A stretch of 64,000 nt of DNA, from positions 4,815-68,814 of the forward strand of contig DRPN01000138.1 in the NCBI GenBank assembly GCA_011374625.1, given 5' to 3'. The notes under the pieces were generated by a model. That model was given only the letters and a program-made list of their open reading frames with translations, made no database searches and was not told the origin of the DNA. This DNA is from Bacteroidota bacterium (GTDB taxonomy: Bacteria; Bacteroidota; Bacteroidia; Bacteroidales; VadinHA17). Every line of letters begins with the position of its first letter. The first letter of the stretch is position 1. Positions 1 through 64,000 of this stretch are shown here, piece by piece. The position numbers and the translations under genes are program-made.

Positions 1-277
1 ACAGATTAACGAGATAGGATTTATGGTTTCTGAAGTAACTGAATTTGAAAATAAAATCGATGACTTCATTATTATCCACATCAAGAAGAAATGAATCGGT
101 GTATTCATTAAGAGTAAAATCAAATGGGAAAATTATGGAATTTTCCAGGTTAAAATATTTGAAATTGCTCAGATCGTTTTTATCAATGACTATCTGTGTT
201 AATACCGGATCATTCTCCGCAGGTTTACAGGCTGTGAGAGATAAGAGAAACAGAAGGATAGTCGGAATTTTTCCCAT
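1..277 (-). CDS. Lipoprotein, 5' part only (gene continues past the left edge)
   Basis: My minus-strand translation from ATG at 277..275 reads MGKIPTILLFLLSLTACKPAENDPVLTQIVIDKNDLSNFKYFNLENS... and stays open to base 1. It has a signal peptide plus lipobox (LTAC). It is absent from the ORF track because it is open-ended. The listed + ORF 45..359 is its shadow. Confidence 0.5.
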   Translation of the reverse strand, partial: MGKIPTILLFLLSLTACKPAENDPVLTQIVIDKNDLSNFKYFNLENSIIFPFDFTLNEYTDSFLLDVDNNEVIDFIFKFSYFRNHKSYLVNL

Positions 278-362
278 GGATTATGATTATGCGCCGTACA
301 TTAACATTATACGGCAATATATGCCTCAAAAGTTACTGTTCATTTCAATTTGTCTATAAAAG

Positions 363-2741
363 ATGGAAAAAATGGAAAAATCGAAATCCGGAAGACAGGA
401 TCATTTTGTTGATATTCAAGAAATTGTAAACCTGTTTATTAAAAACAGATATCTTTTTCTAATAAGTCTGTTTGTGGCTCTTTTTATTGCTTTTCTGGTA
501 AACACACTTACCATACCGAGGTACAGGGCAAGTACATCCATTTTATTCAAAGATAAGACAAATCAGCGTACTGCTTCTACCGAGTTCCTTGCGGGTCAAA
601 CCTATTTTGACGAAAACATGGATTTCAACAATGAACTATTGCTGTTACAATCTACTTCGCTTATCAAAGAAGTCATCAGGAACAATAATTTTCATGTTAG
701 CTATTATGCCAAGGAAGATATGTTGCCACTGGAGTTATTGCCCTCGATGACAGAAACATATAAGAATTCCCCTTTTACTGTCATTTTTGATGAAAACCAG
801 GGGCAGCCGGTAAATGTGTTGTTTTATATAAGTATCAGAAACGAAGAAGAATTTTTTATCACTGCAGAAGAAAGTGAGGTAGATATCTATGATTACCGCA
901 ATGAAAAAGTGCTTTACAAGGTAAATTCCATGTCATTCAGTGGTATATACCGGTTTGGGGAAGAAATAAAAGGGGATCATTTTTCATTCCGGGTATTACT
1001 GAACTCCAAATATGAAAGCAGCCTGTATGACGGGAAGGACCTGTATTTTTCATTCAATAACATAACGCAACTTGCCGGTTTGTTTCGGTCAGCCATGAAA
1101 GTTGAGCCGAAAGATCTGAATACGACCATTGCTGAGATCAGTTTTGAGTCAAGTAATGTCAGCCTGGCCATTGATTTTTTGAACGGACTGACCCGAGAGT
1201 ATTTACAAAAAAACCTTGACAAGAAGAACCATCTGGCCATGAGTACGATACAGTACATCGATGCCCAGCTTGCCGAGATAACCGATTCCCTGGCCTATAC
1301 GGAAGAAAGCCTGCAGCGTTTCAGGAGGGATTATGAAGTGATGGATATCGGTGAGAAGGGGACACGGCTTTACCAGCAATTACAACTGTTACAGACCGAA
1401 AAGACCGAGCTGGAAAGAAGGGCGAGGTATTACCAGCACCTGGAAGATTATTTTGTGGTGAATAAAAACTCCCACAACCTTCTGGCCCCTTCATCCATGG
1501 GGATTGATGATCCCAATCTGAACAGCATGATCAAGGAACTGACTACCTATAACTCAGAGAAGAATGCCCTGATACAGTCGAATCAGGCCAGGAGCCCACG
1601 GATTCAGACCCTGGATATACTGATCGAAAACCTGAAAGCCACCATATCGGAAAACATCAATTACAATATTACCACAGCCAGGCTGCAACTGGAAGACCTG
1701 AACAGCCGGATCCAGCAGCTTCAGTATGAGATCAACAGTCTGCCACAAACCCAGAGGCAGCTTCTGGGCATTGAGAGGAGGTTCAGGCTGAACGATGCTG
1801 TATATACTTATCTGCTGGAAAAAAGGGCTGAAGCGCAGATTGCCAGTGCTTCCAATCTTCCCGACAGCGAAATAATGGAAGATGCACGATTTGCCGGACA
1901 GGTAAAGCCGAAAAAAACGCAGAACTATTTACTGGCGGTAATCTGCGGATTATTTTTCCCGGTGGTATTTGTACAAACCAGAAAGGCCCTGAACACCAAG
2001 ATTGTTGACAGGCTGGAACTGGAAAAGGCCACCGGTCTGTATCTCGCGGGCAGGATTTATCACTACCGGAATGCTTCATCGCTGGTATTTATAGGTAAAA
2101 CGGACGAACGTATCGCTGATAATTTCCGTTCATTGCGTACCAGTGTAGAATTTTTTGCCGGAGACCGGAACAAGAAGGTATTTCTGGTGACATCTTCCAT
2201 GAGCCGGGAAGGGAAGTCTTTTATTTCGCTAAACCTGGGATCGGCGTTTGCAAAGAACGGACGCAAGACCATTGTGCTTGGGTTCGACCTGCGTAAACCG
2301 AGCATGTTGTATAAGGAACTGAGCGAAGAGACATTTCTGGGTTTGAGTTCATATCTGATCAGCGAAGCCAGACTGGAGGACATTCTGATTCAAACGCCTG
2401 TGGAAAACCTGTCGCTCATTACCTCCGGTGTTATACCACCCAATCCCCTGGAACTAATATCTTCAGACAGAACGGCCGGCCTGATTGAAATCCTCAGAGA
2501 GACCTTCGATTGCATTATTATTGATTCTCCTCCGGTAGGATTTATACCGGATGCTTTTGTTCTGATGAAGTATTCAGATGTTAATCTGATTGTGGTAAGA
2601 AATGATTTTACAAGGAAAAAAATATTCATGGAAAGTCTCAGGGAAATCCGCCAGAAGAATATTGATAACCTTTATCTGATATACAATGATGATAAAGTGC
2701 CGAAAGCGGACTTTAAGTATACCTACTTATATTATAGTTAA
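363..2741 (+). CDS. wzc: Polysaccharide co-polymerase / BY-type tyrosine autokinase (Wzc, PCP-2a-like)
   Basis: 792 aa. The N-terminal Wzz/GumC-like region has two TM segments flanking a long coiled-coil part. The C-terminal P-loop kinase shows Walker A SSMSREGKS, Walker A' IVLGFDLRKP and Walker B CIIIDSPPV, followed by a Tyr-rich tail KYTYLYYS. Confidence 0.85.
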   Translation: MEKMEKSKSGRQDHFVDIQEIVNLFIKNRYLFLISLFVALFIAFLVNTLTIPRYRASTSILFKDKTNQRTASTEFLAGQTYFDENMDFNNELLLLQSTSLIKEVIRNNNFHVSYYAKEDMLPLELLPSMTETYKNSPFTVIFDENQGQPVNVLFYISIRNEEEFFITAEESEVDIYDYRNEKVLYKVNSMSFSGIYRFGEEIKGDHFSFRVLLNSKYESSLYDGKDLYFSFNNITQLAGLFRSAMKVEPKDLNTTIAEISFESSNVSLAIDFLNGLTREYLQKNLDKKNHLAMSTIQYIDAQLAEITDSLAYTEESLQRFRRDYEVMDIGEKGTRLYQQLQLLQTEKTELERRARYYQHLEDYFVVNKNSHNLLAPSSMGIDDPNLNSMIKELTTYNSEKNALIQSNQARSPRIQTLDILIENLKATISENINYNITTARLQLEDLNSRIQQLQYEINSLPQTQRQLLGIERRFRLNDAVYTYLLEKRAEAQIASASNLPDSEIMEDARFAGQVKPKKTQNYLLAVICGLFFPVVFVQTRKALNTKIVDRLELEKATGLYLAGRIYHYRNASSLVFIGKTDERIADNFRSLRTSVEFFAGDRNKKVFLVTSSMSREGKSFISLNLGSAFAKNGRKTIVLGFDLRKPSMLYKELSEETFLGLSSYLISEARLEDILIQTPVENLSLITSGVIPPNPLELISSDRTAGLIEILRETFDCIIIDSPPVGFIPDAFVLMKYSDVNLIVVRNDFTRKKIFMESLREIRQKNIDNLYLIYNDDKVPKADFKYTYLYYS

Positions 2742-2759
2742 AAATGTAAGTCCACTGTT

Positions 2760-3992
2760 GTGTATCAGGAATCATCATCAATGGATATAATTAGAAGATA
2801 TTACTTCTTAGGCTTGGCTTCTTTACCTTTATGGTTAATAACAACACATAGGGTTTTAGACAATAATTTTAATGATTTTTTCGGATTTTTTGCTGTAGTA
2901 ATAATAATCATTTCTTATGCTGGGGGTACAAAGATTAAATTACCAAAATACATCCTGCCGCTGGTACTCTTAATATTATATTATGTTATCTGGGATGCGA
3001 TAAACGGAATTTACAATTTCCTATCGATTAGACAGGTTTTAATTTATCTTGTTAGATTTAAGTGGCTACATCTTATAGCTACTTTATTGCTTATTGAAAA
3101 CACTCAATTCGATAAAAATTTTATACAAACCGTTATTATTATTTTCAAAATTACGATAATTACTGCCTTTATTGTTTCTGCCATTCAATTTTTTATAGAT
3201 CCATTTTTCCTGACACCGAAAGGAGTAGACGAAATTTTATTGATGCAGGATATCCATGATATCCGGTATGGGTCAATTTTTAGATATGAATCTTCAAATG
3301 GTGTTGGAATGTCTTTTATACCCATTATGTCAATATTGATAGGATTTCATTTGTATAAGAATAATAACCTGAATATTCTATGGATTTTAATGGCAGCATT
3401 TATTGTTTTCGCGACAAAATCGAGATATGTGTATTTGAATTTTTTTGTGATCCTGATACAGTATCCATTAATAAGAGGTATTCAATTAAATAAATTGATG
3501 AGGATCTTAATCCTGTTAATTTTTACCACATTGGCATTCTATTATACTCTTAATTATGTTGGTTTCAGAATTGATGAATTTTTTCGTGATCGATTATTAA
3601 GTGAAAGTGCATATACCAGATTAGTAGCTATAGAGCTATTTGCCAAATTTTTTCCTGAAAGTCCATATTTCGGAACCGGTGTTCATCTTACTGACAGTGT
3701 CATCCGGGCACTAGCTGGAAGAAGCTCGCAGATACATATTGGTTATCTGGCCCATCTTTATTCTTTTGGTATTGTGGGTAGTATCATGCTATTTGTTTTT
3801 TGGTATATGATTCTGAGATATTTTAGAAGTGTTGCTATATCGACTAAGTATTATGGAAGCCTATTTGCATTCATTACATTCCTAATAGCCAACCTGACAT
3901 TGGTTCAATATAACATTTATCATTATGGGCTTTTATTAGCTTTCGTTTTTAATAAGACAATTCAAGATGAAGATATTATCTATCACAGTTAG
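2760..3992 (+). CDS. wzy: Repeat-unit polymerase-like multi-pass membrane protein (Wzy / O-antigen-ligase-like family)
   Basis: 410 aa, about 10 hydrophobic helices, very AT-rich, located between wzc and wzx. The track start at 2760 is GTG; the first ATG at 2781 is the more likely start. The call rests on architecture and position only. Confidence 0.55.
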   Translation: MYQESSSMDIIRRYYFLGLASLPLWLITTHRVLDNNFNDFFGFFAVVIIIISYAGGTKIKLPKYILPLVLLILYYVIWDAINGIYNFLSIRQVLIYLVRFKWLHLIATLLLIENTQFDKNFIQTVIIIFKITIITAFIVSAIQFFIDPFFLTPKGVDEILLMQDIHDIRYGSIFRYESSNGVGMSFIPIMSILIGFHLYKNNNLNILWILMAAFIVFATKSRYVYLNFFVILIQYPLIRGIQLNKLMRILILLIFTTLAFYYTLNYVGFRIDEFFRDRLLSESAYTRLVAIELFAKFFPESPYFGTGVHLTDSVIRALAGRSSQIHIGYLAHLYSFGIVGSIMLFVFWYMILRYFRSVAISTKYYGSLFAFITFLIANLTLVQYNIYHYGLLLAFVFNKTIQDEDIIYHS

Positions 3993-5373
3993 TTACATAT
4001 CTAGTAGGTATATCCACTTCGTTAGAATGCTTGTAGGATTCTTTACGCACGGACATGAACGAAGCATACGGGCAAAACGGAACATTGCAGCCACTATTGT
4101 AATTAAGGGATTGAGTATTGCAACAGGCCTTATTCTTGTTCCTTTAACCATTAATTACCTGGAACCAACAAAATATGGTATATGGATTACTCTTAGCTCA
4201 ATTCTCCACTGGTTTAGTTTTTTTGATATTGGTTTGGGTAACGGCCTCAGAAATCGATTTGCAGAGGCATTGGCCTCAGGAAAACATCATTTGGCGAAGA
4301 CTTATGTGAGTACAACTTACGCAGTATTAAGCATTATTATTGGTGGAGTTCTGATTCTTTTTTACATAATAAATCCTTTCCTTAATTGGTCAAGGATTCT
4401 GAACACAGGTGAGGATATTGCTTTCCAAACAGAACTAAGTGTACTTGCTCTTATTGTATTTACTTTTTTTTGTTTGCAATTTGTTTTTAAACTGATTACT
4501 ACCATACTTATTTCTGACCAGAGGCCTGCAAAAGCATCCTTATTTGATCTAATGGGAAAAATTTTAAGTCTTATACTTATTTTTATTTTAACCAAAACAA
4601 CAACAGGTTCACTTCTTTATCTTGCTATTACCTTTAGCAGTGTACCGGTATTGGTTCTAATGATTTCCAGTTTATGGTTTTATAACAGAAAATATAAGCG
4701 CTATAGACCGTCACTTAAGTCAATTGATTTTAGCAAAACGAAAGATTTAATGAATCTTGGCATTAAATTTTTCATTATTCAAATTGCGGCAGTCCTTCTG
4801 TATCAAACCAATAATATTATCATTTCACAACTTTTTGGACCTGCCGAAGTAACTCCGTATAATGTGGCATTTAAATATTTCAATGTGCTCATGATGGGAT
4901 TTGCCATAATATTAACTCCATTTTGGAGTGCATTTACTGAAGCATGGGTAAAAAAAGAGATTTCATGGATAAGAAACAGTATAAAAAAGCTTGTAGGATT
5001 ATGGGGGCTCTTATTAATTGCAGGCATTATTATGCTGGTTTTTTCGAAATGGGTGTATGCAGTTTGGATAGGAGAAAAGGTGCAAGTTTCATTCAGCATA
5101 TCTGCATTGGTATGTGCGTGGGTCTTGCTTAATGCATGGAATGGGATTTTTAGCCATTTTTTAAATGGAGTGGGTAAAATAAAACTTCAGCTTTATATTG
5201 GTATTACCGCTGCAGTATTAAATGTCCCGTTAGCATTATTTCTTGGAAATAAAATTGGAATTGAAGGTGTATTAACCGCAAATCTATTGGTAAAAATATT
5301 CGGAGTTTGGATTTATCCTTTGCAATCTTTCAAATTGATAAATAACAAGGCGACCGGTTTATGGAAAAAATAA
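3967..5373 (+). CDS. wzx: Polysaccharide flippase, MOP/Wzx family
   Basis: 468 aa with 12 or more TM helices and a typical Wzx N-terminal region (RAKRNIAATIVIKGLSIATGLILVPLTINYLEPTKYG). A start at 3967 overlaps wzy by 26 nt; the ATG at 4027 is an alternative. Confidence 0.7.
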   Translation: MKILSITVSYISSRYIHFVRMLVGFFTHGHERSIRAKRNIAATIVIKGLSIATGLILVPLTINYLEPTKYGIWITLSSILHWFSFFDIGLGNGLRNRFAEALASGKHHLAKTYVSTTYAVLSIIIGGVLILFYIINPFLNWSRILNTGEDIAFQTELSVLALIVFTFFCLQFVFKLITTILISDQRPAKASLFDLMGKILSLILIFILTKTTTGSLLYLAITFSSVPVLVLMISSLWFYNRKYKRYRPSLKSIDFSKTKDLMNLGIKFFIIQIAAVLLYQTNNIIISQLFGPAEVTPYNVAFKYFNVLMMGFAIILTPFWSAFTEAWVKKEISWIRNSIKKLVGLWGLLLIAGIIMLVFSKWVYAVWIGEKVQVSFSISALVCAWVLLNAWNGIFSHFLNGVGKIKLQLYIGITAAVLNVPLALFLGNKIGIEGVLTANLLVKIFGVWIYPLQSFKLINNKATGLWKK

Positions 5374-5380
5374 TAATGTA

Positions 5381-6682
5381 ATGAAGATAGTGATATTATC
5401 AACATCCAATCCTAATCGAGTTGCAGGAGTTGTTGCAAAGGATATTATGGATGGTTTTAAAGTGATTCCTGAAGTTGAGGTAAAACTTGTTGTTAAGCAA
5501 TGGGATAAATACAGAGACAAAAATATTGTTTCAGTTGACAATAGATTTGTTCATTATCGCGACCTATTAATTAAAAAGTGGATTAACCTGCAAAAAAGAA
5601 TTGGAATTCGAAAAAAACAGAAAAAGTTAAACATTCTTGATGAAAAATATTCCATTCTTGATTACGATCAAACAATTATATGGTACTCAACTAAAAAGCT
5701 TTTAAAAAAAATTGGGAAACCTGATGTTATCATTGTGCTATTTATGCAAAAGTTTCTATCATATAAGAATCTATATGAATTAAATATACATACCATGGCG
5801 CCGATTTATTTACGGATGCAGGATATTGCTCCAATAACCGGGGGATGTCATCTTGCATGGGATTGCTTAGGTTATCAGCGTGAATGCGGTAAATGCCCGG
5901 CTCTCCATTCTGATGATCCTGCCGATCAATCACATATAAATTGGTGCTATAAAAAAGCCTTCGTTGAACAAACAGATATAAAAGTATTTACTGGCTCTTC
6001 ATGGTTGTATGATAAAATACAAAAAGGCAGTATGTTCAGAAATAAAGAAAAATATAAAATTCCCATACCGATCGATGAATCATTATATCATCCTGGCAGA
6101 AAGAACGAAGCAAGATCCGCTCTTAACCTTCCTATGAATAAGAAGATCATATTTTTTGGAGCAAACGCTTTTTTTAAAAAAAATAAAGGATTTAAAGAAC
6201 TAGTCGAATCTCTATATGTATTGCGAGGCAAACTGAATCAAAATGATACGCAAAATATTCATCTCGCAATAGCTGGAAACTATAGTAAGAAAATAGATTT
6301 TATTCTTCCTTTTGAATATACCAGTTTGGGACTTCTGTCACATGAACAACTGCCTTTGGCTTTTCAAGCGGCTGATTTTTTTGTTTCACCATCTATTGAA
6401 GACCCTGGCCCAATGATGGTTAATCAGTCATTGATGTGTGGTACTCCGGTTGTAGCTTTTGAAATGGGTGTAGCAGTTGATTTAGTTATTTCTGGGGAAA
6501 CAGGGTATAAAGCAAAACTTCTTGATATTGAAGATATGGCAAATGGCATGGCATATATGCTGCAACTTAAGGAAGATGAATATTTGAAATTATGTTCTGC
6601 CAGCCGTGATATAGCCATTCGAACGAATTCCATTCATGTAGTCATTAACGAGATTTTTTCAATAATAAAAGGATCAAAATGA
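5381..6682 (+). CDS. Glycosyltransferase, GT-B fold (GT4-like) with a Cys-cluster insert
   Basis: 433 aa. The C-terminal Rossmann half contains KIIFFGANAF..KNKGFKEL and FVSPSIEDPGPMMVNQSLMCGTPVVAFEMG. The N-terminal half carries GGCHLAWDCLGYQRECGKCPAL. Confidence 0.7.
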   Translation: MKIVILSTSNPNRVAGVVAKDIMDGFKVIPEVEVKLVVKQWDKYRDKNIVSVDNRFVHYRDLLIKKWINLQKRIGIRKKQKKLNILDEKYSILDYDQTIIWYSTKKLLKKIGKPDVIIVLFMQKFLSYKNLYELNIHTMAPIYLRMQDIAPITGGCHLAWDCLGYQRECGKCPALHSDDPADQSHINWCYKKAFVEQTDIKVFTGSSWLYDKIQKGSMFRNKEKYKIPIPIDESLYHPGRKNEARSALNLPMNKKIIFFGANAFFKKNKGFKELVESLYVLRGKLNQNDTQNIHLAIAGNYSKKIDFILPFEYTSLGLLSHEQLPLAFQAADFFVSPSIEDPGPMMVNQSLMCGTPVVAFEMGVAVDLVISGETGYKAKLLDIEDMANGMAYMLQLKEDEYLKLCSASRDIAIRTNSIHVVINEIFSIIKGSK

Positions 6683-6775
6683 TGTGTAATAAATTAATTT
6701 AAGATAATGCTTTTCCGTACATTCATTGTAATAGTACTTAAATAATTAAACAAATTTTACCTAAACATTATATCT

Positions 6776-7912
6776 ATGAAAATACCTTTCAATAAACCAT
6801 ACTTAACTGGTAAAGAGGCTCATTATATGTATCAGGCTGTCTTTTCCGGTCACATTTCGGGCAATGGGTTATTTACCAAGAAGTGCCATAAGTTTTTTGA
6901 AGAGCAATATGGATTTCGAAAAGCTCTTCTAACCACATCATGTACTGATGCTCTTGAAATGGCAGCATTATTGGCAAATATTAAACCAGATGATGAAGTA
7001 ATAGTGCCATCTTATACGTTTGTTTCAACTGCTCTGGCATTTGTCAGACAAGGAGGTAAAATTGTTTTTGTTGACAGCAGAGAGGATCATCCTGGCATTG
7101 ACGAAAAGGCTATTGAGGAAGTTATCACACCAAAAACAAGAGCCATTGTTCCTGTTCACTATGCTGGAGTAGCATGTGATATGGAAATAATTATGAATCT
7201 TTCGGAAAAATACAATTTAATCATTATTGAAGATGCGGCACATGGAATAGATAGTTACTATAAAGGGAAACCTCTCGGTAGTTTTGGTTCATTCGGTTCT
7301 CTTTCATTTCATGAAACAAAAAATATTATTTCTGGTGAAGGAGGAATGCTTCTCATCAATAATGAATCCTTTATTGAAAGGGCTGAAATTATCTGGGAAA
7401 AAGGAACTAATCGTGCAGCTTTTTTTAAGGGTGAGGTCGACAAGTATAGTTGGGTTGATATTGGGTCCTCCTTTCTTCCGTCAGATATTATTGCTGCTTT
7501 TCTATATGCACAATTGGAAAATATTGAGAATATCCAAAGAAAGAGGTTATGGAACTGGAATAAATATTATGAAGGATTAAAGGCATTAGAGAACAGGGGG
7601 TTGATCAGATTGCCTTATTTGCCGGAATATGCTTCCAATAATGGTCATATGTTTTACCTGATATGTAATACCGCTGGAGACAGAAATCGTTTGATAAAAT
7701 ATTTGAAAGAGCAGGATATATCAGTTGTTTTTCATTACCAAAGTTTACACAAGAGTCCTTATTATATTAATTTTCATGATGGAAGGACGTTGAAATGGGC
7801 GGATTTCTATTCGGATAATTTGGTTCGGTTGCCGATGTATTATGAGATAAGTGAAGAACAAATTGACTTTATAGTGGAAAAAATCAATAAGTTCTTTCTA
7901 TTGAATCATTAA
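6776..7912 (+). CDS. wecE: dTDP-4-keto-6-deoxyhexose 4-aminotransferase (WecE/RffA-like, DegT family)
   Basis: 378 aa, collinear with E. coli WecE as I recall it. Shared blocks are IPFNKP..G.E..YM, LLTTSCTDALEMAALL, DEVIVPSYTFVSTALAF, VPVHYAGVACDM, SFHETKN (PLP lysine) and EKGTNRAAFFKGEVDKYSWVDIGSS. Confidence 0.85.
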   Translation: MKIPFNKPYLTGKEAHYMYQAVFSGHISGNGLFTKKCHKFFEEQYGFRKALLTTSCTDALEMAALLANIKPDDEVIVPSYTFVSTALAFVRQGGKIVFVDSREDHPGIDEKAIEEVITPKTRAIVPVHYAGVACDMEIIMNLSEKYNLIIIEDAAHGIDSYYKGKPLGSFGSFGSLSFHETKNIISGEGGMLLINNESFIERAEIIWEKGTNRAAFFKGEVDKYSWVDIGSSFLPSDIIAAFLYAQLENIENIQRKRLWNWNKYYEGLKALENRGLIRLPYLPEYASNNGHMFYLICNTAGDRNRLIKYLKEQDISVVFHYQSLHKSPYYINFHDGRTLKWADFYSDNLVRLPMYYEISEEQIDFIVEKINKFFLLNH

Positions 7913-7973
7913 CGAATATGGCAAAGGAGGAAGAATAGTTTCAGCTAATTGACTTATAATAATTGAGCATTTC

Positions 7974-9320
7974 ATGCAAAAAAACATTTATCCTAGGGTT
8001 TTAATTATTGGGGAATCATTTCATTTGATGTCTGGTGGAGGTATAACCCTGGTTAGTCTATTCAAGGATTGGCCAAGACAGAATTTAGCTGTTGTTGTAA
8101 AGAGAAATAAATATATGCTATTTGAATACTGCTCAAATTATTATGGATTAGGATATCTTGAAGAGAAAAGATGCTGGCCCTTTCATTATTTCCAGAAAAA
8201 AAATGAATCTGGACCAATTAAGGAGAACGATTGGATATCAAAACAAAGTATACATGCTTTTCCTCCAGAAAATATTGGGCAAAAATCTAAAGTGAAAAGT
8301 TTATTTATTCAATTTTTGCACTTTCTGGGATTATATCCTGTAATATACAGGTCAAAAGTGTCAGAAAAATATATTCAATGGCTGGATGAATTTCATCCTG
8401 ATATAGTCTATACTCAGCTTTCCAGTATTAACATGATGAAGTTTGTCAAGCAGACTATTGAAAAAAGAAATATCCCTTTGGCAATTCACATTATGGATGA
8501 TTGGCCGAAAACCCTTAAGGAACCGGGCATACTGTATTTTTATTGGAAAAAAGTAATAGAAAATAAATTTAAAGAATTATTGGATTATTCAAGTGTGCGC
8601 ATGAGTATATGCAGTGCCATGAGTGAAGAATATATGGTTAGATACGGTATTAAGTTTATTCCGTTCCATAATTCAGTTGATTTAAGTAAATGGAGAAATA
8701 TATCAAAAACGGATTGGACATGTAATCAGGTATTTACAATTTTATATGCTGGAAGAATTGGGATTGGTGTTCAGGAGTCGGTTTTGATGATTGCAAGGGC
8801 TGTAGAAATTTTAGCAGAAAATGGATATAGCATACATTTTAAAATTCGTTCCGGGTCATTCCCTGGCGATTTTAAAACAAAGCTTAACAATTTTCATCAT
8901 ACAAAAATTGAAGGGTATTTGTCTAACAATGAAATGCCAAAAGAATTAGCTGGTGCTGATTTATTGGTTTTACCTCTGGATTTTAATAAACTTGAGTTTA
9001 CCCGTTTATCTATGCCGACAAAGGTGCCTGAATATCTAATTAGTGGAACACCAATTCTGGTTATTGCTCATAGGGAAACGGCACTTTATAGATATGCAAA
9101 AAAATATGGATGGGGCTTAACTGTTTCTGAAAATGAAGTAGAAAAAATTACAGAAAAAATAAAGCTTTTTTACAAAAATCATAAGCTTCGCCAAATGTAT
9201 GGTGAAACAGGGAAAAAGATTGCCTCGAAATACCATAATGGTGAAATGATTAGAAAGGATTTTGTTTTAACTTTAAAAGATGCAATATATAACAGTCAAC
9301 CTATGACCCATGTACAATAA
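7974..9320 (+). CDS. Glycosyltransferase, GT-B fold (GT4-like)
   Basis: 448 aa. The C-terminal half contains FTILYAGRIGIG and ADLLVLPLDF..SMPTKVPEYLISGTPILV (E-x7-E-type region). Confidence 0.6.
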   Translation: MQKNIYPRVLIIGESFHLMSGGGITLVSLFKDWPRQNLAVVVKRNKYMLFEYCSNYYGLGYLEEKRCWPFHYFQKKNESGPIKENDWISKQSIHAFPPENIGQKSKVKSLFIQFLHFLGLYPVIYRSKVSEKYIQWLDEFHPDIVYTQLSSINMMKFVKQTIEKRNIPLAIHIMDDWPKTLKEPGILYFYWKKVIENKFKELLDYSSVRMSICSAMSEEYMVRYGIKFIPFHNSVDLSKWRNISKTDWTCNQVFTILYAGRIGIGVQESVLMIARAVEILAENGYSIHFKIRSGSFPGDFKTKLNNFHHTKIEGYLSNNEMPKELAGADLLVLPLDFNKLEFTRLSMPTKVPEYLISGTPILVIAHRETALYRYAKKYGWGLTVSENEVEKITEKIKLFYKNHKLRQMYGETGKKIASKYHNGEMIRKDFVLTLKDAIYNSQPMTHVQ

Positions 9321-9386
9321 ATCATTTGAATCTGAATAATAGTTTTAGGTATCAACTAATTTCAAAACAGAAAAACTGAAGATCTT

Positions 9387-10406
9387 ATGAAGAGTTCATA
9401 TGCGGGTAAGTGTCTATTAATTACCGGAGGTACAGGCTCATTTGGCAATGCGGTTCTGAACCAATTTGTTCATTCAGATATAAAAGAAATTCGAGTTTTC
9501 AGTCGGGACGAAAAAAAACAGGATGACCTGAGGAATAAACTGAAAAATTCCCGGGTGAAATTCTATATTGGTGATGTAAGGGATTACCGTTCTGTTGAAA
9601 CGGTGGTAACCGGTGTGGATTATATATTTCATGCTGCAGCCCTCAAACAGGTGCCTTCCTGTGAGTTTTTCCCCGTTGAAGCGGTAAGAACCAATGTACT
9701 GGGGGCAGAGAATGTGATTGAAGCAGCCATCAAAAACCGGGTGAAGAAAGTCATCATCCTCAGTACCGATAAAGCAGTATACCCCATCAATGCCATGGGC
9801 CTTTCCAAAGCATTGATGGAAAAGGTAATGATAGCCCGGTCGAGAAACCTTGAACAACCGGTTTTGTGCGGAACCCGTTATGGAAATGTCATGGGCAGCA
9901 GGGGATCGGTGATACCACTTTTTATCCAACAGATCAAAAACGGGAAACCTCTTACGGTTACCGATCCCGGTATGACACGGTTCATGATGAGCCTGGAAGG
10001 AGCCGTTGATCTTGTTTTATATGCATTTGAACACGCCAGACCGGGAGATATGTTTGTCCAGAAAGCACCTGCTGCAACCATTGAAACGCTGGTAAAAGCC
10101 TTAAAAGATATCTACAAAGCCAATAATCCGGTGAAAATTATCGGCACACGGCATGGTGAAAAGCTTTATGAAACCTTAGTGAACAGGGAGGAAATGGTTA
10201 AGGCGGAAGACCTGGGGGATTACTTCCGTATCCCCGCCGATACCCGCGACCTGAATTACGATAGATATTTTTCTGTTGGAGAAAAGGATATTTCTAAAGT
10301 TAAAGAATACCATTCGCACAATACAGTGAGGCTGGATGTAGAGGGGACAAAAAGATTACTATTAAAACTGGACTTTATTCAGAAAGATATAGGCCTTTTG
10401 CAATAA
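9387..10406 (+). CDS. fnlA: UDP-GlcNAc 4,6-dehydratase/5-epimerase (FnlA / CapE / WbjB)
   Basis: 339 aa. Motifs LITGGTGSFGNAV, IRVFSRDEKKQDDLR, FHAAALKQVPSCEFFPVEAVRTN, YPINAMGLSKA and CGTRYGNVMGSRGSVIPLF closely match S. aureus Cap5E as I recall it. Confidence 0.9.
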   Translation: MKSSYAGKCLLITGGTGSFGNAVLNQFVHSDIKEIRVFSRDEKKQDDLRNKLKNSRVKFYIGDVRDYRSVETVVTGVDYIFHAAALKQVPSCEFFPVEAVRTNVLGAENVIEAAIKNRVKKVIILSTDKAVYPINAMGLSKALMEKVMIARSRNLEQPVLCGTRYGNVMGSRGSVIPLFIQQIKNGKPLTVTDPGMTRFMMSLEGAVDLVLYAFEHARPGDMFVQKAPAATIETLVKALKDIYKANNPVKIIGTRHGEKLYETLVNREEMVKAEDLGDYFRIPADTRDLNYDRYFSVGEKDISKVKEYHSHNTVRLDVEGTKRLLLKLDFIQKDIGLLQ

Positions 10407-10670
10407 ACTACTTTTTAAAAAAATAAAATTGTGACTGCCCAATGCTCAGAAAACAAGAGTATTTAATAGTAACTGGTGCATGGAGAGAAAACATAAAATT
10501 AGGAATAGCAATTTACCCAGAGATAATAATTTTTTACTTCAGCTTAATTGATGATTCCTAAAAGTAATAACAAAGAAGATGATTTTTTTATGTTTTAAAG
10601 TTTTTATCAACCAAGATGAATTATCCGAAAAAGCTGAGCATCATAATTTTTTTCTGAAACTTATCCCAAC

Positions 10671-11396
10671 ATGTATTTTTGGTCAATTCTCGATAAAAAG
10701 CGTTTTGGATTAAAGACCGCCAGACTGAATCTAAATGAGGAGGTCGTTGATGTTAATAATATTATTCAATCATTTATAACAAAAAAAGGACAGCTTTTCA
10801 TTGTTAAATGTAATTCTTTAAATAATGAAATGATTTTTCAGTTGCAAAAGAAAGGTTTCTTTCTAACTGACACGATGCTTACCTTTTCGAGGTCTTCAAT
10901 TATTAAAAGTGAAGATGTTTCTGATTTATGTGCTGAAATCGCTTATGCCCGGCCATCTGATAGTTCATTGTTGGCTGATTTGGCTCAGAGATCTTTTGCA
11001 AATTATCGTGGACATTACCATCATAATCCATTATTGGATAATAAATTATGCGATGAGGTATATACTGATTGGGCACGTAGGTTATGCATTGATAAATCCC
11101 TTGCAGATGAGGTTTTTTTAGCAATGCAGAATGGGAAATATGTTGGTTTTGCATCGTTGAAAGTCGATGAAAAGGGCATTGCAAAGGGAGGATTACTGGG
11201 CGTGATCCCTGAGTATAGAGGTAAAGGTATTAGCCGATTTCTTCATATTCACCGCTTGCTTTGGTGCAGTAATAAGAATGTTAAAGAAATTCAAGTGGAG
11301 ATAAGTGTAAATAACAAAATGTATATTAATCTTCTTATTCAAATGGGTTTTAAATTAGAATACAGTAATCAGGTTTTTCACTTAAATAATTTTTAA
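10671..11396 (+). CDS. GNAT-family N-acetyltransferase with WecD-like two-lobed layout
   Basis: 241 aa. The C-terminal GNAT core shows YVGFASLKVD..GLLGVIPEYRGKGISRFL (acetyl-CoA loop R-G-x-G). Its length and N-terminal lobe resemble TDP-fucosamine acetyltransferase WecD. It lies in an AT-rich insert between fnlA and fnlB. Confidence 0.55.
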   Translation: MYFWSILDKKRFGLKTARLNLNEEVVDVNNIIQSFITKKGQLFIVKCNSLNNEMIFQLQKKGFFLTDTMLTFSRSSIIKSEDVSDLCAEIAYARPSDSSLLADLAQRSFANYRGHYHHNPLLDNKLCDEVYTDWARRLCIDKSLADEVFLAMQNGKYVGFASLKVDEKGIAKGGLLGVIPEYRGKGISRFLHIHRLLWCSNKNVKEIQVEISVNNKMYINLLIQMGFKLEYSNQVFHLNNF

Positions 11397-11426
11397 TTTA
11401 AATAATTGAAAATTTTCTAATATCAT

Positions 11427-12548
11427 ATGATAAAAGTTGGAATAACGGGTCAATCGGGATTTATTGGCAGTCACTTATTTAACTATCTTGGTCTGAAAGA
11501 GGGCATTACCCTGGTCCCTTTTGAAGATGTTTTTTTTTCTTCGGCAGTAAAACTCAAAAATTTTGTCAGTCAATGCGATGCCATTGTTCATCTGGCTGCT
11601 ATGAACCGGCATGAAGATGAACAGGTACTGTACAAAACGAATATTGAGCTGGTTAAGAAGCTTATTCGGGCCTGCGAAGAAACAGGTTCTGCCTCACATA
11701 TCCTTTTTGCTTCTTCCATACAGGAAGAGAAGGACAATATCTATGGCAGGTCCAAACGCGAGGGCAGATTACTCTTTGAAGAATGGGCGCGCAAAAACAG
11801 CGCCAGATTCACAGGGATGATCATCCCGAATGTTTTCGGACCATTCGGACAACCTTTTTACAATTCAGTAGTGGCAACATTCTGTTACCAGTTGACACAT
11901 AATGAAATACCGGAAATCATTGTGGACGGGAACCTTAAACTGATCTATATCAATGAACTGGTGGAAGAAATCTACCGCGGGATCATTGCTTCTCCCGAAG
12001 GAGATCATATTTCCCGGTATTCGGTTCCTCATTCTTACGAAAATAAGGTTAGTAATATTCTGTCAATACTGGCAGAATATAAAGAAACCTATCTTTGGGA
12101 GGGAACGATTCCACATTTGATCACTCCTTTTGAAGTAGCCCTTTTCAATACGTTCCGTAGCTACATTTCAGAAAATCATTATCCGGTTTCTTATACTCAA
12201 CATGCAGATGAAAGAGGATCATTTGTAGAAATTATAAAAACAAACACGCCGGGACAGTTTTCCTTTTCCACTACCCGGTCGGGAATAACCCGGGGCAATC
12301 ATTTTCATATCAGAAAACTGGAAAGATTCGCCGTGATTAGGGGGAAGGCAGTCATCCGACTTCGAAGGATCGGGACCGACCGGATCATTGAGTATCCTGT
12401 TGACGGAAAGATCCCCTCTTTTATAGACATTCCGGTATGGCATACCCACCATATTACCAATACCGGGAATGGCGAGTTGTTGACCCTGTTCTGGACAAAT
12501 GAATTTTATAATCCGGAGGATCCGGATACCTATTTTGAAATGGTTTAA
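11427..12548 (+). CDS. fnlB: UDP-2-acetamido-2,6-dideoxy-hexose reductase/epimerase (FnlB / CapF / WbjC)
   Basis: 373 aa. It has an N-terminal Rossmann motif (VGITGQSGFIGSHL) and a C-terminal cupin (DERGSFVEIIKT..GQFSFSTTRSGITRGNHFH). This two-domain CapF architecture also ends in the CapF-like PEDPDTYFEMV. Confidence 0.85.
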   Translation: MIKVGITGQSGFIGSHLFNYLGLKEGITLVPFEDVFFSSAVKLKNFVSQCDAIVHLAAMNRHEDEQVLYKTNIELVKKLIRACEETGSASHILFASSIQEEKDNIYGRSKREGRLLFEEWARKNSARFTGMIIPNVFGPFGQPFYNSVVATFCYQLTHNEIPEIIVDGNLKLIYINELVEEIYRGIIASPEGDHISRYSVPHSYENKVSNILSILAEYKETYLWEGTIPHLITPFEVALFNTFRSYISENHYPVSYTQHADERGSFVEIIKTNTPGQFSFSTTRSGITRGNHFHIRKLERFAVIRGKAVIRLRRIGTDRIIEYPVDGKIPSFIDIPVWHTHHITNTGNGELLTLFWTNEFYNPEDPDTYFEMV

Positions 12549-12616
12549 ACCGTAAATGATCAAACCATGAAACATAAATTAACGGTTTTCGTAGAATCCA
12601 CTGAAATTCAAGTATA

Positions 12617-13765
12617 ATGGGTAAGTCAGGGTTAAAAGTAGCCACCATAGTCGGTACCAGACCCGAAATCATCCGGTTGAGTTCAACCATCAGGTTGCTG
12701 GACAGGCACCTGACACAGGTGTTCATTCACACGGGTCAGAACTATGATTATGAGTTGAATGAGATATTCTTTAAGGACCTTGATCTTCGCAAACCCGATT
12801 ATTTTCTGAAAGTGGATACAGGTTCGCTGGGAAGAGTATATGGTGAAACCCTCATAAAAAGCGAGGAAATTCTTAAAAGGGAAAAGCCTGATGCCGTATT
12901 GATTCTTGGTGATACCAATAGCTCTTTTGCTGCCGTGATTGCCAAGCGATTGAGAATCCCTGTATTTCATATGGAAGCGGGCAACAGAAGCTTTGATATG
13001 AATGTTCCCGAAGAGATCAACCGGCGTATGGTGGACCATATTGCCGATTTTAATCTGGTTTATACGGAACATGCCCGGAGGCATCTGCTGAGTGAGGGAT
13101 TACCGCACCGTCGGATTTATCTTACCGGTTCGCCCATGTTCGAAGTAATACATGAAAACCTGGAGAAGATACATAAGTCAACTATTCTTGCCAGACTAAA
13201 GCTTGAAAAGCAGAAATATTTTATGGTTTCCACGCACAGGGAGGAGAACGTTGACAATCCCGTTCACCTGAAAGCCATTGTGAAGGTTCTGAACAGGCTG
13301 GCTGATAAATATAGATTTCCTGTGATTGTTTCCACCCATCCGAGAACACGAAAACAACTTGACAAGCTTGACGGAAGTAAGATCAATGCCGGGATACAAT
13401 TCCTGAAACCATTTGCATTCAGCGATTATGTGCATTTGCAGATGAATGCCCTGTGTACTCTGAGCGATAGTGGAACCATCAGCGAAGAATCTGCCATTCT
13501 TTCTTTTCCTGCCATTTCCATACGACAATCCATGGAAAGGCCGGAAGCACAGGATACGGGAACCATCATACTTACAGGGTTTGATGATCAGATTGTCATG
13601 GATTCTGTTGAGCTGGTTATTGAAGAGCACAAAAAAAGGAAGTATGAACAGATACCGGATGAATATCTGGTCAGGGACACATCATGGAGGGTGCTGAAAA
13701 TCATTATAGGGAATGCCAGGCTCAGCAACAAGTGGTGGGGTATAAACTCAGCTACGGATGGATAA
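12617..13765 (+). CDS. fnlC: UDP-N-acetylglucosamine 2-epimerase, non-hydrolysing (FnlC / CapG / WbjD)
   Basis: 382 aa with VATIVGTRPEIIRL, HTGQNYD, LILGDTNS, HMEAGNRSFD and VSTHPRTRK. It is the third gene of the UDP-L-FucNAc pathway. Confidence 0.85.
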   Translation: MGKSGLKVATIVGTRPEIIRLSSTIRLLDRHLTQVFIHTGQNYDYELNEIFFKDLDLRKPDYFLKVDTGSLGRVYGETLIKSEEILKREKPDAVLILGDTNSSFAAVIAKRLRIPVFHMEAGNRSFDMNVPEEINRRMVDHIADFNLVYTEHARRHLLSEGLPHRRIYLTGSPMFEVIHENLEKIHKSTILARLKLEKQKYFMVSTHREENVDNPVHLKAIVKVLNRLADKYRFPVIVSTHPRTRKQLDKLDGSKINAGIQFLKPFAFSDYVHLQMNALCTLSDSGTISEESAILSFPAISIRQSMERPEAQDTGTIILTGFDDQIVMDSVELVIEEHKKRKYEQIPDEYLVRDTSWRVLKIIIGNARLSNKWWGINSATDG

Positions 13766-14951
13766 AGTTATTTTCCTGATCGGCGGAATAGATCTGGTTT
13801 CTGCACCTTTCAACAGATTTATCACCATTGTTAAAGCAGTACAGAAAACTGGCTACAGTGTTGATGTCGTTATGATCAGGCCAATGAACCGGGAGACCGA
13901 CTGGGAACGCCTCCTGATCAGAAATAACTCCTTTGTATACGATGGCATAACCTTCAGGAATTGTTTCACCTTATCCAGAGAGAAAGATAGCATAGTCAGA
14001 AAGCTGATCATGCGCATAAAAACTTATTATAGCTCGTATCGTATCTTATGTCATAGCCATATCATATCCGGAACATTTTTGTATATTTATTCCGTATCAC
14101 TTTTCGATCATATATTCTTCTATTTACTGAAAAAAGCTTATAGACTCAGGTATATAAATGAAAGAAATGAATATCCACAGTTAATCAGACAGCCGGAAAA
14201 ATATAAAACGTTCATCTATAAGGCTTTGATTCTGCCATGGTGTTTTAGATTATTTGATGGAATGGTCATTATGACCGGTTCATTAATACGTTTTTATAAA
14301 AGCTATACAAAGAAAAGCTGTAAAATTTTAAAAATTCCGATGACTGTCGATTTCCGGAGATTTGAATGCCAGGCTGAAAGAAACGAAAAATATATAGGAT
14401 ATGCCGGAAGCCTGAACTGCCGGAAAGACGGCCTGGATATTCTGATTAGGGCATTTCATCTGATCCATTCTGAATTTCCGGAATATTATCTCAGAATAGT
14501 TGGCGATACTGAAAATACAAAAGAAAAGGAATTCCTCAGGAATCTGTGTTCAGATCTGCAGATAAAGGACAGGGTAATTTTTATGGGAGAGAAAAACAGA
14601 AATGAAATACCGGAGTTTATCTGTATGGCCTCATTGCTGGTACTCCCCCGGCCTGAAAGCAAGCAGGCTGAGGGGGGATTCCCTACAAAATTGGGTGAAT
14701 ATCTTGCATCCGGCAATCCGGTGGTGGTATCCGATGTGGGAGAAATTTCCGAATATCTGCGTGACGGGCAAGATGCCTATTTTGTTGAACCAGGTAATAC
14801 GCAAGATCTGGCAAATAAAATCCGACTGGCATTAAGCAATTATTCTGAAGCAGAGCGAATTGGGATTGAGGGGAAAAGAACCGCCAGACATTATTTTGAT
14901 TATTTTTCTCATGTGAATCATATCGAAGAATTTTTTGATTCTTTTAAATAG
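13758..14951 (+). CDS. Glycosyltransferase GT4
   Basis: 397 aa with YIGYAGSL and LLVLPRPESKQAEGGFPTKLGEYLASGNPVVVSDVGEISEYL. The start overlaps fnlC by 8 nt. It is a paralogue of the GT at 20701. Confidence 0.8.
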   Translation: MDKVIFLIGGIDLVSAPFNRFITIVKAVQKTGYSVDVVMIRPMNRETDWERLLIRNNSFVYDGITFRNCFTLSREKDSIVRKLIMRIKTYYSSYRILCHSHIISGTFLYIYSVSLFDHIFFYLLKKAYRLRYINERNEYPQLIRQPEKYKTFIYKALILPWCFRLFDGMVIMTGSLIRFYKSYTKKSCKILKIPMTVDFRRFECQAERNEKYIGYAGSLNCRKDGLDILIRAFHLIHSEFPEYYLRIVGDTENTKEKEFLRNLCSDLQIKDRVIFMGEKNRNEIPEFICMASLLVLPRPESKQAEGGFPTKLGEYLASGNPVVVSDVGEISEYLRDGQDAYFVEPGNTQDLANKIRLALSNYSEAERIGIEGKRTARHYFDYFSHVNHIEEFFDSFK

Positions 14952-14962
14952 ATCATTCTCTG

Positions 14963-16084
14963 ATGGTGGTAGGTTTACATATTGGGAGACCATGGAAGTA
15001 TGCAGATTCTGAACAGGTTTATGAACAGATACTGAGATACAATAAAATAGATTATATCAAACTGAATCTGAATGATATAGATTTCTGGGAGCAAGTTGAA
15101 CAACTTGATTATTTTATTTACAGATTTTATGTAGCCACCGATTTAAAAGAACAGGCTAATGCCATTCTTCCTGTCATTGAGAATTATTACGGGATAAAAT
15201 GTTTTCCCAATCAGGCTACCTGCTGGATGTACGACGATAAGATTAAAGAGTATTATTTGTTGAAAAAGCATGGCTTTCCTGTCATTGAGACGCATATTTT
15301 CTGGGATGAAGAAACCGCTCTGAATTGGATTGAAACAGCATTATTCCCTCTGGTTTTCAAACTTAAATCCGGTTCACGTTCCCAGAATGTTATCCTTGTT
15401 AAGGATAAACAGCAGGCAAGGCTGCTGGTAAAAAAAATGTTTGATAAGGGCATTGACCCTGATAAATCTTCGTTTTTTATGAAGAACCGCCTCAGGGGGC
15501 AGGGGTATAAAGAATTTCTCTGGGATCAGGCCTTGCGGGGGTACAGATTTATCCGGGGCGTGGATATTTCCCCGTATTGGGAGATTCATAAAAACTATGT
15601 ACTGTTTCAGGAGTATCAGCCAAATAATCTGTACGATACAAGGGTTACGGTTATTGGCGACAGAGCCTATGCTTTAATACGTTACAACAGGCGTCAGGAT
15701 TTCCGGGCTTCAGGTAGCGGGAAATATAACCTGGACCGGTCAAAAATTGATAAACGTTGCCTCGATATTGCTTTTAAAATATCAGATACACTGGGATTCC
15801 AGTCCATGGCATATGATTTTTTATTTAATATTAACGGTGATCCTATAATATCGGAGATATCCTATACATATCCCTGTATTGATCAGTACGAAGAACCAGG
15901 ATATTTCGACAGGGATTTTAACCATCATGCGGGACACTTTTGGGCAGAATACTTTCACCTGATTGATTTACTGGGATTGCCCGATCTGAAACAACCTGAT
16001 CATATCAAGCTTGCCAGAAAGGGAATAAAGAAATGGAAATTGAAATACCTGAATAAGAAAAAACAGGGTTATACGGTAGTGTGA
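14963..16084 (+). CDS. ATP-grasp fold ligase (RimK-like), copy A
   Basis: 373 aa with KIKEYYLLKKHGFPVIETHIF, PLVFKLKSGSRSQNVILV, LFQEYQPN and TRVTVIGDRAYALIRYNRRQDFRASGSG. It is a paralogue of 18355..19389. Confidence 0.75.
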   Translation: MVVGLHIGRPWKYADSEQVYEQILRYNKIDYIKLNLNDIDFWEQVEQLDYFIYRFYVATDLKEQANAILPVIENYYGIKCFPNQATCWMYDDKIKEYYLLKKHGFPVIETHIFWDEETALNWIETALFPLVFKLKSGSRSQNVILVKDKQQARLLVKKMFDKGIDPDKSSFFMKNRLRGQGYKEFLWDQALRGYRFIRGVDISPYWEIHKNYVLFQEYQPNNLYDTRVTVIGDRAYALIRYNRRQDFRASGSGKYNLDRSKIDKRCLDIAFKISDTLGFQSMAYDFLFNINGDPIISEISYTYPCIDQYEEPGYFDRDFNHHAGHFWAEYFHLIDLLGLPDLKQPDHIKLARKGIKKWKLKYLNKKKQGYTVV

Positions 16085-16239
16085 AAATATAAATCATTAT
16101 ACCACGAGTTGATTTTGAACGGAATAAAAATTCTTCCCGAAAAGATTGGTGAACGGGTTGAGTGTTTATCTGGCTTTTTCTTTTCCTGAAGTGAATCACA
16201 GGGTTAAAGCATTAATACCTGCGATAAATGTTCTGACAC

Positions 16240-17322
16240 ATGGAAATATCTCTGGTAGAAATAGAGAACCCGGTAACCTGGGATGAGGAACTTATAGAAT
16301 ATCAGGCAAGTATTTTTTTGTCTTCCCTCTGGCTGCAATCGGTGGCTACTCAGTCCAGGATCCCTGTATTTTTCAAGTTTTTCGCAGATTATAAGGAGAT
16401 TGCCCGGATATCCGGTCTGATGATTTGCCCGGCGGCTGACAAATTGAAGTTATTGTTTTTTTATTCAGGCATTGTTTCCAAATTGCGGGATCCTGAAATA
16501 ATCTCGAAATGCAGGCTTGCCTTATTGAATTATGCAAGGACAAACGGCATTTCAAGGATTATTATACGATCATACGACGATAAAAACTGTACTCAGACAC
16601 GATTACCGGCTTTTAAAATAAACAAACGGGTTGAATATGTCATATGCCTGGAAAGGGATAAGGATATGATCCTGGAAGGATTTCACCGAAGTGCACGGCG
16701 TGTAGTTCGTAAAGCCAGGACAGCCGGTGTGAGCGTGGGAATAAGCAAGTCGGTTCAATTATACGACCTTTTGTTTGAAATGATGACCGAAACCAGACAT
16801 AGACGGAAACGCAAGGGATATGGAGATTATAATGCTCTGAGCATTCCCTTTTTTGACCGGAGCGCTATGCTAAATCTGTTAAAAGAAGATAAAGCTTCCC
16901 TGTTTTATGCAGAAGATAAAGAAGGAATTTTGAGTGTAGTATATATCTTCCATCATATAAATGTGTCATATGCTATATTAACCGGAACCACAGCAAGAGG
17001 TTATGAATTGGATGTGTCCGCCTGTCTTTTGTATGAAATTGCTATAACATTGAAAGATAAAGGATGCAGGTATCTTAATCTTGGAGGTGTTCCTTCAGGA
17101 AAGAAAAATTCCGGAATTGTGCAGTTCAAAAAAAGCCTGGGAACGGATGTCGTAGAATCCTGTGAAGAATCAACAAATTTCATTTTATTCCCCTGGACAT
17201 TGTTTAATCCGTTACTCTTCCTGAGAAGAAAGCTTCCCGATCGTCCTTTTTTCAGATTTTGTAAGAAAGCAATGAGGAAATTTATGGAAATAATATTAAC
17301 TCCTGACAGTAGCGTATTATAA
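16240..17322 (+). CDS. FemAB-like / GNAT-fold (Acetyltransf_6-type) transferase
   Basis: 360 aa. The layout is typical of FemAB-related proteins: SARRVVRKARTAGVSV, then YAILTGTTARGYELDVSACLLYEIAITLKDKGCRYLNLGGVP......GIVQFKKSLG. Confidence 0.6.
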   Translation: MEISLVEIENPVTWDEELIEYQASIFLSSLWLQSVATQSRIPVFFKFFADYKEIARISGLMICPAADKLKLLFFYSGIVSKLRDPEIISKCRLALLNYARTNGISRIIIRSYDDKNCTQTRLPAFKINKRVEYVICLERDKDMILEGFHRSARRVVRKARTAGVSVGISKSVQLYDLLFEMMTETRHRRKRKGYGDYNALSIPFFDRSAMLNLLKEDKASLFYAEDKEGILSVVYIFHHINVSYAILTGTTARGYELDVSACLLYEIAITLKDKGCRYLNLGGVPSGKKNSGIVQFKKSLGTDVVESCEESTNFILFPWTLFNPLLFLRRKLPDRPFFRFCKKAMRKFMEIILTPDSSVL

Positions 17323-17356
17323 TTTAATTCTTAATTTTAATGAAAAGAAGAAACTG

Positions 17357-18238
17357 ATGCTTAACCTGATTGATCCGATAGAACTGGCAAAAAAAACAGA
17401 AAATGTTGTTTGCCGGGGAAACAAAAGAAAGTACCTGAGATTTGGCACTACACCGGATTATAAAACAGGTGTGGCGACTGGATATGCAGTAGGCTGTAAT
17501 CTGCGGTGTGTTTTTTGCTGGGCCCATGAGACCCGTGACAATAATGAATTGGTCCGGGATTTTTATTCTCCCCGTGAGGTTTTTGACATACTGCATGAAA
17601 TTATTGGTCGAAATCCCAAAATAGATAAAATCAGAATATCCGACGGAGAACCAACCCTGTGCCGGGATCACCTGATGGAACTGATTGAAATTACTGAAAA
17701 ATCAGATGTCGGTCAGTTTGTTCTCGAGACAAACGGCATTCTTTTTGGATATGATGAAAACTATGTAAAAGATTTATCGGCGTTTAAAAAAATCTATGTC
17801 AGACTTGATCTCAAAGCCGGGACTCCGGAGGCTTTCAGTAAAAAGACAGGGGCCATCCCCGAAGCGTATGAATACCCTTTTCAGGCAATAAGACACCTGA
17901 TGAAGTATGGAATAAACTTTGGAGTAGCCGCCATGAGTGCTGATCCCCGTTTTATGGATCCACTGGAGCGCGTCGGCCTCATTACCCGGGTTGGTGAAAT
18001 AGACCCTGCCCTGGTGCTCAGACTTGAGGAGGAAATGACAGTTCTTGTACCCACCGCAAAGAAACGGTTGAATGCATATGGCTGGAAAGCCGGAAAAGTC
18101 AAATATCCTTTTTATGTCATCGGTCCCCTTCGGAAATATGTTCAGGTATCATACATGCCGATCAAATCCCTGAAAAAACAAAAAGTTAATTTTGGTTTTT
18201 TATTGAAAAACCTGATACAATTGAAACATGGGATTTAG
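17357..18238 (+). CDS. Radical SAM enzyme, unknown subfamily
   Basis: 293 aa. It carries a CX3CX2C cluster motif (GCNLRCVFCW), then ISDGEPTL and VLETNG, typical of the radical SAM core. No SPASM or B12 domain is evident. Confidence 0.75.
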   Translation: MLNLIDPIELAKKTENVVCRGNKRKYLRFGTTPDYKTGVATGYAVGCNLRCVFCWAHETRDNNELVRDFYSPREVFDILHEIIGRNPKIDKIRISDGEPTLCRDHLMELIEITEKSDVGQFVLETNGILFGYDENYVKDLSAFKKIYVRLDLKAGTPEAFSKKTGAIPEAYEYPFQAIRHLMKYGINFGVAAMSADPRFMDPLERVGLITRVGEIDPALVLRLEEEMTVLVPTAKKRLNAYGWKAGKVKYPFYVIGPLRKYVQVSYMPIKSLKKQKVNFGFLLKNLIQLKHGI

Positions 18239-18354
18239 GACCTATCTGTTGAAGCGTGATATTTTTCCTGCTTTGATGAAGAAATAGCAGAGGTGTACAA
18301 AAAATGCATCGTTTGAAAGAATCTGAATGATCCGTACTTTTCTTAATTTAACAT

Positions 18355-19389
18355 ATGATGCAGGCAGGGATATTTAATATTCATACAGATCGGTTTTCAA
18401 CACGTTTGGGAAAATACGAACGGATACTGACTCATAATGGAATAAAATGTATCCGGTTAGATATTCATGATCCCGACTTCTGGAAGCATTTGGAAAACCT
18501 GGATTTGTTTATTTATGAGGGACAGAAGCATACGGTTGCAACAGAAATAGCGCGTTCTGTTTTACCTGTGATTGATCATAACAAACATATAAAATGCATT
18601 CCTGGTATTTCAACATTCTGGCCGTGTAATGACAGAATAAAAAGCTATTATTTGTTAAGGCAAACCGGATTTCCGGTCCCCCAAACCTATATATTCTGGC
18701 ACAAATCCAGGGCACTGGAGTGGGTTAGAAATGCCCCCCTGCCGCTCGTTTTCAAACTCAAGACAGGTATCGGTGCGCAAAATTCATTTGTAATTAATTG
18801 CCAAAAACAGGCAAAATTATTAATAAACCGAATGTTTGGGAAGGGGGTTTGTGTAAGCGAAATTTCTTCCTCCCGAGATCAGGCTTATAAGCTCTATCCT
18901 GAACGTATTTTGGATAAGGCTTCGTCTGAAATGCGCGGCATTTTTTCAAATATGTCTGAATTCATATGGGAAAAGCAAAAGAATTATGTTCTTTTCCAGG
19001 AATATATCTCCGAAAGAAAATCTGAAGTAAGAATACTGGTTATTGGCAACCGGGCATTTGTTCTGGAGGCACATAGTCATGATCAATACGGATCAGTCCG
19101 AAACAATTTAAATAAAGGCTATCAGGGAACGGAAGAACTTTGCATGGAGATGGCATTTGATATTTGCAGAAAGCTTAAAGTTCGATACATCACAGGGATA
19201 TTCATAGTGGATAAGGAGAATCGGCCGTTTATCACTGATCTTACATTTGATATTCCTTCAGATACAGAGGTGGTGAAGGGATACTGGGACCATGAGTTTC
19301 GTTGGCATAATGGCCCTTTCTGGCCGGAATATTTTTGTTTGGAAGATCTCCTGGTTATCCATGACATGAAGCATCCGGATATTTCCTGA
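18355..19389 (+). CDS. ATP-grasp fold ligase (RimK-like), copy B
   Basis: 344 aa, collinear with copy A. Shared blocks are VLPVIDHNKHIKCIPG, RIKSYYLLRQTGFPVPQTYIF, PLVFKLKTGIGAQNSFVI, LFQEYI and VRILVIGNRAF. Confidence 0.75.
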   Translation: MMQAGIFNIHTDRFSTRLGKYERILTHNGIKCIRLDIHDPDFWKHLENLDLFIYEGQKHTVATEIARSVLPVIDHNKHIKCIPGISTFWPCNDRIKSYYLLRQTGFPVPQTYIFWHKSRALEWVRNAPLPLVFKLKTGIGAQNSFVINCQKQAKLLINRMFGKGVCVSEISSSRDQAYKLYPERILDKASSEMRGIFSNMSEFIWEKQKNYVLFQEYISERKSEVRILVIGNRAFVLEAHSHDQYGSVRNNLNKGYQGTEELCMEMAFDICRKLKVRYITGIFIVDKENRPFITDLTFDIPSDTEVVKGYWDHEFRWHNGPFWPEYFCLEDLLVIHDMKHPDIS

Positions 19390-19482
19390 AATAATTCAGG
19401 GATCTGTGAACAATTTTAAAATAAAATGATGTAATTTAATATTTCAAAATATATACCTATCCATGTAGAAACAAACTCAGAT

Positions 19483-20676
19483 ATGAACATCAGTATAGTT
19501 CAAGATATTTTCCTGATGGAGAAGAACACCGGTAAAGATTCTCTGGATTTGTTGTTTACCGGAGATTTTTTCCCTCATGAGACTTCTTCTAGTCTCATAC
19601 TTCAAAAGAATTTTGAAGCCCTTTTCAATGATTTTCTTTCTGTTCTTCATCATGCGGATCTGGCTGTGACCAATCTGGAATGTCCCCTTACCGATAAAAA
19701 ATCTCCGATAAAAAAGTCCGGTCCGGTTCTGAAAGCCCCACCCGATACAGCAGAAGCGCTGAAACATGGGAATATTGGGGTTGCCTGTCTGGCGAACAAC
19801 CATATCATGGACTATGGCACAGAAGGACTTTCTGACACATTGAAGCACCTGGATTCTGCCGGAATACAACATGTTGGCGCAGGATTGACGTTAGAACAGG
19901 CCATGGATCCGTTAATTATTACCAGAAAAGGTCTGAAAATCGGTATTATCAATGTGGCTGAACATGAGTTTTCTATTGCCACAGATCATTCTGCAGGAGC
20001 CGCCCCCATAGATGAAATAACGAATTATTATCAGATCAGGAAAGCCAGATCTGCTGCTGACCTGATCATATTAGTCCTGCATGGTGGCCATGAAATGTAT
20101 CCGTTTCCCAGTCCACGGATGGTGAAATTATACCGCTTTTATGCCGATCTGGGTGCAGATGTGATTATAGGGCATCATCCTCATGTGTTTTCTGGGTATG
20201 AAGTGTATAAACGGGTTCCTATTTTTTACAGTTTGGGTAATTTCCTGTTCGATGCGCCGGGACGCGTTAAACATTGGTACAGAGGATATGCAGTTTATTT
20301 AAAGCTAAGCGGGAAGAATATATCTGACATCTATCTCATACCTTATTCGCAGTTTGTTAATGGCCATGGCATATCGTTGCTAAATATAAAAGAAGTTGCT
20401 GAATTTAATGAGGATATACTGAGGTATAACCGGATCATTTCAGATGAAAAAAGCTTGAATGATCAATTTAAAAAATACATTTGCGAGCAGAGGGGAAACT
20501 ACCTGGCAGTATTTTTAAGTATGAGCCGGTACAAAAGAAGATTGCTGCAATTAAAATTTTTTCGTAACTTATTTTTTGGCCGTATCAGATTATTGCGTTT
20601 GTTAAATCAATTCAGGTGTCAATCGCACAGAGATGTAATGACAGAGACACTCAAACATGAATTGAATACCAAATAA
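19483..20676 (+). CDS. CapA/PgsA-family (PGA_cap) metallophosphatase-fold protein
   Basis: 397 aa with LLFTGDFFPHE, NLECPLT, LANNHIMDYGTEGL, LHGGHEMYPFP and ADVIIGHHPHVFSGYEVY..PIFYSLGNFLFD. Confidence 0.75.
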   Translation: MNISIVQDIFLMEKNTGKDSLDLLFTGDFFPHETSSSLILQKNFEALFNDFLSVLHHADLAVTNLECPLTDKKSPIKKSGPVLKAPPDTAEALKHGNIGVACLANNHIMDYGTEGLSDTLKHLDSAGIQHVGAGLTLEQAMDPLIITRKGLKIGIINVAEHEFSIATDHSAGAAPIDEITNYYQIRKARSAADLIILVLHGGHEMYPFPSPRMVKLYRFYADLGADVIIGHHPHVFSGYEVYKRVPIFYSLGNFLFDAPGRVKHWYRGYAVYLKLSGKNISDIYLIPYSQFVNGHGISLLNIKEVAEFNEDILRYNRIISDEKSLNDQFKKYICEQRGNYLAVFLSMSRYKRRLLQLKFFRNLFFGRIRLLRLLNQFRCQSHRDVMTETLKHELNTK

Positions 20677-20700
20677 CGGAAATACTCATATTTTCTATAG

Positions 20701-21996
20701 TTGTACCTGCATTCAACAAACAATTCACGGCGAACATTCAGATTTGTCAACAACAGCGAAAATAACAGAAGCAAAAGAGAACAATACTATTTTTTGAAAA
20801 ACAGTCAACATAATATATTGATCGTAACGGATAATCCATTTCCTGTCGGTCTCGCGGCAACACACCGGATAATTGCCTATGCCAGGGGGTTCATTACCAA
20901 TGGATGTAGGGTACAGGTTATTTGCTGCAAAAAAACCGAATGCAAGACCAGTGTGCACAACAGGGCAACCCATGGTATCTACCGGGGAATAGAATTCCGG
21001 TATATTCCCGGAACGACAGTAAAGTCAAAATACTTGCTGAAAAGAAAAATGGATGGTGTCTGGGGTGGTCTGAAATTACTGTCATGGAGTATTATGCATT
21101 TTAATGACAGACCGGTTGTTATTTATTATGGTTTGTCAACAGCAACAGCAATTATACTTAAGTTAAGTTCATTACTAAAAGGAAGTATATTGTTGAAAGA
21201 AGAAAATGAACATATCAGTATTCGACTGGCCTCGAAAAACATATTTTCAGGATTTGTTTTCAAACATATTCATTATCATTTGTTTGATGGCGTCCTGTTA
21301 ATAACAAAAAAACTGATTGAATATTTTCAGAAAAACTATCCGAAAAAAAAAATCCACCATGTACCTATTCTTGTTGATGCTGAAAACTTGCCACAGCGGG
21401 AAAACAGGTCAAACAAGATCACTTATTGCGGAATATTTGACAATGACGGGGTGGATACATTAATCAAGGCTTTTCAAATGGTTGTAAAAAATTTTCCTCA
21501 ATATCAACTCCAGTTAATAGGAATGGCCAAGAAAGATCGTATTGAAAAAGAATTGAGAGCCCTGGTGAATCAGGCAAATCTAACTGATCAGGTGATCTTT
21601 CGCGGCCCACAACCACATGAGGTGGTGGGGTACGAATTATCTAAATCAGCCCTACTGGTGCTTGCACGACCGGAAAGCATTCAGGCTCAGTATGGATTCC
21701 CGACAAAACTCGCAGAATATCTGATCACATCTAATCCAGTGGTGGTTACATCGGTTGGGGAAATTCCAGATTATTTAAAAGACAACAAAAATGCATACCT
21801 GGCTGTTCCTGGGGATGTGATGACCCTGTCGGAGAAAATCCAGGAAGCATTAAGTTTCCCTCTCAGGGCGGCGAAAATTGGCGCTGAGGGCCGAAATGCC
21901 GCTTTGGCCTATTTTAATAACATATATGAGACGAAAAAAATCATAGAGTGGATTGAAAAAAATTTAATAAGGTCCGGGGAAAATAATAAGTATTGA
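20701..21996 (+). CDS. Glycosyltransferase GT4
   Basis: 431 aa from TTG at 20701. An in-frame TTG at 20794 (LKNSQHNILIVTDNPFP...) is a more typical GT N-terminus, so the start is uncertain. The C-terminus LLVLARPESIQAQYGFPTKLAEYLITSNPVVVTSVGEIPDYL is paralogous to the GT at 13758. Confidence 0.75.
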   Translation: MYLHSTNNSRRTFRFVNNSENNRSKREQYYFLKNSQHNILIVTDNPFPVGLAATHRIIAYARGFITNGCRVQVICCKKTECKTSVHNRATHGIYRGIEFRYIPGTTVKSKYLLKRKMDGVWGGLKLLSWSIMHFNDRPVVIYYGLSTATAIILKLSSLLKGSILLKEENEHISIRLASKNIFSGFVFKHIHYHLFDGVLLITKKLIEYFQKNYPKKKIHHVPILVDAENLPQRENRSNKITYCGIFDNDGVDTLIKAFQMVVKNFPQYQLQLIGMAKKDRIEKELRALVNQANLTDQVIFRGPQPHEVVGYELSKSALLVLARPESIQAQYGFPTKLAEYLITSNPVVVTSVGEIPDYLKDNKNAYLAVPGDVMTLSEKIQEALSFPLRAAKIGAEGRNAALAYFNNIYETKKIIEWIEKNLIRSGENNKY

Positions 21997-22011
21997 TCTG
22001 AAATTTATTAT

Positions 22012-23046
22012 ATGATAAAAATAATTAAATCGGGGTACAGGAAAATCTATTATCATTTACCGGTGATGATCCGTGGAGTGGTTTCCGGTAATCTATACAG
22101 ATGGGGAATAAAACCAACCGTGAACAAACATGTCAGGTCTCCTTTTAACAGGGTTATGGTTACATTATCCGCTGATTTCGAAATGGCCTGGGCATTCAGG
22201 TTTTCAAAAAAAAGCGGAAATGATGCGGAATCCATCGGTCTTCAGGAAAGGGAAAACGTTCCTGAGATCATCAGACAACTGGATCATTATCACATCCCGG
22301 TGACATGGGCTACCGTGGGGCATTTGTTTCTGGAGGGATGTAAGAGGGAAAATGGGCTGCCCCATAGCAACATGCCCCGGCCTGATTTTTTTGAGAACAA
22401 GAACTGGCGATTCCAGGAAGGTGACTGGTATCAGCACGATCCCTGTTCAAACTACAAAGAAGCACCTGCCTGGTATGCGCCCGATCTGGTGGATATGATT
22501 ATGTATGCAAAAGCCGGCCATGAGATCGGTTGCCACACATTTTCACATACCGACTTTACCTACCGGAACTGTTCTGAATCCCTGGCTTTGGCTGAAATAA
22601 AAGAATGCAAGAAACATGCCGTGGAGAGAGGAGTTGTACTCAGGAGTATGGTGTTTGCCGGTGGTGCCGCTGGCAATTATGAAACCCTGAAAGAAGAAGG
22701 ATTCATATGTTACAGGTATAATGGGGTATACGATATTGACATACCTTTTATCGATCGCTTTGGGCTGGTTGCATTTCCCAGCAGTTATTGCCTGGGGGAA
22801 AGGGGATACAACTGGAATGCTGCTACATGTTTTGATGTCGTAAAGTCACATATCGCCAAGGCAATCAGTTATAATAGTACATGTCATTTATGGTTTCACC
22901 CTTCCATGTCTCCATGGTATCTGAAACAGGTGTTTCCGCAGTTGATGAAATATTTGGCCGAACTGAGAGATGCAGGGAAGATCGATATTCTTACCATGGG
23001 CGAGGCTGCTGTTAAATTGAAAAATAGCCAGAAAATTGTTGAATGA
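22012..23046 (+). CDS. Polysaccharide deacetylase (NodB homology / CE4)
   Basis: 344 aa with VTLSADFEMAWAF, IPVTWATVGHLF and GHEIGCHTFSHTDF (His-His metal motif). Confidence 0.75.
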   Translation: MIKIIKSGYRKIYYHLPVMIRGVVSGNLYRWGIKPTVNKHVRSPFNRVMVTLSADFEMAWAFRFSKKSGNDAESIGLQERENVPEIIRQLDHYHIPVTWATVGHLFLEGCKRENGLPHSNMPRPDFFENKNWRFQEGDWYQHDPCSNYKEAPAWYAPDLVDMIMYAKAGHEIGCHTFSHTDFTYRNCSESLALAEIKECKKHAVERGVVLRSMVFAGGAAGNYETLKEEGFICYRYNGVYDIDIPFIDRFGLVAFPSSYCLGERGYNWNAATCFDVVKSHIAKAISYNSTCHLWFHPSMSPWYLKQVFPQLMKYLAELRDAGKIDILTMGEAAVKLKNSQKIVE

Positions 23047-23099
23047 AAAGAGTAATTGCAGTAGCTATATAATATTGTTATTCAAATAAATACTCTGCA

Positions 23100-24806
23100 A
23101 TGGCAAAATTGCTGTACGTTTGTTTCAGAAGGAACAGGCCTTCATATTTTTCAAGAGAAAATATTGAGATCTTATCTGGGAGACTGGAGCCTGATAATAT
23201 TAAATTTCCTTTACCCAGGATCATTTCGGGAAGGGGAATACTTGCCATAATATTCAATGAAAATCCTGTTGTGAAGATTGAAGATTCCGGCGTTTGTCTT
23301 GGAACCATGGTCGGCCGTCAGGACCACTGGTGGCTTCCGAAACAGGATGTTCCCGACGGGACATATGCCCTCTTCAGAAGTAATGACAAATTTGTGGAAG
23401 TGATTACCGATGCCACAGCCAGCCGTACAGTTTGGTATTATTTTGATGAGGAGCTGTTCATTGCTTCCACGTCCCAGCGTGCCCTGGTATTTTTCCTGAG
23501 AGACTTTCAGTTCAATGAGAAGGTGATTCCCTGGATGCTGTCATCGGGAACCCTCGGTCCGGGAAATTCATGGGACAGCGGGTTAAAAATGCTGGAAGCC
23601 AATTCTTCTCTTTTGCTTGACAGAAAAGAATGGAAAATATCCATTAACCGGGAAGAACTGGAATATGAAGAAATCTGCAGAGACAAAAAAAATCATGAGG
23701 CCGAATTGCTCAGGGTATTGAAAGAAACTTTTCACAGGCTTGATCTGAATTACTCAAAGTGGATATTAACACTTTCCGGCGGATCTGATAGCAGAAGTAT
23801 TTTATATATGCTCAGGGATATTGATAACCTGACATGTATTACATGGGGGCTTGCTTCTTCAAGAGACCAGAAAAACAATGATGCGTACATAGCTACTGCG
23901 CTTGCACGAAGGTACAATAAGGATCACCGTTTCTATCTGACCCATTCTTCCAGTGAAACGGCAGAGCAAATTTTCAGAAGGTATCTGGTTTGCAGTGAAG
24001 GCAGAATTGATCATATTATTGGTTATGTGGATGGTTTTCGAATCTGGAAGGAATTATTCAACGAGGGAGTAAGAGGTGTTATCAGAGGAGATCAGGAATT
24101 TGGACAGGCCCCGGTATTTTCTGAGTATCATGTAAGGTTGAAGGTTGGATTTCCTGTTGCTTCCGATTTTACCAATCTGGAAGGTATCGGGATATATGGG
24201 ATGAATGATCAAATTATTCCTGACCGGCTTCTGAAAAAAGACAATGAAACATTGGCAACATACCGCGACAGGGTTTACCATGAATTCAGACAGTCACACG
24301 TTATGGCCGCACTAAATGATATTAAGAGTACTTACCTGGAAATTATCAATCCTCTATTATGTAAAAACATCCTTCGAACAATTCGAACACTGCCCGATAA
24401 CCTGAGAACAAACAAAAAGCTTATTAAGGAAATACTGAACAACATGGACCCATCCATTCCTTTTGCCCGGCATATTGCCATCGACAGAAGTGAAAATTTC
24501 TTAAGCACCAAAAAGGTTCGGGATGAGATGATAAACGAAGTCGGTTCATCTGGAGTTTTATCCCTGTTTCCGGATGAATTCCAGGGATTATTGCTGTGTG
24601 ACAGGGAGCAAAACAGCTATAAACGGAGAATTGAACAGATCATAACGAAAAAAGTGAAGCGTCATTTCTCAAATAAATTCAAGGGTATGCTCAAAAGCAC
24701 TATTGCCAAACCGAGTGTGAACAATCATGTGCTTTTATTCCGTGTTTATATCATTTCTAAAATGAAAAAGCTTTTGGAAGAGGATGCCAGGACAATAAAA
24801 ACTTAA
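23100..24806 (+). CDS. Asparagine-synthetase-B-like ATP-pyrophosphatase (amidoligase) lacking the N-terminal catalytic Cys
   Basis: 568 aa. It has the PP-loop LTLSGGSDSRSILYML. An N-terminal Ntn-like domain is recognisable (TASRTVWYYFDEELFIASTSQRALVFFL), but the protein starts MAKLLY rather than MC. Confidence 0.7.
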   Translation: MAKLLYVCFRRNRPSYFSRENIEILSGRLEPDNIKFPLPRIISGRGILAIIFNENPVVKIEDSGVCLGTMVGRQDHWWLPKQDVPDGTYALFRSNDKFVEVITDATASRTVWYYFDEELFIASTSQRALVFFLRDFQFNEKVIPWMLSSGTLGPGNSWDSGLKMLEANSSLLLDRKEWKISINREELEYEEICRDKKNHEAELLRVLKETFHRLDLNYSKWILTLSGGSDSRSILYMLRDIDNLTCITWGLASSRDQKNNDAYIATALARRYNKDHRFYLTHSSSETAEQIFRRYLVCSEGRIDHIIGYVDGFRIWKELFNEGVRGVIRGDQEFGQAPVFSEYHVRLKVGFPVASDFTNLEGIGIYGMNDQIIPDRLLKKDNETLATYRDRVYHEFRQSHVMAALNDIKSTYLEIINPLLCKNILRTIRTLPDNLRTNKKLIKEILNNMDPSIPFARHIAIDRSENFLSTKKVRDEMINEVGSSGVLSLFPDEFQGLLLCDREQNSYKRRIEQIITKKVKRHFSNKFKGMLKSTIAKPSVNNHVLLFRVYIISKMKKLLEEDARTIKT

Positions 24807-24917
24807 AGATCTTCCAGATGCGCTTATATTTATGTATCCATATGATGCTTTTGCCCAGGGTTCCCATGCGATATTTTTCCTGATGCGGATATTCCGGTGT
24901 ACTATTAGCAGCTATAG

Positions 24918-26012
24918 ATGAATGTACTGATTATTACTGAAAACCTGGGAATAGGGGGGGCCGAGAGAAGGTTGGTTGAACTGCTCAAGGCTTTTGACCG
25001 GTACCCCGATATCATGACGCATGTTGTTGTTTTAAAAAACCTGGTGAAGTTTGGCGATGTATATGTTCTTAGAAATACAAAGATTTCTGTGCTGACCCGC
25101 AAAATAAAAAAGGATCCAACGATATATTACAGATTATTGAAAATTTGCCGGCAATTCCAGCCTGACATTATTCATGGCTGGGGTTCCATGTCTGCTGTGT
25201 ACGGGTTTCCTCTGGCAAGATTTTTACGTGTGCCGTTTATCAATGCCATGATAACCAATGCAGAATGCAGAAAATGGAGTAAAAGCTGGTGGCGTGCCAG
25301 GCTGACTTTCCCTTTCTCCGATGTTATTCAGTCAAACTCCTGTGCGGGAATACAAGCATACCGGGTTCCCCAAAATAAAGCCAGGGTAATCCATAATGGA
25401 TTTGATATGAAACGTATAACCGGGCTTGCTGATCCGGAGAACATCAGAACTAAATTTGATATCAGAACAAAATATGTTGTCGGAATGGTGGGCACTTTTT
25501 CGGAAAAAAAGGATTATCACACTTTTTTCCGGGTGGCATTGGATATGGTATCGAGAAGAAACGATATTACTTTTATGGCCGTTGGGGACGGAGTGTATTT
25601 CGGGAAATTTAATAAAATGATTAAGGGTGATCAGAGGAAAAAAATAATACTTACCGGATTTCAGGAAGATGTTGAATCCATAATCAATATTTTTGATATT
25701 GGTGTACTGACTACCTATACTGAAGGAATCTCCAATGCCATAATGGAGTATATGGCTCTGGGGAAACCTGTGATTGCAACGGATGGAGGCGGAACCAGTG
25801 AAATCATTATTGATAAGGTGACAGGATTCATCATTGATCATGCTGCCGGAGAACAACTTAAAGAAAAAATAGAATATCTGGTGAACAATCCCGGGCAAAC
25901 TTTTGTTATGGGTAAGAAGGGACAAGAAAGAATAATCAATGAGTTTAGTATAGAAAAGATGGTCAATTTGATCCTGGATTTGTATACGGAACAGACAGGT
26001 ATTGCTCATTAA
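24918..26012 (+). CDS. Glycosyltransferase GT4
   Basis: 364 aa with NVLIITENLGIGGAERRLVEL, VVGMVGTFSEKKDY and GVLTTYTEGISNAIMEYMALGKPVIATDGGGTSEII. Confidence 0.8.
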   Translation: MNVLIITENLGIGGAERRLVELLKAFDRYPDIMTHVVVLKNLVKFGDVYVLRNTKISVLTRKIKKDPTIYYRLLKICRQFQPDIIHGWGSMSAVYGFPLARFLRVPFINAMITNAECRKWSKSWWRARLTFPFSDVIQSNSCAGIQAYRVPQNKARVIHNGFDMKRITGLADPENIRTKFDIRTKYVVGMVGTFSEKKDYHTFFRVALDMVSRRNDITFMAVGDGVYFGKFNKMIKGDQRKKIILTGFQEDVESIINIFDIGVLTTYTEGISNAIMEYMALGKPVIATDGGGTSEIIIDKVTGFIIDHAAGEQLKEKIEYLVNNPGQTFVMGKKGQERIINEFSIEKMVNLILDLYTEQTGIAH

Positions 26013-26140
26013 ACCGAAAAATATATCCGAAATCAATTTGCTCTTCATTTAAACGGGGTGAATGACCAATGTTTCAGATCATTAATATTTAAAGTGATGG
26101 TTTAATGATCGTTTTCTTTATCGGGATCACTTTTTAAAAT

Positions 26141-27076
26141 ATGTCGATCAAATCAAATACCCGTTTTCGCATTGGTCAGACTGTCCGGGTACGCAGTCTG
26201 GAAGAAATTGTTGCCACACTTGATGATTACGGCAAACTGGATGGGATGGTATTTATGCCCGAAATGATCAAATACTGTGGTCGATCATTTCAAATATTTC
26301 ATTTTTCCTGGAGAACCTGTATCGAAGGTCATGGCATCGGATTCCGGAGTATGACGGGTACAGTATTTTTAAAGGATCTTCGTTGTGACGGTGCATTTCA
26401 TGATGGCTGCCAGCGGGGATGCCTGTTTTTCTGGAAAGAGGAATGGCTAAGTGAAACACCTGTTGATCAGTTAGATAATGTGGTCGACAGTTCTGTGCCG
26501 TGTTCCGGAGATGGTTTGCGGACAAGGACGGGAGACCGGTATTTCTGCCAGTTCACGGAGCTGGCCGGAGCTTCATCTTCTAACCGCCCCACACAGCTCA
26601 TCTGGTATTTGAAAGATATATGGCACGGGGATATGGGCATTTTTGTATTTGTATCCAAATTGGTGGATGTCCTTTTAAACCGTATCAGACACTTCATCGG
26701 AAGGGATTCGGGTAAATTGTTGAAGGGAAACCGGAGTAAAACCGATAGGGAAGACCTCAATCTGCAACCCGGCGAATGGGTGCAGGTGAAAGAAAGATCA
26801 GAGATACAGTCAACCCTTGATCATGAGGGGAAAAACAGAGGGCTTCAGTTCAGTGCGGATATGTTGCCGTTTTGTGGGGGAAAATATAAAGTAGCCGGTA
26901 AAGTGAACAAGATAATCGATATGGAGTCCGGTAAAATGATCAATATCCGGAATACGGTCATTCTTGAAGAGGTAACCTGCCAGCGATTTGGTTGTTACCG
27001 GGCTAATTTGCTGTATTGGCGGGAGATATGGTTGCGGCGAAGCAATGCGCCTGGAGAACCCGTTATGCCTGCATAA
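26141..27076 (+). CDS. Hypothetical protein with two copies of a ~95-aa Cys-containing domain
   Basis: 311 aa. Residues ~8-104 and ~207-300 align with each other: IGQTVRVRSLEEIVATLDDYGKLDGMVFMPEMIKYCGRSF...FFWKEEWL versus PGEWVQVKERSEIQSTLDHEGKNRGLQFSADMLPFCGGKY...LYWREIWL. I recognise no family. Confidence 0.6.
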   Translation: MSIKSNTRFRIGQTVRVRSLEEIVATLDDYGKLDGMVFMPEMIKYCGRSFQIFHFSWRTCIEGHGIGFRSMTGTVFLKDLRCDGAFHDGCQRGCLFFWKEEWLSETPVDQLDNVVDSSVPCSGDGLRTRTGDRYFCQFTELAGASSSNRPTQLIWYLKDIWHGDMGIFVFVSKLVDVLLNRIRHFIGRDSGKLLKGNRSKTDREDLNLQPGEWVQVKERSEIQSTLDHEGKNRGLQFSADMLPFCGGKYKVAGKVNKIIDMESGKMINIRNTVILEEVTCQRFGCYRANLLYWREIWLRRSNAPGEPVMPA

Positions 27077-27104
27077 AATGCGCTCGCTTAACAGCGATAA
27101 ACTG

Positions 27105-27857
27105 TTAAATATAACAATTCAATATTTTTCTTAAAACTTTGCCCATCTCTTTGAGTATATATACGGGATACGATTCATAATTTGATTCTTCGACCAGTAT
27201 ACCCCCAAAGCTGTCCTTAAAGTTATTGATTCCCCGTAATGATTCATCAGTGGTTTGATAAGCATATCCTCCGAAATCATAGGTTACAAATCCCTGCTCG
27301 CGGAAAAAAAGCATATCCTGATAGTGCAAATACCTGTTGGCACATCCAATGAGCGACCGTTCTTCGTTATTTAATTCTGGGTTCCAGCTGTTTGAAACGG
27401 AATGTAATGCCCTGACCCGTTGGATGGACCTGTCAAGAAGATAGGAGTGATAAACAACGATGGGACTATCCTTTTGGTATGCCATGCGTACGATCAGAGC
27501 ATCTCCGTATATTTTCAGCTTCTTTTCTGTTATGGTTCCTTCCAGTTTTCTGTGTTTATTGAAAGCATTGTAAGCTGCTATAAATGATGGAAGATGGTTG
27601 GTGGTTTCACAGATTATATCGCTTTTGATGGCCTTTCTGATGCCCCAGCGGGTATTCTTATTAAACGATTCTGTAAATCTGTTATCAGCAATATTGATCA
27701 GTTTTGTATATTTTGGAAATCTTTTAAATCCAATTCTTATTCCGGTATAAAATGATTGTAGGTAGTAGTTAAATAATCCATCCTTCAGCGAAGGATTATT
27801 TGCATACAGTATCAATTTTCTCTTTACCGGTATTTTTGTTATGAAAAATGTGAGCAT
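27105..27857 (-). CDS. FemAB-like / GNAT-fold transferase (short form), opposite strand to the locus
   Basis: 250 aa with TRWGIRKAIKSDI, VVYHSYLLDRSIQRVRALHSVSN, RYLHYQDMLFFREQGFVTYDFGG and GINNFKDSFGG. The layout matches the C-terminal part of 16240..17322. Confidence 0.55.
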   Translation of the reverse strand: MLTFFITKIPVKRKLILYANNPSLKDGLFNYYLQSFYTGIRIGFKRFPKYTKLINIADNRFTESFNKNTRWGIRKAIKSDIICETTNHLPSFIAAYNAFNKHRKLEGTITEKKLKIYGDALIVRMAYQKDSPIVVYHSYLLDRSIQRVRALHSVSNSWNPELNNEERSLIGCANRYLHYQDMLFFREQGFVTYDFGGYAYQTTDESLRGINNFKDSFGGILVEESNYESYPVYILKEMGKVLRKILNCYI

Positions 27858-27956
27858 ATATTATTTTGTCTCAGTGAATATTTATTGATAGCACGATGGC
27901 AGATTAATACATACAGTTTTCCAGGGAACCCCAACGTATAAATAGGGCCGAAAATG

Positions 27957-28494
27957 TCAGCAATTTTTATTTCCATTTACCCAGCTTATCTCTGGTTTCA
28001 AAATATTCTTTCCAGAAAGCATCCTGAAAAGTAAGGATAAAAAATACTTCTTTTCATATTTCAGGAGGTTTATGACAAAAAGCATGGCGCTGTTCCAGCT
28101 TTCGGAAGTGTTCTGCCGTCTTGCCCTGATCCTGTTGGGTTCATAGCCATTCTTTGCCTTTCCGGATTTCCCTTCTATCGCATTTCTTTCAGCAGATTCC
28201 TTTCTTCGTTTTCTCCTTTGATTATCCATAAATATTTTAGCTCTTTTTTCTTTCGTCATTCATTCAACAGATTGATATCCGCAGGAAACTTGATATACTG
28301 ATCCGCTGCCGTTGCATCTATCTGAAGTTTCCCTTCATTGGATGGGTCAGTTCCATCATGTAAATCTCTGCAAAACGATCCCAGGGAGCAACCTGACATA
28401 ATTTTACCCACCGGTTCTCTTTTGATAACTTCCGGTAAAAGGGTGTCTTAAATTCTTCGGTTGTTAATTGTTTTGTCGATTCGTGACGCACCAT
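27957..28494 (-). pseudogene. Internally deleted IS5/IS1182-like (DDE_Tnp_1) transposase relic
   Basis: Three fragments lie in different frames on the minus strand. (1) 28494..28318 encodes MVRHESTKQLTTEEFKTPFYRKLSKENRWVKLCQVAPWDRFAEIY, a typical N-terminal transposase domain. (2) GKLQIDATAADQYIKFPADINLLNE is the start of the DDE domain. (3) ORF 27957..28259 carries ERNAIEGKSGKAKNGYEPNRIRARRQNTSESWNSAMLFVINLLK, a typical C-terminus. About 1 kb of the middle is missing. I could not define terminal inverted repeats. Confidence 0.7.
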
Positions 28495-28865
28495 GCTTGA
28501 CTGCCATTTGGTATGAAATGCAAGCTTTTTCGGCTAATTTAGCCTTTTTCTTTGCATTTTAGAACTATATATCTCCCGACTTATCAACATAGCACATTGA
28601 TTATCTAAAGGTATAATGGTTTTTCAGCAAACTCTATAGTAACATATTATCGGAAAGATCATTATAATTATTCAATTTATGAAATATTTGGGAAAAGAGG
28701 CATCTGGGTCAGAATTTTTATATACTTTGCAATTAAAGCATATCTGTTCAATAACTGATCATTCTTAAATTATTTTAAGTTGCAAAGCAAAATTCAGGGG
28801 CGTTGTATCAACAATCATATATAATTGAAGGTTGATGTTGGATACTTTTTAATGAATACATTCTT

Positions 28866-29948
28866 TTGAGAACAGAAAAAATCTGCATATTTATCAGAGC
28901 CTTAAAGGCCGGAGGGGCTGAAAAACAGAGTTTATTGCTGGCAAAAGTCCTGAAAGAGGAATTTGACGTATTTCTTCTGGTACAAAATGGGAATGATCCT
29001 GACAACAGATACCTGCGTTTTGCAAGAGAAAACCGGATAAAACTGATAATGCCAGAAGGGACTCAGATAGCAAGGCTGGCACATTTGTATACTTTCTTCA
29101 GAAAAAATGAAATACATCTAATTTTTTCATTTCTGACAAGCGATAATTTCTGGTCGGCTATTCTTGGAAAATTGACAGGGGTCAGGTTTCTGGTCGGAAG
29201 TATACGCAACGAGCAACTACCCGGATATAAAGAATATATTACCAGGTTATTGCAAAAATATATGCTGGATTACATAATTTTTAACAGTTATTCCGGTCTG
29301 AACTCATTTATTCGGAAAGGTTTTGTGCCGCAGAAATCTCTGGTCATTCATAATTGCATCGAAATAACATCACCCGTCATAACCAGGGAAAAGAAAAACA
29401 AAATCAAAATTCTTACCGTTGCCCGGTTCGTACCACAGAAGGATTTATATACTGCTTTAAAGGCTGTTTGGTATCTGAAAAAACTGCTTGTTCGGGAACC
29501 AATGGATATTGAATACGATATTGTCGGTTTCGGTAAGCAGGAGGCACAGATAAAAAAATGGATTACTGAATATGATTTATCAAAGAATGTTCGGCTTATT
29601 ATCCATCCGGAAAACCTGACAGAATATTTTGAAGAAGCCGATATCTATTTGAGTACCTCTTTATTTGAAGGTTTGTCAAATTCCATCCTTGAAGCCTTGA
29701 GTTACTCTCTTCCGGTGGTTGCTACCGATGTGGGTGACAACCAACTGATCGTGAAAAACAGGGTCAATGGATATATTGTACCAGTAGGGGAATATCAGGA
29801 AATTGCACAGAGGCTTTCCGAACTGGTGGATTCTTACGAAAAAAGGATTTCCTTTGGTTTGAATGGATATAAACTCCTGGAAAAGAATTTTTCAATGAGC
29901 AAATTCCGGGATGAATACATCCGTTTAATACATTCTCGTATCAAATAG
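28866..29948 (+). CDS. Glycosyltransferase GT4
   Basis: 360 aa from a TTG start. Motifs are ICIFIRALKAGGAEKQ, ILTVARFVPQKD and YLSTSLFEGLSNSILEALSYSLPVVATDVGDN. Confidence 0.8.
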   Translation: MRTEKICIFIRALKAGGAEKQSLLLAKVLKEEFDVFLLVQNGNDPDNRYLRFARENRIKLIMPEGTQIARLAHLYTFFRKNEIHLIFSFLTSDNFWSAILGKLTGVRFLVGSIRNEQLPGYKEYITRLLQKYMLDYIIFNSYSGLNSFIRKGFVPQKSLVIHNCIEITSPVITREKKNKIKILTVARFVPQKDLYTALKAVWYLKKLLVREPMDIEYDIVGFGKQEAQIKKWITEYDLSKNVRLIIHPENLTEYFEEADIYLSTSLFEGLSNSILEALSYSLPVVATDVGDNQLIVKNRVNGYIVPVGEYQEIAQRLSELVDSYEKRISFGLNGYKLLEKNFSMSKFRDEYIRLIHSRIK

Positions 29949-29955
29949 CTTATTT

Positions 29956-31068
29956 ATGAAACCAAAGCTCGCTTATATCGGAGTGAAATATTATCCGTCA
30001 AAAGGAGGAACCAGCAGGGTGGTTGAGAACCTGACAAGGAAGCTGAAAGATCACTATGATATCACTGTATATTGCTACCGCAACAGGATGGCAAAAGGAT
30101 ATATTCCTGGTGTTCATGTGGTTTCATTGCCTTCTTTGCCTTTCGGCAGTTTCGGGGTTTTTGTTTACTATATTCTGTGTACTGCGCATGCCTTATTGTA
30201 CGGTAAATATGATCTTGTTCATGTTCATAAAATTGATGCGGCATTCGTTATTCCCATTCTTTCAAAAAAATTCAGGGTCGTAGCCACGTCCCATGAATCA
30301 CCCTATCTAAGAGATAAGTGGAACTGGCTGGGGAAAAAGTATTTTTTACTCTGTGAAAAAATATTTATCCGTTCCTCTGCTACTCTTACTTCCATATCCC
30401 GGCCCCTGACCGATTATTATATGTCTAAATATCAAAAAAAAGTTTGGTTCATCCCCAATGGGATCGAAATCACAGAGAAGATGGATATGAAAGGGGCATC
30501 CGTGATCCTGCAAAAATATGATATCCATAAGGGCTACGTGATGTTCGCTGCCAGGAGGATTATGGGTACCAAAGGGATACATACCCTGCTTGAAGCACTG
30601 GAATACATTCACTACAAGGGAGATGTAGTGATAGCCGGCGATGCTTCCCATGCTCCTCAACTCATAAAGAAGCTGACCCTGAAACATGCAGAATTGAATC
30701 TTAAATTCATTGGATATGTGGATCATCTCGGAGTATTGCTTGCCCTGGTCAGGCAGGCAGAGCTCTTTATATTCCCTTCTGAAACCGAAGGTATGTCCAT
30801 CATGTTGCTTGAAGTGGCCAGTACGGGCACACCGCTGATATGCAGCGATATACCTGAGAATACGCAGATATTTACCGGGGATGAAGTGACTTACTTCAGG
30901 AATAAAGATGCTACGGATTTAGGGAATAAGATTACTGAAGCACTGGATGATATGAAAGCCCTTAATAAAAAAGCCGATAACGCAGTCAGAAAGATAAAAA
31001 AAGTGTATCTGTGGGATAGAATAGTTACTGAATACAAAGTGTTATATGGCTCTGTGCTAAATAATTGA
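29956..31068 (+). CDS. Glycosyltransferase GT4
   Basis: 370 aa with LAYIGVKYYPSKGGTSRVVENL, VMFAARRIMGTKG and LFIFPSETEGMSIMLLEVASTGTPLICSDIPEN. Confidence 0.8.
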   Translation: MKPKLAYIGVKYYPSKGGTSRVVENLTRKLKDHYDITVYCYRNRMAKGYIPGVHVVSLPSLPFGSFGVFVYYILCTAHALLYGKYDLVHVHKIDAAFVIPILSKKFRVVATSHESPYLRDKWNWLGKKYFLLCEKIFIRSSATLTSISRPLTDYYMSKYQKKVWFIPNGIEITEKMDMKGASVILQKYDIHKGYVMFAARRIMGTKGIHTLLEALEYIHYKGDVVIAGDASHAPQLIKKLTLKHAELNLKFIGYVDHLGVLLALVRQAELFIFPSETEGMSIMLLEVASTGTPLICSDIPENTQIFTGDEVTYFRNKDATDLGNKITEALDDMKALNKKADNAVRKIKKVYLWDRIVTEYKVLYGSVLNN

Positions 31069-31125
31069 ATATTAATAAACTTTTGATATTCAGCAATAAT
31101 TCTAACCTGTGTAAATTGTCATCTT

Positions 31126-31848
31126 ATGAGAATATCTTTTCATTTCAGGTACTGGATATTGCCTCTGCTGGTTATTACACCGTTGATCATGATGTATTTT
31201 TCAGGGATCCGGTGGGCCCGGGAGCTTGTATGTCCTTCTGTGAACTGGGAACTGGGTATTGTGGAAAACCTGCAACTGGTTTTGCTACTAATGATGTTTA
31301 TTGTGTCTGTAATGGCTGTTAAAAAGAAAAAAACCCGGATTGAAAAAATGGCATTTATCTTACTGGCATTTTTCACCTTATTCGTATTTCTTGAAGAAAT
31401 TGACTACGGAAAACATTTTTTAGCATATTTTAAAGGGCATACCGATACATTCTTTCGTGACCTGACAGGACGAAGCAATATTCATAACCTGGGTAATAAT
31501 GCCAGATTGTTTAAACGATCCATTTATCTGCTGATGCTGGCATTATTTATCATTGCCCCGCTTGTTGCACATCGGATTAAAAACCCAGTCATCCGATATC
31601 TGATACCGGCCAAATGGTTTATTATTACCTCTGTCATTACCGTTTTTTCATATGTGATTCCCAGGTTGCTGGTTGATCTGAATGTTTTTGAAGACGGTGG
31701 TTTTGGAGTGAATATCGGAGAGTTTTCTGAAATTATGGTATACTATATTTTTTTTCTGTATATGTATGAATTGGTTTTCGGGAAAGATTACAGTACCTAT
31801 CAATCCCGAAATATGGAAAGCCAACACGTGAAGAATAATCAAACTTAG
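31126..31848 (+). CDS. Hypothetical polytopic membrane protein (about 6 TM)
   Basis: 240 aa with clear hydrophobic helices (ILPLLVITPLIMMYF, LQLVLLLMMFIVSVMAV, MAFILLAFFTLFVFL ...). It is the last plus-strand gene of the locus. Its stop overlaps the convergent stop of 31845.. by 4 nt. Confidence 0.55.
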   Translation: MRISFHFRYWILPLLVITPLIMMYFSGIRWARELVCPSVNWELGIVENLQLVLLLMMFIVSVMAVKKKKTRIEKMAFILLAFFTLFVFLEEIDYGKHFLAYFKGHTDTFFRDLTGRSNIHNLGNNARLFKRSIYLLMLALFIIAPLVAHRIKNPVIRYLIPAKWFIITSVITVFSYVIPRLLVDLNVFEDGGFGVNIGEFSEIMVYYIFFLYMYELVFGKDYSTYQSRNMESQHVKNNQT

Positions 31849-33441
31849 CGGTATTTCTGAAAAACCTCTTTATCAAGTGTCCTGACATTATTTTTGAATG
31901 CAGCCACAAACGCCTGAGGGTATCCGGCTGTCCGGCATTTTTTCTGAAGCTCTATGGCCGGACCTACCCGGTTGAATTTGCCGATGGTGTATCGATAGGC
32001 ACCGCTGTAAAAATATTCAGAGCTTTCGTATGTAACGCCTTCAATGGTTACGGTAAATGTACCCAGTGATTTTGTTGAAGCGGTAATTTGCACCCTGAAA
32101 TCGATGGTCTCTTCGGTTTTGGTTTCCGGCTGTTCTGCCGGAGTTTCAGGCCTGCTTTCCTGTACGGAGGTTTTGGCCGGTTCGGGGGGTGGTATGACAG
32201 ATTCAGCTGCCTTTGATTTTTCAGCAGACAGAGTGTCATCGGTGGTTTTTTGTTCTTCCTGTAATGTAATTTCCGTGGAGGTCTTTTTTTTATCAATTTC
32301 TTTTTCAGTACCGGTTTTGTTTTCAGAAGTGTGAGAGGGAACAGACAGTACCAGAGTTGAAGCAGACAGGGATGGCTCCTGGTATGTGAATGCAAGGGAA
32401 TCAGCCGGAAACTGGCCTGCAAGGTAATTTTTCCCTGAAATGAGTGTGGCATCGAAAAGCTTCAGTACCTGGCGAGGCTGAAAACGGGTGGAGGAAAAAA
32501 AGGCCCTGGATGGATTGTCCCGGTCCATGACAAAGGCGAACTCATTATCCGGTGAATTGATCCCTTCTCCCAGGTTTACTGGTTCTGTCCATTTCTTGTG
32601 GTCAAATTTTGTCATAAAAATGTCGTAGCCACCAAAGCCCGGATGCCCATTGCTGCTGAAAAACAGGCTTTCCGGGTTCAGCAAAAAAGGGTGATTTTCG
32701 TTATCCGCCGTATTTACGGTACTTCCTATATTGACGGGCTTCCCCCAACCCTCTGAAGTTCTTACCACAATGTACAGATCATACCCCCCCCCGGCCACCA
32801 GGCATATCAGAAGAAAATACCATAATATTCCCGTCTGCCGATACAGAGGGCTGGGTGCATGAATATTCATCTCCGTTGAAAGGCAGTTCGGTTATGTTTT
32901 TTGACCACCCGGTTTTTCTTTTTTTGTGGCTGGTAATGTATTCGGTCTGGTATATCTTCTCAACTATCTTCCCTGTTGACCGGGCTTCTGTTTCGCGGGA
33001 AAAAAACATTGTTTTCTCATCTTGCGTAAAACTTACTGATTCAGAAGGAAAGGGAAATGCGTACAGGTTGGAAAACAGTTCAGGTTCGCCCATGGTATTT
33101 CCCTCAAGGGGAGCATAATAGGTATCGATGCTCCCAAAAGGAATTTCCATGTTTTTCTGGCCGGTTTTTGTATCGTACAGGTAAATGATCCCATTTTTGT
33201 AAAATTGAACTCCCGATGAGGGAGCGACCAGGTCAAGCCGCAGCAGGGATAATTCAGAAGAAAAAACCATTTCTTTCAGGATTCTTATGGAATCTTCTTC
33301 CTGGAAATTGTTGGTAGTAGTTCCGGTTCCGTAGGTTTGGTTCGTAAAGGGTATAATAAAAAAGCCGGGAAGAAGAATAAGCAACCCGCATAAGAAAAAT
33401 TGGGGCGATTTGATTTTTTGTGTAATCATCGTGAAGCACAT
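31845..33441 (-). pseudogene. PD40/TolB-like repeat protein with C-terminal SPOR domain, split by a +1 frameshift in a G9 tract
   Basis: ORF 32779..33441 has a signal peptide and ends ...VFSSDMPGGRGGV*. ORF 31845..32870 continues ...GGGYDLYIVVRTSEGWGKPVNIG... One G fewer would give the canonical PD40 junction SDMPGGRGGYDLYIV. The C-terminus FRVQITAS...YRYTIGKFN...AGYPQAFVAAF is SPOR-like. Confidence 0.65.
32784..32792 (-). repeat. Homopolymer G9 (C9 on + strand) at the frameshift site
   Basis: Counted directly: ata ccccccccc ggcc, nine C from 32784 to 32792. Confidence 0.9.
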
Positions 33442-33463
33442 AAATAGATTGTAATAATTCCGG

Positions 33464-34453
33464 TTACCAGTACCTGCTGTCTCCGAACCTGTTTTTCCCC
33501 TTACCCAGGTTAAGCCCTACCATGACCTCTGCCATTCCGCCATTGTAGCTCCATATACTGCTGAACGGGTATTCATAAGCCAGGCCAAAAACCCAGTTCT
33601 GGAACTGATATTGTCCCATGCATACCAGCCCATTGTTCATACGGTAAGAAACTCCAAGCACAGCAGTACGGAAGTAAAATTTCAGATTTAAGTCCAGTTT
33701 TTCATATAAATCATGGAGTGACGGATTTCCCGATCTTACCAAGATGGATGGTTCAAGTATGTAAGAATATTTGATATAGAATTTATATCCTGCAAGCAAG
33801 AAATACTGGCGTATAATGGGAGTATTTACGTAGCGGTCGTTTTCCCATTCTATTGAGTTCTCAAAAAGCTGGTTGGACGATATTCCGGCATATAAGCTTC
33901 TTCCATAATAATAAATTCCGAAATTGGCATCGGGAATGGATGTAGGTTGTGGGCCTTCATCGATCAATGGATCCCGGAGGGTGTTCAGGTCTCCATAAAA
34001 TAAGGAATATAACATGATGTTGGCAGAGAGACCAAAGGAAAGGTGTGATATGGAAGTCCGGCTCAAAGGAACATGATAGGCATAGGTGGCCTGCAACCCG
34101 GTTTTTCGTAAGGGGCCGTTAATATCATTGTATATGTATGCTCCCAATCCCACATTGGTAAATTCTGAACCCTGTTTTACTATTTTTCCCCTCAGTCTTC
34201 TGTAATTAGGGATCCTGGTCTGGAAAGTCAGTACCTGGGTCCTGGGTGCGTTGGCAATTTTTTCCACATTTTGCCTGGATGAGAGGGTGAAAACATAGAA
34301 ATCCTTACTTCCTGCAATGGCCGGATTAATGAGGTATGGGGCAAATATATACTGACTCTGGAAATAAATGGGGATTTCCTGAGGATAGGTCTTGATATTC
34401 AAAATAGCGAAGAATATCAACAGGATGGAAGTATTGCGGACATGTGTTTTCAT
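33464..34453 (-). CDS. Type IX secretion system membrane protein, PorP/SprF family
   Basis: 329 aa. After the signal peptide comes the family N-terminus QSQYIFAPYLINPAIAGS, followed by a beta-barrel-like alternating pattern to the C-terminus. It lies directly downstream of a type-B CTD cargo gene, as is usual for this family. Confidence 0.8.
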   Translation of the reverse strand: MKTHVRNTSILLIFFAILNIKTYPQEIPIYFQSQYIFAPYLINPAIAGSKDFYVFTLSSRQNVEKIANAPRTQVLTFQTRIPNYRRLRGKIVKQGSEFTNVGLGAYIYNDINGPLRKTGLQATYAYHVPLSRTSISHLSFGLSANIMLYSLFYGDLNTLRDPLIDEGPQPTSIPDANFGIYYYGRSLYAGISSNQLFENSIEWENDRYVNTPIIRQYFLLAGYKFYIKYSYILEPSILVRSGNPSLHDLYEKLDLNLKFYFRTAVLGVSYRMNNGLVCMGQYQFQNWVFGLAYEYPFSSIWSYNGGMAEVMVGLNLGKGKNRFGDSRYW

Positions 34454-34635
34454 CGCATTAACATGGGCTTATGTGATGTTGTCTGTTTATCCTTCAATAA
34501 GTAAATTACTGTCCTATTCATGCATCAACAGTGATTATGAAAATGGCTTCACCGTGCTCCCCGATGGAAAGTCTCATTGACCCCGTAGCCCTGACGCTGA
34601 CTTCGCCATCTCAGGGTTCAATTTCGACTATTCCA

Positions 34636-37143
34636 TTACCTTAATACGGTAACGTATCCTTTGATAGGTTTTCTTCCTTGTCCTAAATCTATCACATACA
34701 AATAATTTCCCATGGGCACCAGTTCTCCGTTTACCGTCCCGTTCCAGCTGCTGTCGGTGCCCCGGTACTCAATCAGCAGCCGGTTGTTCCGGTCGTAAAT
34801 TTTGATAATGGCCTCGGGGTATTCCCTGATAAAGGGCAGGCTCCAGTAGTCGTTAAACCCGTCACCATTGGGTGTAAAAATATTGATGATGCCATATCCC
34901 AGCTCCATTTCACTGACCTGTATAACCAGTGAATCGGAAAACATACCCGCTCCGCATTCATTTATACCCCTGACCGAAAGATAACAATTTCCGAAAAAGG
35001 ACTCATTCCATGTGATCCGGCAACGGTCCCCCAGGTTGGTTATGGTCCCGGCGTTTGCTGGGAATAGGTCCCACTCATAGCTGATAACATCTGAAAACGT
35101 TTCATGCAGGCTATATTCTTTATCCGGTGAGTTCTGATAGAGGGAAACAGGACCTTCCGGGGTAACAGGAGCTTTTGGAAGAGGATCCACATGTATGTTC
35201 AGGGGAGGTGAAATGGCTGCGAAACCGATGGGGCCGTATGCATTGTATGACAGGGCGCAGCTACCATAGAAATCTGGTTCCCAGTCGATAATAGCTGTTT
35301 TTCCATCGCTGGTTACCGTTCCGGCATCATCGGGTGTAACTTGCCAGGTGTAGGTATTTGCATTTTCCGATCCAACTGTGGTGTATTGAATGTCTTGGCT
35401 TCCCTGGCATACAATTTCCGGACCGGCGGGTTTTGCTTCACTGGGAAGCAGTTCAGGGGAACCCAGTCCCATAGCATAAAGCCATTCCTGCAGGTTGGTA
35501 AAGCCGTCGCCGGTATTGTCGTCATGAGGATTTTCCTCCGGATAGGAATCTATGGAAGTAAGTGGTCTGGTTTCCGTTGCATAGGCCGGCCATCCGACTC
35601 CCTCTTCACCATAATATGTGCCATCGGGTATACCGAAAATACTATAAGCGCCATTGATGGTCAATGATTGAGAAGGCCCGATATTGAGCGTCCTGAAACC
35701 AATATATGTATTCCCCGGGCAGATGAAGGTTTCCACTCCGGCAGGTAATTGTGGGTTGATGAGGTCCAGAACTTCATGGATAGAAGTACATTTTTGATTG
35801 AGCTGAATGGTTTTCCCGTTCAGGGAAAAACTTTTGGGATTGGCCTGCCAGTCATACCCGTTCAACATGTATCCGGCGGATGTCCCGGTCACCGTCCGGC
35901 TGAAATTATAGGCTCTGGCCGGAAGGGGGGCCGGGCTGTTGATTGCATGACCGGTACGGTTTCTTACATTCTCAACGATTCTTTGGTCAATTTCGTCGCG
36001 TTTAAAAGGTTTGGTGCCTACGTTGCTCAGTACGTAGTCTTCTACGTTGGATGCATTCAATATACTGTATCCTTCCAGAGGTACAGGGGATGTATTTGCA
36101 AGCTGAAAATCAGGATTTCCGAAATAAAACTTGTCCCGTTCCTTAATATTGGGATTTTCCAGTGATTTGACACACATATTGTCAGAAGCATATATTTTGG
36201 CATCCGGGTGAATGTCTGCCATGATCAGTCCGGCCAGTTTGGTCAGGGAAGAGGTGGAGGCATCCGGAGCTGGTAATGCTACATTCCCCACATAAGCAAT
36301 GTTTACTTTTCCACTCTGAAAATTGGGGCCAATTCTCAGGTTTGAATTATACATCATGTTATTCATTATTACTATATTATTAGCACGGGTGAGAGGGTGT
36401 CTGTCCATGCTGTAGGCATAAAGATTGTTCTTCAGGGTGATATTATTGGCCTGGTCAATAAGCATGGCATACCCGTGATCTTCCGGTTCATGGTCCCCGT
36501 ATTCGTTGTAGTGCAAAGACTGATCCAGCGGTTCTGAAAAGATGCAGTTACTCATAGTAAGGTTTTCGGGCTGGGTCATGCCAATAATTTCATCTATGCC
36601 CCAGGAAAAGGAACAATGGTCAATGATTACATTTTTTGCATCCGAGTAGATTGAGAGGCAATCCCGGCTGCTGCCGTCAATGCCGTTGAGATCGTCACCA
36701 TGTCTGATCCTGATATGCTGCATAATAACATCATGTGTTTTCAGGACTACCATTGTGCCTATGATGGTGATACCGGGTCCGGGGGCTGTTTGTCCGGCGA
36801 CAGTTAAATAAGGATTGGTAATGGAGATGTATTTAAACGTTGAAAAGTCCAGTGTTCTGTAGTCAATAACTCCTCCCACCTCAAATAAAACAATTCGGGG
36901 ATACGGCCGGTTGATGCACCAGCGGAAAGTTCCCCTTCCGGTTGCTTCATCCCCGAAATCGCCCGGATCCAGATTATCTACGATCAGTATTTTCGGGGTA
37001 GCACTTCCACTGTAGGCCCCTCTTGTTTTTGCTCCGTATCCTTCAGCCTCTGGAAAAGCCAGTTGTGCATATGCGCAGGTATGAATCAAACCGAAAAGTA
37101 ACAGCAGGTATCCTGCTTTCCTGTGTAGAAAGTGTTTTTTCAT
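34636..37143 (-). CDS. Secreted pectate-lyase-fold (right-handed beta-helix) protein with Ig-like repeats and a T9SS type-B C-terminal sorting domain
   Basis: The likely start is ATG at 37143 (MKKHFLHRKAGYLLLLFGLIHTCAYAQ), not the track start at 37236. The N-terminus AFPEAEGYGAKTRGAY is typical of PL1-like enzymes. Two Ig/PKD-like repeats each contain Y.W...P..AGT. The C-terminus IFTPNGDGFNDYW...GNYLYVI...KGYVTVLR is the gliding-motility-associated (type B) CTD. Confidence 0.8.
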   Translation of the reverse strand: MKKHFLHRKAGYLLLLFGLIHTCAYAQLAFPEAEGYGAKTRGAYSGSATPKILIVDNLDPGDFGDEATGRGTFRWCINRPYPRIVLFEVGGVIDYRTLDFSTFKYISITNPYLTVAGQTAPGPGITIIGTMVVLKTHDVIMQHIRIRHGDDLNGIDGSSRDCLSIYSDAKNVIIDHCSFSWGIDEIIGMTQPENLTMSNCIFSEPLDQSLHYNEYGDHEPEDHGYAMLIDQANNITLKNNLYAYSMDRHPLTRANNIVIMNNMMYNSNLRIGPNFQSGKVNIAYVGNVALPAPDASTSSLTKLAGLIMADIHPDAKIYASDNMCVKSLENPNIKERDKFYFGNPDFQLANTSPVPLEGYSILNASNVEDYVLSNVGTKPFKRDEIDQRIVENVRNRTGHAINSPAPLPARAYNFSRTVTGTSAGYMLNGYDWQANPKSFSLNGKTIQLNQKCTSIHEVLDLINPQLPAGVETFICPGNTYIGFRTLNIGPSQSLTINGAYSIFGIPDGTYYGEEGVGWPAYATETRPLTSIDSYPEENPHDDNTGDGFTNLQEWLYAMGLGSPELLPSEAKPAGPEIVCQGSQDIQYTTVGSENANTYTWQVTPDDAGTVTSDGKTAIIDWEPDFYGSCALSYNAYGPIGFAAISPPLNIHVDPLPKAPVTPEGPVSLYQNSPDKEYSLHETFSDVISYEWDLFPANAGTITNLGDRCRITWNESFFGNCYLSVRGINECGAGMFSDSLVIQVSEMELGYGIINIFTPNGDGFNDYWSLPFIREYPEAIIKIYDRNNRLLIEYRGTDSSWNGTVNGELVPMGNYLYVIDLGQGRKPIKGYVTVLR

Positions 37144-37435
37144 ACTTGTATACTCAGGATTTTTTACATCAATCAAAATCAATGAGTTATGCCAATAATG
37201 AAAAAGATAACAAAGTTTCCTGTTGTTAAACGACAAATTTTACCGGCTCGTTGGGTGAATCATATTAACATATATCACCCTTTATGTTTGTATATATTAT
37301 TTTGTGGTTATTATTTAACGTGTTGGACAATTCTTTATGAAAGATCGATCATTTTAATGAATTAGTCAAGCTTCAAATCAGTGAATAACATTCTGTAAGT
37401 TTCCTTTTTCGGTTATTGGCAATCCAGATAAGGGG

Positions 37436-38506
37436 TTATATTCTACGGGTAGATGGAGAATCCGCTATCCGGAGGCACGGATTCAGATCGGAATATTTTT
37501 CAAACCATATTATCCATAAAATGAATACGATAACATACGTAATGAAATTATAGGTGTTATGCACATAAACAGAAGCCATGTAATCCCCGTATTTCTGAAT
37601 ATGTATGAAAAGCAGCACGAAACGTAATATATTAACTGCTGTTAATATCAAGAGGCCTGAACCGATGGCCATCCATGTGGTTTTTTTTCGGTTTCCTGTA
37701 AGAAATACCAGAGCGGCGAAAAGGTACATCGTGGATATTCCCAGGCAGCTTTTTGAGGCATAAATGGCCCCGTTGTTTCCAATCAGATAAAATGGCTCGA
37801 CAAAGGATTCGTATCCGAACCATGCCAGGATTTTTTGAGAAGCTGTAAAAAGGAAAGTGATCCAGTATAGAAAATCAAAATATCCGACGATCAGATACCT
37901 GATTATTACGAACAGAAAGATGGCCAGGATGATTTCATTGAGCTTTCTGTATATCGTTCCCGCATTCATGCCCGGCAGCCTTTGGGCGATATATTTTCTG
38001 TTCAACCTGATCCAGAAATATAACCAGGCAACAAGACATATAATGCTGAAGGCTGATGCCATATCTTTTGCCTGTGTATGAGTGAAATGACTAATGAGAT
38101 GGGCATAGATTGCCATGAGCAGTGAAACAGAAACAGTATATACCAATGCCAGTATGAAAGAAAAAATTGTCCTTAATCTGGGTGTGCTGGGAGTCAAAAT
38201 GACTGCGGATATTAGCAGGTAGAGCCATTTTTTAATCATAAACTGATGGCCGATGGCAATAACCCGGAGGTTGTCCGCAACCATGTTATGTTCTGTTATT
38301 TGTGCTGCCGATCCGATCTTACCCAAAAGAAAATTGGTAATGGACCGGACCAGCTCCATGTAGCTGTTGAATAAGGGGTTCAACAGAGACATAGTCGCTT
38401 CTGAATTGACAATGAGTATTTTATAAATAATGTAAACAGATAGAAGAATGCATATCTTGAGTATCAGTAATACCACTGGTTTATTTGATGCTATCCGGAC
38501 AGACAT
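37436..38506 (-). CDS. Exosortase/archaeosortase-like polytopic membrane protein
   Basis: 356 aa with about 8-9 TM helices. The C-terminal half carries, in the order seen in exosortases, Cys254 (ASKSCLGIS), Asn292-x-x-Arg295 (AVNILRF) and His316 (VYVHNTY). It resembles XrtF-type proteins as I recall them (..EGCNA..; N..R; H). This is a by-eye assignment. Confidence 0.45.
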   Translation of the reverse strand: MSVRIASNKPVVLLILKICILLSVYIIYKILIVNSEATMSLLNPLFNSYMELVRSITNFLLGKIGSAAQITEHNMVADNLRVIAIGHQFMIKKWLYLLISAVILTPSTPRLRTIFSFILALVYTVSVSLLMAIYAHLISHFTHTQAKDMASAFSIICLVAWLYFWIRLNRKYIAQRLPGMNAGTIYRKLNEIILAIFLFVIIRYLIVGYFDFLYWITFLFTASQKILAWFGYESFVEPFYLIGNNGAIYASKSCLGISTMYLFAALVFLTGNRKKTTWMAIGSGLLILTAVNILRFVLLFIHIQKYGDYMASVYVHNTYNFITYVIVFILWIIWFEKYSDLNPCLRIADSPSTRRI

Positions 38507-38585
38507 TTTCTTTCTTGAGAAAAGATATTCTTATGTTCCAGGGAGTTATAAAAAACCTCTTTTCGGGAAGGGGATTCGCACAGGA

Positions 38586-38852
38586 TCATGCTCCCGATTT
38601 GTTCTTCTTCCTTTTCCTTGCAGCGAAATAAGTAACACCTGCGGCGCCCAGTACGATTAACAGAGCACTATCCAGTGGAGCTGATACGACGGTTTGATGT
38701 CTCCAGTGATGATGATGTCTGTGGCGGTGCCTGGTTTTTTTCCCCGGTTTACCATAAGCATCAATTGAAAAATAAAGCATGATACTTAACAGGGTAATGA
38801 TCCTCAGTAGTTTCATTTTTCCTTTTTTTAATGATTCAATGGTACGATACAT
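38586..38852 (-). CDS. Small secreted His/Arg-rich protein with a PEP-CTERM-like C-terminal sorting signal
   Basis: 88 aa from 38852; 76 aa from the more likely ATG at 38816. The order is signal peptide MKLLRIITLLSIMLYFSIDAYG, then KPGKKTRHRHRHHHHWRHQTVVS, then APLD + SALLIVLGAAGVTYFAA + RKRKKNK. It lies between the sugar transferase and the exosortase-like gene on the same strand. Confidence 0.5.
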   Translation of the reverse strand: MYRTIESLKKGKMKLLRIITLLSIMLYFSIDAYGKPGKKTRHRHRHHHHWRHQTVVSAPLDSALLIVLGAAGVTYFAARKRKKNKSGA

Positions 38853-38917
38853 TTATTGCTGGTAATATTTTTATGGTGATATGAGTGGTGAATAATTATC
38901 TCATTTCATTGGAACGT

Positions 38918-40168
38918 TTATTCACTGATGATTTTTCTTCTGAAAATATTATTCATGGCCAAAAAGAAATAACGCAGGTCCGTAAAATGCGACTGAGTTT
39001 TCTCTTTCAGATAGATTCTTTCTGCTTCAATGTTTCCTTTATCAGAAGGCATATTCAGGGATACATAGGGTGGAATGCAACCGGGTTTTGTAAGAACGCG
39101 GCTCACTTTCAGATCTTCCGGCAATTCATTAAACCGGGTTTTGCTCAGAGGTCGTACCCCCACAAGTTTTAGTTCTCCTTTCAGAAGGTTAATAATTTGT
39201 GGCAGCTCATCTATCCAGTGTTTTCTGAACCACTTCCCCCAGGTAGTCAGTCGGAAATCATGTGCAGGTTTGCCTTTATCGGTATAGCCGTTCATTTTTA
39301 CCACAAAATCCTGAATAAATTCAGAAAACGGATGCATCGTCCTGAACTTATATATCCTGATCATTTTTCCGTTCTTACCCACCCTGTTTAACCGGATAAA
39401 TGGGCCATATGTTGGTCTGACAACTTCTTTTGGCTCACCGGTTTTCATAACCACAAAATAGGTCAGGCCGTGAATAACCCTGAAATCGATTATATCAAAC
39501 CCGCATGAAACCAGTCTTCCCAATACTTCAGCTTTTGAAAGGAACCGGTACTTCCCTTTTGTGATCCTGAAGTAGAGTCCTTTTGTGAAGGATAATTTAG
39601 GTATGACCCGGTGGAAAAGAAAATCAATCAGAATTTTCAATTGTTTAACAGGTGTGATCAGGTTTGCATAAACCCTCTCATTGCGCTGTTCATTTGTTTC
39701 AAAGTTGCCAATATAAATTCCGGCATCGGGCAATAACGAATTAATGGCTTTGAAATACTTGTTGATGTACCGGGTATGATTGGTTTTTTTGAAATCAATG
39801 ATGGCGCGGACATCACTGCCCATGATCACAGCGCGGACATTAGAGAGTGTCAGGGGATTTGTGTCAAGATAAAGCCTGGAAGTGAGCAGGATGTTATTGA
39901 TCTTTCCGAGATGCAAGTTCTCTTCAATGTAATGAAGAACCGGAAGGCTCGATTCACGGGAAATGACATCGACGATTAATCCTTTCCTTTTCTGGTGGAT
40001 GGTTTCTGAAGCTTCCTCCCAGGATGGAGGCTTTTCCAGCCTTTGCACATTGGAACGGAATCCATTTATATTCACCAGCTGATATCCTTTGCGGATGAAA
40101 TCTTCGCCGTTTAATAGATGGCATACGTTACCCTCTATTAATTTTTCGGAAAACGTGTTTCCCCCCAT
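38918..40168 (-). CDS. Bacterial sugar transferase (Bac_transf phosphoglycosyl transferase domain) with a long soluble N-terminal domain
   Basis: 416 aa. The C-terminal catalytic block is GKMIRIYKFRTM...DFRLTTWGKWFRKHWIDELPQIINLLKGELKLVGVRPL. The N-terminal ~250 aa has no obvious TM helix and ends in a methyltransferase-like LSKAEVLGRLVSCGFDIIDFRVIHGLTYFVVMK. Confidence 0.75.
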   Translation of the reverse strand: MGGNTFSEKLIEGNVCHLLNGEDFIRKGYQLVNINGFRSNVQRLEKPPSWEEASETIHQKRKGLIVDVISRESSLPVLHYIEENLHLGKINNILLTSRLYLDTNPLTLSNVRAVIMGSDVRAIIDFKKTNHTRYINKYFKAINSLLPDAGIYIGNFETNEQRNERVYANLITPVKQLKILIDFLFHRVIPKLSFTKGLYFRITKGKYRFLSKAEVLGRLVSCGFDIIDFRVIHGLTYFVVMKTGEPKEVVRPTYGPFIRLNRVGKNGKMIRIYKFRTMHPFSEFIQDFVVKMNGYTDKGKPAHDFRLTTWGKWFRKHWIDELPQIINLLKGELKLVGVRPLSKTRFNELPEDLKVSRVLTKPGCIPPYVSLNMPSDKGNIEAERIYLKEKTQSHFTDLRYFFLAMNNIFRRKIISE

Positions 40169-40699
40169 TGATGTTCCGAAGAATTAAACTGATGAGATTG
40201 AATAAATCGAACTGATCTCCCTCGTTCGAACTAAAATAACTTTTTAAAAACTCATGTTTTCAAAAAGTACTTACACTCATGCACTAAGCACCGGTGTTAT
40301 TACTTATACATAAATTTAGGCCAAAACAAACTGTTTGTCAACTAAGTTTTGACCAACAACCTGATTTTAATGATTATCCTGATTCTCTGAACTTTGGCAT
40401 AAATCATTCGAAAGAACCGTGCGGATGATGTAACCAATTGTTATTGAGGTGATAATATGACATTGTCGTGAATGAGATTCACAGATATATTCAACGCCGG
40501 TGGATAAGGTTTGGAAATAAAATAAAACCCTGTACTGGTATACATCAGGGGTATCGCTTTCATGCTAATATATCCTTCTGCATTTGACGAAAAGAATAAA
40601 ATGCGTATTTTTTTTTAGAAAGTTCTGCCATTTCATTTATCTCCGGTTCACCGGAAGTACATCTGTTTCTTTTGCAAAATGATATTTCCGTATTGAAAA

Positions 40700-41464
40700 T
40701 TATCGTAAAAAGTTCAGAACCAGCAGTGTAGTTGTTATGGTGGAAAAGATTAAACTGTACGGAAATTCGGTGAAACCCCAGACCCGTTTCTTTAATGGCT
40801 CAACATAGACAATATCATTGGGCTTAATTATGTAATAATACGAAGTAAAGATGTTTTCGTCGAGCAGGTTCACGTAGTTCTTTGTAATGATATTATTTTC
40901 TTCCCGTATTACCAGAACCTTTTCCCTGTTTCCGAATTTTGTGATATCGTTTGCATATCCGAGCGCCTGGAAAATATTGATACGCTTATCGTAAAACGTG
41001 TAGATGCCCGGATTGTTTACTTCTCCAAGTACCGTGACCTTTTTATTAACGAATTTGATGCTGACCTCAGGCTGGTTAAGATATCCCTGAAGCCTTTCCT
41101 CCAGAATGTCACTGGCTTCCTCAAGGGTTTTATTCAGTAATAATACTTTTCCGATATAGGGAAGTTTAACATAGCCTTCTTCATTTACAGTATAGCTGAT
41201 GAGTGTGACATCCTCCCTCGCATAAAACTGGTCTCTTCCAACATTGAAAAAATTTAATGTTTCATCAAAGCTGGTTACCCTGATATACAGTTCATCGCCT
41301 GGCTGGATCAGGTTGACTTCTGCGATTTTCATGTGAAAAGCCTCAGGCTGATCTTGTTTGCGATCCTTTGGCTGAACATATACCAGTTCTTTTTTTGTAA
41401 CACAGGATACCGAAAGAATGATTAGAGAAGCGAAAATAAAAAGGATGCAGGATGTTCTTTTCAT
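40700..41464 (-). CDS. wza: Polysaccharide export outer-membrane lipoprotein (Wza / Poly_export + SLBB)
   Basis: 254 aa with lipoprotein signal LSVSC, IQPGDELYIRV, VNEEGYVKLPYIGKV and VTVLGEVNNPGIY. Confidence 0.8.
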   Translation of the reverse strand: MKRTSCILFIFASLIILSVSCVTKKELVYVQPKDRKQDQPEAFHMKIAEVNLIQPGDELYIRVTSFDETLNFFNVGRDQFYAREDVTLISYTVNEEGYVKLPYIGKVLLLNKTLEEASDILEERLQGYLNQPEVSIKFVNKKVTVLGEVNNPGIYTFYDKRINIFQALGYANDITKFGNREKVLVIREENNIITKNYVNLLDENIFTSYYYIIKPNDIVYVEPLKKRVWGFTEFPYSLIFSTITTTLLVLNFLR

Positions 41465-41604
41465 GGCAGGTTTCTCTTTGTTGGGATTGTGGATTGGCTA
41501 ATGTAAAGTTATTAATATTTAGTTAATTATGAATTTAGTTAAATATAATTTTGATAATATTTAAAATTAATTTACGTATATGCGTATATAAATGTAAAAA
41601 AATA

Positions 41605-42858
41605 TTATTTTTTTTCTGTAATAATACTGATATTTTCAAGATTCCCGTCGTTGGGAGAGGGGGTGATTCCGAGAAGTTTACACATCAATTCATACACATG
41701 GATATTTTTAAAGGCCGGGATGGTATGACCTTTTTCGAATGACGGTCCGCAGGCATAGAATATGGCATTCATATCCGGGCAGGTGGTGGGATCATACCCG
41801 TGGGCGCCCCCTTCGAATGTCCTGCCCCTTTCCCAGCCTATGCTCCACCCGGGATCTGCTGTTACGGTAATATCCAGGCATCGTGGATGGGTTCCATAGT
41901 GCCAGGAAGGGGGTGTTGCGGAATTGGCAGCTACCACCAGATGGGGGATGGCTTCAAGGGTATGTAAAAGGGTTTCGTAGAATCCTTCAGCAGCCTGTAT
42001 GTTGATTACCGGACTGCCTCCACGGGCTGTCCTTATCCAGTGTGGAGGAATGTGATCATTCAGCCAGATGACCCGGTCGTTGCTGATTTCTGTCATGCCA
42101 TGGTCAGAAAGGATAATCAGGTTGATCGTTTCATAATGGGGAAGCCTTTTCATCCGGCGTATGAAAACCCCCACCAGGCTATCGAGATATTCCACCATTT
42201 CTCCTGTTTCGATGCTTTCCGGACCATAAGTATGCCCCACAGCATCGGGCTCGTGCAGATACCACATGATGAGCCCCGGACGTTCCTCCAGAGGCAGTTC
42301 CAGCCAGGCCATAACAGTATCCATTCTGTCGACGAAAGCCATATCATGGTCATAGGGTTTCCACCTGGAAGGGCGCATTCCCTGAATATCCGCTTCCGAT
42401 CCCACCCAGAAACAGATGGCTGTTCTGATGCCCTGTTGTTCCGCCGTATTCCAGACAGGTTCCCCACCGTAGAAAAATCCGTCTCCCACAGCTTCCCTGT
42501 CTCCTATGCTGTACAACCTTCCTGTGGCAGGATCCATGAAACTGTTATTGACCAGCCCGTGGTGGTCGGGAAATAGTCCTGTAGCCAGTGTATAATGATT
42601 CGGGAATGTTTTTGTGGGAAATGCGGGAATAAGGAATTCGGCACGGATCCCTCCTTCTGCCAGCGCGTCCAGGTTCGGGGTGGAATACAATTGTGAATAA
42701 TCCCAGCGGAACCCGTCCAGGGAAAGAACTACCAGAGTATGTGGCTCAGGGTCTGCATGATCAATATCCCGGCATCCTGCCAGGAATAATGGAACAGTAC
42801 ATATCAGGAGAAGCAAGGGAAGTCCGGCTCCCTCGGCCATACATTTTAATGTTTTCAT
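41605..42858 (-). CDS. Ectonucleotide pyrophosphatase/phosphodiesterase (NPP, alkaline-phosphatase superfamily) lipoprotein
   Basis: 417 aa with lipobox LAGC and the motifs LVVLSLDGFRWDY, FPTKTFPNHYTLATGLFPDHHGLVNN, HEPDAVGH and LSDHGM. The start overlaps the upstream stop by 4 nt. Confidence 0.8.
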   Translation of the reverse strand: MKTLKCMAEGAGLPLLLLICTVPLFLAGCRDIDHADPEPHTLVVLSLDGFRWDYSQLYSTPNLDALAEGGIRAEFLIPAFPTKTFPNHYTLATGLFPDHHGLVNNSFMDPATGRLYSIGDREAVGDGFFYGGEPVWNTAEQQGIRTAICFWVGSEADIQGMRPSRWKPYDHDMAFVDRMDTVMAWLELPLEERPGLIMWYLHEPDAVGHTYGPESIETGEMVEYLDSLVGVFIRRMKRLPHYETINLIILSDHGMTEISNDRVIWLNDHIPPHWIRTARGGSPVINIQAAEGFYETLLHTLEAIPHLVVAANSATPPSWHYGTHPRCLDITVTADPGWSIGWERGRTFEGGAHGYDPTTCPDMNAIFYACGPSFEKGHTIPAFKNIHVYELMCKLLGITPSPNDGNLENISIITEKK

Positions 42859-45086
42859 AGAATGTCTTTATGGTTGCGGGCATTGACAAAAAGAATATTC
42901 CCCATACCCTTATAGCCCAAAAATACTTTGTCTTTATCGTGCTTGACCTGTTCGCCACGGAAACCGATAATGGTCAGTCCTGCCTGAGCCGATTTTTCAA
43001 TGATGAGTTGTTTGGGGCTGATATTTTCATCCTGTTTGATGATTTCAATGTTCTTTGTCGATATGTGCAATCTTCCTTTCTGCACCAGGTTTTCAAGTTC
43101 TTCCCTGGCCCGGATGATTTGATCGGGCTTACTGATATTGAAGATTTTAATATGACTCTTTTTCCAGTCAGGATGAAGAAGAATGATGTAGCTGATCAGA
43201 ATCATCAGGCTGGAATTTTCAAAATCGGTGGTTTTTAACCAGATATGAATGCCATTCCTGGGCTGCAGTATTTTCCTCGACCATCCCAGAATGCAGATGT
43301 CAAAAAAACCGGAGCGCACGAGGCTGTAATTGTCAACAATCTGGTTCAGATGTTTCGGGTCTTCCCGGTCAAAATCAAAGATGATCATATTGTTTTCCAG
43401 ACCCGAAATGGAGGGTAACTGAATCACCTGGGCGATGGCTGAGGTATAACTTGGAGATATCAGGGTATCGAGGTATACATTATGATGGGTACGGTGAGAG
43501 GTTTCGATCAGTTTTTTCAACACTTCCCTTGATTCCAGATGTGTGTTGCGAGAATAATATCCTTCAATCAGATGAATGTATGTACCAAAACCGTACTTGT
43601 AGGATATCCAGTTTACAAGTTGCAGGGCATCGTCCCTTTGAAAAGTGTTTCTGGAAACGCATACGACCGAGGGGCGCCATTTTTGGGAACTGCCTATTTT
43701 CTTGGATTTTTGCAGGTAAACCTGAAGGTTTCTGGAAAGCTGAAAAATGGATGATTGAAAAATGGCTTCAATTCCCTGCCGGTCCTTATGATAATAATGG
43801 ATAAAGGTATAGATCAATGTCATGACCACCAGTGCCAGAAGGCTGTATAATGTGCTGATTTTGAACATAAGATAGAAGCACATGATGAAGCCAATAAAGG
43901 AAAGATACCACCGTGATTTGAAGGAGGGACGGTAGGACGGGTCGGATCCGAAGTGATACAGGAAGGAAATGAGACATAGTGATCCGTAAGTAACCATAAA
44001 GAACATGGAAATGATCTTGGCCACCGCATTGACCGACCCGAGGGCGACAAAAATGAAGGCGATGATCACTGTAATGACGCTGGCATTGAAAGGTTCGTTA
44101 TTCTCATCTTTTCCCCGGGCAAGAAACAGGTTCAGCCGGCGGCTGGGGAATGAGCGGTCGACACCCAGTGCCTGCAGGGTGCGTGGTGCTACCATAACAC
44201 TTCCCAAAGCAGAGGATATGGTGGAAGCAGCCAGCCCCATGGGAATGGCAATATTTCCGTACAGGGCAATTTTTGCCATGATCAGCTGGTTGTTGACCAG
44301 TTCCGCAGGAGATGCCGAGCCAGCCAGTTTCCAGGTAACAAAGAAATAAACTACCAGCCCGATCAGCGTGGCCGAAATGGTTCCCAGGGGAATGGATTTG
44401 CGTGGTTTCTTCAGGTCACCCGACAAACCTACACCTGCTGTCATACCGGTAAAAGCAGGAAAGACAATGGCAAAGATAATGAAGAACTGGTCCATATTCC
44501 TCATACTACCTCCCAGGGGCGAAAATTCAGAAGTTATGGCATAACCTGTATTCCCGAGAAAGAAAAGTACCAGGGAAGTAAACAGGATAACTACTACTAC
44601 ATAGAGGGTTTTCACCCCCAGATTGGCTCCCTTTTTCAGTACCAGCAGGGCCAGAAGCGTCATGGCCGGAATGCTGATTACCTGCCTGGGCAGATGCCAC
44701 CCCCATTTTTCAGCTACGAAATTAAACAGGGGTTCAAATGCTTCGGTAAAGGCAATAACATAGAATGCCACACTGATGGCCTGCGACAAGTACAGGGCAA
44801 TTCCGATGGTGGCGCCAATATTCAGTCCGAAAGAACGCGAAATGATATAGTATTCCCCTCCGCCTTCCACTTTCTCGTTGGTAGCAATTTCCGAAAGAGC
44901 CAGCGCGGTAGGAATGGTGACCATATGTCCTACCAGAAGGATGATCATTACACCGAAAAATCCCAGGGTGCCCACAGCATAGCCGAATCTCAGAAAAAGG
45001 ATGGCTCCGAGAATGGTGGAAATGGCTGTAAAAAATACAGGGGCCGTTCCGAAACCGTGTTTCCTCTTAGTAGTATTGTCCTGCAT
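42855..45086 (-). CDS. APC-superfamily cation-chloride-cotransporter-like (SLC12-type) permease with a large cytoplasmic C-terminal domain
   Basis: The likely start is ATG at 45086 (MQDNTTKRKHGFGTAPVFFTAISTILGAILFLRFGYAVG). About 12 TM helices are followed by a ~280-aa soluble tail. Confidence 0.7.
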   Translation of the reverse strand: MQDNTTKRKHGFGTAPVFFTAISTILGAILFLRFGYAVGTLGFFGVMIILLVGHMVTIPTALALSEIATNEKVEGGGEYYIISRSFGLNIGATIGIALYLSQAISVAFYVIAFTEAFEPLFNFVAEKWGWHLPRQVISIPAMTLLALLVLKKGANLGVKTLYVVVVILFTSLVLFFLGNTGYAITSEFSPLGGSMRNMDQFFIIFAIVFPAFTGMTAGVGLSGDLKKPRKSIPLGTISATLIGLVVYFFVTWKLAGSASPAELVNNQLIMAKIALYGNIAIPMGLAASTISSALGSVMVAPRTLQALGVDRSFPSRRLNLFLARGKDENNEPFNASVITVIIAFIFVALGSVNAVAKIISMFFMVTYGSLCLISFLYHFGSDPSYRPSFKSRWYLSFIGFIMCFYLMFKISTLYSLLALVVMTLIYTFIHYYHKDRQGIEAIFQSSIFQLSRNLQVYLQKSKKIGSSQKWRPSVVCVSRNTFQRDDALQLVNWISYKYGFGTYIHLIEGYYSRNTHLESREVLKKLIETSHRTHHNVYLDTLISPSYTSAIAQVIQLPSISGLENNMIIFDFDREDPKHLNQIVDNYSLVRSGFFDICILGWSRKILQPRNGIHIWLKTTDFENSSLMILISYIILLHPDWKKSHIKIFNISKPDQIIRAREELENLVQKGRLHISTKNIEIIKQDENISPKQLIIEKSAQAGLTIIGFRGEQVKHDKDKVFLGYKGMGNILFVNARNHKDIL

Positions 45087-45529
45087 CTTCGGTTCTATGA
45101 AAAAGATATTTTTCCCTGCAAAATGCATAAAAAGTTGAATAAAATAAACAATTTAACCATATATTGTTTAAAATAAACCGGTAAAATGTTTCCTGAAATG
45201 GTTTTTGATTTTTTCATTAGTGAAACAACTTCAGAGAATAAAATTTCAAATGCCATTCAACTTTTTTCTCCTTTTTTTTGTTTATAGGTTGTGAACGTAT
45301 TTTGGTAAAAAACAGGCCTGATCAGGTAAAGACCAATCCTGAGTCCGTTGTAATATCATTAATTTCAGTACGGCAGATTAAGTAATGTGTGAAAAACTTT
45401 TATTGATATAACCTAATTTTGAAAAACCTCGTATAATCATTTGTTATTCCAAAATTTAATCATCGCGATTCAAATTATTAAGTGTAACTGAACAGTCGCC
45501 TCAGTAAAATATAATCTAATCAGAAGAAA

Positions 45530-46153
45530 ATGAACTCTATATTAACAAAAGTGCTTGGTATGCTCATCCTCGTGACGGTTTTATTCAGTGGATGCAAAAA
45601 GGATCCCATAGAGGAACCAAAAGATAAACTGAAAGAATATCCGGGAGTTAACATGATGATTGACCGGCCAGGCGACAAGGAAAGTTATTTTATTACCACC
45701 ATAACGAATGGTGATACGTTGAACGGGATATACCCCGGCTGGTGTCTTGATACGGACAAACACCTTTTGTCTGATACCCTGTATACCGTTAAGGTGGTTG
45801 CACCGGATGATGAAATATTATCCTTATTTATCGAATGTCCGGAGAATATTGATCTGATGACCTATATTATCAATGCCGGATATGTAGGAAAACCTGCTTA
45901 CAGCGGGGGGGAATTTACCTATGGTGATGTGCAGCTTGCTATCTGGTTATTGATTGATGATAAACAATCCTATGTAGGTTTGGATGACTGGAATCAGAAC
46001 CGTGTAAATGAGATAATAGATGAAGCTCTGCAGTATGGAGAAGGCTATGTCCCCGAAGCGGGAGGTATAACCCCCATTGTATTCATCCCTTTCAGGGAGA
46101 ACACCCTGTATACTGCCCAGATTTCAGTCATTGAATTTCCCCTGGAGGATTAA
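45530..46153 (+). CDS. Hypothetical lipoprotein
   Basis: 207 aa with a signal peptide and lipobox (LFSGC). I recognise no family. Confidence 0.5.
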   Translation: MNSILTKVLGMLILVTVLFSGCKKDPIEEPKDKLKEYPGVNMMIDRPGDKESYFITTITNGDTLNGIYPGWCLDTDKHLLSDTLYTVKVVAPDDEILSLFIECPENIDLMTYIINAGYVGKPAYSGGEFTYGDVQLAIWLLIDDKQSYVGLDDWNQNRVNEIIDEALQYGEGYVPEAGGITPIVFIPFRENTLYTAQISVIEFPLED

Positions 46154-46166
46154 CTCACGATGATAA

Positions 46167-47093
46167 TCAGCTATCAGATTCCTGTTGGGGAACCTCCCAC
46201 CCGTAGTCTACATATTCCCAGTTGAACTTGTTGCCTTTTACGTGTATCATAACGAATCCTTCTTCCATTCCCAGGCGGGGGCCGTTCCACCAGGAAGCAC
46301 ATACCGCTCCGCCTGTGATGAACCGGGCGCCCATGGCCGATATTTCTTCCAGAAAATGCAGATGGCCCTGCAGCACAAGTTTCAGATTGTGATCGGCAAA
46401 CCTGTCGAGTACCTCCTTTGAGTTGACAACTACCAGGCTTTCTCCATTCGGAACCGTGGAACCGGCCAGCAGCTGGGTCTGTACCGTGATAAGCGGTATG
46501 TGCATAACCACCACAATGGGGGTGGAGGGATTTACCCCGCCCAGATCACGGTCAAGCCATTCAAGCTGTACCGAATCTACTTTTCCGATATATACCCCTT
46601 CATGATCTTTTTCAATGGAATCGAGGATATAAAACCGCCATCCTTTATGATCGAATGCATAAAAGCGTTTCCCTATCCTTTGCTCATACATTTTTTTCCC
46701 GTAAAGAGGATGGGAAGGATCAATTCCGCTTTTCGGATGATATCCGAAAATTTCATGGTTTCCTATGGTATTGTATACGGGGACCTGTATCAGGGCGGAA
46801 AGGGAGTCGTACAAACTGTACAACGAGTCGACCCGGCTTTCCCGCTGGTTCAGAGCATCCATGATCATATCGCCTCCCGTTATCACAAAATCCGGTTGTA
46901 AACGGTTTACCCTGTCGATGGCTTTGCGAAAACCCTCAGCGGCATTCTTTTCAGGTTGTACATGAATATCGGTCAGGAATGCAAAGCTGAATTCTTCAGT
47001 GGAGGTATCTTTTTTCTTGCATGATACGGTAGCAAAAAAAATGAGAATGACCGGGAAAAGAACGAATGGCTTCAAAATGGATTTCATAGGCAT
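46167..47093 (-). CDS. Calcineurin-like metallophosphoesterase lipoprotein
   Basis: 308 aa with lipobox VSC and the motifs FAFLTDIHV, TGGDMI, GNHE, VMHIPL and GHLH. Confidence 0.75.
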   Translation of the reverse strand: MPMKSILKPFVLFPVILIFFATVSCKKKDTSTEEFSFAFLTDIHVQPEKNAAEGFRKAIDRVNRLQPDFVITGGDMIMDALNQRESRVDSLYSLYDSLSALIQVPVYNTIGNHEIFGYHPKSGIDPSHPLYGKKMYEQRIGKRFYAFDHKGWRFYILDSIEKDHEGVYIGKVDSVQLEWLDRDLGGVNPSTPIVVVMHIPLITVQTQLLAGSTVPNGESLVVVNSKEVLDRFADHNLKLVLQGHLHFLEEISAMGARFITGGAVCASWWNGPRLGMEEGFVMIHVKGNKFNWEYVDYGWEVPQQESDS

Positions 47094-47177
47094 ATGTTTT
47101 TTGATGGTTAGAACATGACTTGTTGATTAAAATCCGGAATTAATTCACATAAATATACAAAACCTTCCGGTTCACAC

Positions 47178-47756
47178 TCATGCTTTCAGGTTATTATCAA
47201 TGAAATCTCCCAGCTTTCGGTAATTTTCTTCCATTACAGGCTTTTTTGGCGGATCAAAAAGAAGAGCGGTGGGATGCCTCAGCGGATATACCGTATACCT
47301 GCCGGCCTGAAAGACATGACCGAAGAGAAGATGGAATTTCTTTTTTTCTGGCCGCGGCAGATTAAAATACATCAACAAAAAACGTGTGGCATGAAAGCCA
47401 AGGGGTACGATCAGTCCCGGGTTGACAGCTTCCATTTCCCTCAGCAGATAGGGGCTGCATGCATCGATTTCGGTTCGGGAGGGCCGGCGGCATTTTGGAA
47501 GGAAACATTTTATGAGATTGGTGATATATATCTGTTTACGATCGAGTCCGGCTATGGCCAGCAGATGATCCAGATGGGGGGCTGAAGGACCTGTAAACAT
47601 TCTGCCCGACTGGTCTTCCACCGGACCAGGTGCCTGTGCGATCATGAAGATCTTTGCATGGATATTCCCTTCTCCCGGCAGGGCATGCTTCCTCGTCAGG
47701 TGCAGCGGGCAGAAGGTACAGTTTCGAATTTCCTTTCTGAATGCTTCCCAGTCCAT
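47178..47756 (-). CDS. Uracil-DNA glycosylase, family 4
   Basis: 192 aa with CTFCPL (Fe-S Cys pair), GEGN..AKIFMIAQAPGPVEDQSGRMFTGPS and IYITNLIKC. Confidence 0.75.
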   Translation of the reverse strand: MDWEAFRKEIRNCTFCPLHLTRKHALPGEGNIHAKIFMIAQAPGPVEDQSGRMFTGPSAPHLDHLLAIAGLDRKQIYITNLIKCFLPKCRRPSRTEIDACSPYLLREMEAVNPGLIVPLGFHATRFLLMYFNLPRPEKKKFHLLFGHVFQAGRYTVYPLRHPTALLFDPPKKPVMEENYRKLGDFIDNNLKA

Positions 47757-47891
47757 GAATTCATGAAAAAAGAGTTACTTTTGTTCAAAAGTACTGATTT
47801 CATATGTTTTTTGTGTTTTTTGGCAGTTCAATTTCCCGAAGGGAAGGGAATAAAAACCATGCACGAGTTGTCTAAAGATTGAACAATCGCC

Positions 47892-48449
47892 TTGACATCG
47901 AAGAAGATCCATAACGATTGGGAGCTGGTTGAAATGGCCAGGCAGGGCGATATGAACGCGTTTGCAGAGATTGTCAGCCGGTATGAAGGGAAAATTGCCA
48001 GAACAGTGATTGGCATGCTGGGAGATGCGAATGAAGCAGATGATGTGGGACAGGAAACATTTATCAGGTTCTTTAAATCCATTCATTCATTCCGCGGGGA
48101 TTCGTCCCTGGGAACTTATCTGACCAGGATTGCCATTAACCTGTCGTACAATGTGCTGAAAAAAAGCAAAAGAACGGGCTCACTGGTGCAGATATGGGAC
48201 AAGGAAGAAAAAGAAATGGATATTGTGGATGAGTCGCAGGATCATGAAGAAAAAGAAAAAGGAGAAATGATCGACAAAGCCATTCAATCGCTCGAACCTG
48301 GTTTCAGGGCTGTGGTAAACCTCAGGCTGGTTCAGGGGTATACCACGAAGGAAACCGCTGAAATGCTGGGACTGCCTCTGGGTACGGTCCTTTCGCGCCT
48401 GTCACGGGCTCAGATGCAACTGCAATGCAAACTTAAACACCTCATATAA
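47892..48449 (+). CDS. ECF-type RNA polymerase sigma-70 factor
   Basis: 185 aa. Region 2 is FAEIVSRYEGKI...DDVGQETFIRFF and region 4 is LRLVQGYTTKETAEMLGLPLGTVLSRLSRA. The start is TTG at 47892 or ATG at 47934. Confidence 0.85.
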   Translation: MTSKKIHNDWELVEMARQGDMNAFAEIVSRYEGKIARTVIGMLGDANEADDVGQETFIRFFKSIHSFRGDSSLGTYLTRIAINLSYNVLKKSKRTGSLVQIWDKEEKEMDIVDESQDHEEKEKGEMIDKAIQSLEPGFRAVVNLRLVQGYTTKETAEMLGLPLGTVLSRLSRAQMQLQCKLKHLI

Positions 48450-48457
48450 TAATATAA

Positions 48458-48874
48458 ATGAAGCGTGGGAAATTATACCGCTGGTTGTGGATGTCAGAGG
48501 AAAATGCTCTGACAGAAACCCGGGAAAAAAAGCTATACCGGGCCATGAAGGAAATGCCTGATCTGGAAAAACGCAGAAGCGAAATCAGAAAGCTTTCGGA
48601 ACTCCTGTCGGAAAGAGAATATCATTTCGGACCAGGTTTTGTTGACCGGACCATGAACCGTCTTGCAACGCAGCTAAAGGAATCGCAAAATGCCGAGCTC
48701 TTTCCGGGCATTACTCCTGCCTTTAAATGGATTTCCATTGCAGGAGTGGCCGCACTGTTTATCCTGGTATTCAGTTTTTATCTTTCCCAGGGAAGCCTGT
48801 CGATCGAATCGTTTTTCGGCACCAATTCTTTTTCAAATGATAATTTGATCAGTTACCTGCTGTATCAGAACTAA
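48458..48874 (+). CDS. Single-pass membrane protein, candidate anti-sigma factor
   Basis: 138 aa with one TM helix (ISIAGVAALFILVFSFYL). It lies immediately downstream of the ECF sigma gene. The call is by position only. Confidence 0.4.
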   Translation: MKRGKLYRWLWMSEENALTETREKKLYRAMKEMPDLEKRRSEIRKLSELLSEREYHFGPGFVDRTMNRLATQLKESQNAELFPGITPAFKWISIAGVAALFILVFSFYLSQGSLSIESFFGTNSFSNDNLISYLLYQN

Positions 48875-48888
48875 TCAAAACACGTATT

Positions 48889-49434
48889 ATGAAAACCCGT
48901 CCCGTCATTATTCTGATCTGTACCCTGGTGCTGGGCTTCCTGCTGGGAATGGCTACATCGGCCTGGATCAGACACAGCAAAATGAAAGATTTCAGGGCCT
49001 TTAACAGCATTGAAGCTTTCCGGGTAAGGACCCTTTCCATCCTTGATCCGACCCCGGAACAGAAAGAAAAGATCGTTCCCGTGATCATCAAATACGGGCA
49101 GAAAAATTTTGAACTGAGAAAGAAATACAGGGAAGAATTTATTGTCCTGATGAAAGAATATCGGGATACCCTGTATCCTTTGCTTACCAGGGAGCAGATT
49201 GAAAGGCTGGAAATGGGACCTCTCAGGGGTCGCGAGGATGACCGTGGCAGAAGGGACCGGGAGGGTGGAAAAGACCGCGATGACTTCAGAGATAAAGATT
49301 ACCGGGACAGACACGACAGATCGACCCGTCCCGACAGCGGGGATTACCGGAAAACCGATCCTCCTCCCAAGCCATCGAAAGGAACCCTGTCGCATGTGCC
49401 GAAAGAATGTGAATTTCCCTGGTATTTTTTCTGA
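48889..49434 (+). CDS. Spy/CpxP-like periplasmic protein (LTxxQ motif) with an Arg/Asp-rich tail
   Basis: 181 aa with a signal/anchor, helical repeats containing LTREQ, and the tail RGREDDRGRRDREGGKDRDDFRDKDYRDRHDR. It is the third gene of the ECF triad. Confidence 0.5.
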   Translation: MKTRPVIILICTLVLGFLLGMATSAWIRHSKMKDFRAFNSIEAFRVRTLSILDPTPEQKEKIVPVIIKYGQKNFELRKKYREEFIVLMKEYRDTLYPLLTREQIERLEMGPLRGREDDRGRRDREGGKDRDDFRDKDYRDRHDRSTRPDSGDYRKTDPPPKPSKGTLSHVPKECEFPWYFF

Positions 49435-49471
49435 TACGCGGTTTACACGGAATTGACATCATGCTTTTATT

Positions 49472-49500
49472 CAGGAGGTCCGGCAGAACCTCCTGTTTTT
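49472..49500 (+). terminator. Rho-independent terminator of the ECF operon
   Basis: An 8-bp stem caggaggt (49472-49479) pairs with acctcctg (49488-49495) around an 8-nt loop, followed by TTTTT (49496-49500). It overlaps the stop of the convergent TPR gene. Confidence 0.7.
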
Positions 49501-51736
49501 ATTCATCATCCAGGCTGTACAGCAGATAGTCGAGAAGAATAGGGATATCATCACGGTTTATTCCGTATGAGGTCAGTATTTCCGTATCCTCTGCCACCAT
49601 CTCTGTGAGTTTTTCGGGAGCAAGTTTCTTTTCCAGTATGGCCCTGCGGTACCATTCCACTGCCTGTTGCAGGTTCCCGGCACTCCATTCCATGTGTCCC
49701 CGGTTTACCATATCATACATTATGATCTCTTCATCGGGAATTTTATCCATATATTTCCTGGCCTGGTCCAGTTTGCCGGTGACATAGTAACACCAGGCAA
49801 TGGGTCTGAGCACCTTCCTGTTTTCAGGATCCTGAAATTCCACCTTGAAATAATATTTTAATGCCTGGTCGTATTTTTTCAGGTCCAGATAGCAGCGGCC
49901 GATGGAGGCCTGAAGATACAGATCGTCAGGTTGCAGTTTTTCGGCTTCCTTATAATATTCCAGGGCTTCCCGGGGCATTTTCATCTTCCGGTAGCAAAAA
50001 GCAATCTTTTTCAGGTTCCATAGCCGGTTGGTATCGAAAAGTTCCGCCTGTTTGTAGTATTTCAATGCGGCCTGGTAATCTCCCAGCCGCTGGTAACAAT
50101 ACGCTGTTTTTTCCGTGATCTCTGCCGATGGCTCTTCTGTAAGCAGTCGCAGGTATATTTCCAGTGCTTCTTCAAAATAGTCCTTTTCAAAAAAGTATTC
50201 CCCGATTTTTCTGATGATGTTGCGGTCGTTGATGAGTTCCCTGAAAAAAGCTGCATCGTATATGTTCAGCTTCCCTGTAAAAATATCGGGGAATTCCCGT
50301 TTATCAGGGTAAAGCTTAAAGAACCGGTACAGATCCTGTATATACTGTGTGAATACTGCCTGGTTCCTTGCCTCCGGATGATGCATATTCTCCTGTTCGG
50401 TCATTTCACGTATTCCGTCCAGTTCCATGCTGAACAGTTTCAGCACCATGTTTTTTTGTTTGGAAGGCATTTGTTTTATATTGAGAATGAAAGAGTATTT
50501 GTCTGAATTACACAGGAATGCTGATCTGTGGAGACCTTCAATGAAGGCATGACGGTCAATAACGACATCTTCGTTTCCAAGCGATTCATCGATGATATCA
50601 TTTTCCGGGTAAAACGGAAGGAACCAGTTGCTGATCTCCCGGAAGAAATCAAAATGTTTCAGCAGGGAAAAAGCCGACATGAACACATCGGCACCTTCCA
50701 TTTGAAGCCGGGAGAATTCTTCCATTTTACCGAAAAGATCTTCCGAATCCTCAAATACTTCTTTCCAGTCGGGATTCCTTTCATCTGCCAGGTCGTCTTT
50801 CAGCAGGTTATCCAGATCCAGTTTTTCCTGAATATTCGGCGTGAGTTTGGCCATTTCGGGAATAATCTCTTCCCTGAGTCTTCTGGAGATTTTTTCCGTT
50901 TCTCTGGAACGGATGATCTGCAGGATGATTATTTCCAGGTTCTTTTCAATACCCGGTTTTTCTGCCATGGCTTCAAGCCGGTGCATGATCTCCGGGAATA
51001 TGAATAATCGGCTGTCAAAATGGTACAATGCAAATACCAGGCCCGTCAGGGCGCGCTGCCATACCTGATCTTCCCCTTCCTCAAAAAGATCAAACAGAAT
51101 GCGGAATTTTTCTTCGTGGAAATATCTGATCAGGGAGAGGGTAACCGCACTGACAAAGACACTCCGGTCGTACCACGAAAAACGTTCCTTGTTCTGTATG
51201 ATCTTTACCAGTTCCAGTTCTGCTTCCCGGTATTTGTCACTCAGCCACAGATGCCTGAATATTTTGATCCTTAACTCCTTGTATTTTTTTGAACGCAGAG
51301 TGTATGCTTCCTCAGAAATGGCAGCCGATTCACGCAGCAGTTCATCCAGTTCCTTTTTGAAGGTAAGGTCTTCCAGTTTTTCAACAATATCCACACCGGT
51401 AAGCTTCTGTTCTTTCCACAGTTCCTCCTTCAGCCAGTAAAGGTGCCATCCTGAGTGGCGCGACATGAGATATTCCCCGACATCCTGCGCCAGTTGAAGT
51501 ATCGAGGCCAGTAGTTTGTTGTAGATACGTTGCCTGTCGGGGTCTTGTACTCCCTCCAGGGTGTACTTCAGCATCTGGCGGTATGTTGACTCAAGATGTT
51601 CCAGTTGGATGCGGTGATCTCCCATGCCGGTTTGTCTGATCATGGTTTCCAGCAATACCAGCGCTTCCTTAATCCTTTTGGAAGTGACCAGCCGGCAGAT
51701 ATCCCTGTACTTTCTTGAAATGGTTTCTACCTGCAT
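49499..51736 (-). CDS. TPR-repeat protein
   Basis: The likely start is ATG at 51736 (MQVETISRKY...). The C-terminal ~250 aa has repeated TPR signatures (A..YY.KA....P, AL.YY). The N-terminal ~480 aa is unassigned. Confidence 0.7.
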   Translation of the reverse strand: MQVETISRKYRDICRLVTSKRIKEALVLLETMIRQTGMGDHRIQLEHLESTYRQMLKYTLEGVQDPDRQRIYNKLLASILQLAQDVGEYLMSRHSGWHLYWLKEELWKEQKLTGVDIVEKLEDLTFKKELDELLRESAAISEEAYTLRSKKYKELRIKIFRHLWLSDKYREAELELVKIIQNKERFSWYDRSVFVSAVTLSLIRYFHEEKFRILFDLFEEGEDQVWQRALTGLVFALYHFDSRLFIFPEIMHRLEAMAEKPGIEKNLEIIILQIIRSRETEKISRRLREEIIPEMAKLTPNIQEKLDLDNLLKDDLADERNPDWKEVFEDSEDLFGKMEEFSRLQMEGADVFMSAFSLLKHFDFFREISNWFLPFYPENDIIDESLGNEDVVIDRHAFIEGLHRSAFLCNSDKYSFILNIKQMPSKQKNMVLKLFSMELDGIREMTEQENMHHPEARNQAVFTQYIQDLYRFFKLYPDKREFPDIFTGKLNIYDAAFFRELINDRNIIRKIGEYFFEKDYFEEALEIYLRLLTEEPSAEITEKTAYCYQRLGDYQAALKYYKQAELFDTNRLWNLKKIAFCYRKMKMPREALEYYKEAEKLQPDDLYLQASIGRCYLDLKKYDQALKYYFKVEFQDPENRKVLRPIAWCYYVTGKLDQARKYMDKIPDEEIIMYDMVNRGHMEWSAGNLQQAVEWYRRAILEKKLAPEKLTEMVAEDTEILTSYGINRDDIPILLDYLLYSLDDE

Positions 51737-51906
51737 ATAATATTTTTCTGATATATAAATACTGACAAAAGTGCAGTGGCATGCAAAATATAATGGGGTC
51801 AATAATCTTGCCAAAAGTCATACCAAATAAAAAGGCCGGATTGGATTCTCCCTATTCCATCTTTGAACCTGGCTATTCTTCCTTTTTCAGCCCGGGGTGG
51901 CTGCAC

Positions 51907-52635
51907 TCAGGAGGCGTTCTTCTTTTCCCTGGCGTATCTTGAATAATGTAACAGCATACTGGCAACGATCAGGATACTTCCCGCAATGTGCCATTCCCAG
52001 GCAAACCGTTCGGGCACATACCGGCTGATTGCTTCTTTCAGAGCCGGATCGTTCAGAATCGAACCGGAATCTTCATGAAGGGGAGTTTGAAACAGGATAC
52101 TGGTGTAATCGAGGACATAGCTGATAAAAGTAAGCAGGGTCCCAGTTCCCAGCACGATCCAGGCCTTCAGATTATAACCATGCCGGAATCCCTTCTTTTT
52201 CAGATGCAGGATCAGAAGGCAGAGAAAGATCATCAGCAGGGAACTGATCACAGGAGCCAGGACAGGACCTGCCCATACCACCGGAATCAGAAATAAAATA
52301 TCCCAGGTGAGAAGTGATCCCGGCCAGTTCAGTAATACCTTCAAAGCCACATAATAAAGAATGTCCCACACAGCGAAGGAGAACAGAAACCATCCGAACC
52401 GCTCCCAGGCTGTTTTTCCCGCCAGGATTCCTACGGCAAGCAGCATGACCAATGTGGAAGCTTCACGGATGATCTCGGTTAGATAGATCTTTTCCGTCAT
52501 CATCCTGAGGGGAAAGGAGAATCCACCGGGATAATAGAGTTCCCTCAGATAGACCACCACAATGGCCTCCAGGAATCCCATAGCAGTGGCAAACAACATT
52601 ACGGTCAGGAGCTTCTTCAGGTCTCCCTTTTCCAT
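51907..52635 (-). CDS. Hypothetical polytopic membrane protein
   Basis: 242 aa with 6-7 hydrophobic helices. I recognise no family. Confidence 0.5.
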   Translation of the reverse strand: MEKGDLKKLLTVMLFATAMGFLEAIVVVYLRELYYPGGFSFPLRMMTEKIYLTEIIREASTLVMLLAVGILAGKTAWERFGWFLFSFAVWDILYYVALKVLLNWPGSLLTWDILFLIPVVWAGPVLAPVISSLLMIFLCLLILHLKKKGFRHGYNLKAWIVLGTGTLLTFISYVLDYTSILFQTPLHEDSGSILNDPALKEAISRYVPERFAWEWHIAGSILIVASMLLHYSRYAREKKNAS

Positions 52636-52689
52636 TGTTCCTTTACTTTATCCAGATTTGGTGCGGCTTAATATTCTCAGGGTATGGTT

Positions 52690-53520
52690 CTATGGTAAAT
52701 ACCGTTGAGCTTTTCCGGTCATGGGGACGAATCGTACCTCATATTGCCGGGTTTTTTTGATGTTCCCTTTTTTGTCCTTTTCAACAAGCACCAGCACCTG
52801 TGTTTCCCACGGATTACCCATGGGAATGACGATCCTCCCGCCTGGTTTTATTTGCTCGATCAGGGGTGGCGGAATATCGTCAGGAGCGCAGGTAACAATG
52901 ATGCCGTCGAAAGGAGCTTCCTCCGGCCATCCTTCGTATCCGTCGCCAATTTTCACCCGGATGGTTTCGTATCCCAGTCTGTGCAGTAACTGCGCAGCCT
53001 GTTTCCCCAGTTCTTCTACAATCTCAATGGTGTAAACGTATGGAGTGAGCTCAGACAGAACGGCAGCCTGGTAGCCGCTGCCGGTGCCTATTTCCAGAAT
53101 TTTGTCGCCGGGTTTAATTTCCAGCAGTTCGGTCATGTGTGCAACAATAAACGGTTGGGAAATGGTTTGACCGTATCCGATGGAAAGCGGGTAATTCTGG
53201 TATGCTACCGCCTGAAGACTTGGAGGTACAAATTTATGCCGGGGAACCTGCCGCATGGCCTCGAGTACTCTCTGATCGTGGATGCGGTGATAGGGATAAT
53301 TAGCCAGCGCATCCCGTACCATTTTTTCCCTTTCTTCCCGACGTTCACTGAAGCGGGGCCTCTTCCACCAGATACTGTCGGCGGGGGGTACATGTTTCTG
53401 TTCCTGTTCTTCCGTCTTCATAACAGCCGATGTTTCCTCTTCTTTTCCTTCACCGGAACGGGCACATCCGGGAGAAAGGACAAAGGATGTGAAAAATATC
53501 AAAAGAAGTGGCATCCACAT
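52690..53520 (-). CDS. pcm: Protein-L-isoaspartate O-methyltransferase with an N-terminal lipoprotein-type signal
   Basis: 276 aa with GQTISQPFIVAHMTELLEIKPGDKILEIGTGSGYQAAVLSEL, a DGIIVTCAPDDIPPPLIEQIKPGGRIVIP block, and the N-terminus MWMPLLLIFFTSFVLSPGC. Confidence 0.85.
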   Translation of the reverse strand: MWMPLLLIFFTSFVLSPGCARSGEGKEEETSAVMKTEEQEQKHVPPADSIWWKRPRFSERREEREKMVRDALANYPYHRIHDQRVLEAMRQVPRHKFVPPSLQAVAYQNYPLSIGYGQTISQPFIVAHMTELLEIKPGDKILEIGTGSGYQAAVLSELTPYVYTIEIVEELGKQAAQLLHRLGYETIRVKIGDGYEGWPEEAPFDGIIVTCAPDDIPPPLIEQIKPGGRIVIPMGNPWETQVLVLVEKDKKGNIKKTRQYEVRFVPMTGKAQRYLP

Positions 53521-53687
53521 GTTATCCTGTTTTATCCACCAAGTTACTTCATTTTTCTATTCATGTCAATTCTCCGTTCATGAAATGGGAAAACCGGCGG
53601 GTTCAAAAAATCCGTGTAAATTTGTCCTGTGAAACTTCCCAAAAAATCACAGGTTTGTTATTATTGTATGGTATATAGAACAGTTAT

Positions 53688-55199
53688 ATGTATTTATTAG
53701 GAATTGATCTGGGAAGCTCGTCGGTTAAGGCTTCTGTGGTGGATGCGGAAACAGGTAAATGCATGGTTTCTGCCATGTATCCCAAAAAGGAAATGGAGAT
53801 TATGGCCGGGCAGACCGGATGGGCTGAACAGGATCCCGAAGTATGGTACAAGCATGTCAGAAAAGCCGTTTGGGAAATTATCAGCCTTTCTTCAGTGGAC
53901 CCTGCCGAGATTTCGGCTATTGGCATTTCATATCAGATGCATGGCCTTGTAATGGTCGACCGGGAACTGAATGTCATCAGGCCATCTATCATCTGGTGTG
54001 ACAGCCGGGCTGTGGATATCGGCCGTAAGGCATTTCAGGAACTGGGCCCTGACCGTTGCCTGAAGAGCCTGCTGAATTCGCCCGGTAATTTTACAGCTTC
54101 AAAATTGAAATGGGTAAAAGATCATGAGCCCGAACTGTATGAAAAGATCTATAAAATCATGCTGCCGGGCGATTACATTGCCATGAAACTGACCGGTGAG
54201 GTAAAAACCACCATTTCGGGACTTTCAGAAGGGATTTTCTGGGATTTCCGGAAGAATGAACTGGCTGGATTCCTCATGGATTATTATGGTCTGAACCAGG
54301 AACATATACCGGAAATGGTTCCTACTTTTTCGGTTCAGGGCAAATTAACCGCACAGGTTGCTGAAGAACTGGGACTGCAGGTCGGTACACCGGTATCCTA
54401 CCGGGCAGGCGATCAGCCAAATAATGCTTTTTCTCTTAAGGTGCTGAATCCTGGAGAAATAGCTGCCACGGCAGGCACGTCGGGGGTAGTGTACGGTATC
54501 AGCAACGAGGTAAAATATGATCTCCTTTCCAGAGTTAATACCTTTGCCCATGTGAATCACGATTCTGACAAGCCCAGGCTGGGGGTATTGCTGTGTATCA
54601 ACGGAACAGGTATCCTGAATGCCTGGATAAAGAACCACGCCATGCCGGAAGCCCTGTCATATGCCCAGATGAACGAAATGGCACAATCGATCCCCATCGG
54701 TTCGGAAGGATTGACGGTACTGCCTTTCGGAAATGGAGCGGAAAGGATCTTTGAGAACCGGAATATCCATTCCCATATCCTGGGTCTTGATTTCAATATT
54801 CACCGGCATGCACACTTGCTTCGGGCGGCCCAGGAGGGCATTGTATTTTCTTTTGTTTACGGGATGGATATTATGAAGGAAATGGGAATCATTCCGTCGG
54901 TTATCAGGGCAGGAAAATCAAATATGTTCCTGAGCAGGATTTTTACGCATACACTTGCCACATTGTCAGGGGCTACCATCGAGCTGTACAATACCGACGG
55001 GTCACAAGGTGCTGCCAGGGCGGCGGGAATAGGTGCCGGAATTTATGCCGGGCCGGATGAGGCTTTTGCCAACCTGAAAATCACGGATGTAATTGAACCC
55101 GAATCTTCCATGCAACCGGTTATGCAGGAAACCTATGGCCGTTGGCTTCATTATCTGCACCAGTTTTATCATCATGAACAGAATGATGAGGAAAATTAA
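53688..55199 (+). CDS. xylB: Xylulokinase (FGGY carbohydrate kinase)
   Basis: 503 aa. MYLLGIDLGSSSVKASVVDAETGK, GWAEQDPEVW, GISYQMHGLV and WCDSRA closely resemble the Bacteroides XylB N-terminus as I recall it. Confidence 0.8.
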   Translation: MYLLGIDLGSSSVKASVVDAETGKCMVSAMYPKKEMEIMAGQTGWAEQDPEVWYKHVRKAVWEIISLSSVDPAEISAIGISYQMHGLVMVDRELNVIRPSIIWCDSRAVDIGRKAFQELGPDRCLKSLLNSPGNFTASKLKWVKDHEPELYEKIYKIMLPGDYIAMKLTGEVKTTISGLSEGIFWDFRKNELAGFLMDYYGLNQEHIPEMVPTFSVQGKLTAQVAEELGLQVGTPVSYRAGDQPNNAFSLKVLNPGEIAATAGTSGVVYGISNEVKYDLLSRVNTFAHVNHDSDKPRLGVLLCINGTGILNAWIKNHAMPEALSYAQMNEMAQSIPIGSEGLTVLPFGNGAERIFENRNIHSHILGLDFNIHRHAHLLRAAQEGIVFSFVYGMDIMKEMGIIPSVIRAGKSNMFLSRIFTHTLATLSGATIELYNTDGSQGAARAAGIGAGIYAGPDEAFANLKITDVIEPESSMQPVMQETYGRWLHYLHQFYHHEQNDEEN

Positions 55200-55256
55200 A
55201 ATGGAACAGGAAAAGGGTTCCTGAGAAGAAGTAACATAATTCTAAAACGAGAAGTT

Positions 55257-57221
55257 ATGAAAAGAATGAAAAAGTTTATTTTTGGTGTGTCTGTATTTTT
55301 TCTGGTCACATCGGGCTGCACGGATAATTCACGGAATGTTGGTGATTATCCCATCCAGCCGGTGCCTTTTACTTCGGTAACCATGACCGATTTATTCTGG
55401 GCACCGCGTATCAGGAAAAACCATGAGGTGACCATTCCCATTGCCATTGAACAGTCTACCCGGACCGGAAGGATCAGGAATTTTGAGATTGCCGGCGGAC
55501 TGGCAGAAGGGGATTTCGCTTCGCAATACCCATTTGATGATTCCGATGTATTCAAGATCATTGAAGGGGCCAGTTATTCTCTTCAAACCATTCCCGACAG
55601 CCGAATGGAAGAATACATAGATTCTCTTATAGTTAAAATTTCCATGGCCCAGGAAGAAGACGGATACCTGTATACCTACCGTACCATTATGGGTGATGGT
55701 AGCCATGACTGGATCGGGGACAGCCGGTGGAAGAAAACCCATATTCTGAGTCATGAGCTTTATAACCTGGGTCACATGATGGAAGCGGCAGTGGCCCATT
55801 ATCAGGCTACCGGCAAAAAAGCCTTTCTGGATGTGGCTGTCAGGGCAGCCGACCTGGTGGACAGGGATTTCGGATGGGGAAAGATAGAAAATTACCCCGG
55901 CCATCAGGAAATTGAAATGGGCCTGGTCAAGCTGTACAGGGTTACCGGCGAAAAAAGGTATCTCGATCTGGCGAAATTCTTTCTTGATGTCAGAGGACCC
56001 GGAGGGGAGGAATATAACCAGGCACACCTGAAAGTGACTGACCAGTCAGAGGCGGTGGGGCATGCTGTCAGGGCCTGCTATATGTATTCGGGAATGGCGG
56101 ATATTGCTGCCCTGTATAACGATACATCGTACATGGCTGCCCTTGACAGGATATGGAAAGATGTGGTACACAGGAAAATATATGTAACCGGCGGGATCGG
56201 TGCCACAGGAGGCAATGAAGGATTCGGGCCGCCCTATGAGTTGCCCAATATGACTGCTTACTGTGAAACCTGTGCCTCCATTGCCAATGTGTTCTGGAAT
56301 TACAGAATGTTTCTGCATCACGGCGAGGCAAAATACCTCGATGTCATGGAACGTACCCTTTATAATGCCCTCCTTTCGGGTGTCTCCCTGAGCGGCGATC
56401 TGTTTTTCTATCCAAATCCCCTGGAATCGGAGGGACAACATAAGCGAAGTCCCTGGTTCGGATGTGCCTGCTGTCCTTCCAATATTTCCAGGTTTATCCC
56501 TTCACTGCCCGGCTATCTGTATGCAACGGCGCCCGGGTCGCTTTATGTGAATCTTTATGCTGCCAGTACGGCCACTGTGGATGTGGACGGCAAGGAAATC
56601 AAGGTGGTTCAGGAAACCGGTTTTCCATGGGAAGGCAAAGTTGCTCTGATTCTGGAACCGGAAACATCGCACCGGTTTGCCCTCAGGTTGCGTATCCCCG
56701 GCTGGGCCAGGGAAGAAGCTATTCCGGGTGACCTGTACCGGTTTGCTACTCCCCTGCAGGAAAATGTACAGCTGAGACTGAACGGTGAAGAAATGCCTGC
56801 TGATATTCATAACGGATACCTTGTTGTGGAAAGGGAATGGAAAAGCGGAGACCGCCTGGAGCTAATCCTGCCGATGGAGGTTAGAATAATCAGGGCTGAT
56901 GATAGGGTGGAGGCCGACAGGAACCGGATCGCGGTTCAGCGTGGACCATTGGTTTACTGTGCCGAATGGCCTGACCAGCCCGATGGAAAGGTGCTGGACC
57001 TGATGTTTCTTCCCGGATCGGAATTTAAGGTATTTCATGAGCCGGATTTGCTGGGAGGGATCAACATACTAAAGGGAGAAGCCGTCTCCTGTGAAATGGC
57101 TGAAGGAGACAGCAAAGGCAAGAAAACTATTCAACAGGTAACCCTCATTCCATATCATCTGTGGAATAACCGCGGACCGGGTGAAATGCGTGTATGGTTC
57201 CCTGTTGCAGGAGAGGAGTAA
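55257..57221 (+). CDS. Glycoside hydrolase family 127 (beta-L-arabinofuranosidase-like, DUF1680)
   Basis: 654 aa with a signal/lipobox. Motifs are FDDSDVFKIIEGASYSL, HELYNLGHMMEAAVAHYQATG, GHQEIEMGLVKLYRVTG, and the Cys motifs CETCAS and GCACCPSNISR typical of GH127. Confidence 0.8.
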   Translation: MKRMKKFIFGVSVFFLVTSGCTDNSRNVGDYPIQPVPFTSVTMTDLFWAPRIRKNHEVTIPIAIEQSTRTGRIRNFEIAGGLAEGDFASQYPFDDSDVFKIIEGASYSLQTIPDSRMEEYIDSLIVKISMAQEEDGYLYTYRTIMGDGSHDWIGDSRWKKTHILSHELYNLGHMMEAAVAHYQATGKKAFLDVAVRAADLVDRDFGWGKIENYPGHQEIEMGLVKLYRVTGEKRYLDLAKFFLDVRGPGGEEYNQAHLKVTDQSEAVGHAVRACYMYSGMADIAALYNDTSYMAALDRIWKDVVHRKIYVTGGIGATGGNEGFGPPYELPNMTAYCETCASIANVFWNYRMFLHHGEAKYLDVMERTLYNALLSGVSLSGDLFFYPNPLESEGQHKRSPWFGCACCPSNISRFIPSLPGYLYATAPGSLYVNLYAASTATVDVDGKEIKVVQETGFPWEGKVALILEPETSHRFALRLRIPGWAREEAIPGDLYRFATPLQENVQLRLNGEEMPADIHNGYLVVEREWKSGDRLELILPMEVRIIRADDRVEADRNRIAVQRGPLVYCAEWPDQPDGKVLDLMFLPGSEFKVFHEPDLLGGINILKGEAVSCEMAEGDSKGKKTIQQVTLIPYHLWNNRGPGEMRVWFPVAGEE

Positions 57222-57323
57222 CCAGGTTTGAAAAATGAATTTTCCCGGCCTTTTTATTGGGGAAAAGAAATTAATTCATTATATTATAGCTCTGAATCTC
57301 ATGACCGGTAAAAATATGAGACA

Positions 57324-58607
57324 ATGAAAACAATCCCTGAAAGAAAATATTTTCGGGCGATCATCTTTGCCCTGTTTATCATGTCTCCGCTATGGTCTGT
57401 AGGTCAACCATCGCCGCAGGATACCCTGCGCATTATGTCTTTTCAGGGTACGGTGCTGGATAAGTGGACCCGGGAACCGGTGGTTTTTGCCAATGTATAT
57501 ATCGTAGGTACTAACATTGGAACAGTAACCAATACCGACGGGGGATTTATGATCAAGGTCCCAAGAAGGTATCTCAACAGGAAGCTGGGCATTGCCTGTC
57601 TGGGATATAAAAACATAGAATTTCCTATCCACAGCCTGAATCCCGTGGGAAACCGGTTTGAGATGGAACAGGCCCCCATCCCTATTCGTGAAGTGATGAT
57701 CGTGCAGAGCGATCCTGTCGAACTGATCCGGGAAGCTATTGACAGAATTCCTGAGAACTATTCTTCGGAACCGGTGATGATGACCTCATTCTACCGGGAA
57801 ACGATCATGAAAAACCGCACGTTTGTTGCAGTAGCTGAAGCGGTGCTGGAGACATACAAAGCCAGTTACAAACCCCTGGCAGAAGGCGACAGGGTAAGAA
57901 TCTACAAGGGCAGAAAAAGTGAAGATCTCCGGAGGCTGGATACCGTTTTATTAAAATTCCAGGGGGGACCTTACACTGCTTTCCTGTTGGATGTGGCAAA
58001 AAATAAAGGGAATCTGCTGATGCCTGATTTCGAGAATTTTTATAATTACAGTCTGGTAGGAAATATTGAGGTAGACGATCGCCTTGCGTATGTGATTGAA
58101 TTCGATCAGAAAGACGGGATCAGTTTCCCCCTTTACAAAGGGAAATTATTCATTGATATGGATACACATGCCTTTGTCGGGATGGAATTTTCTGTCAGCC
58201 CCAAAATGATTGAACATGCCACACCTTATTTCATTGTACGCAAACCGGCAGGTATGAAGATTGAGGTGCAGGATGCCAATTATCTGGTGCGTTACCGTCT
58301 GATCGACAATACATGGTATTTCAGTTATGTACGGGCCGAACTACGGATCAGGAGCCGGTGGAGGAAAAAACTATTCAGCTCTCGATATACCATTGTTTCC
58401 GAAATGGCCGTGACAGATATCGATCCGGGAAACGTGGTACGTTTCAGAATGCGGGAGACTACCCGGCTAAACGACGTGCTGGAAGACCAGGTGGCTGATT
58501 TTGAGGATCCCGGTTTCTGGGGTGAATATAATGTGATCAAACCCGACGAATCGATTGAGGAGGCCATAGAAAAACTGGGAAGGATACTCAGAAGAAGGGC
58601 CGATTGA
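57324..58607 (+). CDS. Carboxypeptidase-regulatory-like (CarbopepD_reg_2) domain protein
   Basis: 427 aa with a signal peptide, then FQGTVLDKWTREPVVFANVYIVGTNIGTVTNTDGGFMIKV. Confidence 0.6.
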   Translation: MKTIPERKYFRAIIFALFIMSPLWSVGQPSPQDTLRIMSFQGTVLDKWTREPVVFANVYIVGTNIGTVTNTDGGFMIKVPRRYLNRKLGIACLGYKNIEFPIHSLNPVGNRFEMEQAPIPIREVMIVQSDPVELIREAIDRIPENYSSEPVMMTSFYRETIMKNRTFVAVAEAVLETYKASYKPLAEGDRVRIYKGRKSEDLRRLDTVLLKFQGGPYTAFLLDVAKNKGNLLMPDFENFYNYSLVGNIEVDDRLAYVIEFDQKDGISFPLYKGKLFIDMDTHAFVGMEFSVSPKMIEHATPYFIVRKPAGMKIEVQDANYLVRYRLIDNTWYFSYVRAELRIRSRWRKKLFSSRYTIVSEMAVTDIDPGNVVRFRMRETTRLNDVLEDQVADFEDPGFWGEYNVIKPDESIEEAIEKLGRILRRRAD

Positions 58608-58640
58608 ACCACGGTAAATTTACCTGCCTGATAGCGGAGA

Positions 58641-59765
58641 TCAGGATATTCCGGTTGCTATTTCTTTTGCCGCTGCTTCCAGAAAGCTTGCCGCTTCTGA
58701 CAGGGCTTTTTCAGAAGGGCAGGAGGGAGGAGTGACCCTGACCAGTGATTTGATACCTGTTTCATAAAAACGTTCGGCTCCCTCACCCAGTGAACCGGCA
58801 AAAACAAGTACCGGTTTATTGAATTTTCGTGCTATGCCGGCAATACCCGCCGGTGCTTTCCCGTACAGGGAGGAGGCATCTACTCGACCCTCTCCGGTAA
58901 CAACCAGATCACACTCCCTGATTTCCTCTTCCAGTTTCAGGTACTGACTGATCAGTTCAAATCCGCTTTCCAGTGAAGCCCCCAGGAATGCCGTCAGTCC
59001 GGCTGCCAGTCCCCCGGCAGCACCTGTCCCGGGGATTTCTGAAATATCTTTTCCCGTCGTTTTCCTGATTAATTCAGCATACCGTATCATTCCTTCTTCA
59101 AGTTTTTCCACCATGGCTAAATCGGCTCCCTTCTGAGGTCCATACACACGGGCAGCTCCGTTTTTTCCGGTAAGGGGATTCCGTACATCACAGGCCACCC
59201 GGATGCGGGTGTTCCTGATACGGGTGTCGAGGCAGCTGGTATCTATGGTTTTGATCAGGGAAAGTGCCTGCCCGCCCCGGGGAACAGGCATGCCGTTCCT
59301 GTCGAGAAATTGTATCCCCAGCGCAATGGCCATTCCGGTTCCCCCTTCCACGGTGGCACTCCCGCCCATACCCATAATGATCTCCCGGCATCCGCTGTCC
59401 AGCGCTTCCCTGATCAGTTCGCCTGTACCGTAAGAGGAGGTATACCATGGATTTCTTTCTTCCGGTTTTAAGAGTTCCAGTCCGGAAGCTGCCGACATTT
59501 CCACCACAGCTGTTGATCCCCCGTCGATCAATCCCCAGCGGGCCATGACCGGACGAGCGAGGGGATCACACACCCTGCTGTTTATGAATTTCCCCTTTCC
59601 GGCATGTACCAGAGCCTCCACCGTTCCTTCTCCTCCATCGGCTACGGGCCGCACAACAAGTTCCGCTCCGGGTATGGATTGACGGAATCCCCTGGCCAGG
59701 GCTTCCGCGGCATCCCGTGCGGAAAGACTTTCCTTAAACGGGGCGGGAGAGATAAGAATTTTCAT
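58641..59765 (-). CDS. glxK: Glycerate kinase
   Basis: 374 aa with MKILISPAPFKESLSARDAAEAL, VADGGEGTVEAL, LVVTGEGRVDASSLYGKAP and the family-typical GGxA segments. Confidence 0.8.
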   Translation of the reverse strand: MKILISPAPFKESLSARDAAEALARGFRQSIPGAELVVRPVADGGEGTVEALVHAGKGKFINSRVCDPLARPVMARWGLIDGGSTAVVEMSAASGLELLKPEERNPWYTSSYGTGELIREALDSGCREIIMGMGGSATVEGGTGMAIALGIQFLDRNGMPVPRGGQALSLIKTIDTSCLDTRIRNTRIRVACDVRNPLTGKNGAARVYGPQKGADLAMVEKLEEGMIRYAELIRKTTGKDISEIPGTGAAGGLAAGLTAFLGASLESGFELISQYLKLEEEIRECDLVVTGEGRVDASSLYGKAPAGIAGIARKFNKPVLVFAGSLGEGAERFYETGIKSLVRVTPPSCPSEKALSEAASFLEAAAKEIATGIS

Positions 59766-59855
59766 TTTGTGGTGATAATAACAGGTGATACGGCCATTTT
59801 GTGTTAAAAATATATGTTACCATTGTTTTGTCAAATTTTTTAAAATCCATCTGTT

Positions 59856-60218
59856 GTGGAAATGGAATATCATACATACGGAGGTATGATCATAGCTGAA
59901 CTGATATGCCCCGCTCATTGTATCCGGGATACACAGGATATACTTGATTTGATGGCCACAGTCAGTTATTGCCGGGATGCCGCAGGGATCATGATCAAGG
60001 GGCCCCATCTTCCTGAAGATTTTTTTGATCTGCACACAGGACTGGCCGGTGAGCTTCTTTAAAAATGTTCCAACTACCGCTTTAACCTGGCGATTAAAGG
60101 TGATTTTTCGAATGTAAAAAGCCGGAGCCTGCGGGATTTTATCAGAGAAAGCAACCGGACAGGGAAAGTGCTGTTTGTTTCAGAAATTCATGAAGCAGTG
60201 CAAAAATGGGCCCGGTAA
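59856..60218 (+). pseudogene. DUF4180-like gene interrupted by an in-frame TAA at 60060..60062
   Basis: The track ORF ends ...FFDLHTGLAGELL*. My translation continues in the same frame: KCSNYRFNLAIKGDFSNVKSRSLRDFIRESNRTGKVLFVSEIHEAVQKWAR*, with the stop at 60216..60218. The joined ~120-aa product matches the DUF4180 pattern I recall (..FFDL.TG.AGE.LQKF.NY...LAI.GDFS...S.SL.DFI.ESN.G). The likely start is ATG at 59862. Confidence 0.6.
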
Positions 60219-60269
60219 AAAATCCAAGCCGGGAAAGTGAACCGCATAAGTAACTGAAATTCCCGGTGG

Positions 60270-60761
60270 TTATTCCTGCTTCTCTTTCTTTGAAGCAGTC
60301 TTTGCAGCGGCTTTTTTGGCAGCAGGTTTTGCGGCGCTTTTTTTCTTATTTCCCGGCGCCTCAGCGACCTTTTTCTCTGAGGCCTTTGTCTGACTCTCTA
60401 CCTTTTTCTTCTCTATTTTCTCTTCTTTCTCTTCCTTTGCGGACTTGGTTTTCTCTTTTGCCGCAGAAGATGTCTTTTTGGTTACTTTCTTCTTTGTTGT
60501 TGCGTTCTCTTCTTTTGCCTTTGTTGCAGGTGTTTTTTCTTCTTTTCCCTTATCTTCGGTTGTTTTTGCAACCTTCCGGGTTACTTCTTCTTTTTCTTTT
60601 ACAGGTTCTGCGGTATCAGGCGGAATTGACTCTGCCGCATTTTCGATTTTTATTAAAGGGGAAGGAGGAATGACATGTGTGTGCTTTTTTCTTCTGCGTT
60701 TTCTTCCGTAAGTTCCCCTGAATAGTTTGCCTCTTCTTGTTTTTATGTCTCCTTTTCCCAT
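60270..60761 (-). CDS. 30S ribosomal protein Thx (bTHX) fused to a ~135-aa Lys/Glu/Ala/Thr-rich tail
   Basis: The N-terminus MGKGDIKTRRGKLFRGTYGRKRRRKK matches Thermus Thx ([25 protein letters not shown], from memory). The rest is low-complexity KEEK/AAKK sequence. The polypyrimidine + strand produces shadow ORFs. Confidence 0.65.
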   Translation of the reverse strand: MGKGDIKTRRGKLFRGTYGRKRRRKKHTHVIPPSPLIKIENAAESIPPDTAEPVKEKEEVTRKVAKTTEDKGKEEKTPATKAKEENATTKKKVTKKTSSAAKEKTKSAKEEKEEKIEKKKVESQTKASEKKVAEAPGNKKKSAAKPAAKKAAAKTASKKEKQE

Positions 60762-61008
60762 AACGATCGGTTTAATGAATAAATCATCTAATGATGCATA
60801 AAAGTAGTAAAACTTTTTCAGGAAAAAATAAATGAGTCAAAAAGGAATGTGAAAACATGAATGGCATGATAATTGTATGTATTTAGAGGATTGCATTTTG
60901 TAGTGCTTTCTGTTTTAAATTGTTAAAAAAATAAAAAAAAGGAATTTTCTATAACATTTCTAGCAATTAAACGTATATATAATTAGGGAATTATTCCCGA
61001 AGTTTCAT

Positions 61009-61033
61009 AGGTTAGGTTAGGTTTAGGGTTAGG
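61009..61033 (+). repeat. Short TTAGG-like tandem repeat (ag gttag gttag gtttag ggttag g)
   Basis: Read directly from the sequence. There are four imperfect units, abutting the terminator stem. Confidence 0.6.
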
Positions 61034-61061
61034 CCCTGCGACGAGCAGGGCCTGATTTTTT
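61031..61061 (+). terminator. Strong intrinsic terminator-like hairpin oriented for the + strand, with no annotated + gene upstream
   Basis: A 9-bp GC-rich stem aggccctgc (61031-39) pairs with gcagggcct (61045-53) around a 5-nt loop, followed by gaTTTTTT (T6 at 61056-61061). On the minus strand the hairpin is followed by aaccctaaac, which is not U-rich. Confidence 0.6.
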
Positions 61062-61151
61062 ATAAAAAAATGAAAATATCGTTGGTTCAGTGCGGGATGA
61101 TTCGGATATAACCCTGTTATACTGAAAATAACGATGGTTTTCGGCTGGTAA

Positions 61152-62525
61152 TCAAAGGCCGAATTTCTGCATTTTATTGTACAAGGTTTGGCGGGCTATC
61201 TGCAGTTCGCGGGCTGTACGGCTTATGTTTCCCTGATTTCGCTTCAGGGCTTGTCGGATGCCTTCCTTCTCGATCTCCTCCAGTGTCATGGCACGCTGGG
61301 ATACAGTATTTTTATTCAGGGGATTTTTCCCGATCAGCTCGTCGGGAAGCAAAACCCCCGAATCATTCAGGATCACTGCTTTTTCCATTGTATGCTTCAG
61401 TTCTCTTACATTTCCGGGCCAGTTGTGCATAATCAGCTGGTCTGCTGCCTTCCTGGTAATTCTGGGCAAAGGTCTTCCGTATTTGGCGGCATACTGTTTC
61501 AGAAAATGGCGGGCCAGCAACAGAATATCTTCTTTTCTTTCTCGCAGCGGGGGTAACCGCAGTTCAATGGTGTTGATGCGGTAATACAGATCTTCCCTGA
61601 AGGTGCCTTTTCTGATCATATCTTGCAGGTCCTGATTTGTGGCGCATATAAGCCTGATATCGACGGGTATGATCCTGTTGGATCCGATGGGTGTAATACA
61701 ACGGTTCTGAAGGGCATTCAGGAGTTTCGATTGCAGGGGAAGGTTCAGGTTCCCTATTTCATCCAGAAACAGGCTGCCTCCTGAAGCCGTTTCAAATCGC
61801 CCTGTCCGGTCTGCCCCGGCGTCGGTAAAAGCACCTTTCACATGCCCGAAAAGTTCACTTTCAATCAGATTCTCGTGCAGGCTGCCCATATCCACGCTGA
61901 TGAAAATTTCATTCCTTCGTCTCGACTGCCTGTGCAGTTCCCTGGCAATTAGTTCTTTACCTGTTCCGTTCTCGCCGAGGATCAGGACGTTGGCATCGGT
62001 AGCAGCCACCTTTCTGACGGTTTCAGTAACCTTTTTAATGGCAGGCGATTGTCCCAGAAAAACCGTATAATCCCTGTTCAACTCTTCATGCAGGTGAGTC
62101 TGCCGGTTTTGAAGCATCCTGATGGTTTTTTTGCTCTGTTTGAGCTGGTATGCCGACCGGAGGGTAGAGACCATTTTTTCATTATCCCAGGGTTTCATAA
62201 TGAAATCGACCGCTCCTTCCTTGATTGCTTTTATGGCCAGTTCCACATTTCCGTATGCGGTGATCATGATTACCACCGCCTGGGGGTCTTGTTTCAGGAT
62301 ATTCCTCAACCAGAAAATTCCCTCGGTACCGTTGTTTTTCCCCGGGCTAAAATTCATGTCGAGCAATATAATGTCAACATCCTCCTTTTTCAGAATATCC
62401 GGTATATACTGAGGGTTTTTCAGGGTAAATACACGGTGAAATTCATACTGCAGGAAAATCTTCAGTGAATTCAGAATACTGTAATCATCATCTACGATCA
62501 AAATGTTGCCTTCATGCTTCTCCAT
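61152..62525 (-). CDS. Sigma-54-dependent response regulator (NtrC/AtoC family)
   Basis: 457 aa. It has a receiver domain (ILIVDDD..., DIILLDMNF), an AAA+ sigma-54 interaction domain (GENGTGKELIARELH, GAFTDA, ESELFGH) and a C-terminal Fis-type HTH (ISRTARELQIARQTLYNKM). No adjacent histidine kinase is present. Confidence 0.85.
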   Translation of the reverse strand: MEKHEGNILIVDDDYSILNSLKIFLQYEFHRVFTLKNPQYIPDILKKEDVDIILLDMNFSPGKNNGTEGIFWLRNILKQDPQAVVIMITAYGNVELAIKAIKEGAVDFIMKPWDNEKMVSTLRSAYQLKQSKKTIRMLQNRQTHLHEELNRDYTVFLGQSPAIKKVTETVRKVAATDANVLILGENGTGKELIARELHRQSRRRNEIFISVDMGSLHENLIESELFGHVKGAFTDAGADRTGRFETASGGSLFLDEIGNLNLPLQSKLLNALQNRCITPIGSNRIIPVDIRLICATNQDLQDMIRKGTFREDLYYRINTIELRLPPLRERKEDILLLARHFLKQYAAKYGRPLPRITRKAADQLIMHNWPGNVRELKHTMEKAVILNDSGVLLPDELIGKNPLNKNTVSQRAMTLEEIEKEGIRQALKRNQGNISRTARELQIARQTLYNKMQKFGL

Positions 62526-62893
62526 ATCATTCTTTGTGTATTAAAAGTGAACACCCGGTGTACGGTTATGGTACACATCCCGGTATGCTGGAAAACGGAT
62601 AATAAATAAATTTTACTTCTGAATCAGCAAAATAGAGTGTTTGCTTCCGAAGTATCCTCCCTTTTCTTATTCTTCCGAGCAAATATTGTTCCACATCATG
62701 ATATTTTGTACAGTACAGGCATTTGTGGAAGGAAATTTCTATTTGTTTTTCTGTAAAATAAAATTCTCATTACCTTGCATAAAAATCAGGATGAAACAAA
62801 CCTGTGTTGATGTCCTGTTCGTTTCCTGTCGTCCCATGAAGAATGCGGCATGTCAGTATACCTTAAAAACAGCGGAGTAAAAAGAAAATTCGG

Positions 62894-64000
62894 CATGATT
62901 ACAGCCACCAGCATTGTGGTGGCAAATATGATTGGGGCGGGTATTTTTACCACCACAGGCTTAATGGCTCAACATCTGCCCGGGCCTCTGTGGATCATGG
63001 CCTGCTGGTTTGCCGGAGGGATCATTGCCCTTTCCGGGGCTCTGTGTTATTCTGAGCTGGCTACCCGGATGCCTGACGACGGCGGCGAATTCATTTACCT
63101 GAAGCGGCTTTTTCACCCGGTCCTGGGTTTTCTTACCGGATGGACGAGCTTTTTTGTTGGATTTTCAGCACCTATTGCCGGAAGTGCCCTGGCTTTTTCG
63201 GAGTATTTTCTGGCCGGGCAGGCGTGGACGGAATCCCTTTTTCCCGGCGAAAGAGCTATGGCGGTGAAAGCGCTGGGCATATTGATCATCCTGGTATTTA
63301 CGGGAATTCATTATCTGGGGGTGCAAACCGGTTCCATTATGCAGAATATTCTCACGGTGATTAAAATCCTGATTATTCTGGGTCTTGGCATTACCGGCCT
63401 GTGTTTGGGGGGGGGTGACATTTCAAAGATCACTCTGTCAGTTGGAAGCGGAGGAAACATGGCCCTGGGTACGGCCATGCTGCTGGTCATGTTTTCCTAT
63501 AGCGGGTGGAATGCCAGCGCTTATATAGCGGGTGAAGTGAAGAATCCTGTCCGTACCCTCCCCATCTCCCTTCTCACGGGGACCTTTATTGTGATGGGCC
63601 TGTACCTTTTTCTCAATTTCTTTATTCTTTATATGATTCCATACGAGGAAGTGACGGGTGTTATCCCTGTAGTGGGACTGGCATCGGAAAAGGCATTCGG
63701 AGCCTGGGCAGGCAGAACATTGTCCATTCTGATCAGCCTGGCCCTGCTTTCTTCCCTCAGTGCCTATATTATCATTGGCCCCCGGGTGTATTATGCAATG
63801 GCCAGGGAAGGTTTGTTCTTCAATTTTGCATCTCAGATCCATAAAAAATTCGGTGTGCCCGGGAAAGCCATCCTGCTGCAGGGACTGGTTGCCGTGCTCA
63901 TGATCCTGGCTGGCACCCTCGAGCAGTTGCTGGTGTATATCGAATTTGCTCTGGGGGTATTCCCTCTGGTAGCCGTTGCCGGGATTTACCTGGCAAGAAA
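62894..64000 (+). CDS. APC-family amino acid permease (3' end beyond the right edge)
   Basis: My translation from ATG at 62894 reads MITATSIVVANMIGAGIFTTTGLMAQHLPGPLWIMACWFAGGIIALSGALCYSELATRMPDDGGEFIYLKR...FSYSGWNASAYIAGEVKNPVRTLP... It stays open to base 64000 (369 codons). It is absent from the track because it is open-ended. The true start may lie upstream (see findings). Confidence 0.75.

Follow-up and report, generated by a model that had tools for sequence, protein, structure and literature searches.

What do two ATP-grasp ligases, a Fem-like transferase, a radical SAM enzyme and a CapA-family protein make when their genes stand side by side in a polysaccharide locus? The question arises from a 64,000-nucleotide stretch of a Bacteroidota assembly (GCA_011374625.1, contig DRPN01000138.1), here called the window. 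A preliminary description took the five genes for a module that places amide-linked amino acids or a short peptide stub on a surface glycan.

Five intact genes and their host locus

The block lies in a Wzx/Wzy-type surface-polysaccharide locus of an uncultured Bacteroidales bacterium. The locus holds Wzc, Wzx, nine GT4-type genes, FnlABC, a Bac_transf initiating transferase, Wza and a WecE-type transaminase that passes its equivalog cut-off (564 versus 375 bits). Its GC content is below that of its flanks, and it contains an IS fragment. Upstream, genes of FnlA, WecD-like GNAT, FnlB and FnlC type (9387..13765, + strand; Polysacc_synt_2, 2C, Polysacc_synt_C, Epimerase_2) are predicted to supply L-FucNAc. 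GT1c, a GT4-family glycosyltransferase (13758..14951, +; Pfam Glycos_transf_1, 2e-30), then leads directly into the block.

The block comprises five intact genes on the + strand, separated by short gaps, at the positions and with the domains first proposed for them. These are AG1, ATP-grasp ligase 1 (14963..16084; Pfam RimK, 6e-13); a Fem/VimA-like GNAT-fold protein, a putative aminoacyl transferase (16240..17322; Acetyltransf_6, 6e-8, and FemAB, 2e-7); a single-cluster radical SAM enzyme of an uncharacterised family (17357..18238; Radical_SAM, 8e-19); AG2, ATP-grasp ligase 2, a divergent AG1 paralog (18355..19389; RimK, 6e-10); and an MslH-like metalloenzyme of the CapA/PGA_cap family (19483..20676; PGA_cap, 7e-68). 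No terminator-like site between them rises above background. All five proteins lack transmembrane segments and signal peptides, and the enzymes are most likely cytoplasmic, judging by sequence. None reaches an NCBIfam equivalog or subfamily cut-off, so family assignments stand at superfamily level.

Comparison with a diverged relative, the Bacteroidales MAG locus L166 (75% nucleotide identity), revealed purifying selection on the block. All five ORFs are intact there, with 55–88% amino acid identity and dN/dS of 0.06–0.32 (AG1 0.064, Fem-like 0.26, radical SAM 0.071, AG2 0.32, CapA-like 0.10), which marks them as genuine, working genes and not fortuitous reading frames. At a dS of about 1, the order AG1-Fem-rSAM-AG2-CapA-GT-CE4 is exactly kept.

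The genes beyond the block are likewise shared with L166. GT1d, a GT4-family paralog of GT1c (32–39% identity), lies directly 3' of CapA (20701..21996, +; Glycos_transf_1, 1e-19). It is followed by the expected CE4 polysaccharide N-deacetylase, a candidate for a VimE-like role (22012..23046, +; Polysacc_deac_1, 27 bits versus a 23.1 cut-off), which is 83% identical to the L166 copy. The next ORF, a 568-aa protein (23100..24806, +; 78% identity to L166, dN/dS 0.125), had been called an AsnB-like amidoligase, a weak call: its Asn_synthase (PP-loop) match scores 19.2 bits against a gathering score of 21 and spans residues 224–282 only, and the protein has no GATase domain and no NCBIfam match. 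Another Fem-like ORF, shorter than the first and encoded on the − strand (27105..27857; FemAB 19.5 bits, under cut-off), keeps its position in L166, with 88% identity over the 104 aa available.

Recurrence as smaller gene sets

The block combines smaller recurring sets in a lineage-specific way and is not one conserved five-gene unit. The complete set was found in a single other lineage, L166, and none of 80 sampled AG1-family ATP-grasp loci carries a radical SAM or Fem-like gene. Every component family, anchored independently, is nevertheless found in glycan loci, so the block does not merely sit there. The preliminary description had allowed that the genes might occur mostly outside such loci; neighbourhood mining found the reverse.

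The first recurring set is a RimK/LysX/ArgX-like ATP-grasp with a soluble CapA/MslH-like protein, typically flanked by GT4 genes, with CE4 often coming next. AG1 appears from sequence to be a canonical member of a large glycan-locus family, in which over 1,500 relatives show about 50% identity. Of the 41 loci with this family that span 10 kb or more, 37 contain glycan genes. In 19 of 49 metagenomic loci CapA is the gene immediately 5' of the ATP-grasp, on the same strand, and in 23 of the 49 it falls within 3 kb; GT4 and CE4 genes often accompany the pair. The ATP-grasp is followed by a GT1-family gene in 21 of 51 loci, and CE4 falls within 4.5 kb downstream in 8 of 38. Upstream order recurs as well: a GT1c-like gene precedes CapA-ATP-grasp in L105, L110, L117 and L139, the last reading FnlABC-GT-(CapA-ATP-grasp), and FnlABC-GT-AG1 is found in L087 and L166. 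AG2 shares 39% identity with AG1 over 332 aa, and all 80 sampled family members are nearer AG1.

The second set pairs a VimA-like Fem/GNAT transferase with CE4 and appears, by analogy, to match the VimE/VimA logic of the Wbp/Vim pathway. The Fem-like family spans 635 representative clusters, whose members adjoin CE4 (as in L173), TupA-type ATP-grasp, UGDH and Wzx genes; three Fem-anchored loci lack radical SAM, CapA and AG1-type ATP-grasp genes. Two homologs in glycan loci are fusions, one to a MetRS-like aminoacyl-tRNA synthetase (P0271) and one to PGA_cap (P0309). The latter supports a link between CapA and Fem.

The third set is the uncharacterised single-cluster radical SAM enzyme itself, found in Bacteroidota glycan loci beside a Fem-like or ATP-grasp gene. 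Bacteroidota homologs at about 60% identity all lie within glycan loci; archaeal and Planctomycetota homologs at about 50% are stand-alone genes. The gene is in or beside glycan genes in all six Bacteroidota-type lineages examined, with a Fem-like gene at most two genes away in three and an ATP-grasp directly 3' in three. In L001/L167, the Fem-like and radical SAM genes are divergently oriented, with an unrelated lipoprotein gene between them. Among these recurring sets, one resembles a known pathway and one is undescribed.

Such modularity raises the possibility that five independent tailoring enzymes became adjacent by chance in a mosaic locus, with no common product or peptide chain. They might, for example, perform acyl-CoA-dependent GNAT N-acylation, uronate amidation and radical SAM sugar modification on different sites. 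Glycan loci are mosaics, as the low GC and IS fragment illustrate here; the sub-modules separate elsewhere with widely variable partners; and the Fem-like protein matches GNAT Acetyltransf_6 about as well as FemAB. Yet the gene order persists under purifying selection in L166, radical SAM followed by ATP-grasp recurs in a third lineage (L174, besides L166), the CapA::Fem fusion binds members of different sub-modules into one pathway, and the MetRS::Fem fusion points towards aminoacyl donation. We regard independent action as possible but doubtful.

Predicted chemistry of the block enzymes

Sequence and predicted structure place the ATP-grasp ligase near enzymes that act on amino acids. By sequence profile, it is closest to RimK/LysX/ArgX (1e-6), scoring 70 bits where the TIGR00768 cut-off is 143. 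The AlphaFold2 model of AG1 (pLDDT 81) also finds ArgX, LysX and RimK as its top PDB folds (TMt 0.64–0.76), in keeping with the original RimK-like assignment. AG1 keeps the Lys, Asp and Glu ATP/Mg residues of RimK, with E-x-N replaced by E-x-S, and an insertion of about 45 aa (residues 165–210) is modelled at low confidence. RimK, LysX and ArgX add an amino acid onto a Glu-type carboxylate. These nearest relatives, together with the MetRS-like::Fem fusion, make amide-forming amino acid chemistry the best reading. The amide half of the original proposal is thereby supported; the evidence fits a peptide stub and single residues alike.

The Fem-like and radical SAM enzymes are less narrowly assigned. 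Both Acetyltransf_6 and FemAB matches of the Fem-like protein exceed Pfam gathering scores, and its top NCBIfam match, TIGR03019 (pepcterm_femAB), lies far under cut-off at 22 bits. The MetRS::Fem-like fusion supports aminoacyl-tRNA chemistry; the donor could instead be acyl-CoA, and the VimA precedent does not fix it (PMC7468200). The radical SAM enzyme carries CX3CX2C at C47/C51/C54, with no other invariant Cys in the family, and none of 28 family members passes an NCBIfam model. Its AlphaFold2 model (pLDDT 90.5) matches the PFL-activating enzyme best, a similarity that is generic only.

The CapA-like protein is better compared with MslH than with poly-gamma-glutamate synthesis, the context first invoked for it. 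Its family membership is secure, and its top NCBIfam match is MslH (NF038314; 82 bits versus a 700-bit cut-off). Among solved and characterised proteins, only MslH (structure 8gq9, 3e-20) shows detectable similarity. Seven of eight MslH catalytic or metal residues align: equivalents of Glu44, Asn87, His88, Asp91, His259, His261 and His295 are kept (roles from PMC10406935), and the Asp11 equivalent could not be aligned. These residues are probably family-wide and so may fail to tell an epimerase from a hydrolase. The protein also carries a 140-aa C-terminal extension relative to MslH.

Could the block make a product that never joins the glycan, for instance a polymer resembling poly- or oligo-glutamate, or else a small non-ribosomal peptide? 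Poly-gamma-glutamate systems include CapA/PgsA, and RimK produces poly-alpha-glutamate tails, according to PDB entry names. As first reported, however, PgsB and PgsC of Mur-ligase or CapC type are missing from a Pfam scan of window ORFs of at least 150 aa (minus short, opposite-strand nested ones, plus one 100-aa ORF). PgsC is about 150 aa, and a copy below the scanned size could have escaped. CapA lacks a membrane anchor, the block has no exporter or carrier gene, and the ATP-grasp, Fem-like and Bacteroidota radical SAM families and both fusions all occur in glycan loci, interleaved with GT4 genes. A separate product is highly improbable.

Proposed function and known precedents

We think it probable, though far from assured, that the block, CE4 and the GT4 enzymes put one or more amide-linked amino acids on a repeat-unit sugar during cytoplasmic assembly. 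Gene presence, family membership, synteny, purifying selection, recurrence statistics and fusions are direct observations; from them we infer substrates, step order and the CapA and radical SAM chemistries. CE4 would strip an N-acetyl group to expose a sugar amine, onto which the Fem-like enzyme would move an aminoacyl group, probably from aminoacyl-tRNA. One or both ATP-grasps would convert a carboxylate to an acyl phosphate and join an amino acid via its amine. That carboxylate may belong to an attached acidic amino acid or to a uronic acid from a pathway encoded in another part of the genome; with no UDP-sugar 6-dehydrogenase in the window, a uronic acid carboxylate is not provided locally. 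The CapA-like enzyme may epimerise a residue with a free alpha-carboxylate from L to D, like MslH, and the radical SAM enzyme may modify a C-H bond of the sugar or aminoacyl group. The following GT4 would then resume chain assembly.

Alternatively, the ATP-grasp may amidate a uronic acid carboxylate with a phospho-amine (ethanolamine phosphate, serinol phosphate or similar) that the CapA-like enzyme dephosphorylates, with neither epimerisation nor a peptide. The ATP-grasp amidoligase Cj1438C and the phosphatase Cj1435 act this way during chain growth of the Campylobacter jejuni HS:2 capsule (PMC11800379). There an ATP-grasp encoded among glycosyltransferases amidates a sugar carboxylate as the chain grows, and a second enzyme trims the product; amidation is needed before the next glycosyltransferase acts, which fits the GT-CapA-ATP-grasp-GT order. 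PGA_cap proteins fold like calcineurin and carry YmdB-like metal residues (PMC10406935), and UGDH in 7 of the 41 longer ATP-grasp loci favours uronate amidation. But Cj1438C is TupA-like and fused to GT2, whereas the window ATP-grasps are free-standing and RimK/LysX-like, and Cj1435 is a HAD phosphatase rather than a PGA_cap protein. The nucleophile of Cj1438C is a phospho-amino-alcohol, whereas the nearest relatives of the window ATP-grasp use amino acids. The sole characterised CapA-like relative detected has one metal site and acts as an epimerase, and the window holds neither UGDH nor a phospho-amine biosynthesis gene. We consider this route unlikely.

Amino acid attachment, our preferred reading, has partial precedents, although the preliminary description could name no characterised pathway with precisely these genes. 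Cj1438C also serves this reading, as a biochemical example of an ATP-grasp that amidates a growing chain (PMC11800379). MslH, which epimerises the C-terminal Trp of the lasso-peptide precursor MslA in a Ca(II)-dependent manner (PMC10406935, PMC8179263; PDB 8gq9), is soluble like the window protein; lasso-peptide genes are absent here, and any substrate would be a glycan-borne residue. PgsBCA/CapBCA systems share the PGA_cap domain, but the window pairs it with an ATP-grasp rather than a Mur-ligase-like PgsB. Unlike RimK, LysX and ArgX, which act on ribosomal protein S6 or LysW, the window ligases belong to glycan loci.

The Wbp/Vim pathway provides the closest logic. This linking-sugar pathway of Porphyromonas gingivalis and Tannerella forsythia, also Bacteroidota, makes a seryl- or glycyl-sugar using the CE4 deacetylase VimE, the GNAT/pepcterm_femAB-like Ser/Gly transferase VimA, the AsnB-like amidotransferase WbpS and the glycosyltransferase VimF; related gene sets adjoin exosortases in PEP-CTERM EPS loci (PMC7468200). 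It has no counterparts of the two ATP-grasps, CapA-like enzyme or radical SAM enzyme, and the window in turn lacks WbpA/B/D/E and has only a sub-threshold AsnB-like ORF. Compared at family level, both nonetheless have a Fem/GNAT-type transferase whose best NCBIfam match is TIGR03019. The window likewise unites CE4, GT4 genes and, at the WbpS position, the weak AsnB-like ORF in one locus, with exosortase-family and T9SS genes near the block, and deacetylation followed by aminoacylation of the sugar amine would fit both systems.

Five co-oriented genes in a Wzx/Wzy-type polysaccharide locus

The five genes form a block within a Wzx/Wzy-type polysaccharide locus. A preliminary description had proposed five co-oriented open reading frames (ORFs) here; we found them at exactly the coordinates it gave, and Pfam bore out its domain calls. 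The block, entirely on the plus strand with intergenic gaps of 11–155 bp, opens with AG1, a RimK-type ATP-grasp ligase (14963–16084, 373 aa; Pfam 6e-13). A Fem-like transferase (16240–17322, 360 aa; Acetyltransf_6 6e-8 and FemAB 2e-7, both above gathering), the radical SAM enzyme rSAM (17357–18238, 293 aa; Radical_SAM 8e-19), a second RimK-type ATP-grasp ligase, AG2 (18355–19389, 344 aa; 6e-10), and a CapA-like protein (19483–20676, 397 aa; PGA_cap 7e-68) follow. None of the five proteins reached a curated cut-off in an NCBIfam search, so the assignments denote superfamily membership only. PgsB and PgsC, described earlier as absent, were likewise missing from our Pfam scans of window ORFs of at least 150 aa, short ORFs nested on the opposite strand excepted. 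The downstream pair named in that description held up in part: the CE4 N-deacetylase (22012–23046) passes the Polysacc_deac_1 cut-off (27 vs 23.1 bits), a family-level assignment, but the 568-aa "AsnB-like" protein (23100–24806) falls short of its own (19.2 vs 21 bits). The latter has no GATase domain by Pfam and matches neither NCBIfam nor TIGR03108. The 578-aa "AsnB-like" neighbour of L134-type loci has no detectable similarity to it and was rejected as its counterpart.

A Wzc-like kinase, a multi-TM protein whose ortholog in a Bacteroidales MAG (L166) carries a Wzy_C domain, Wzx and a GT4 glycosyltransferase open the locus. A WecE-type transaminase, a GT4, FnlA, a WecD-like GNAT, FnlB, FnlC and another GT4 (13758–14951) lead to the block, which is followed by a GT4 (20701–21996), the CE4 gene, the gene for the 568-aa protein and a GT4. 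Next come a 311-aa ORF to which no name is attached, a minus-strand ORF with weak Fem-like similarity and two further GT4 genes. The weak Fem-like ORF (27105–27857; 250 aa), which has the same place in L166, scores 19.5 bits against FemAB, below the cut-off. The transaminase (6776–7912) is a DegT-family protein of the WecE type (dTDP-4-amino-4,6-dideoxyhexose transaminase); it scores 564 bits against the dTDP-4-amino-4,6-dideoxygalactose transaminase equivalog, whose cut-off is 375, and is accompanied by the WecD-like GNAT (10671–11396). The glycan therefore probably contains Fuc4NAc besides L-FucNAc. RmlA/RmlB and UDP-sugar dehydrogenase genes were absent from the window.

Two further systems adjoin the locus. 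On the minus strand lie T9SS genes for PorE-like (31845–32870) and PorP/SprF (33464–34453) proteins and for a CHU_C cargo protein (34636–37236) bearing a beta-helix like that of pectate lyase, followed by genes for a protein of the exosortase family (37436–38506; above the TIGR04178 signature cut-off), a Bac_transf initiating transferase (38918–40168) and Wza (40700–41464). Thus both a sortase-like system and a T9SS border a glycan locus that may make an amino-acid-bearing sugar. G+C content is 0.34–0.40 in the glycan locus (window positions 1–32000) and 0.43–0.50 in the housekeeping part (42000–64000); low G+C is common in horizontally exchanged glycan loci. A 100-aa minus-strand ORF (27957–28259) in a gap of about 1 kb inside the locus weakly resembles DDE transposases (24.9 bits, under the cut-off); it may be what is left of an IS element and mark a recombination joint. 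Elsewhere in the window, the first 26 residues of a 163-aa minus-strand ORF (60270–60761) match ribosomal protein Thx (32 vs 29.7 bits); its long C-terminal remainder may stem from how ORF boundaries were drawn.

Comparison with L166 (GCA_049975425.1) indicates that the five genes are functional. Its locus has the same gene order as the window, Wzc-Wzy-Wzx-GT-FnlABC-GT and then AG1-Fem-rSAM-AG2-CapA-GT-CE4-572aa-GT, ending with a 294-aa ORF and a second Fem-like ORF. Across the block the two share 75% nucleotide identity, and protein identity is 88% for AG1, 66% for Fem, 88% for rSAM, 55% for AG2 and 69% for CapA. All block ORFs are intact at dS of about 0.8–2.2, and dN/dS values of 0.064 (AG1), 0.26 (Fem), 0.071 (rSAM), 0.32 (AG2) and 0.10 (CapA) point clearly to purifying selection on all five genes, strongest on AG1 and rSAM. 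Terminator- and promoter-like matches were at background level, with none in the intergenic gaps, in a scan that does not model Bacteroidota promoters. No transmembrane (TM) segment or signal peptide was predicted in any of the five proteins, which argues for cytoplasmic action, before Wzx flips the repeat unit.

Recurrence of the block and its components

The block is a lineage-specific combination. The preliminary description had read the five genes as a possible module; searches anchored on rSAM, ATP-grasp and Fem agree that it is no general unit. It occurs in L166 as well as in the window's lineage, one further locus (L174) has a partial version, rSAM-ATP-grasp, and each component recurs separately in glycan loci. 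One main rival explanation, that the five are tailoring enzymes which act independently and share no product, draws on this pattern. A related layout, FnlA-FnlB-FnlC-GT1c-CapA-ATP-grasp-GT (L139; GT1c being the GT4 gene that precedes the block), is that of the window minus Fem, rSAM and AG2. The GT4 gene on one side of the block is a paralog of that on the other (32–39% identity), as AG1 is of AG2 (39%), and the two paralogous pairs suggest that a GT-ATP-grasp unit was duplicated around the Fem-rSAM pair.

Window-type ATP-grasp ligases belong predominantly to glycan loci. At E ≤ 1e-5 the family numbers 1,505 proteins, with a typical length of about 350 aa and about 50% identity, and every member sampled is nearer AG1 than AG2. 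Among the 80 metagenomic loci of our ATP-grasp-anchored sample, 37 of the 41 spanning at least 10 kb hold recognisable glycan genes. The earlier proviso, that a block found mostly outside glycan loci would indicate an unrelated pathway, thus does not describe what we see, and another main rival, a product not attached to the glycan, is unlikely. Of 49 loci whose upstream sequence is long enough, 19 have a CapA-like gene directly upstream of ATP-grasp in the same orientation, and 23 have one within 3 kb. Directly downstream is a GT1-family gene in 21 of 51 loci, and CE4 follows within 4.5 kb in 8 of 38; rSAM and the Fem-like gene occur in none of the 80. Soluble CapA-like and RimK-like ATP-grasp proteins are a common pair, present in about 40% of sampled loci carrying the window-type ATP-grasp, and may work on glycans as a ligase/epimerase couple.

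By unsupervised clustering, UGDH, ATPgrasp_ST, Wzy, GT2, a weakly Asn-synthase-like protein other than the window's and, in the place of CapA, DUF362 also recur beside ATP-grasp. DUF362 (about 490 aa, e.g. L090:8532–10007) stands directly upstream of ATP-grasp, where CapA would be, in at least 5–13 of loci L086–L165, and the two occur together in one locus only (L107). It has no PDB relative by sequence. Its resemblance to a 257-aa archaeal rSAM neighbour, considered as a shared link, was rejected as negligible (29 aa, E 6e-4).

The rSAM family is abundant in archaea and Planctomycetota and was probably recruited into Bacteroidota glycan loci. Homologs are about 60% identical in Bacteroidota, and copies about 50% identical abound in archaea of many phyla, Planctomycetota, Sumerlaeota, Nitrospirota and others; of 600 candidates drawn from species-representative genomes, at least 574 among the matches listed hold such homologs. 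Outside Bacteroidota the gene stands alone with no conserved neighbour: when ORFs within 5 kb were clustered across 80 loci, no cluster appeared in more than nine, and the next-largest were antisense artefacts. A C-terminal extension of roughly 50 aa marks the Bacteroidota glycan-locus form and is absent from most copies elsewhere (loci L003–L080).

In all six Bacteroidota-type lineages examined, rSAM lies in or beside glycan genes, with varying partners. These include a divergent Fem-like gene with rSAM-Wzx-NeuB (L002), Fem-like(-)-lipoprotein(-)-rSAM(+) beside a pyruvyl transferase and Wzx (L001/L167), rSAM-AsnB-UGDH-amine oxidase-ATPgrasp_ST-CE4-methyltransferases (L083/L168), rSAM-Wzx (L085), SDR and GT genes adjoining rSAM (L081), and rSAM followed directly by an AG-family ATP-grasp (L174). 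Two neighbours were considered as hidden block members and rejected: in L001/L167, the 367-aa gene that separates Fem from rSAM encodes the lipoprotein and has no similarity to the ATP-grasp profile, and a 344-aa ORF upstream of rSAM in L081 has no similarity to Fem-like proteins and carries a Pfam ion-channel domain.

Gene fusions tie the Fem-like family to both aminoacyl-tRNA synthetases and CapA. An exhaustive HMMER search gave 635 representative clusters. Three homologs on long contigs lie in Bacteroidota glycan loci, one beside a TupA-type ATP-grasp and one beside a pyruvyl transferase and Wzx, while the third has CE4, UGDH and another Fem-like gene as neighbours; none of the three adjoins rSAM, CapA or an AG-family ATP-grasp. 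P0271 (L170:1576–4281, 901 aa) joins a MetRS-like class I aminoacyl-tRNA synthetase to a Fem-like domain 31% identical to the window protein (E 5e-40), in a glycan locus reading [MetRS::Fem]-Fem-like-C-methyltransferase-SDR-RmlC-like. This fusion lends indirect support to aminoacyl-tRNA as the donor of the Fem-like enzyme. P0309 (L169:5295–7442, 715 aa) fuses PGA_cap to a Fem-like domain (30% identity, E 4e-30) in a glycan locus of the order Wzy-heparinase II/III-CapK-like ligase-[CapA::Fem]-Wzx, and so places CapA-type and Fem-type enzymes in one pathway, a point against independent tailoring. In both fusions the Fem-like partner is a VimA-like transferase, so they also bear on the question of VimA's donor substrate. 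A further protein, P0248 (703 aa), is a tandem Fem-like::Fem-like protein.

Enzyme families and catalytic residues

AG1 and AG2 resemble ligases that attach amino acids to carboxylates. RimK, LysX and ArgX work by activating a glutamate-type carboxylate, to which an amino acid is joined via its amine. AG1 and AG2 score 49 and 39 bits against PF08443 (cut-off 21) and miss the TIGR00768 rimK_fam cut-off (70 and 51 vs 143.4 bits). Searched against the PDB, the family profile finds RimK best (1e-6), then LysX and ArgX, and an AF2 model (pLDDT 81) has ArgX, LysX and RimK as best structural neighbours (TMt 0.64–0.76; Foldseek E 4e-16 to 1e-12), deposited as amino-acid or glutamate ligases on carrier proteins (LysW, ribosomal protein S6). 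The ATP-binding Lys (FKLK), the Mg-binding Asp (AYDF) and the Glu are conserved in the family; in the E-x-N motif, Asn is Ser family-wide, and AG2 has D-L-T.

The Fem-like and rSAM proteins fall into broad families. Fem-like passes FemAB (30.6 vs 24 bits) and Acetyltransf_6 (33.3 vs 22 bits), and its best NCBIfam match, TIGR03019 pepcterm_femAB, is far below cut-off (22 vs 260 bits). rSAM passes PF04055 (68.9 vs 29.5 bits). Its CX3CX2C cysteines (C47, C51, C54) are the only ones invariant in 28 family sequences, which argues against an auxiliary cluster. None of the 28 passes a curated NCBIfam model (best score 46 vs 490 bits). Only minimal rSAM barrels are similar to the high-confidence AF2 model (pLDDT 90.5), among them the PFL-activating enzyme, its best fold match (TMq 0.57–0.59, TMt 0.66–0.69, 14–18% identity). 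A structure search for a more specific neighbour returned generic rSAM folds only.

The CapA-like protein has a characterised relative in a peptide epimerase. It scores 229 bits against PGA_cap (cut-off 27), has no predicted TM segment and is predicted to be soluble; PgsA/CapA proteins are membrane-anchored. MslH is its only detectable characterised relative (NCBIfam 3e-23; PDB 3e-20), at 82 bits against a cut-off of 700 for the MslH model NF038314. MslH depends on Ca(II) and epimerises a C-terminal residue whose carboxylate is free; it uses the dyads His88/Asp91 and His295/Asp11 and the Ca ligands Glu44, Asn87, His259 and His261 (PMC10406935). Equivalents of seven of these eight residues align and are conserved in the CapA-like protein. 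The Asp11 equivalent is not alignable, a GD motif lies at residues 27–28, and fragment alignment of the N-terminus to Asp11 gave no match. MslH-type residues are probably common across the PGA_cap family.

Proposed amino-acid decoration and known systems

Of the readings considered, the best supported is that a sugar of the repeat unit receives amino acids during assembly in the cytoplasm; its substrates and the order of steps are our inference. CE4 would free a sugar amine and the Fem-like enzyme would then aminoacylate it, following VimE/VimA logic. One or both ATP-grasp ligases would join amino acids to a carboxylate, the CapA-like enzyme would epimerise a residue carrying a free alpha-carboxylate, rSAM would modify the product, and the next GT4 would proceed. 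A weak point is the lack of a UDP-sugar dehydrogenase in the window: the source of the carboxylate would have to be either an acidic amino acid or a uronic acid with synthesis genes elsewhere in the genome. Elements of this scheme have precedent: swapping VimA turns Ser into Gly in the product (PMC7468200), and in C. jejuni amidation by the ATP-grasp enzyme Cj1438C must precede the next glycosyl transfer (PMC11800379). The latter also frames a further main rival, a Cj1438C/Cj1435-like amidoligase/phosphoesterase pair.

A more specific version of decoration, which we consider improbable taken as a whole, would make the soluble CapA/PGA_cap and RimK/LysX-like ATP-grasp pair, extended here by Fem-like and rSAM enzymes, a widespread cytoplasmic system for decorating glycans with D-amino acids. 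The ligase would attach an L-residue, plausibly an acidic one such as Glu, to a lipid-linked glycan intermediate, and the residue would then be epimerised to the D-form. Such a couple would do for glycans what MslH does for its peptide, and would provide D-amino-acid or oligo-glutamyl decoration without PgsB. In the window's lineage, an aminoacyl-tRNA-dependent Fem-like enzyme and an archaeal-type rSAM would extend the system to yield a short modified peptide side chain. The literature searched contains no description of the soluble CapA-like and RimK-like ATP-grasp pair, of CapA::Fem or MetRS::Fem fusions, or of a glycan-locus branch of the otherwise stand-alone archaeal-type rSAM family, and a search on the gene combination returned nothing relevant.

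Amino-acid substituents on surface glycans alter charge, antigenicity and recognition by phages and the immune system. In Bacteroidota they supply the amine that anchors secreted proteins, as in the linking sugar of the VimA/VimE/WbpS (Wbp/Vim) pathway. To our knowledge, few enzymes that install them are known. If CapA-like enzymes do epimerise glycan-borne residues, this would inform the long-debated role of PgsA/CapA.

Several known systems resemble parts of this gene set. PgsBCA/CapBCA has the PGA_cap domain in common with the window, but combines it with a PgsB ligase, PgsC and a membrane-anchored PgsA, whereas the window has neither PgsB nor PgsC in the scanned ORFs and its CapA-like protein has no TM segment. 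MslH goes with lasso-peptide genes, which are absent from the window. Cj1438C offers biochemical precedent for ATP-grasp glycan amidation, but belongs to another ATP-grasp family than the window's. Wbp/Vim has WbpA/B/E/D genes for a di-N-acetyl uronic acid and the WbpS amidotransferase, whereas the window lacks a UDP-sugar dehydrogenase; membership is not established, because TIGR03019 and Asn-synthase scores are below cut-off and the Wbp genes are absent. The VimE-like CE4 partner is present at family level, and the Fem-like/CE4/AsnB-like part of the window is a known kind of set, found in both Wbp/Vim and PEP-CTERM EPS loci.
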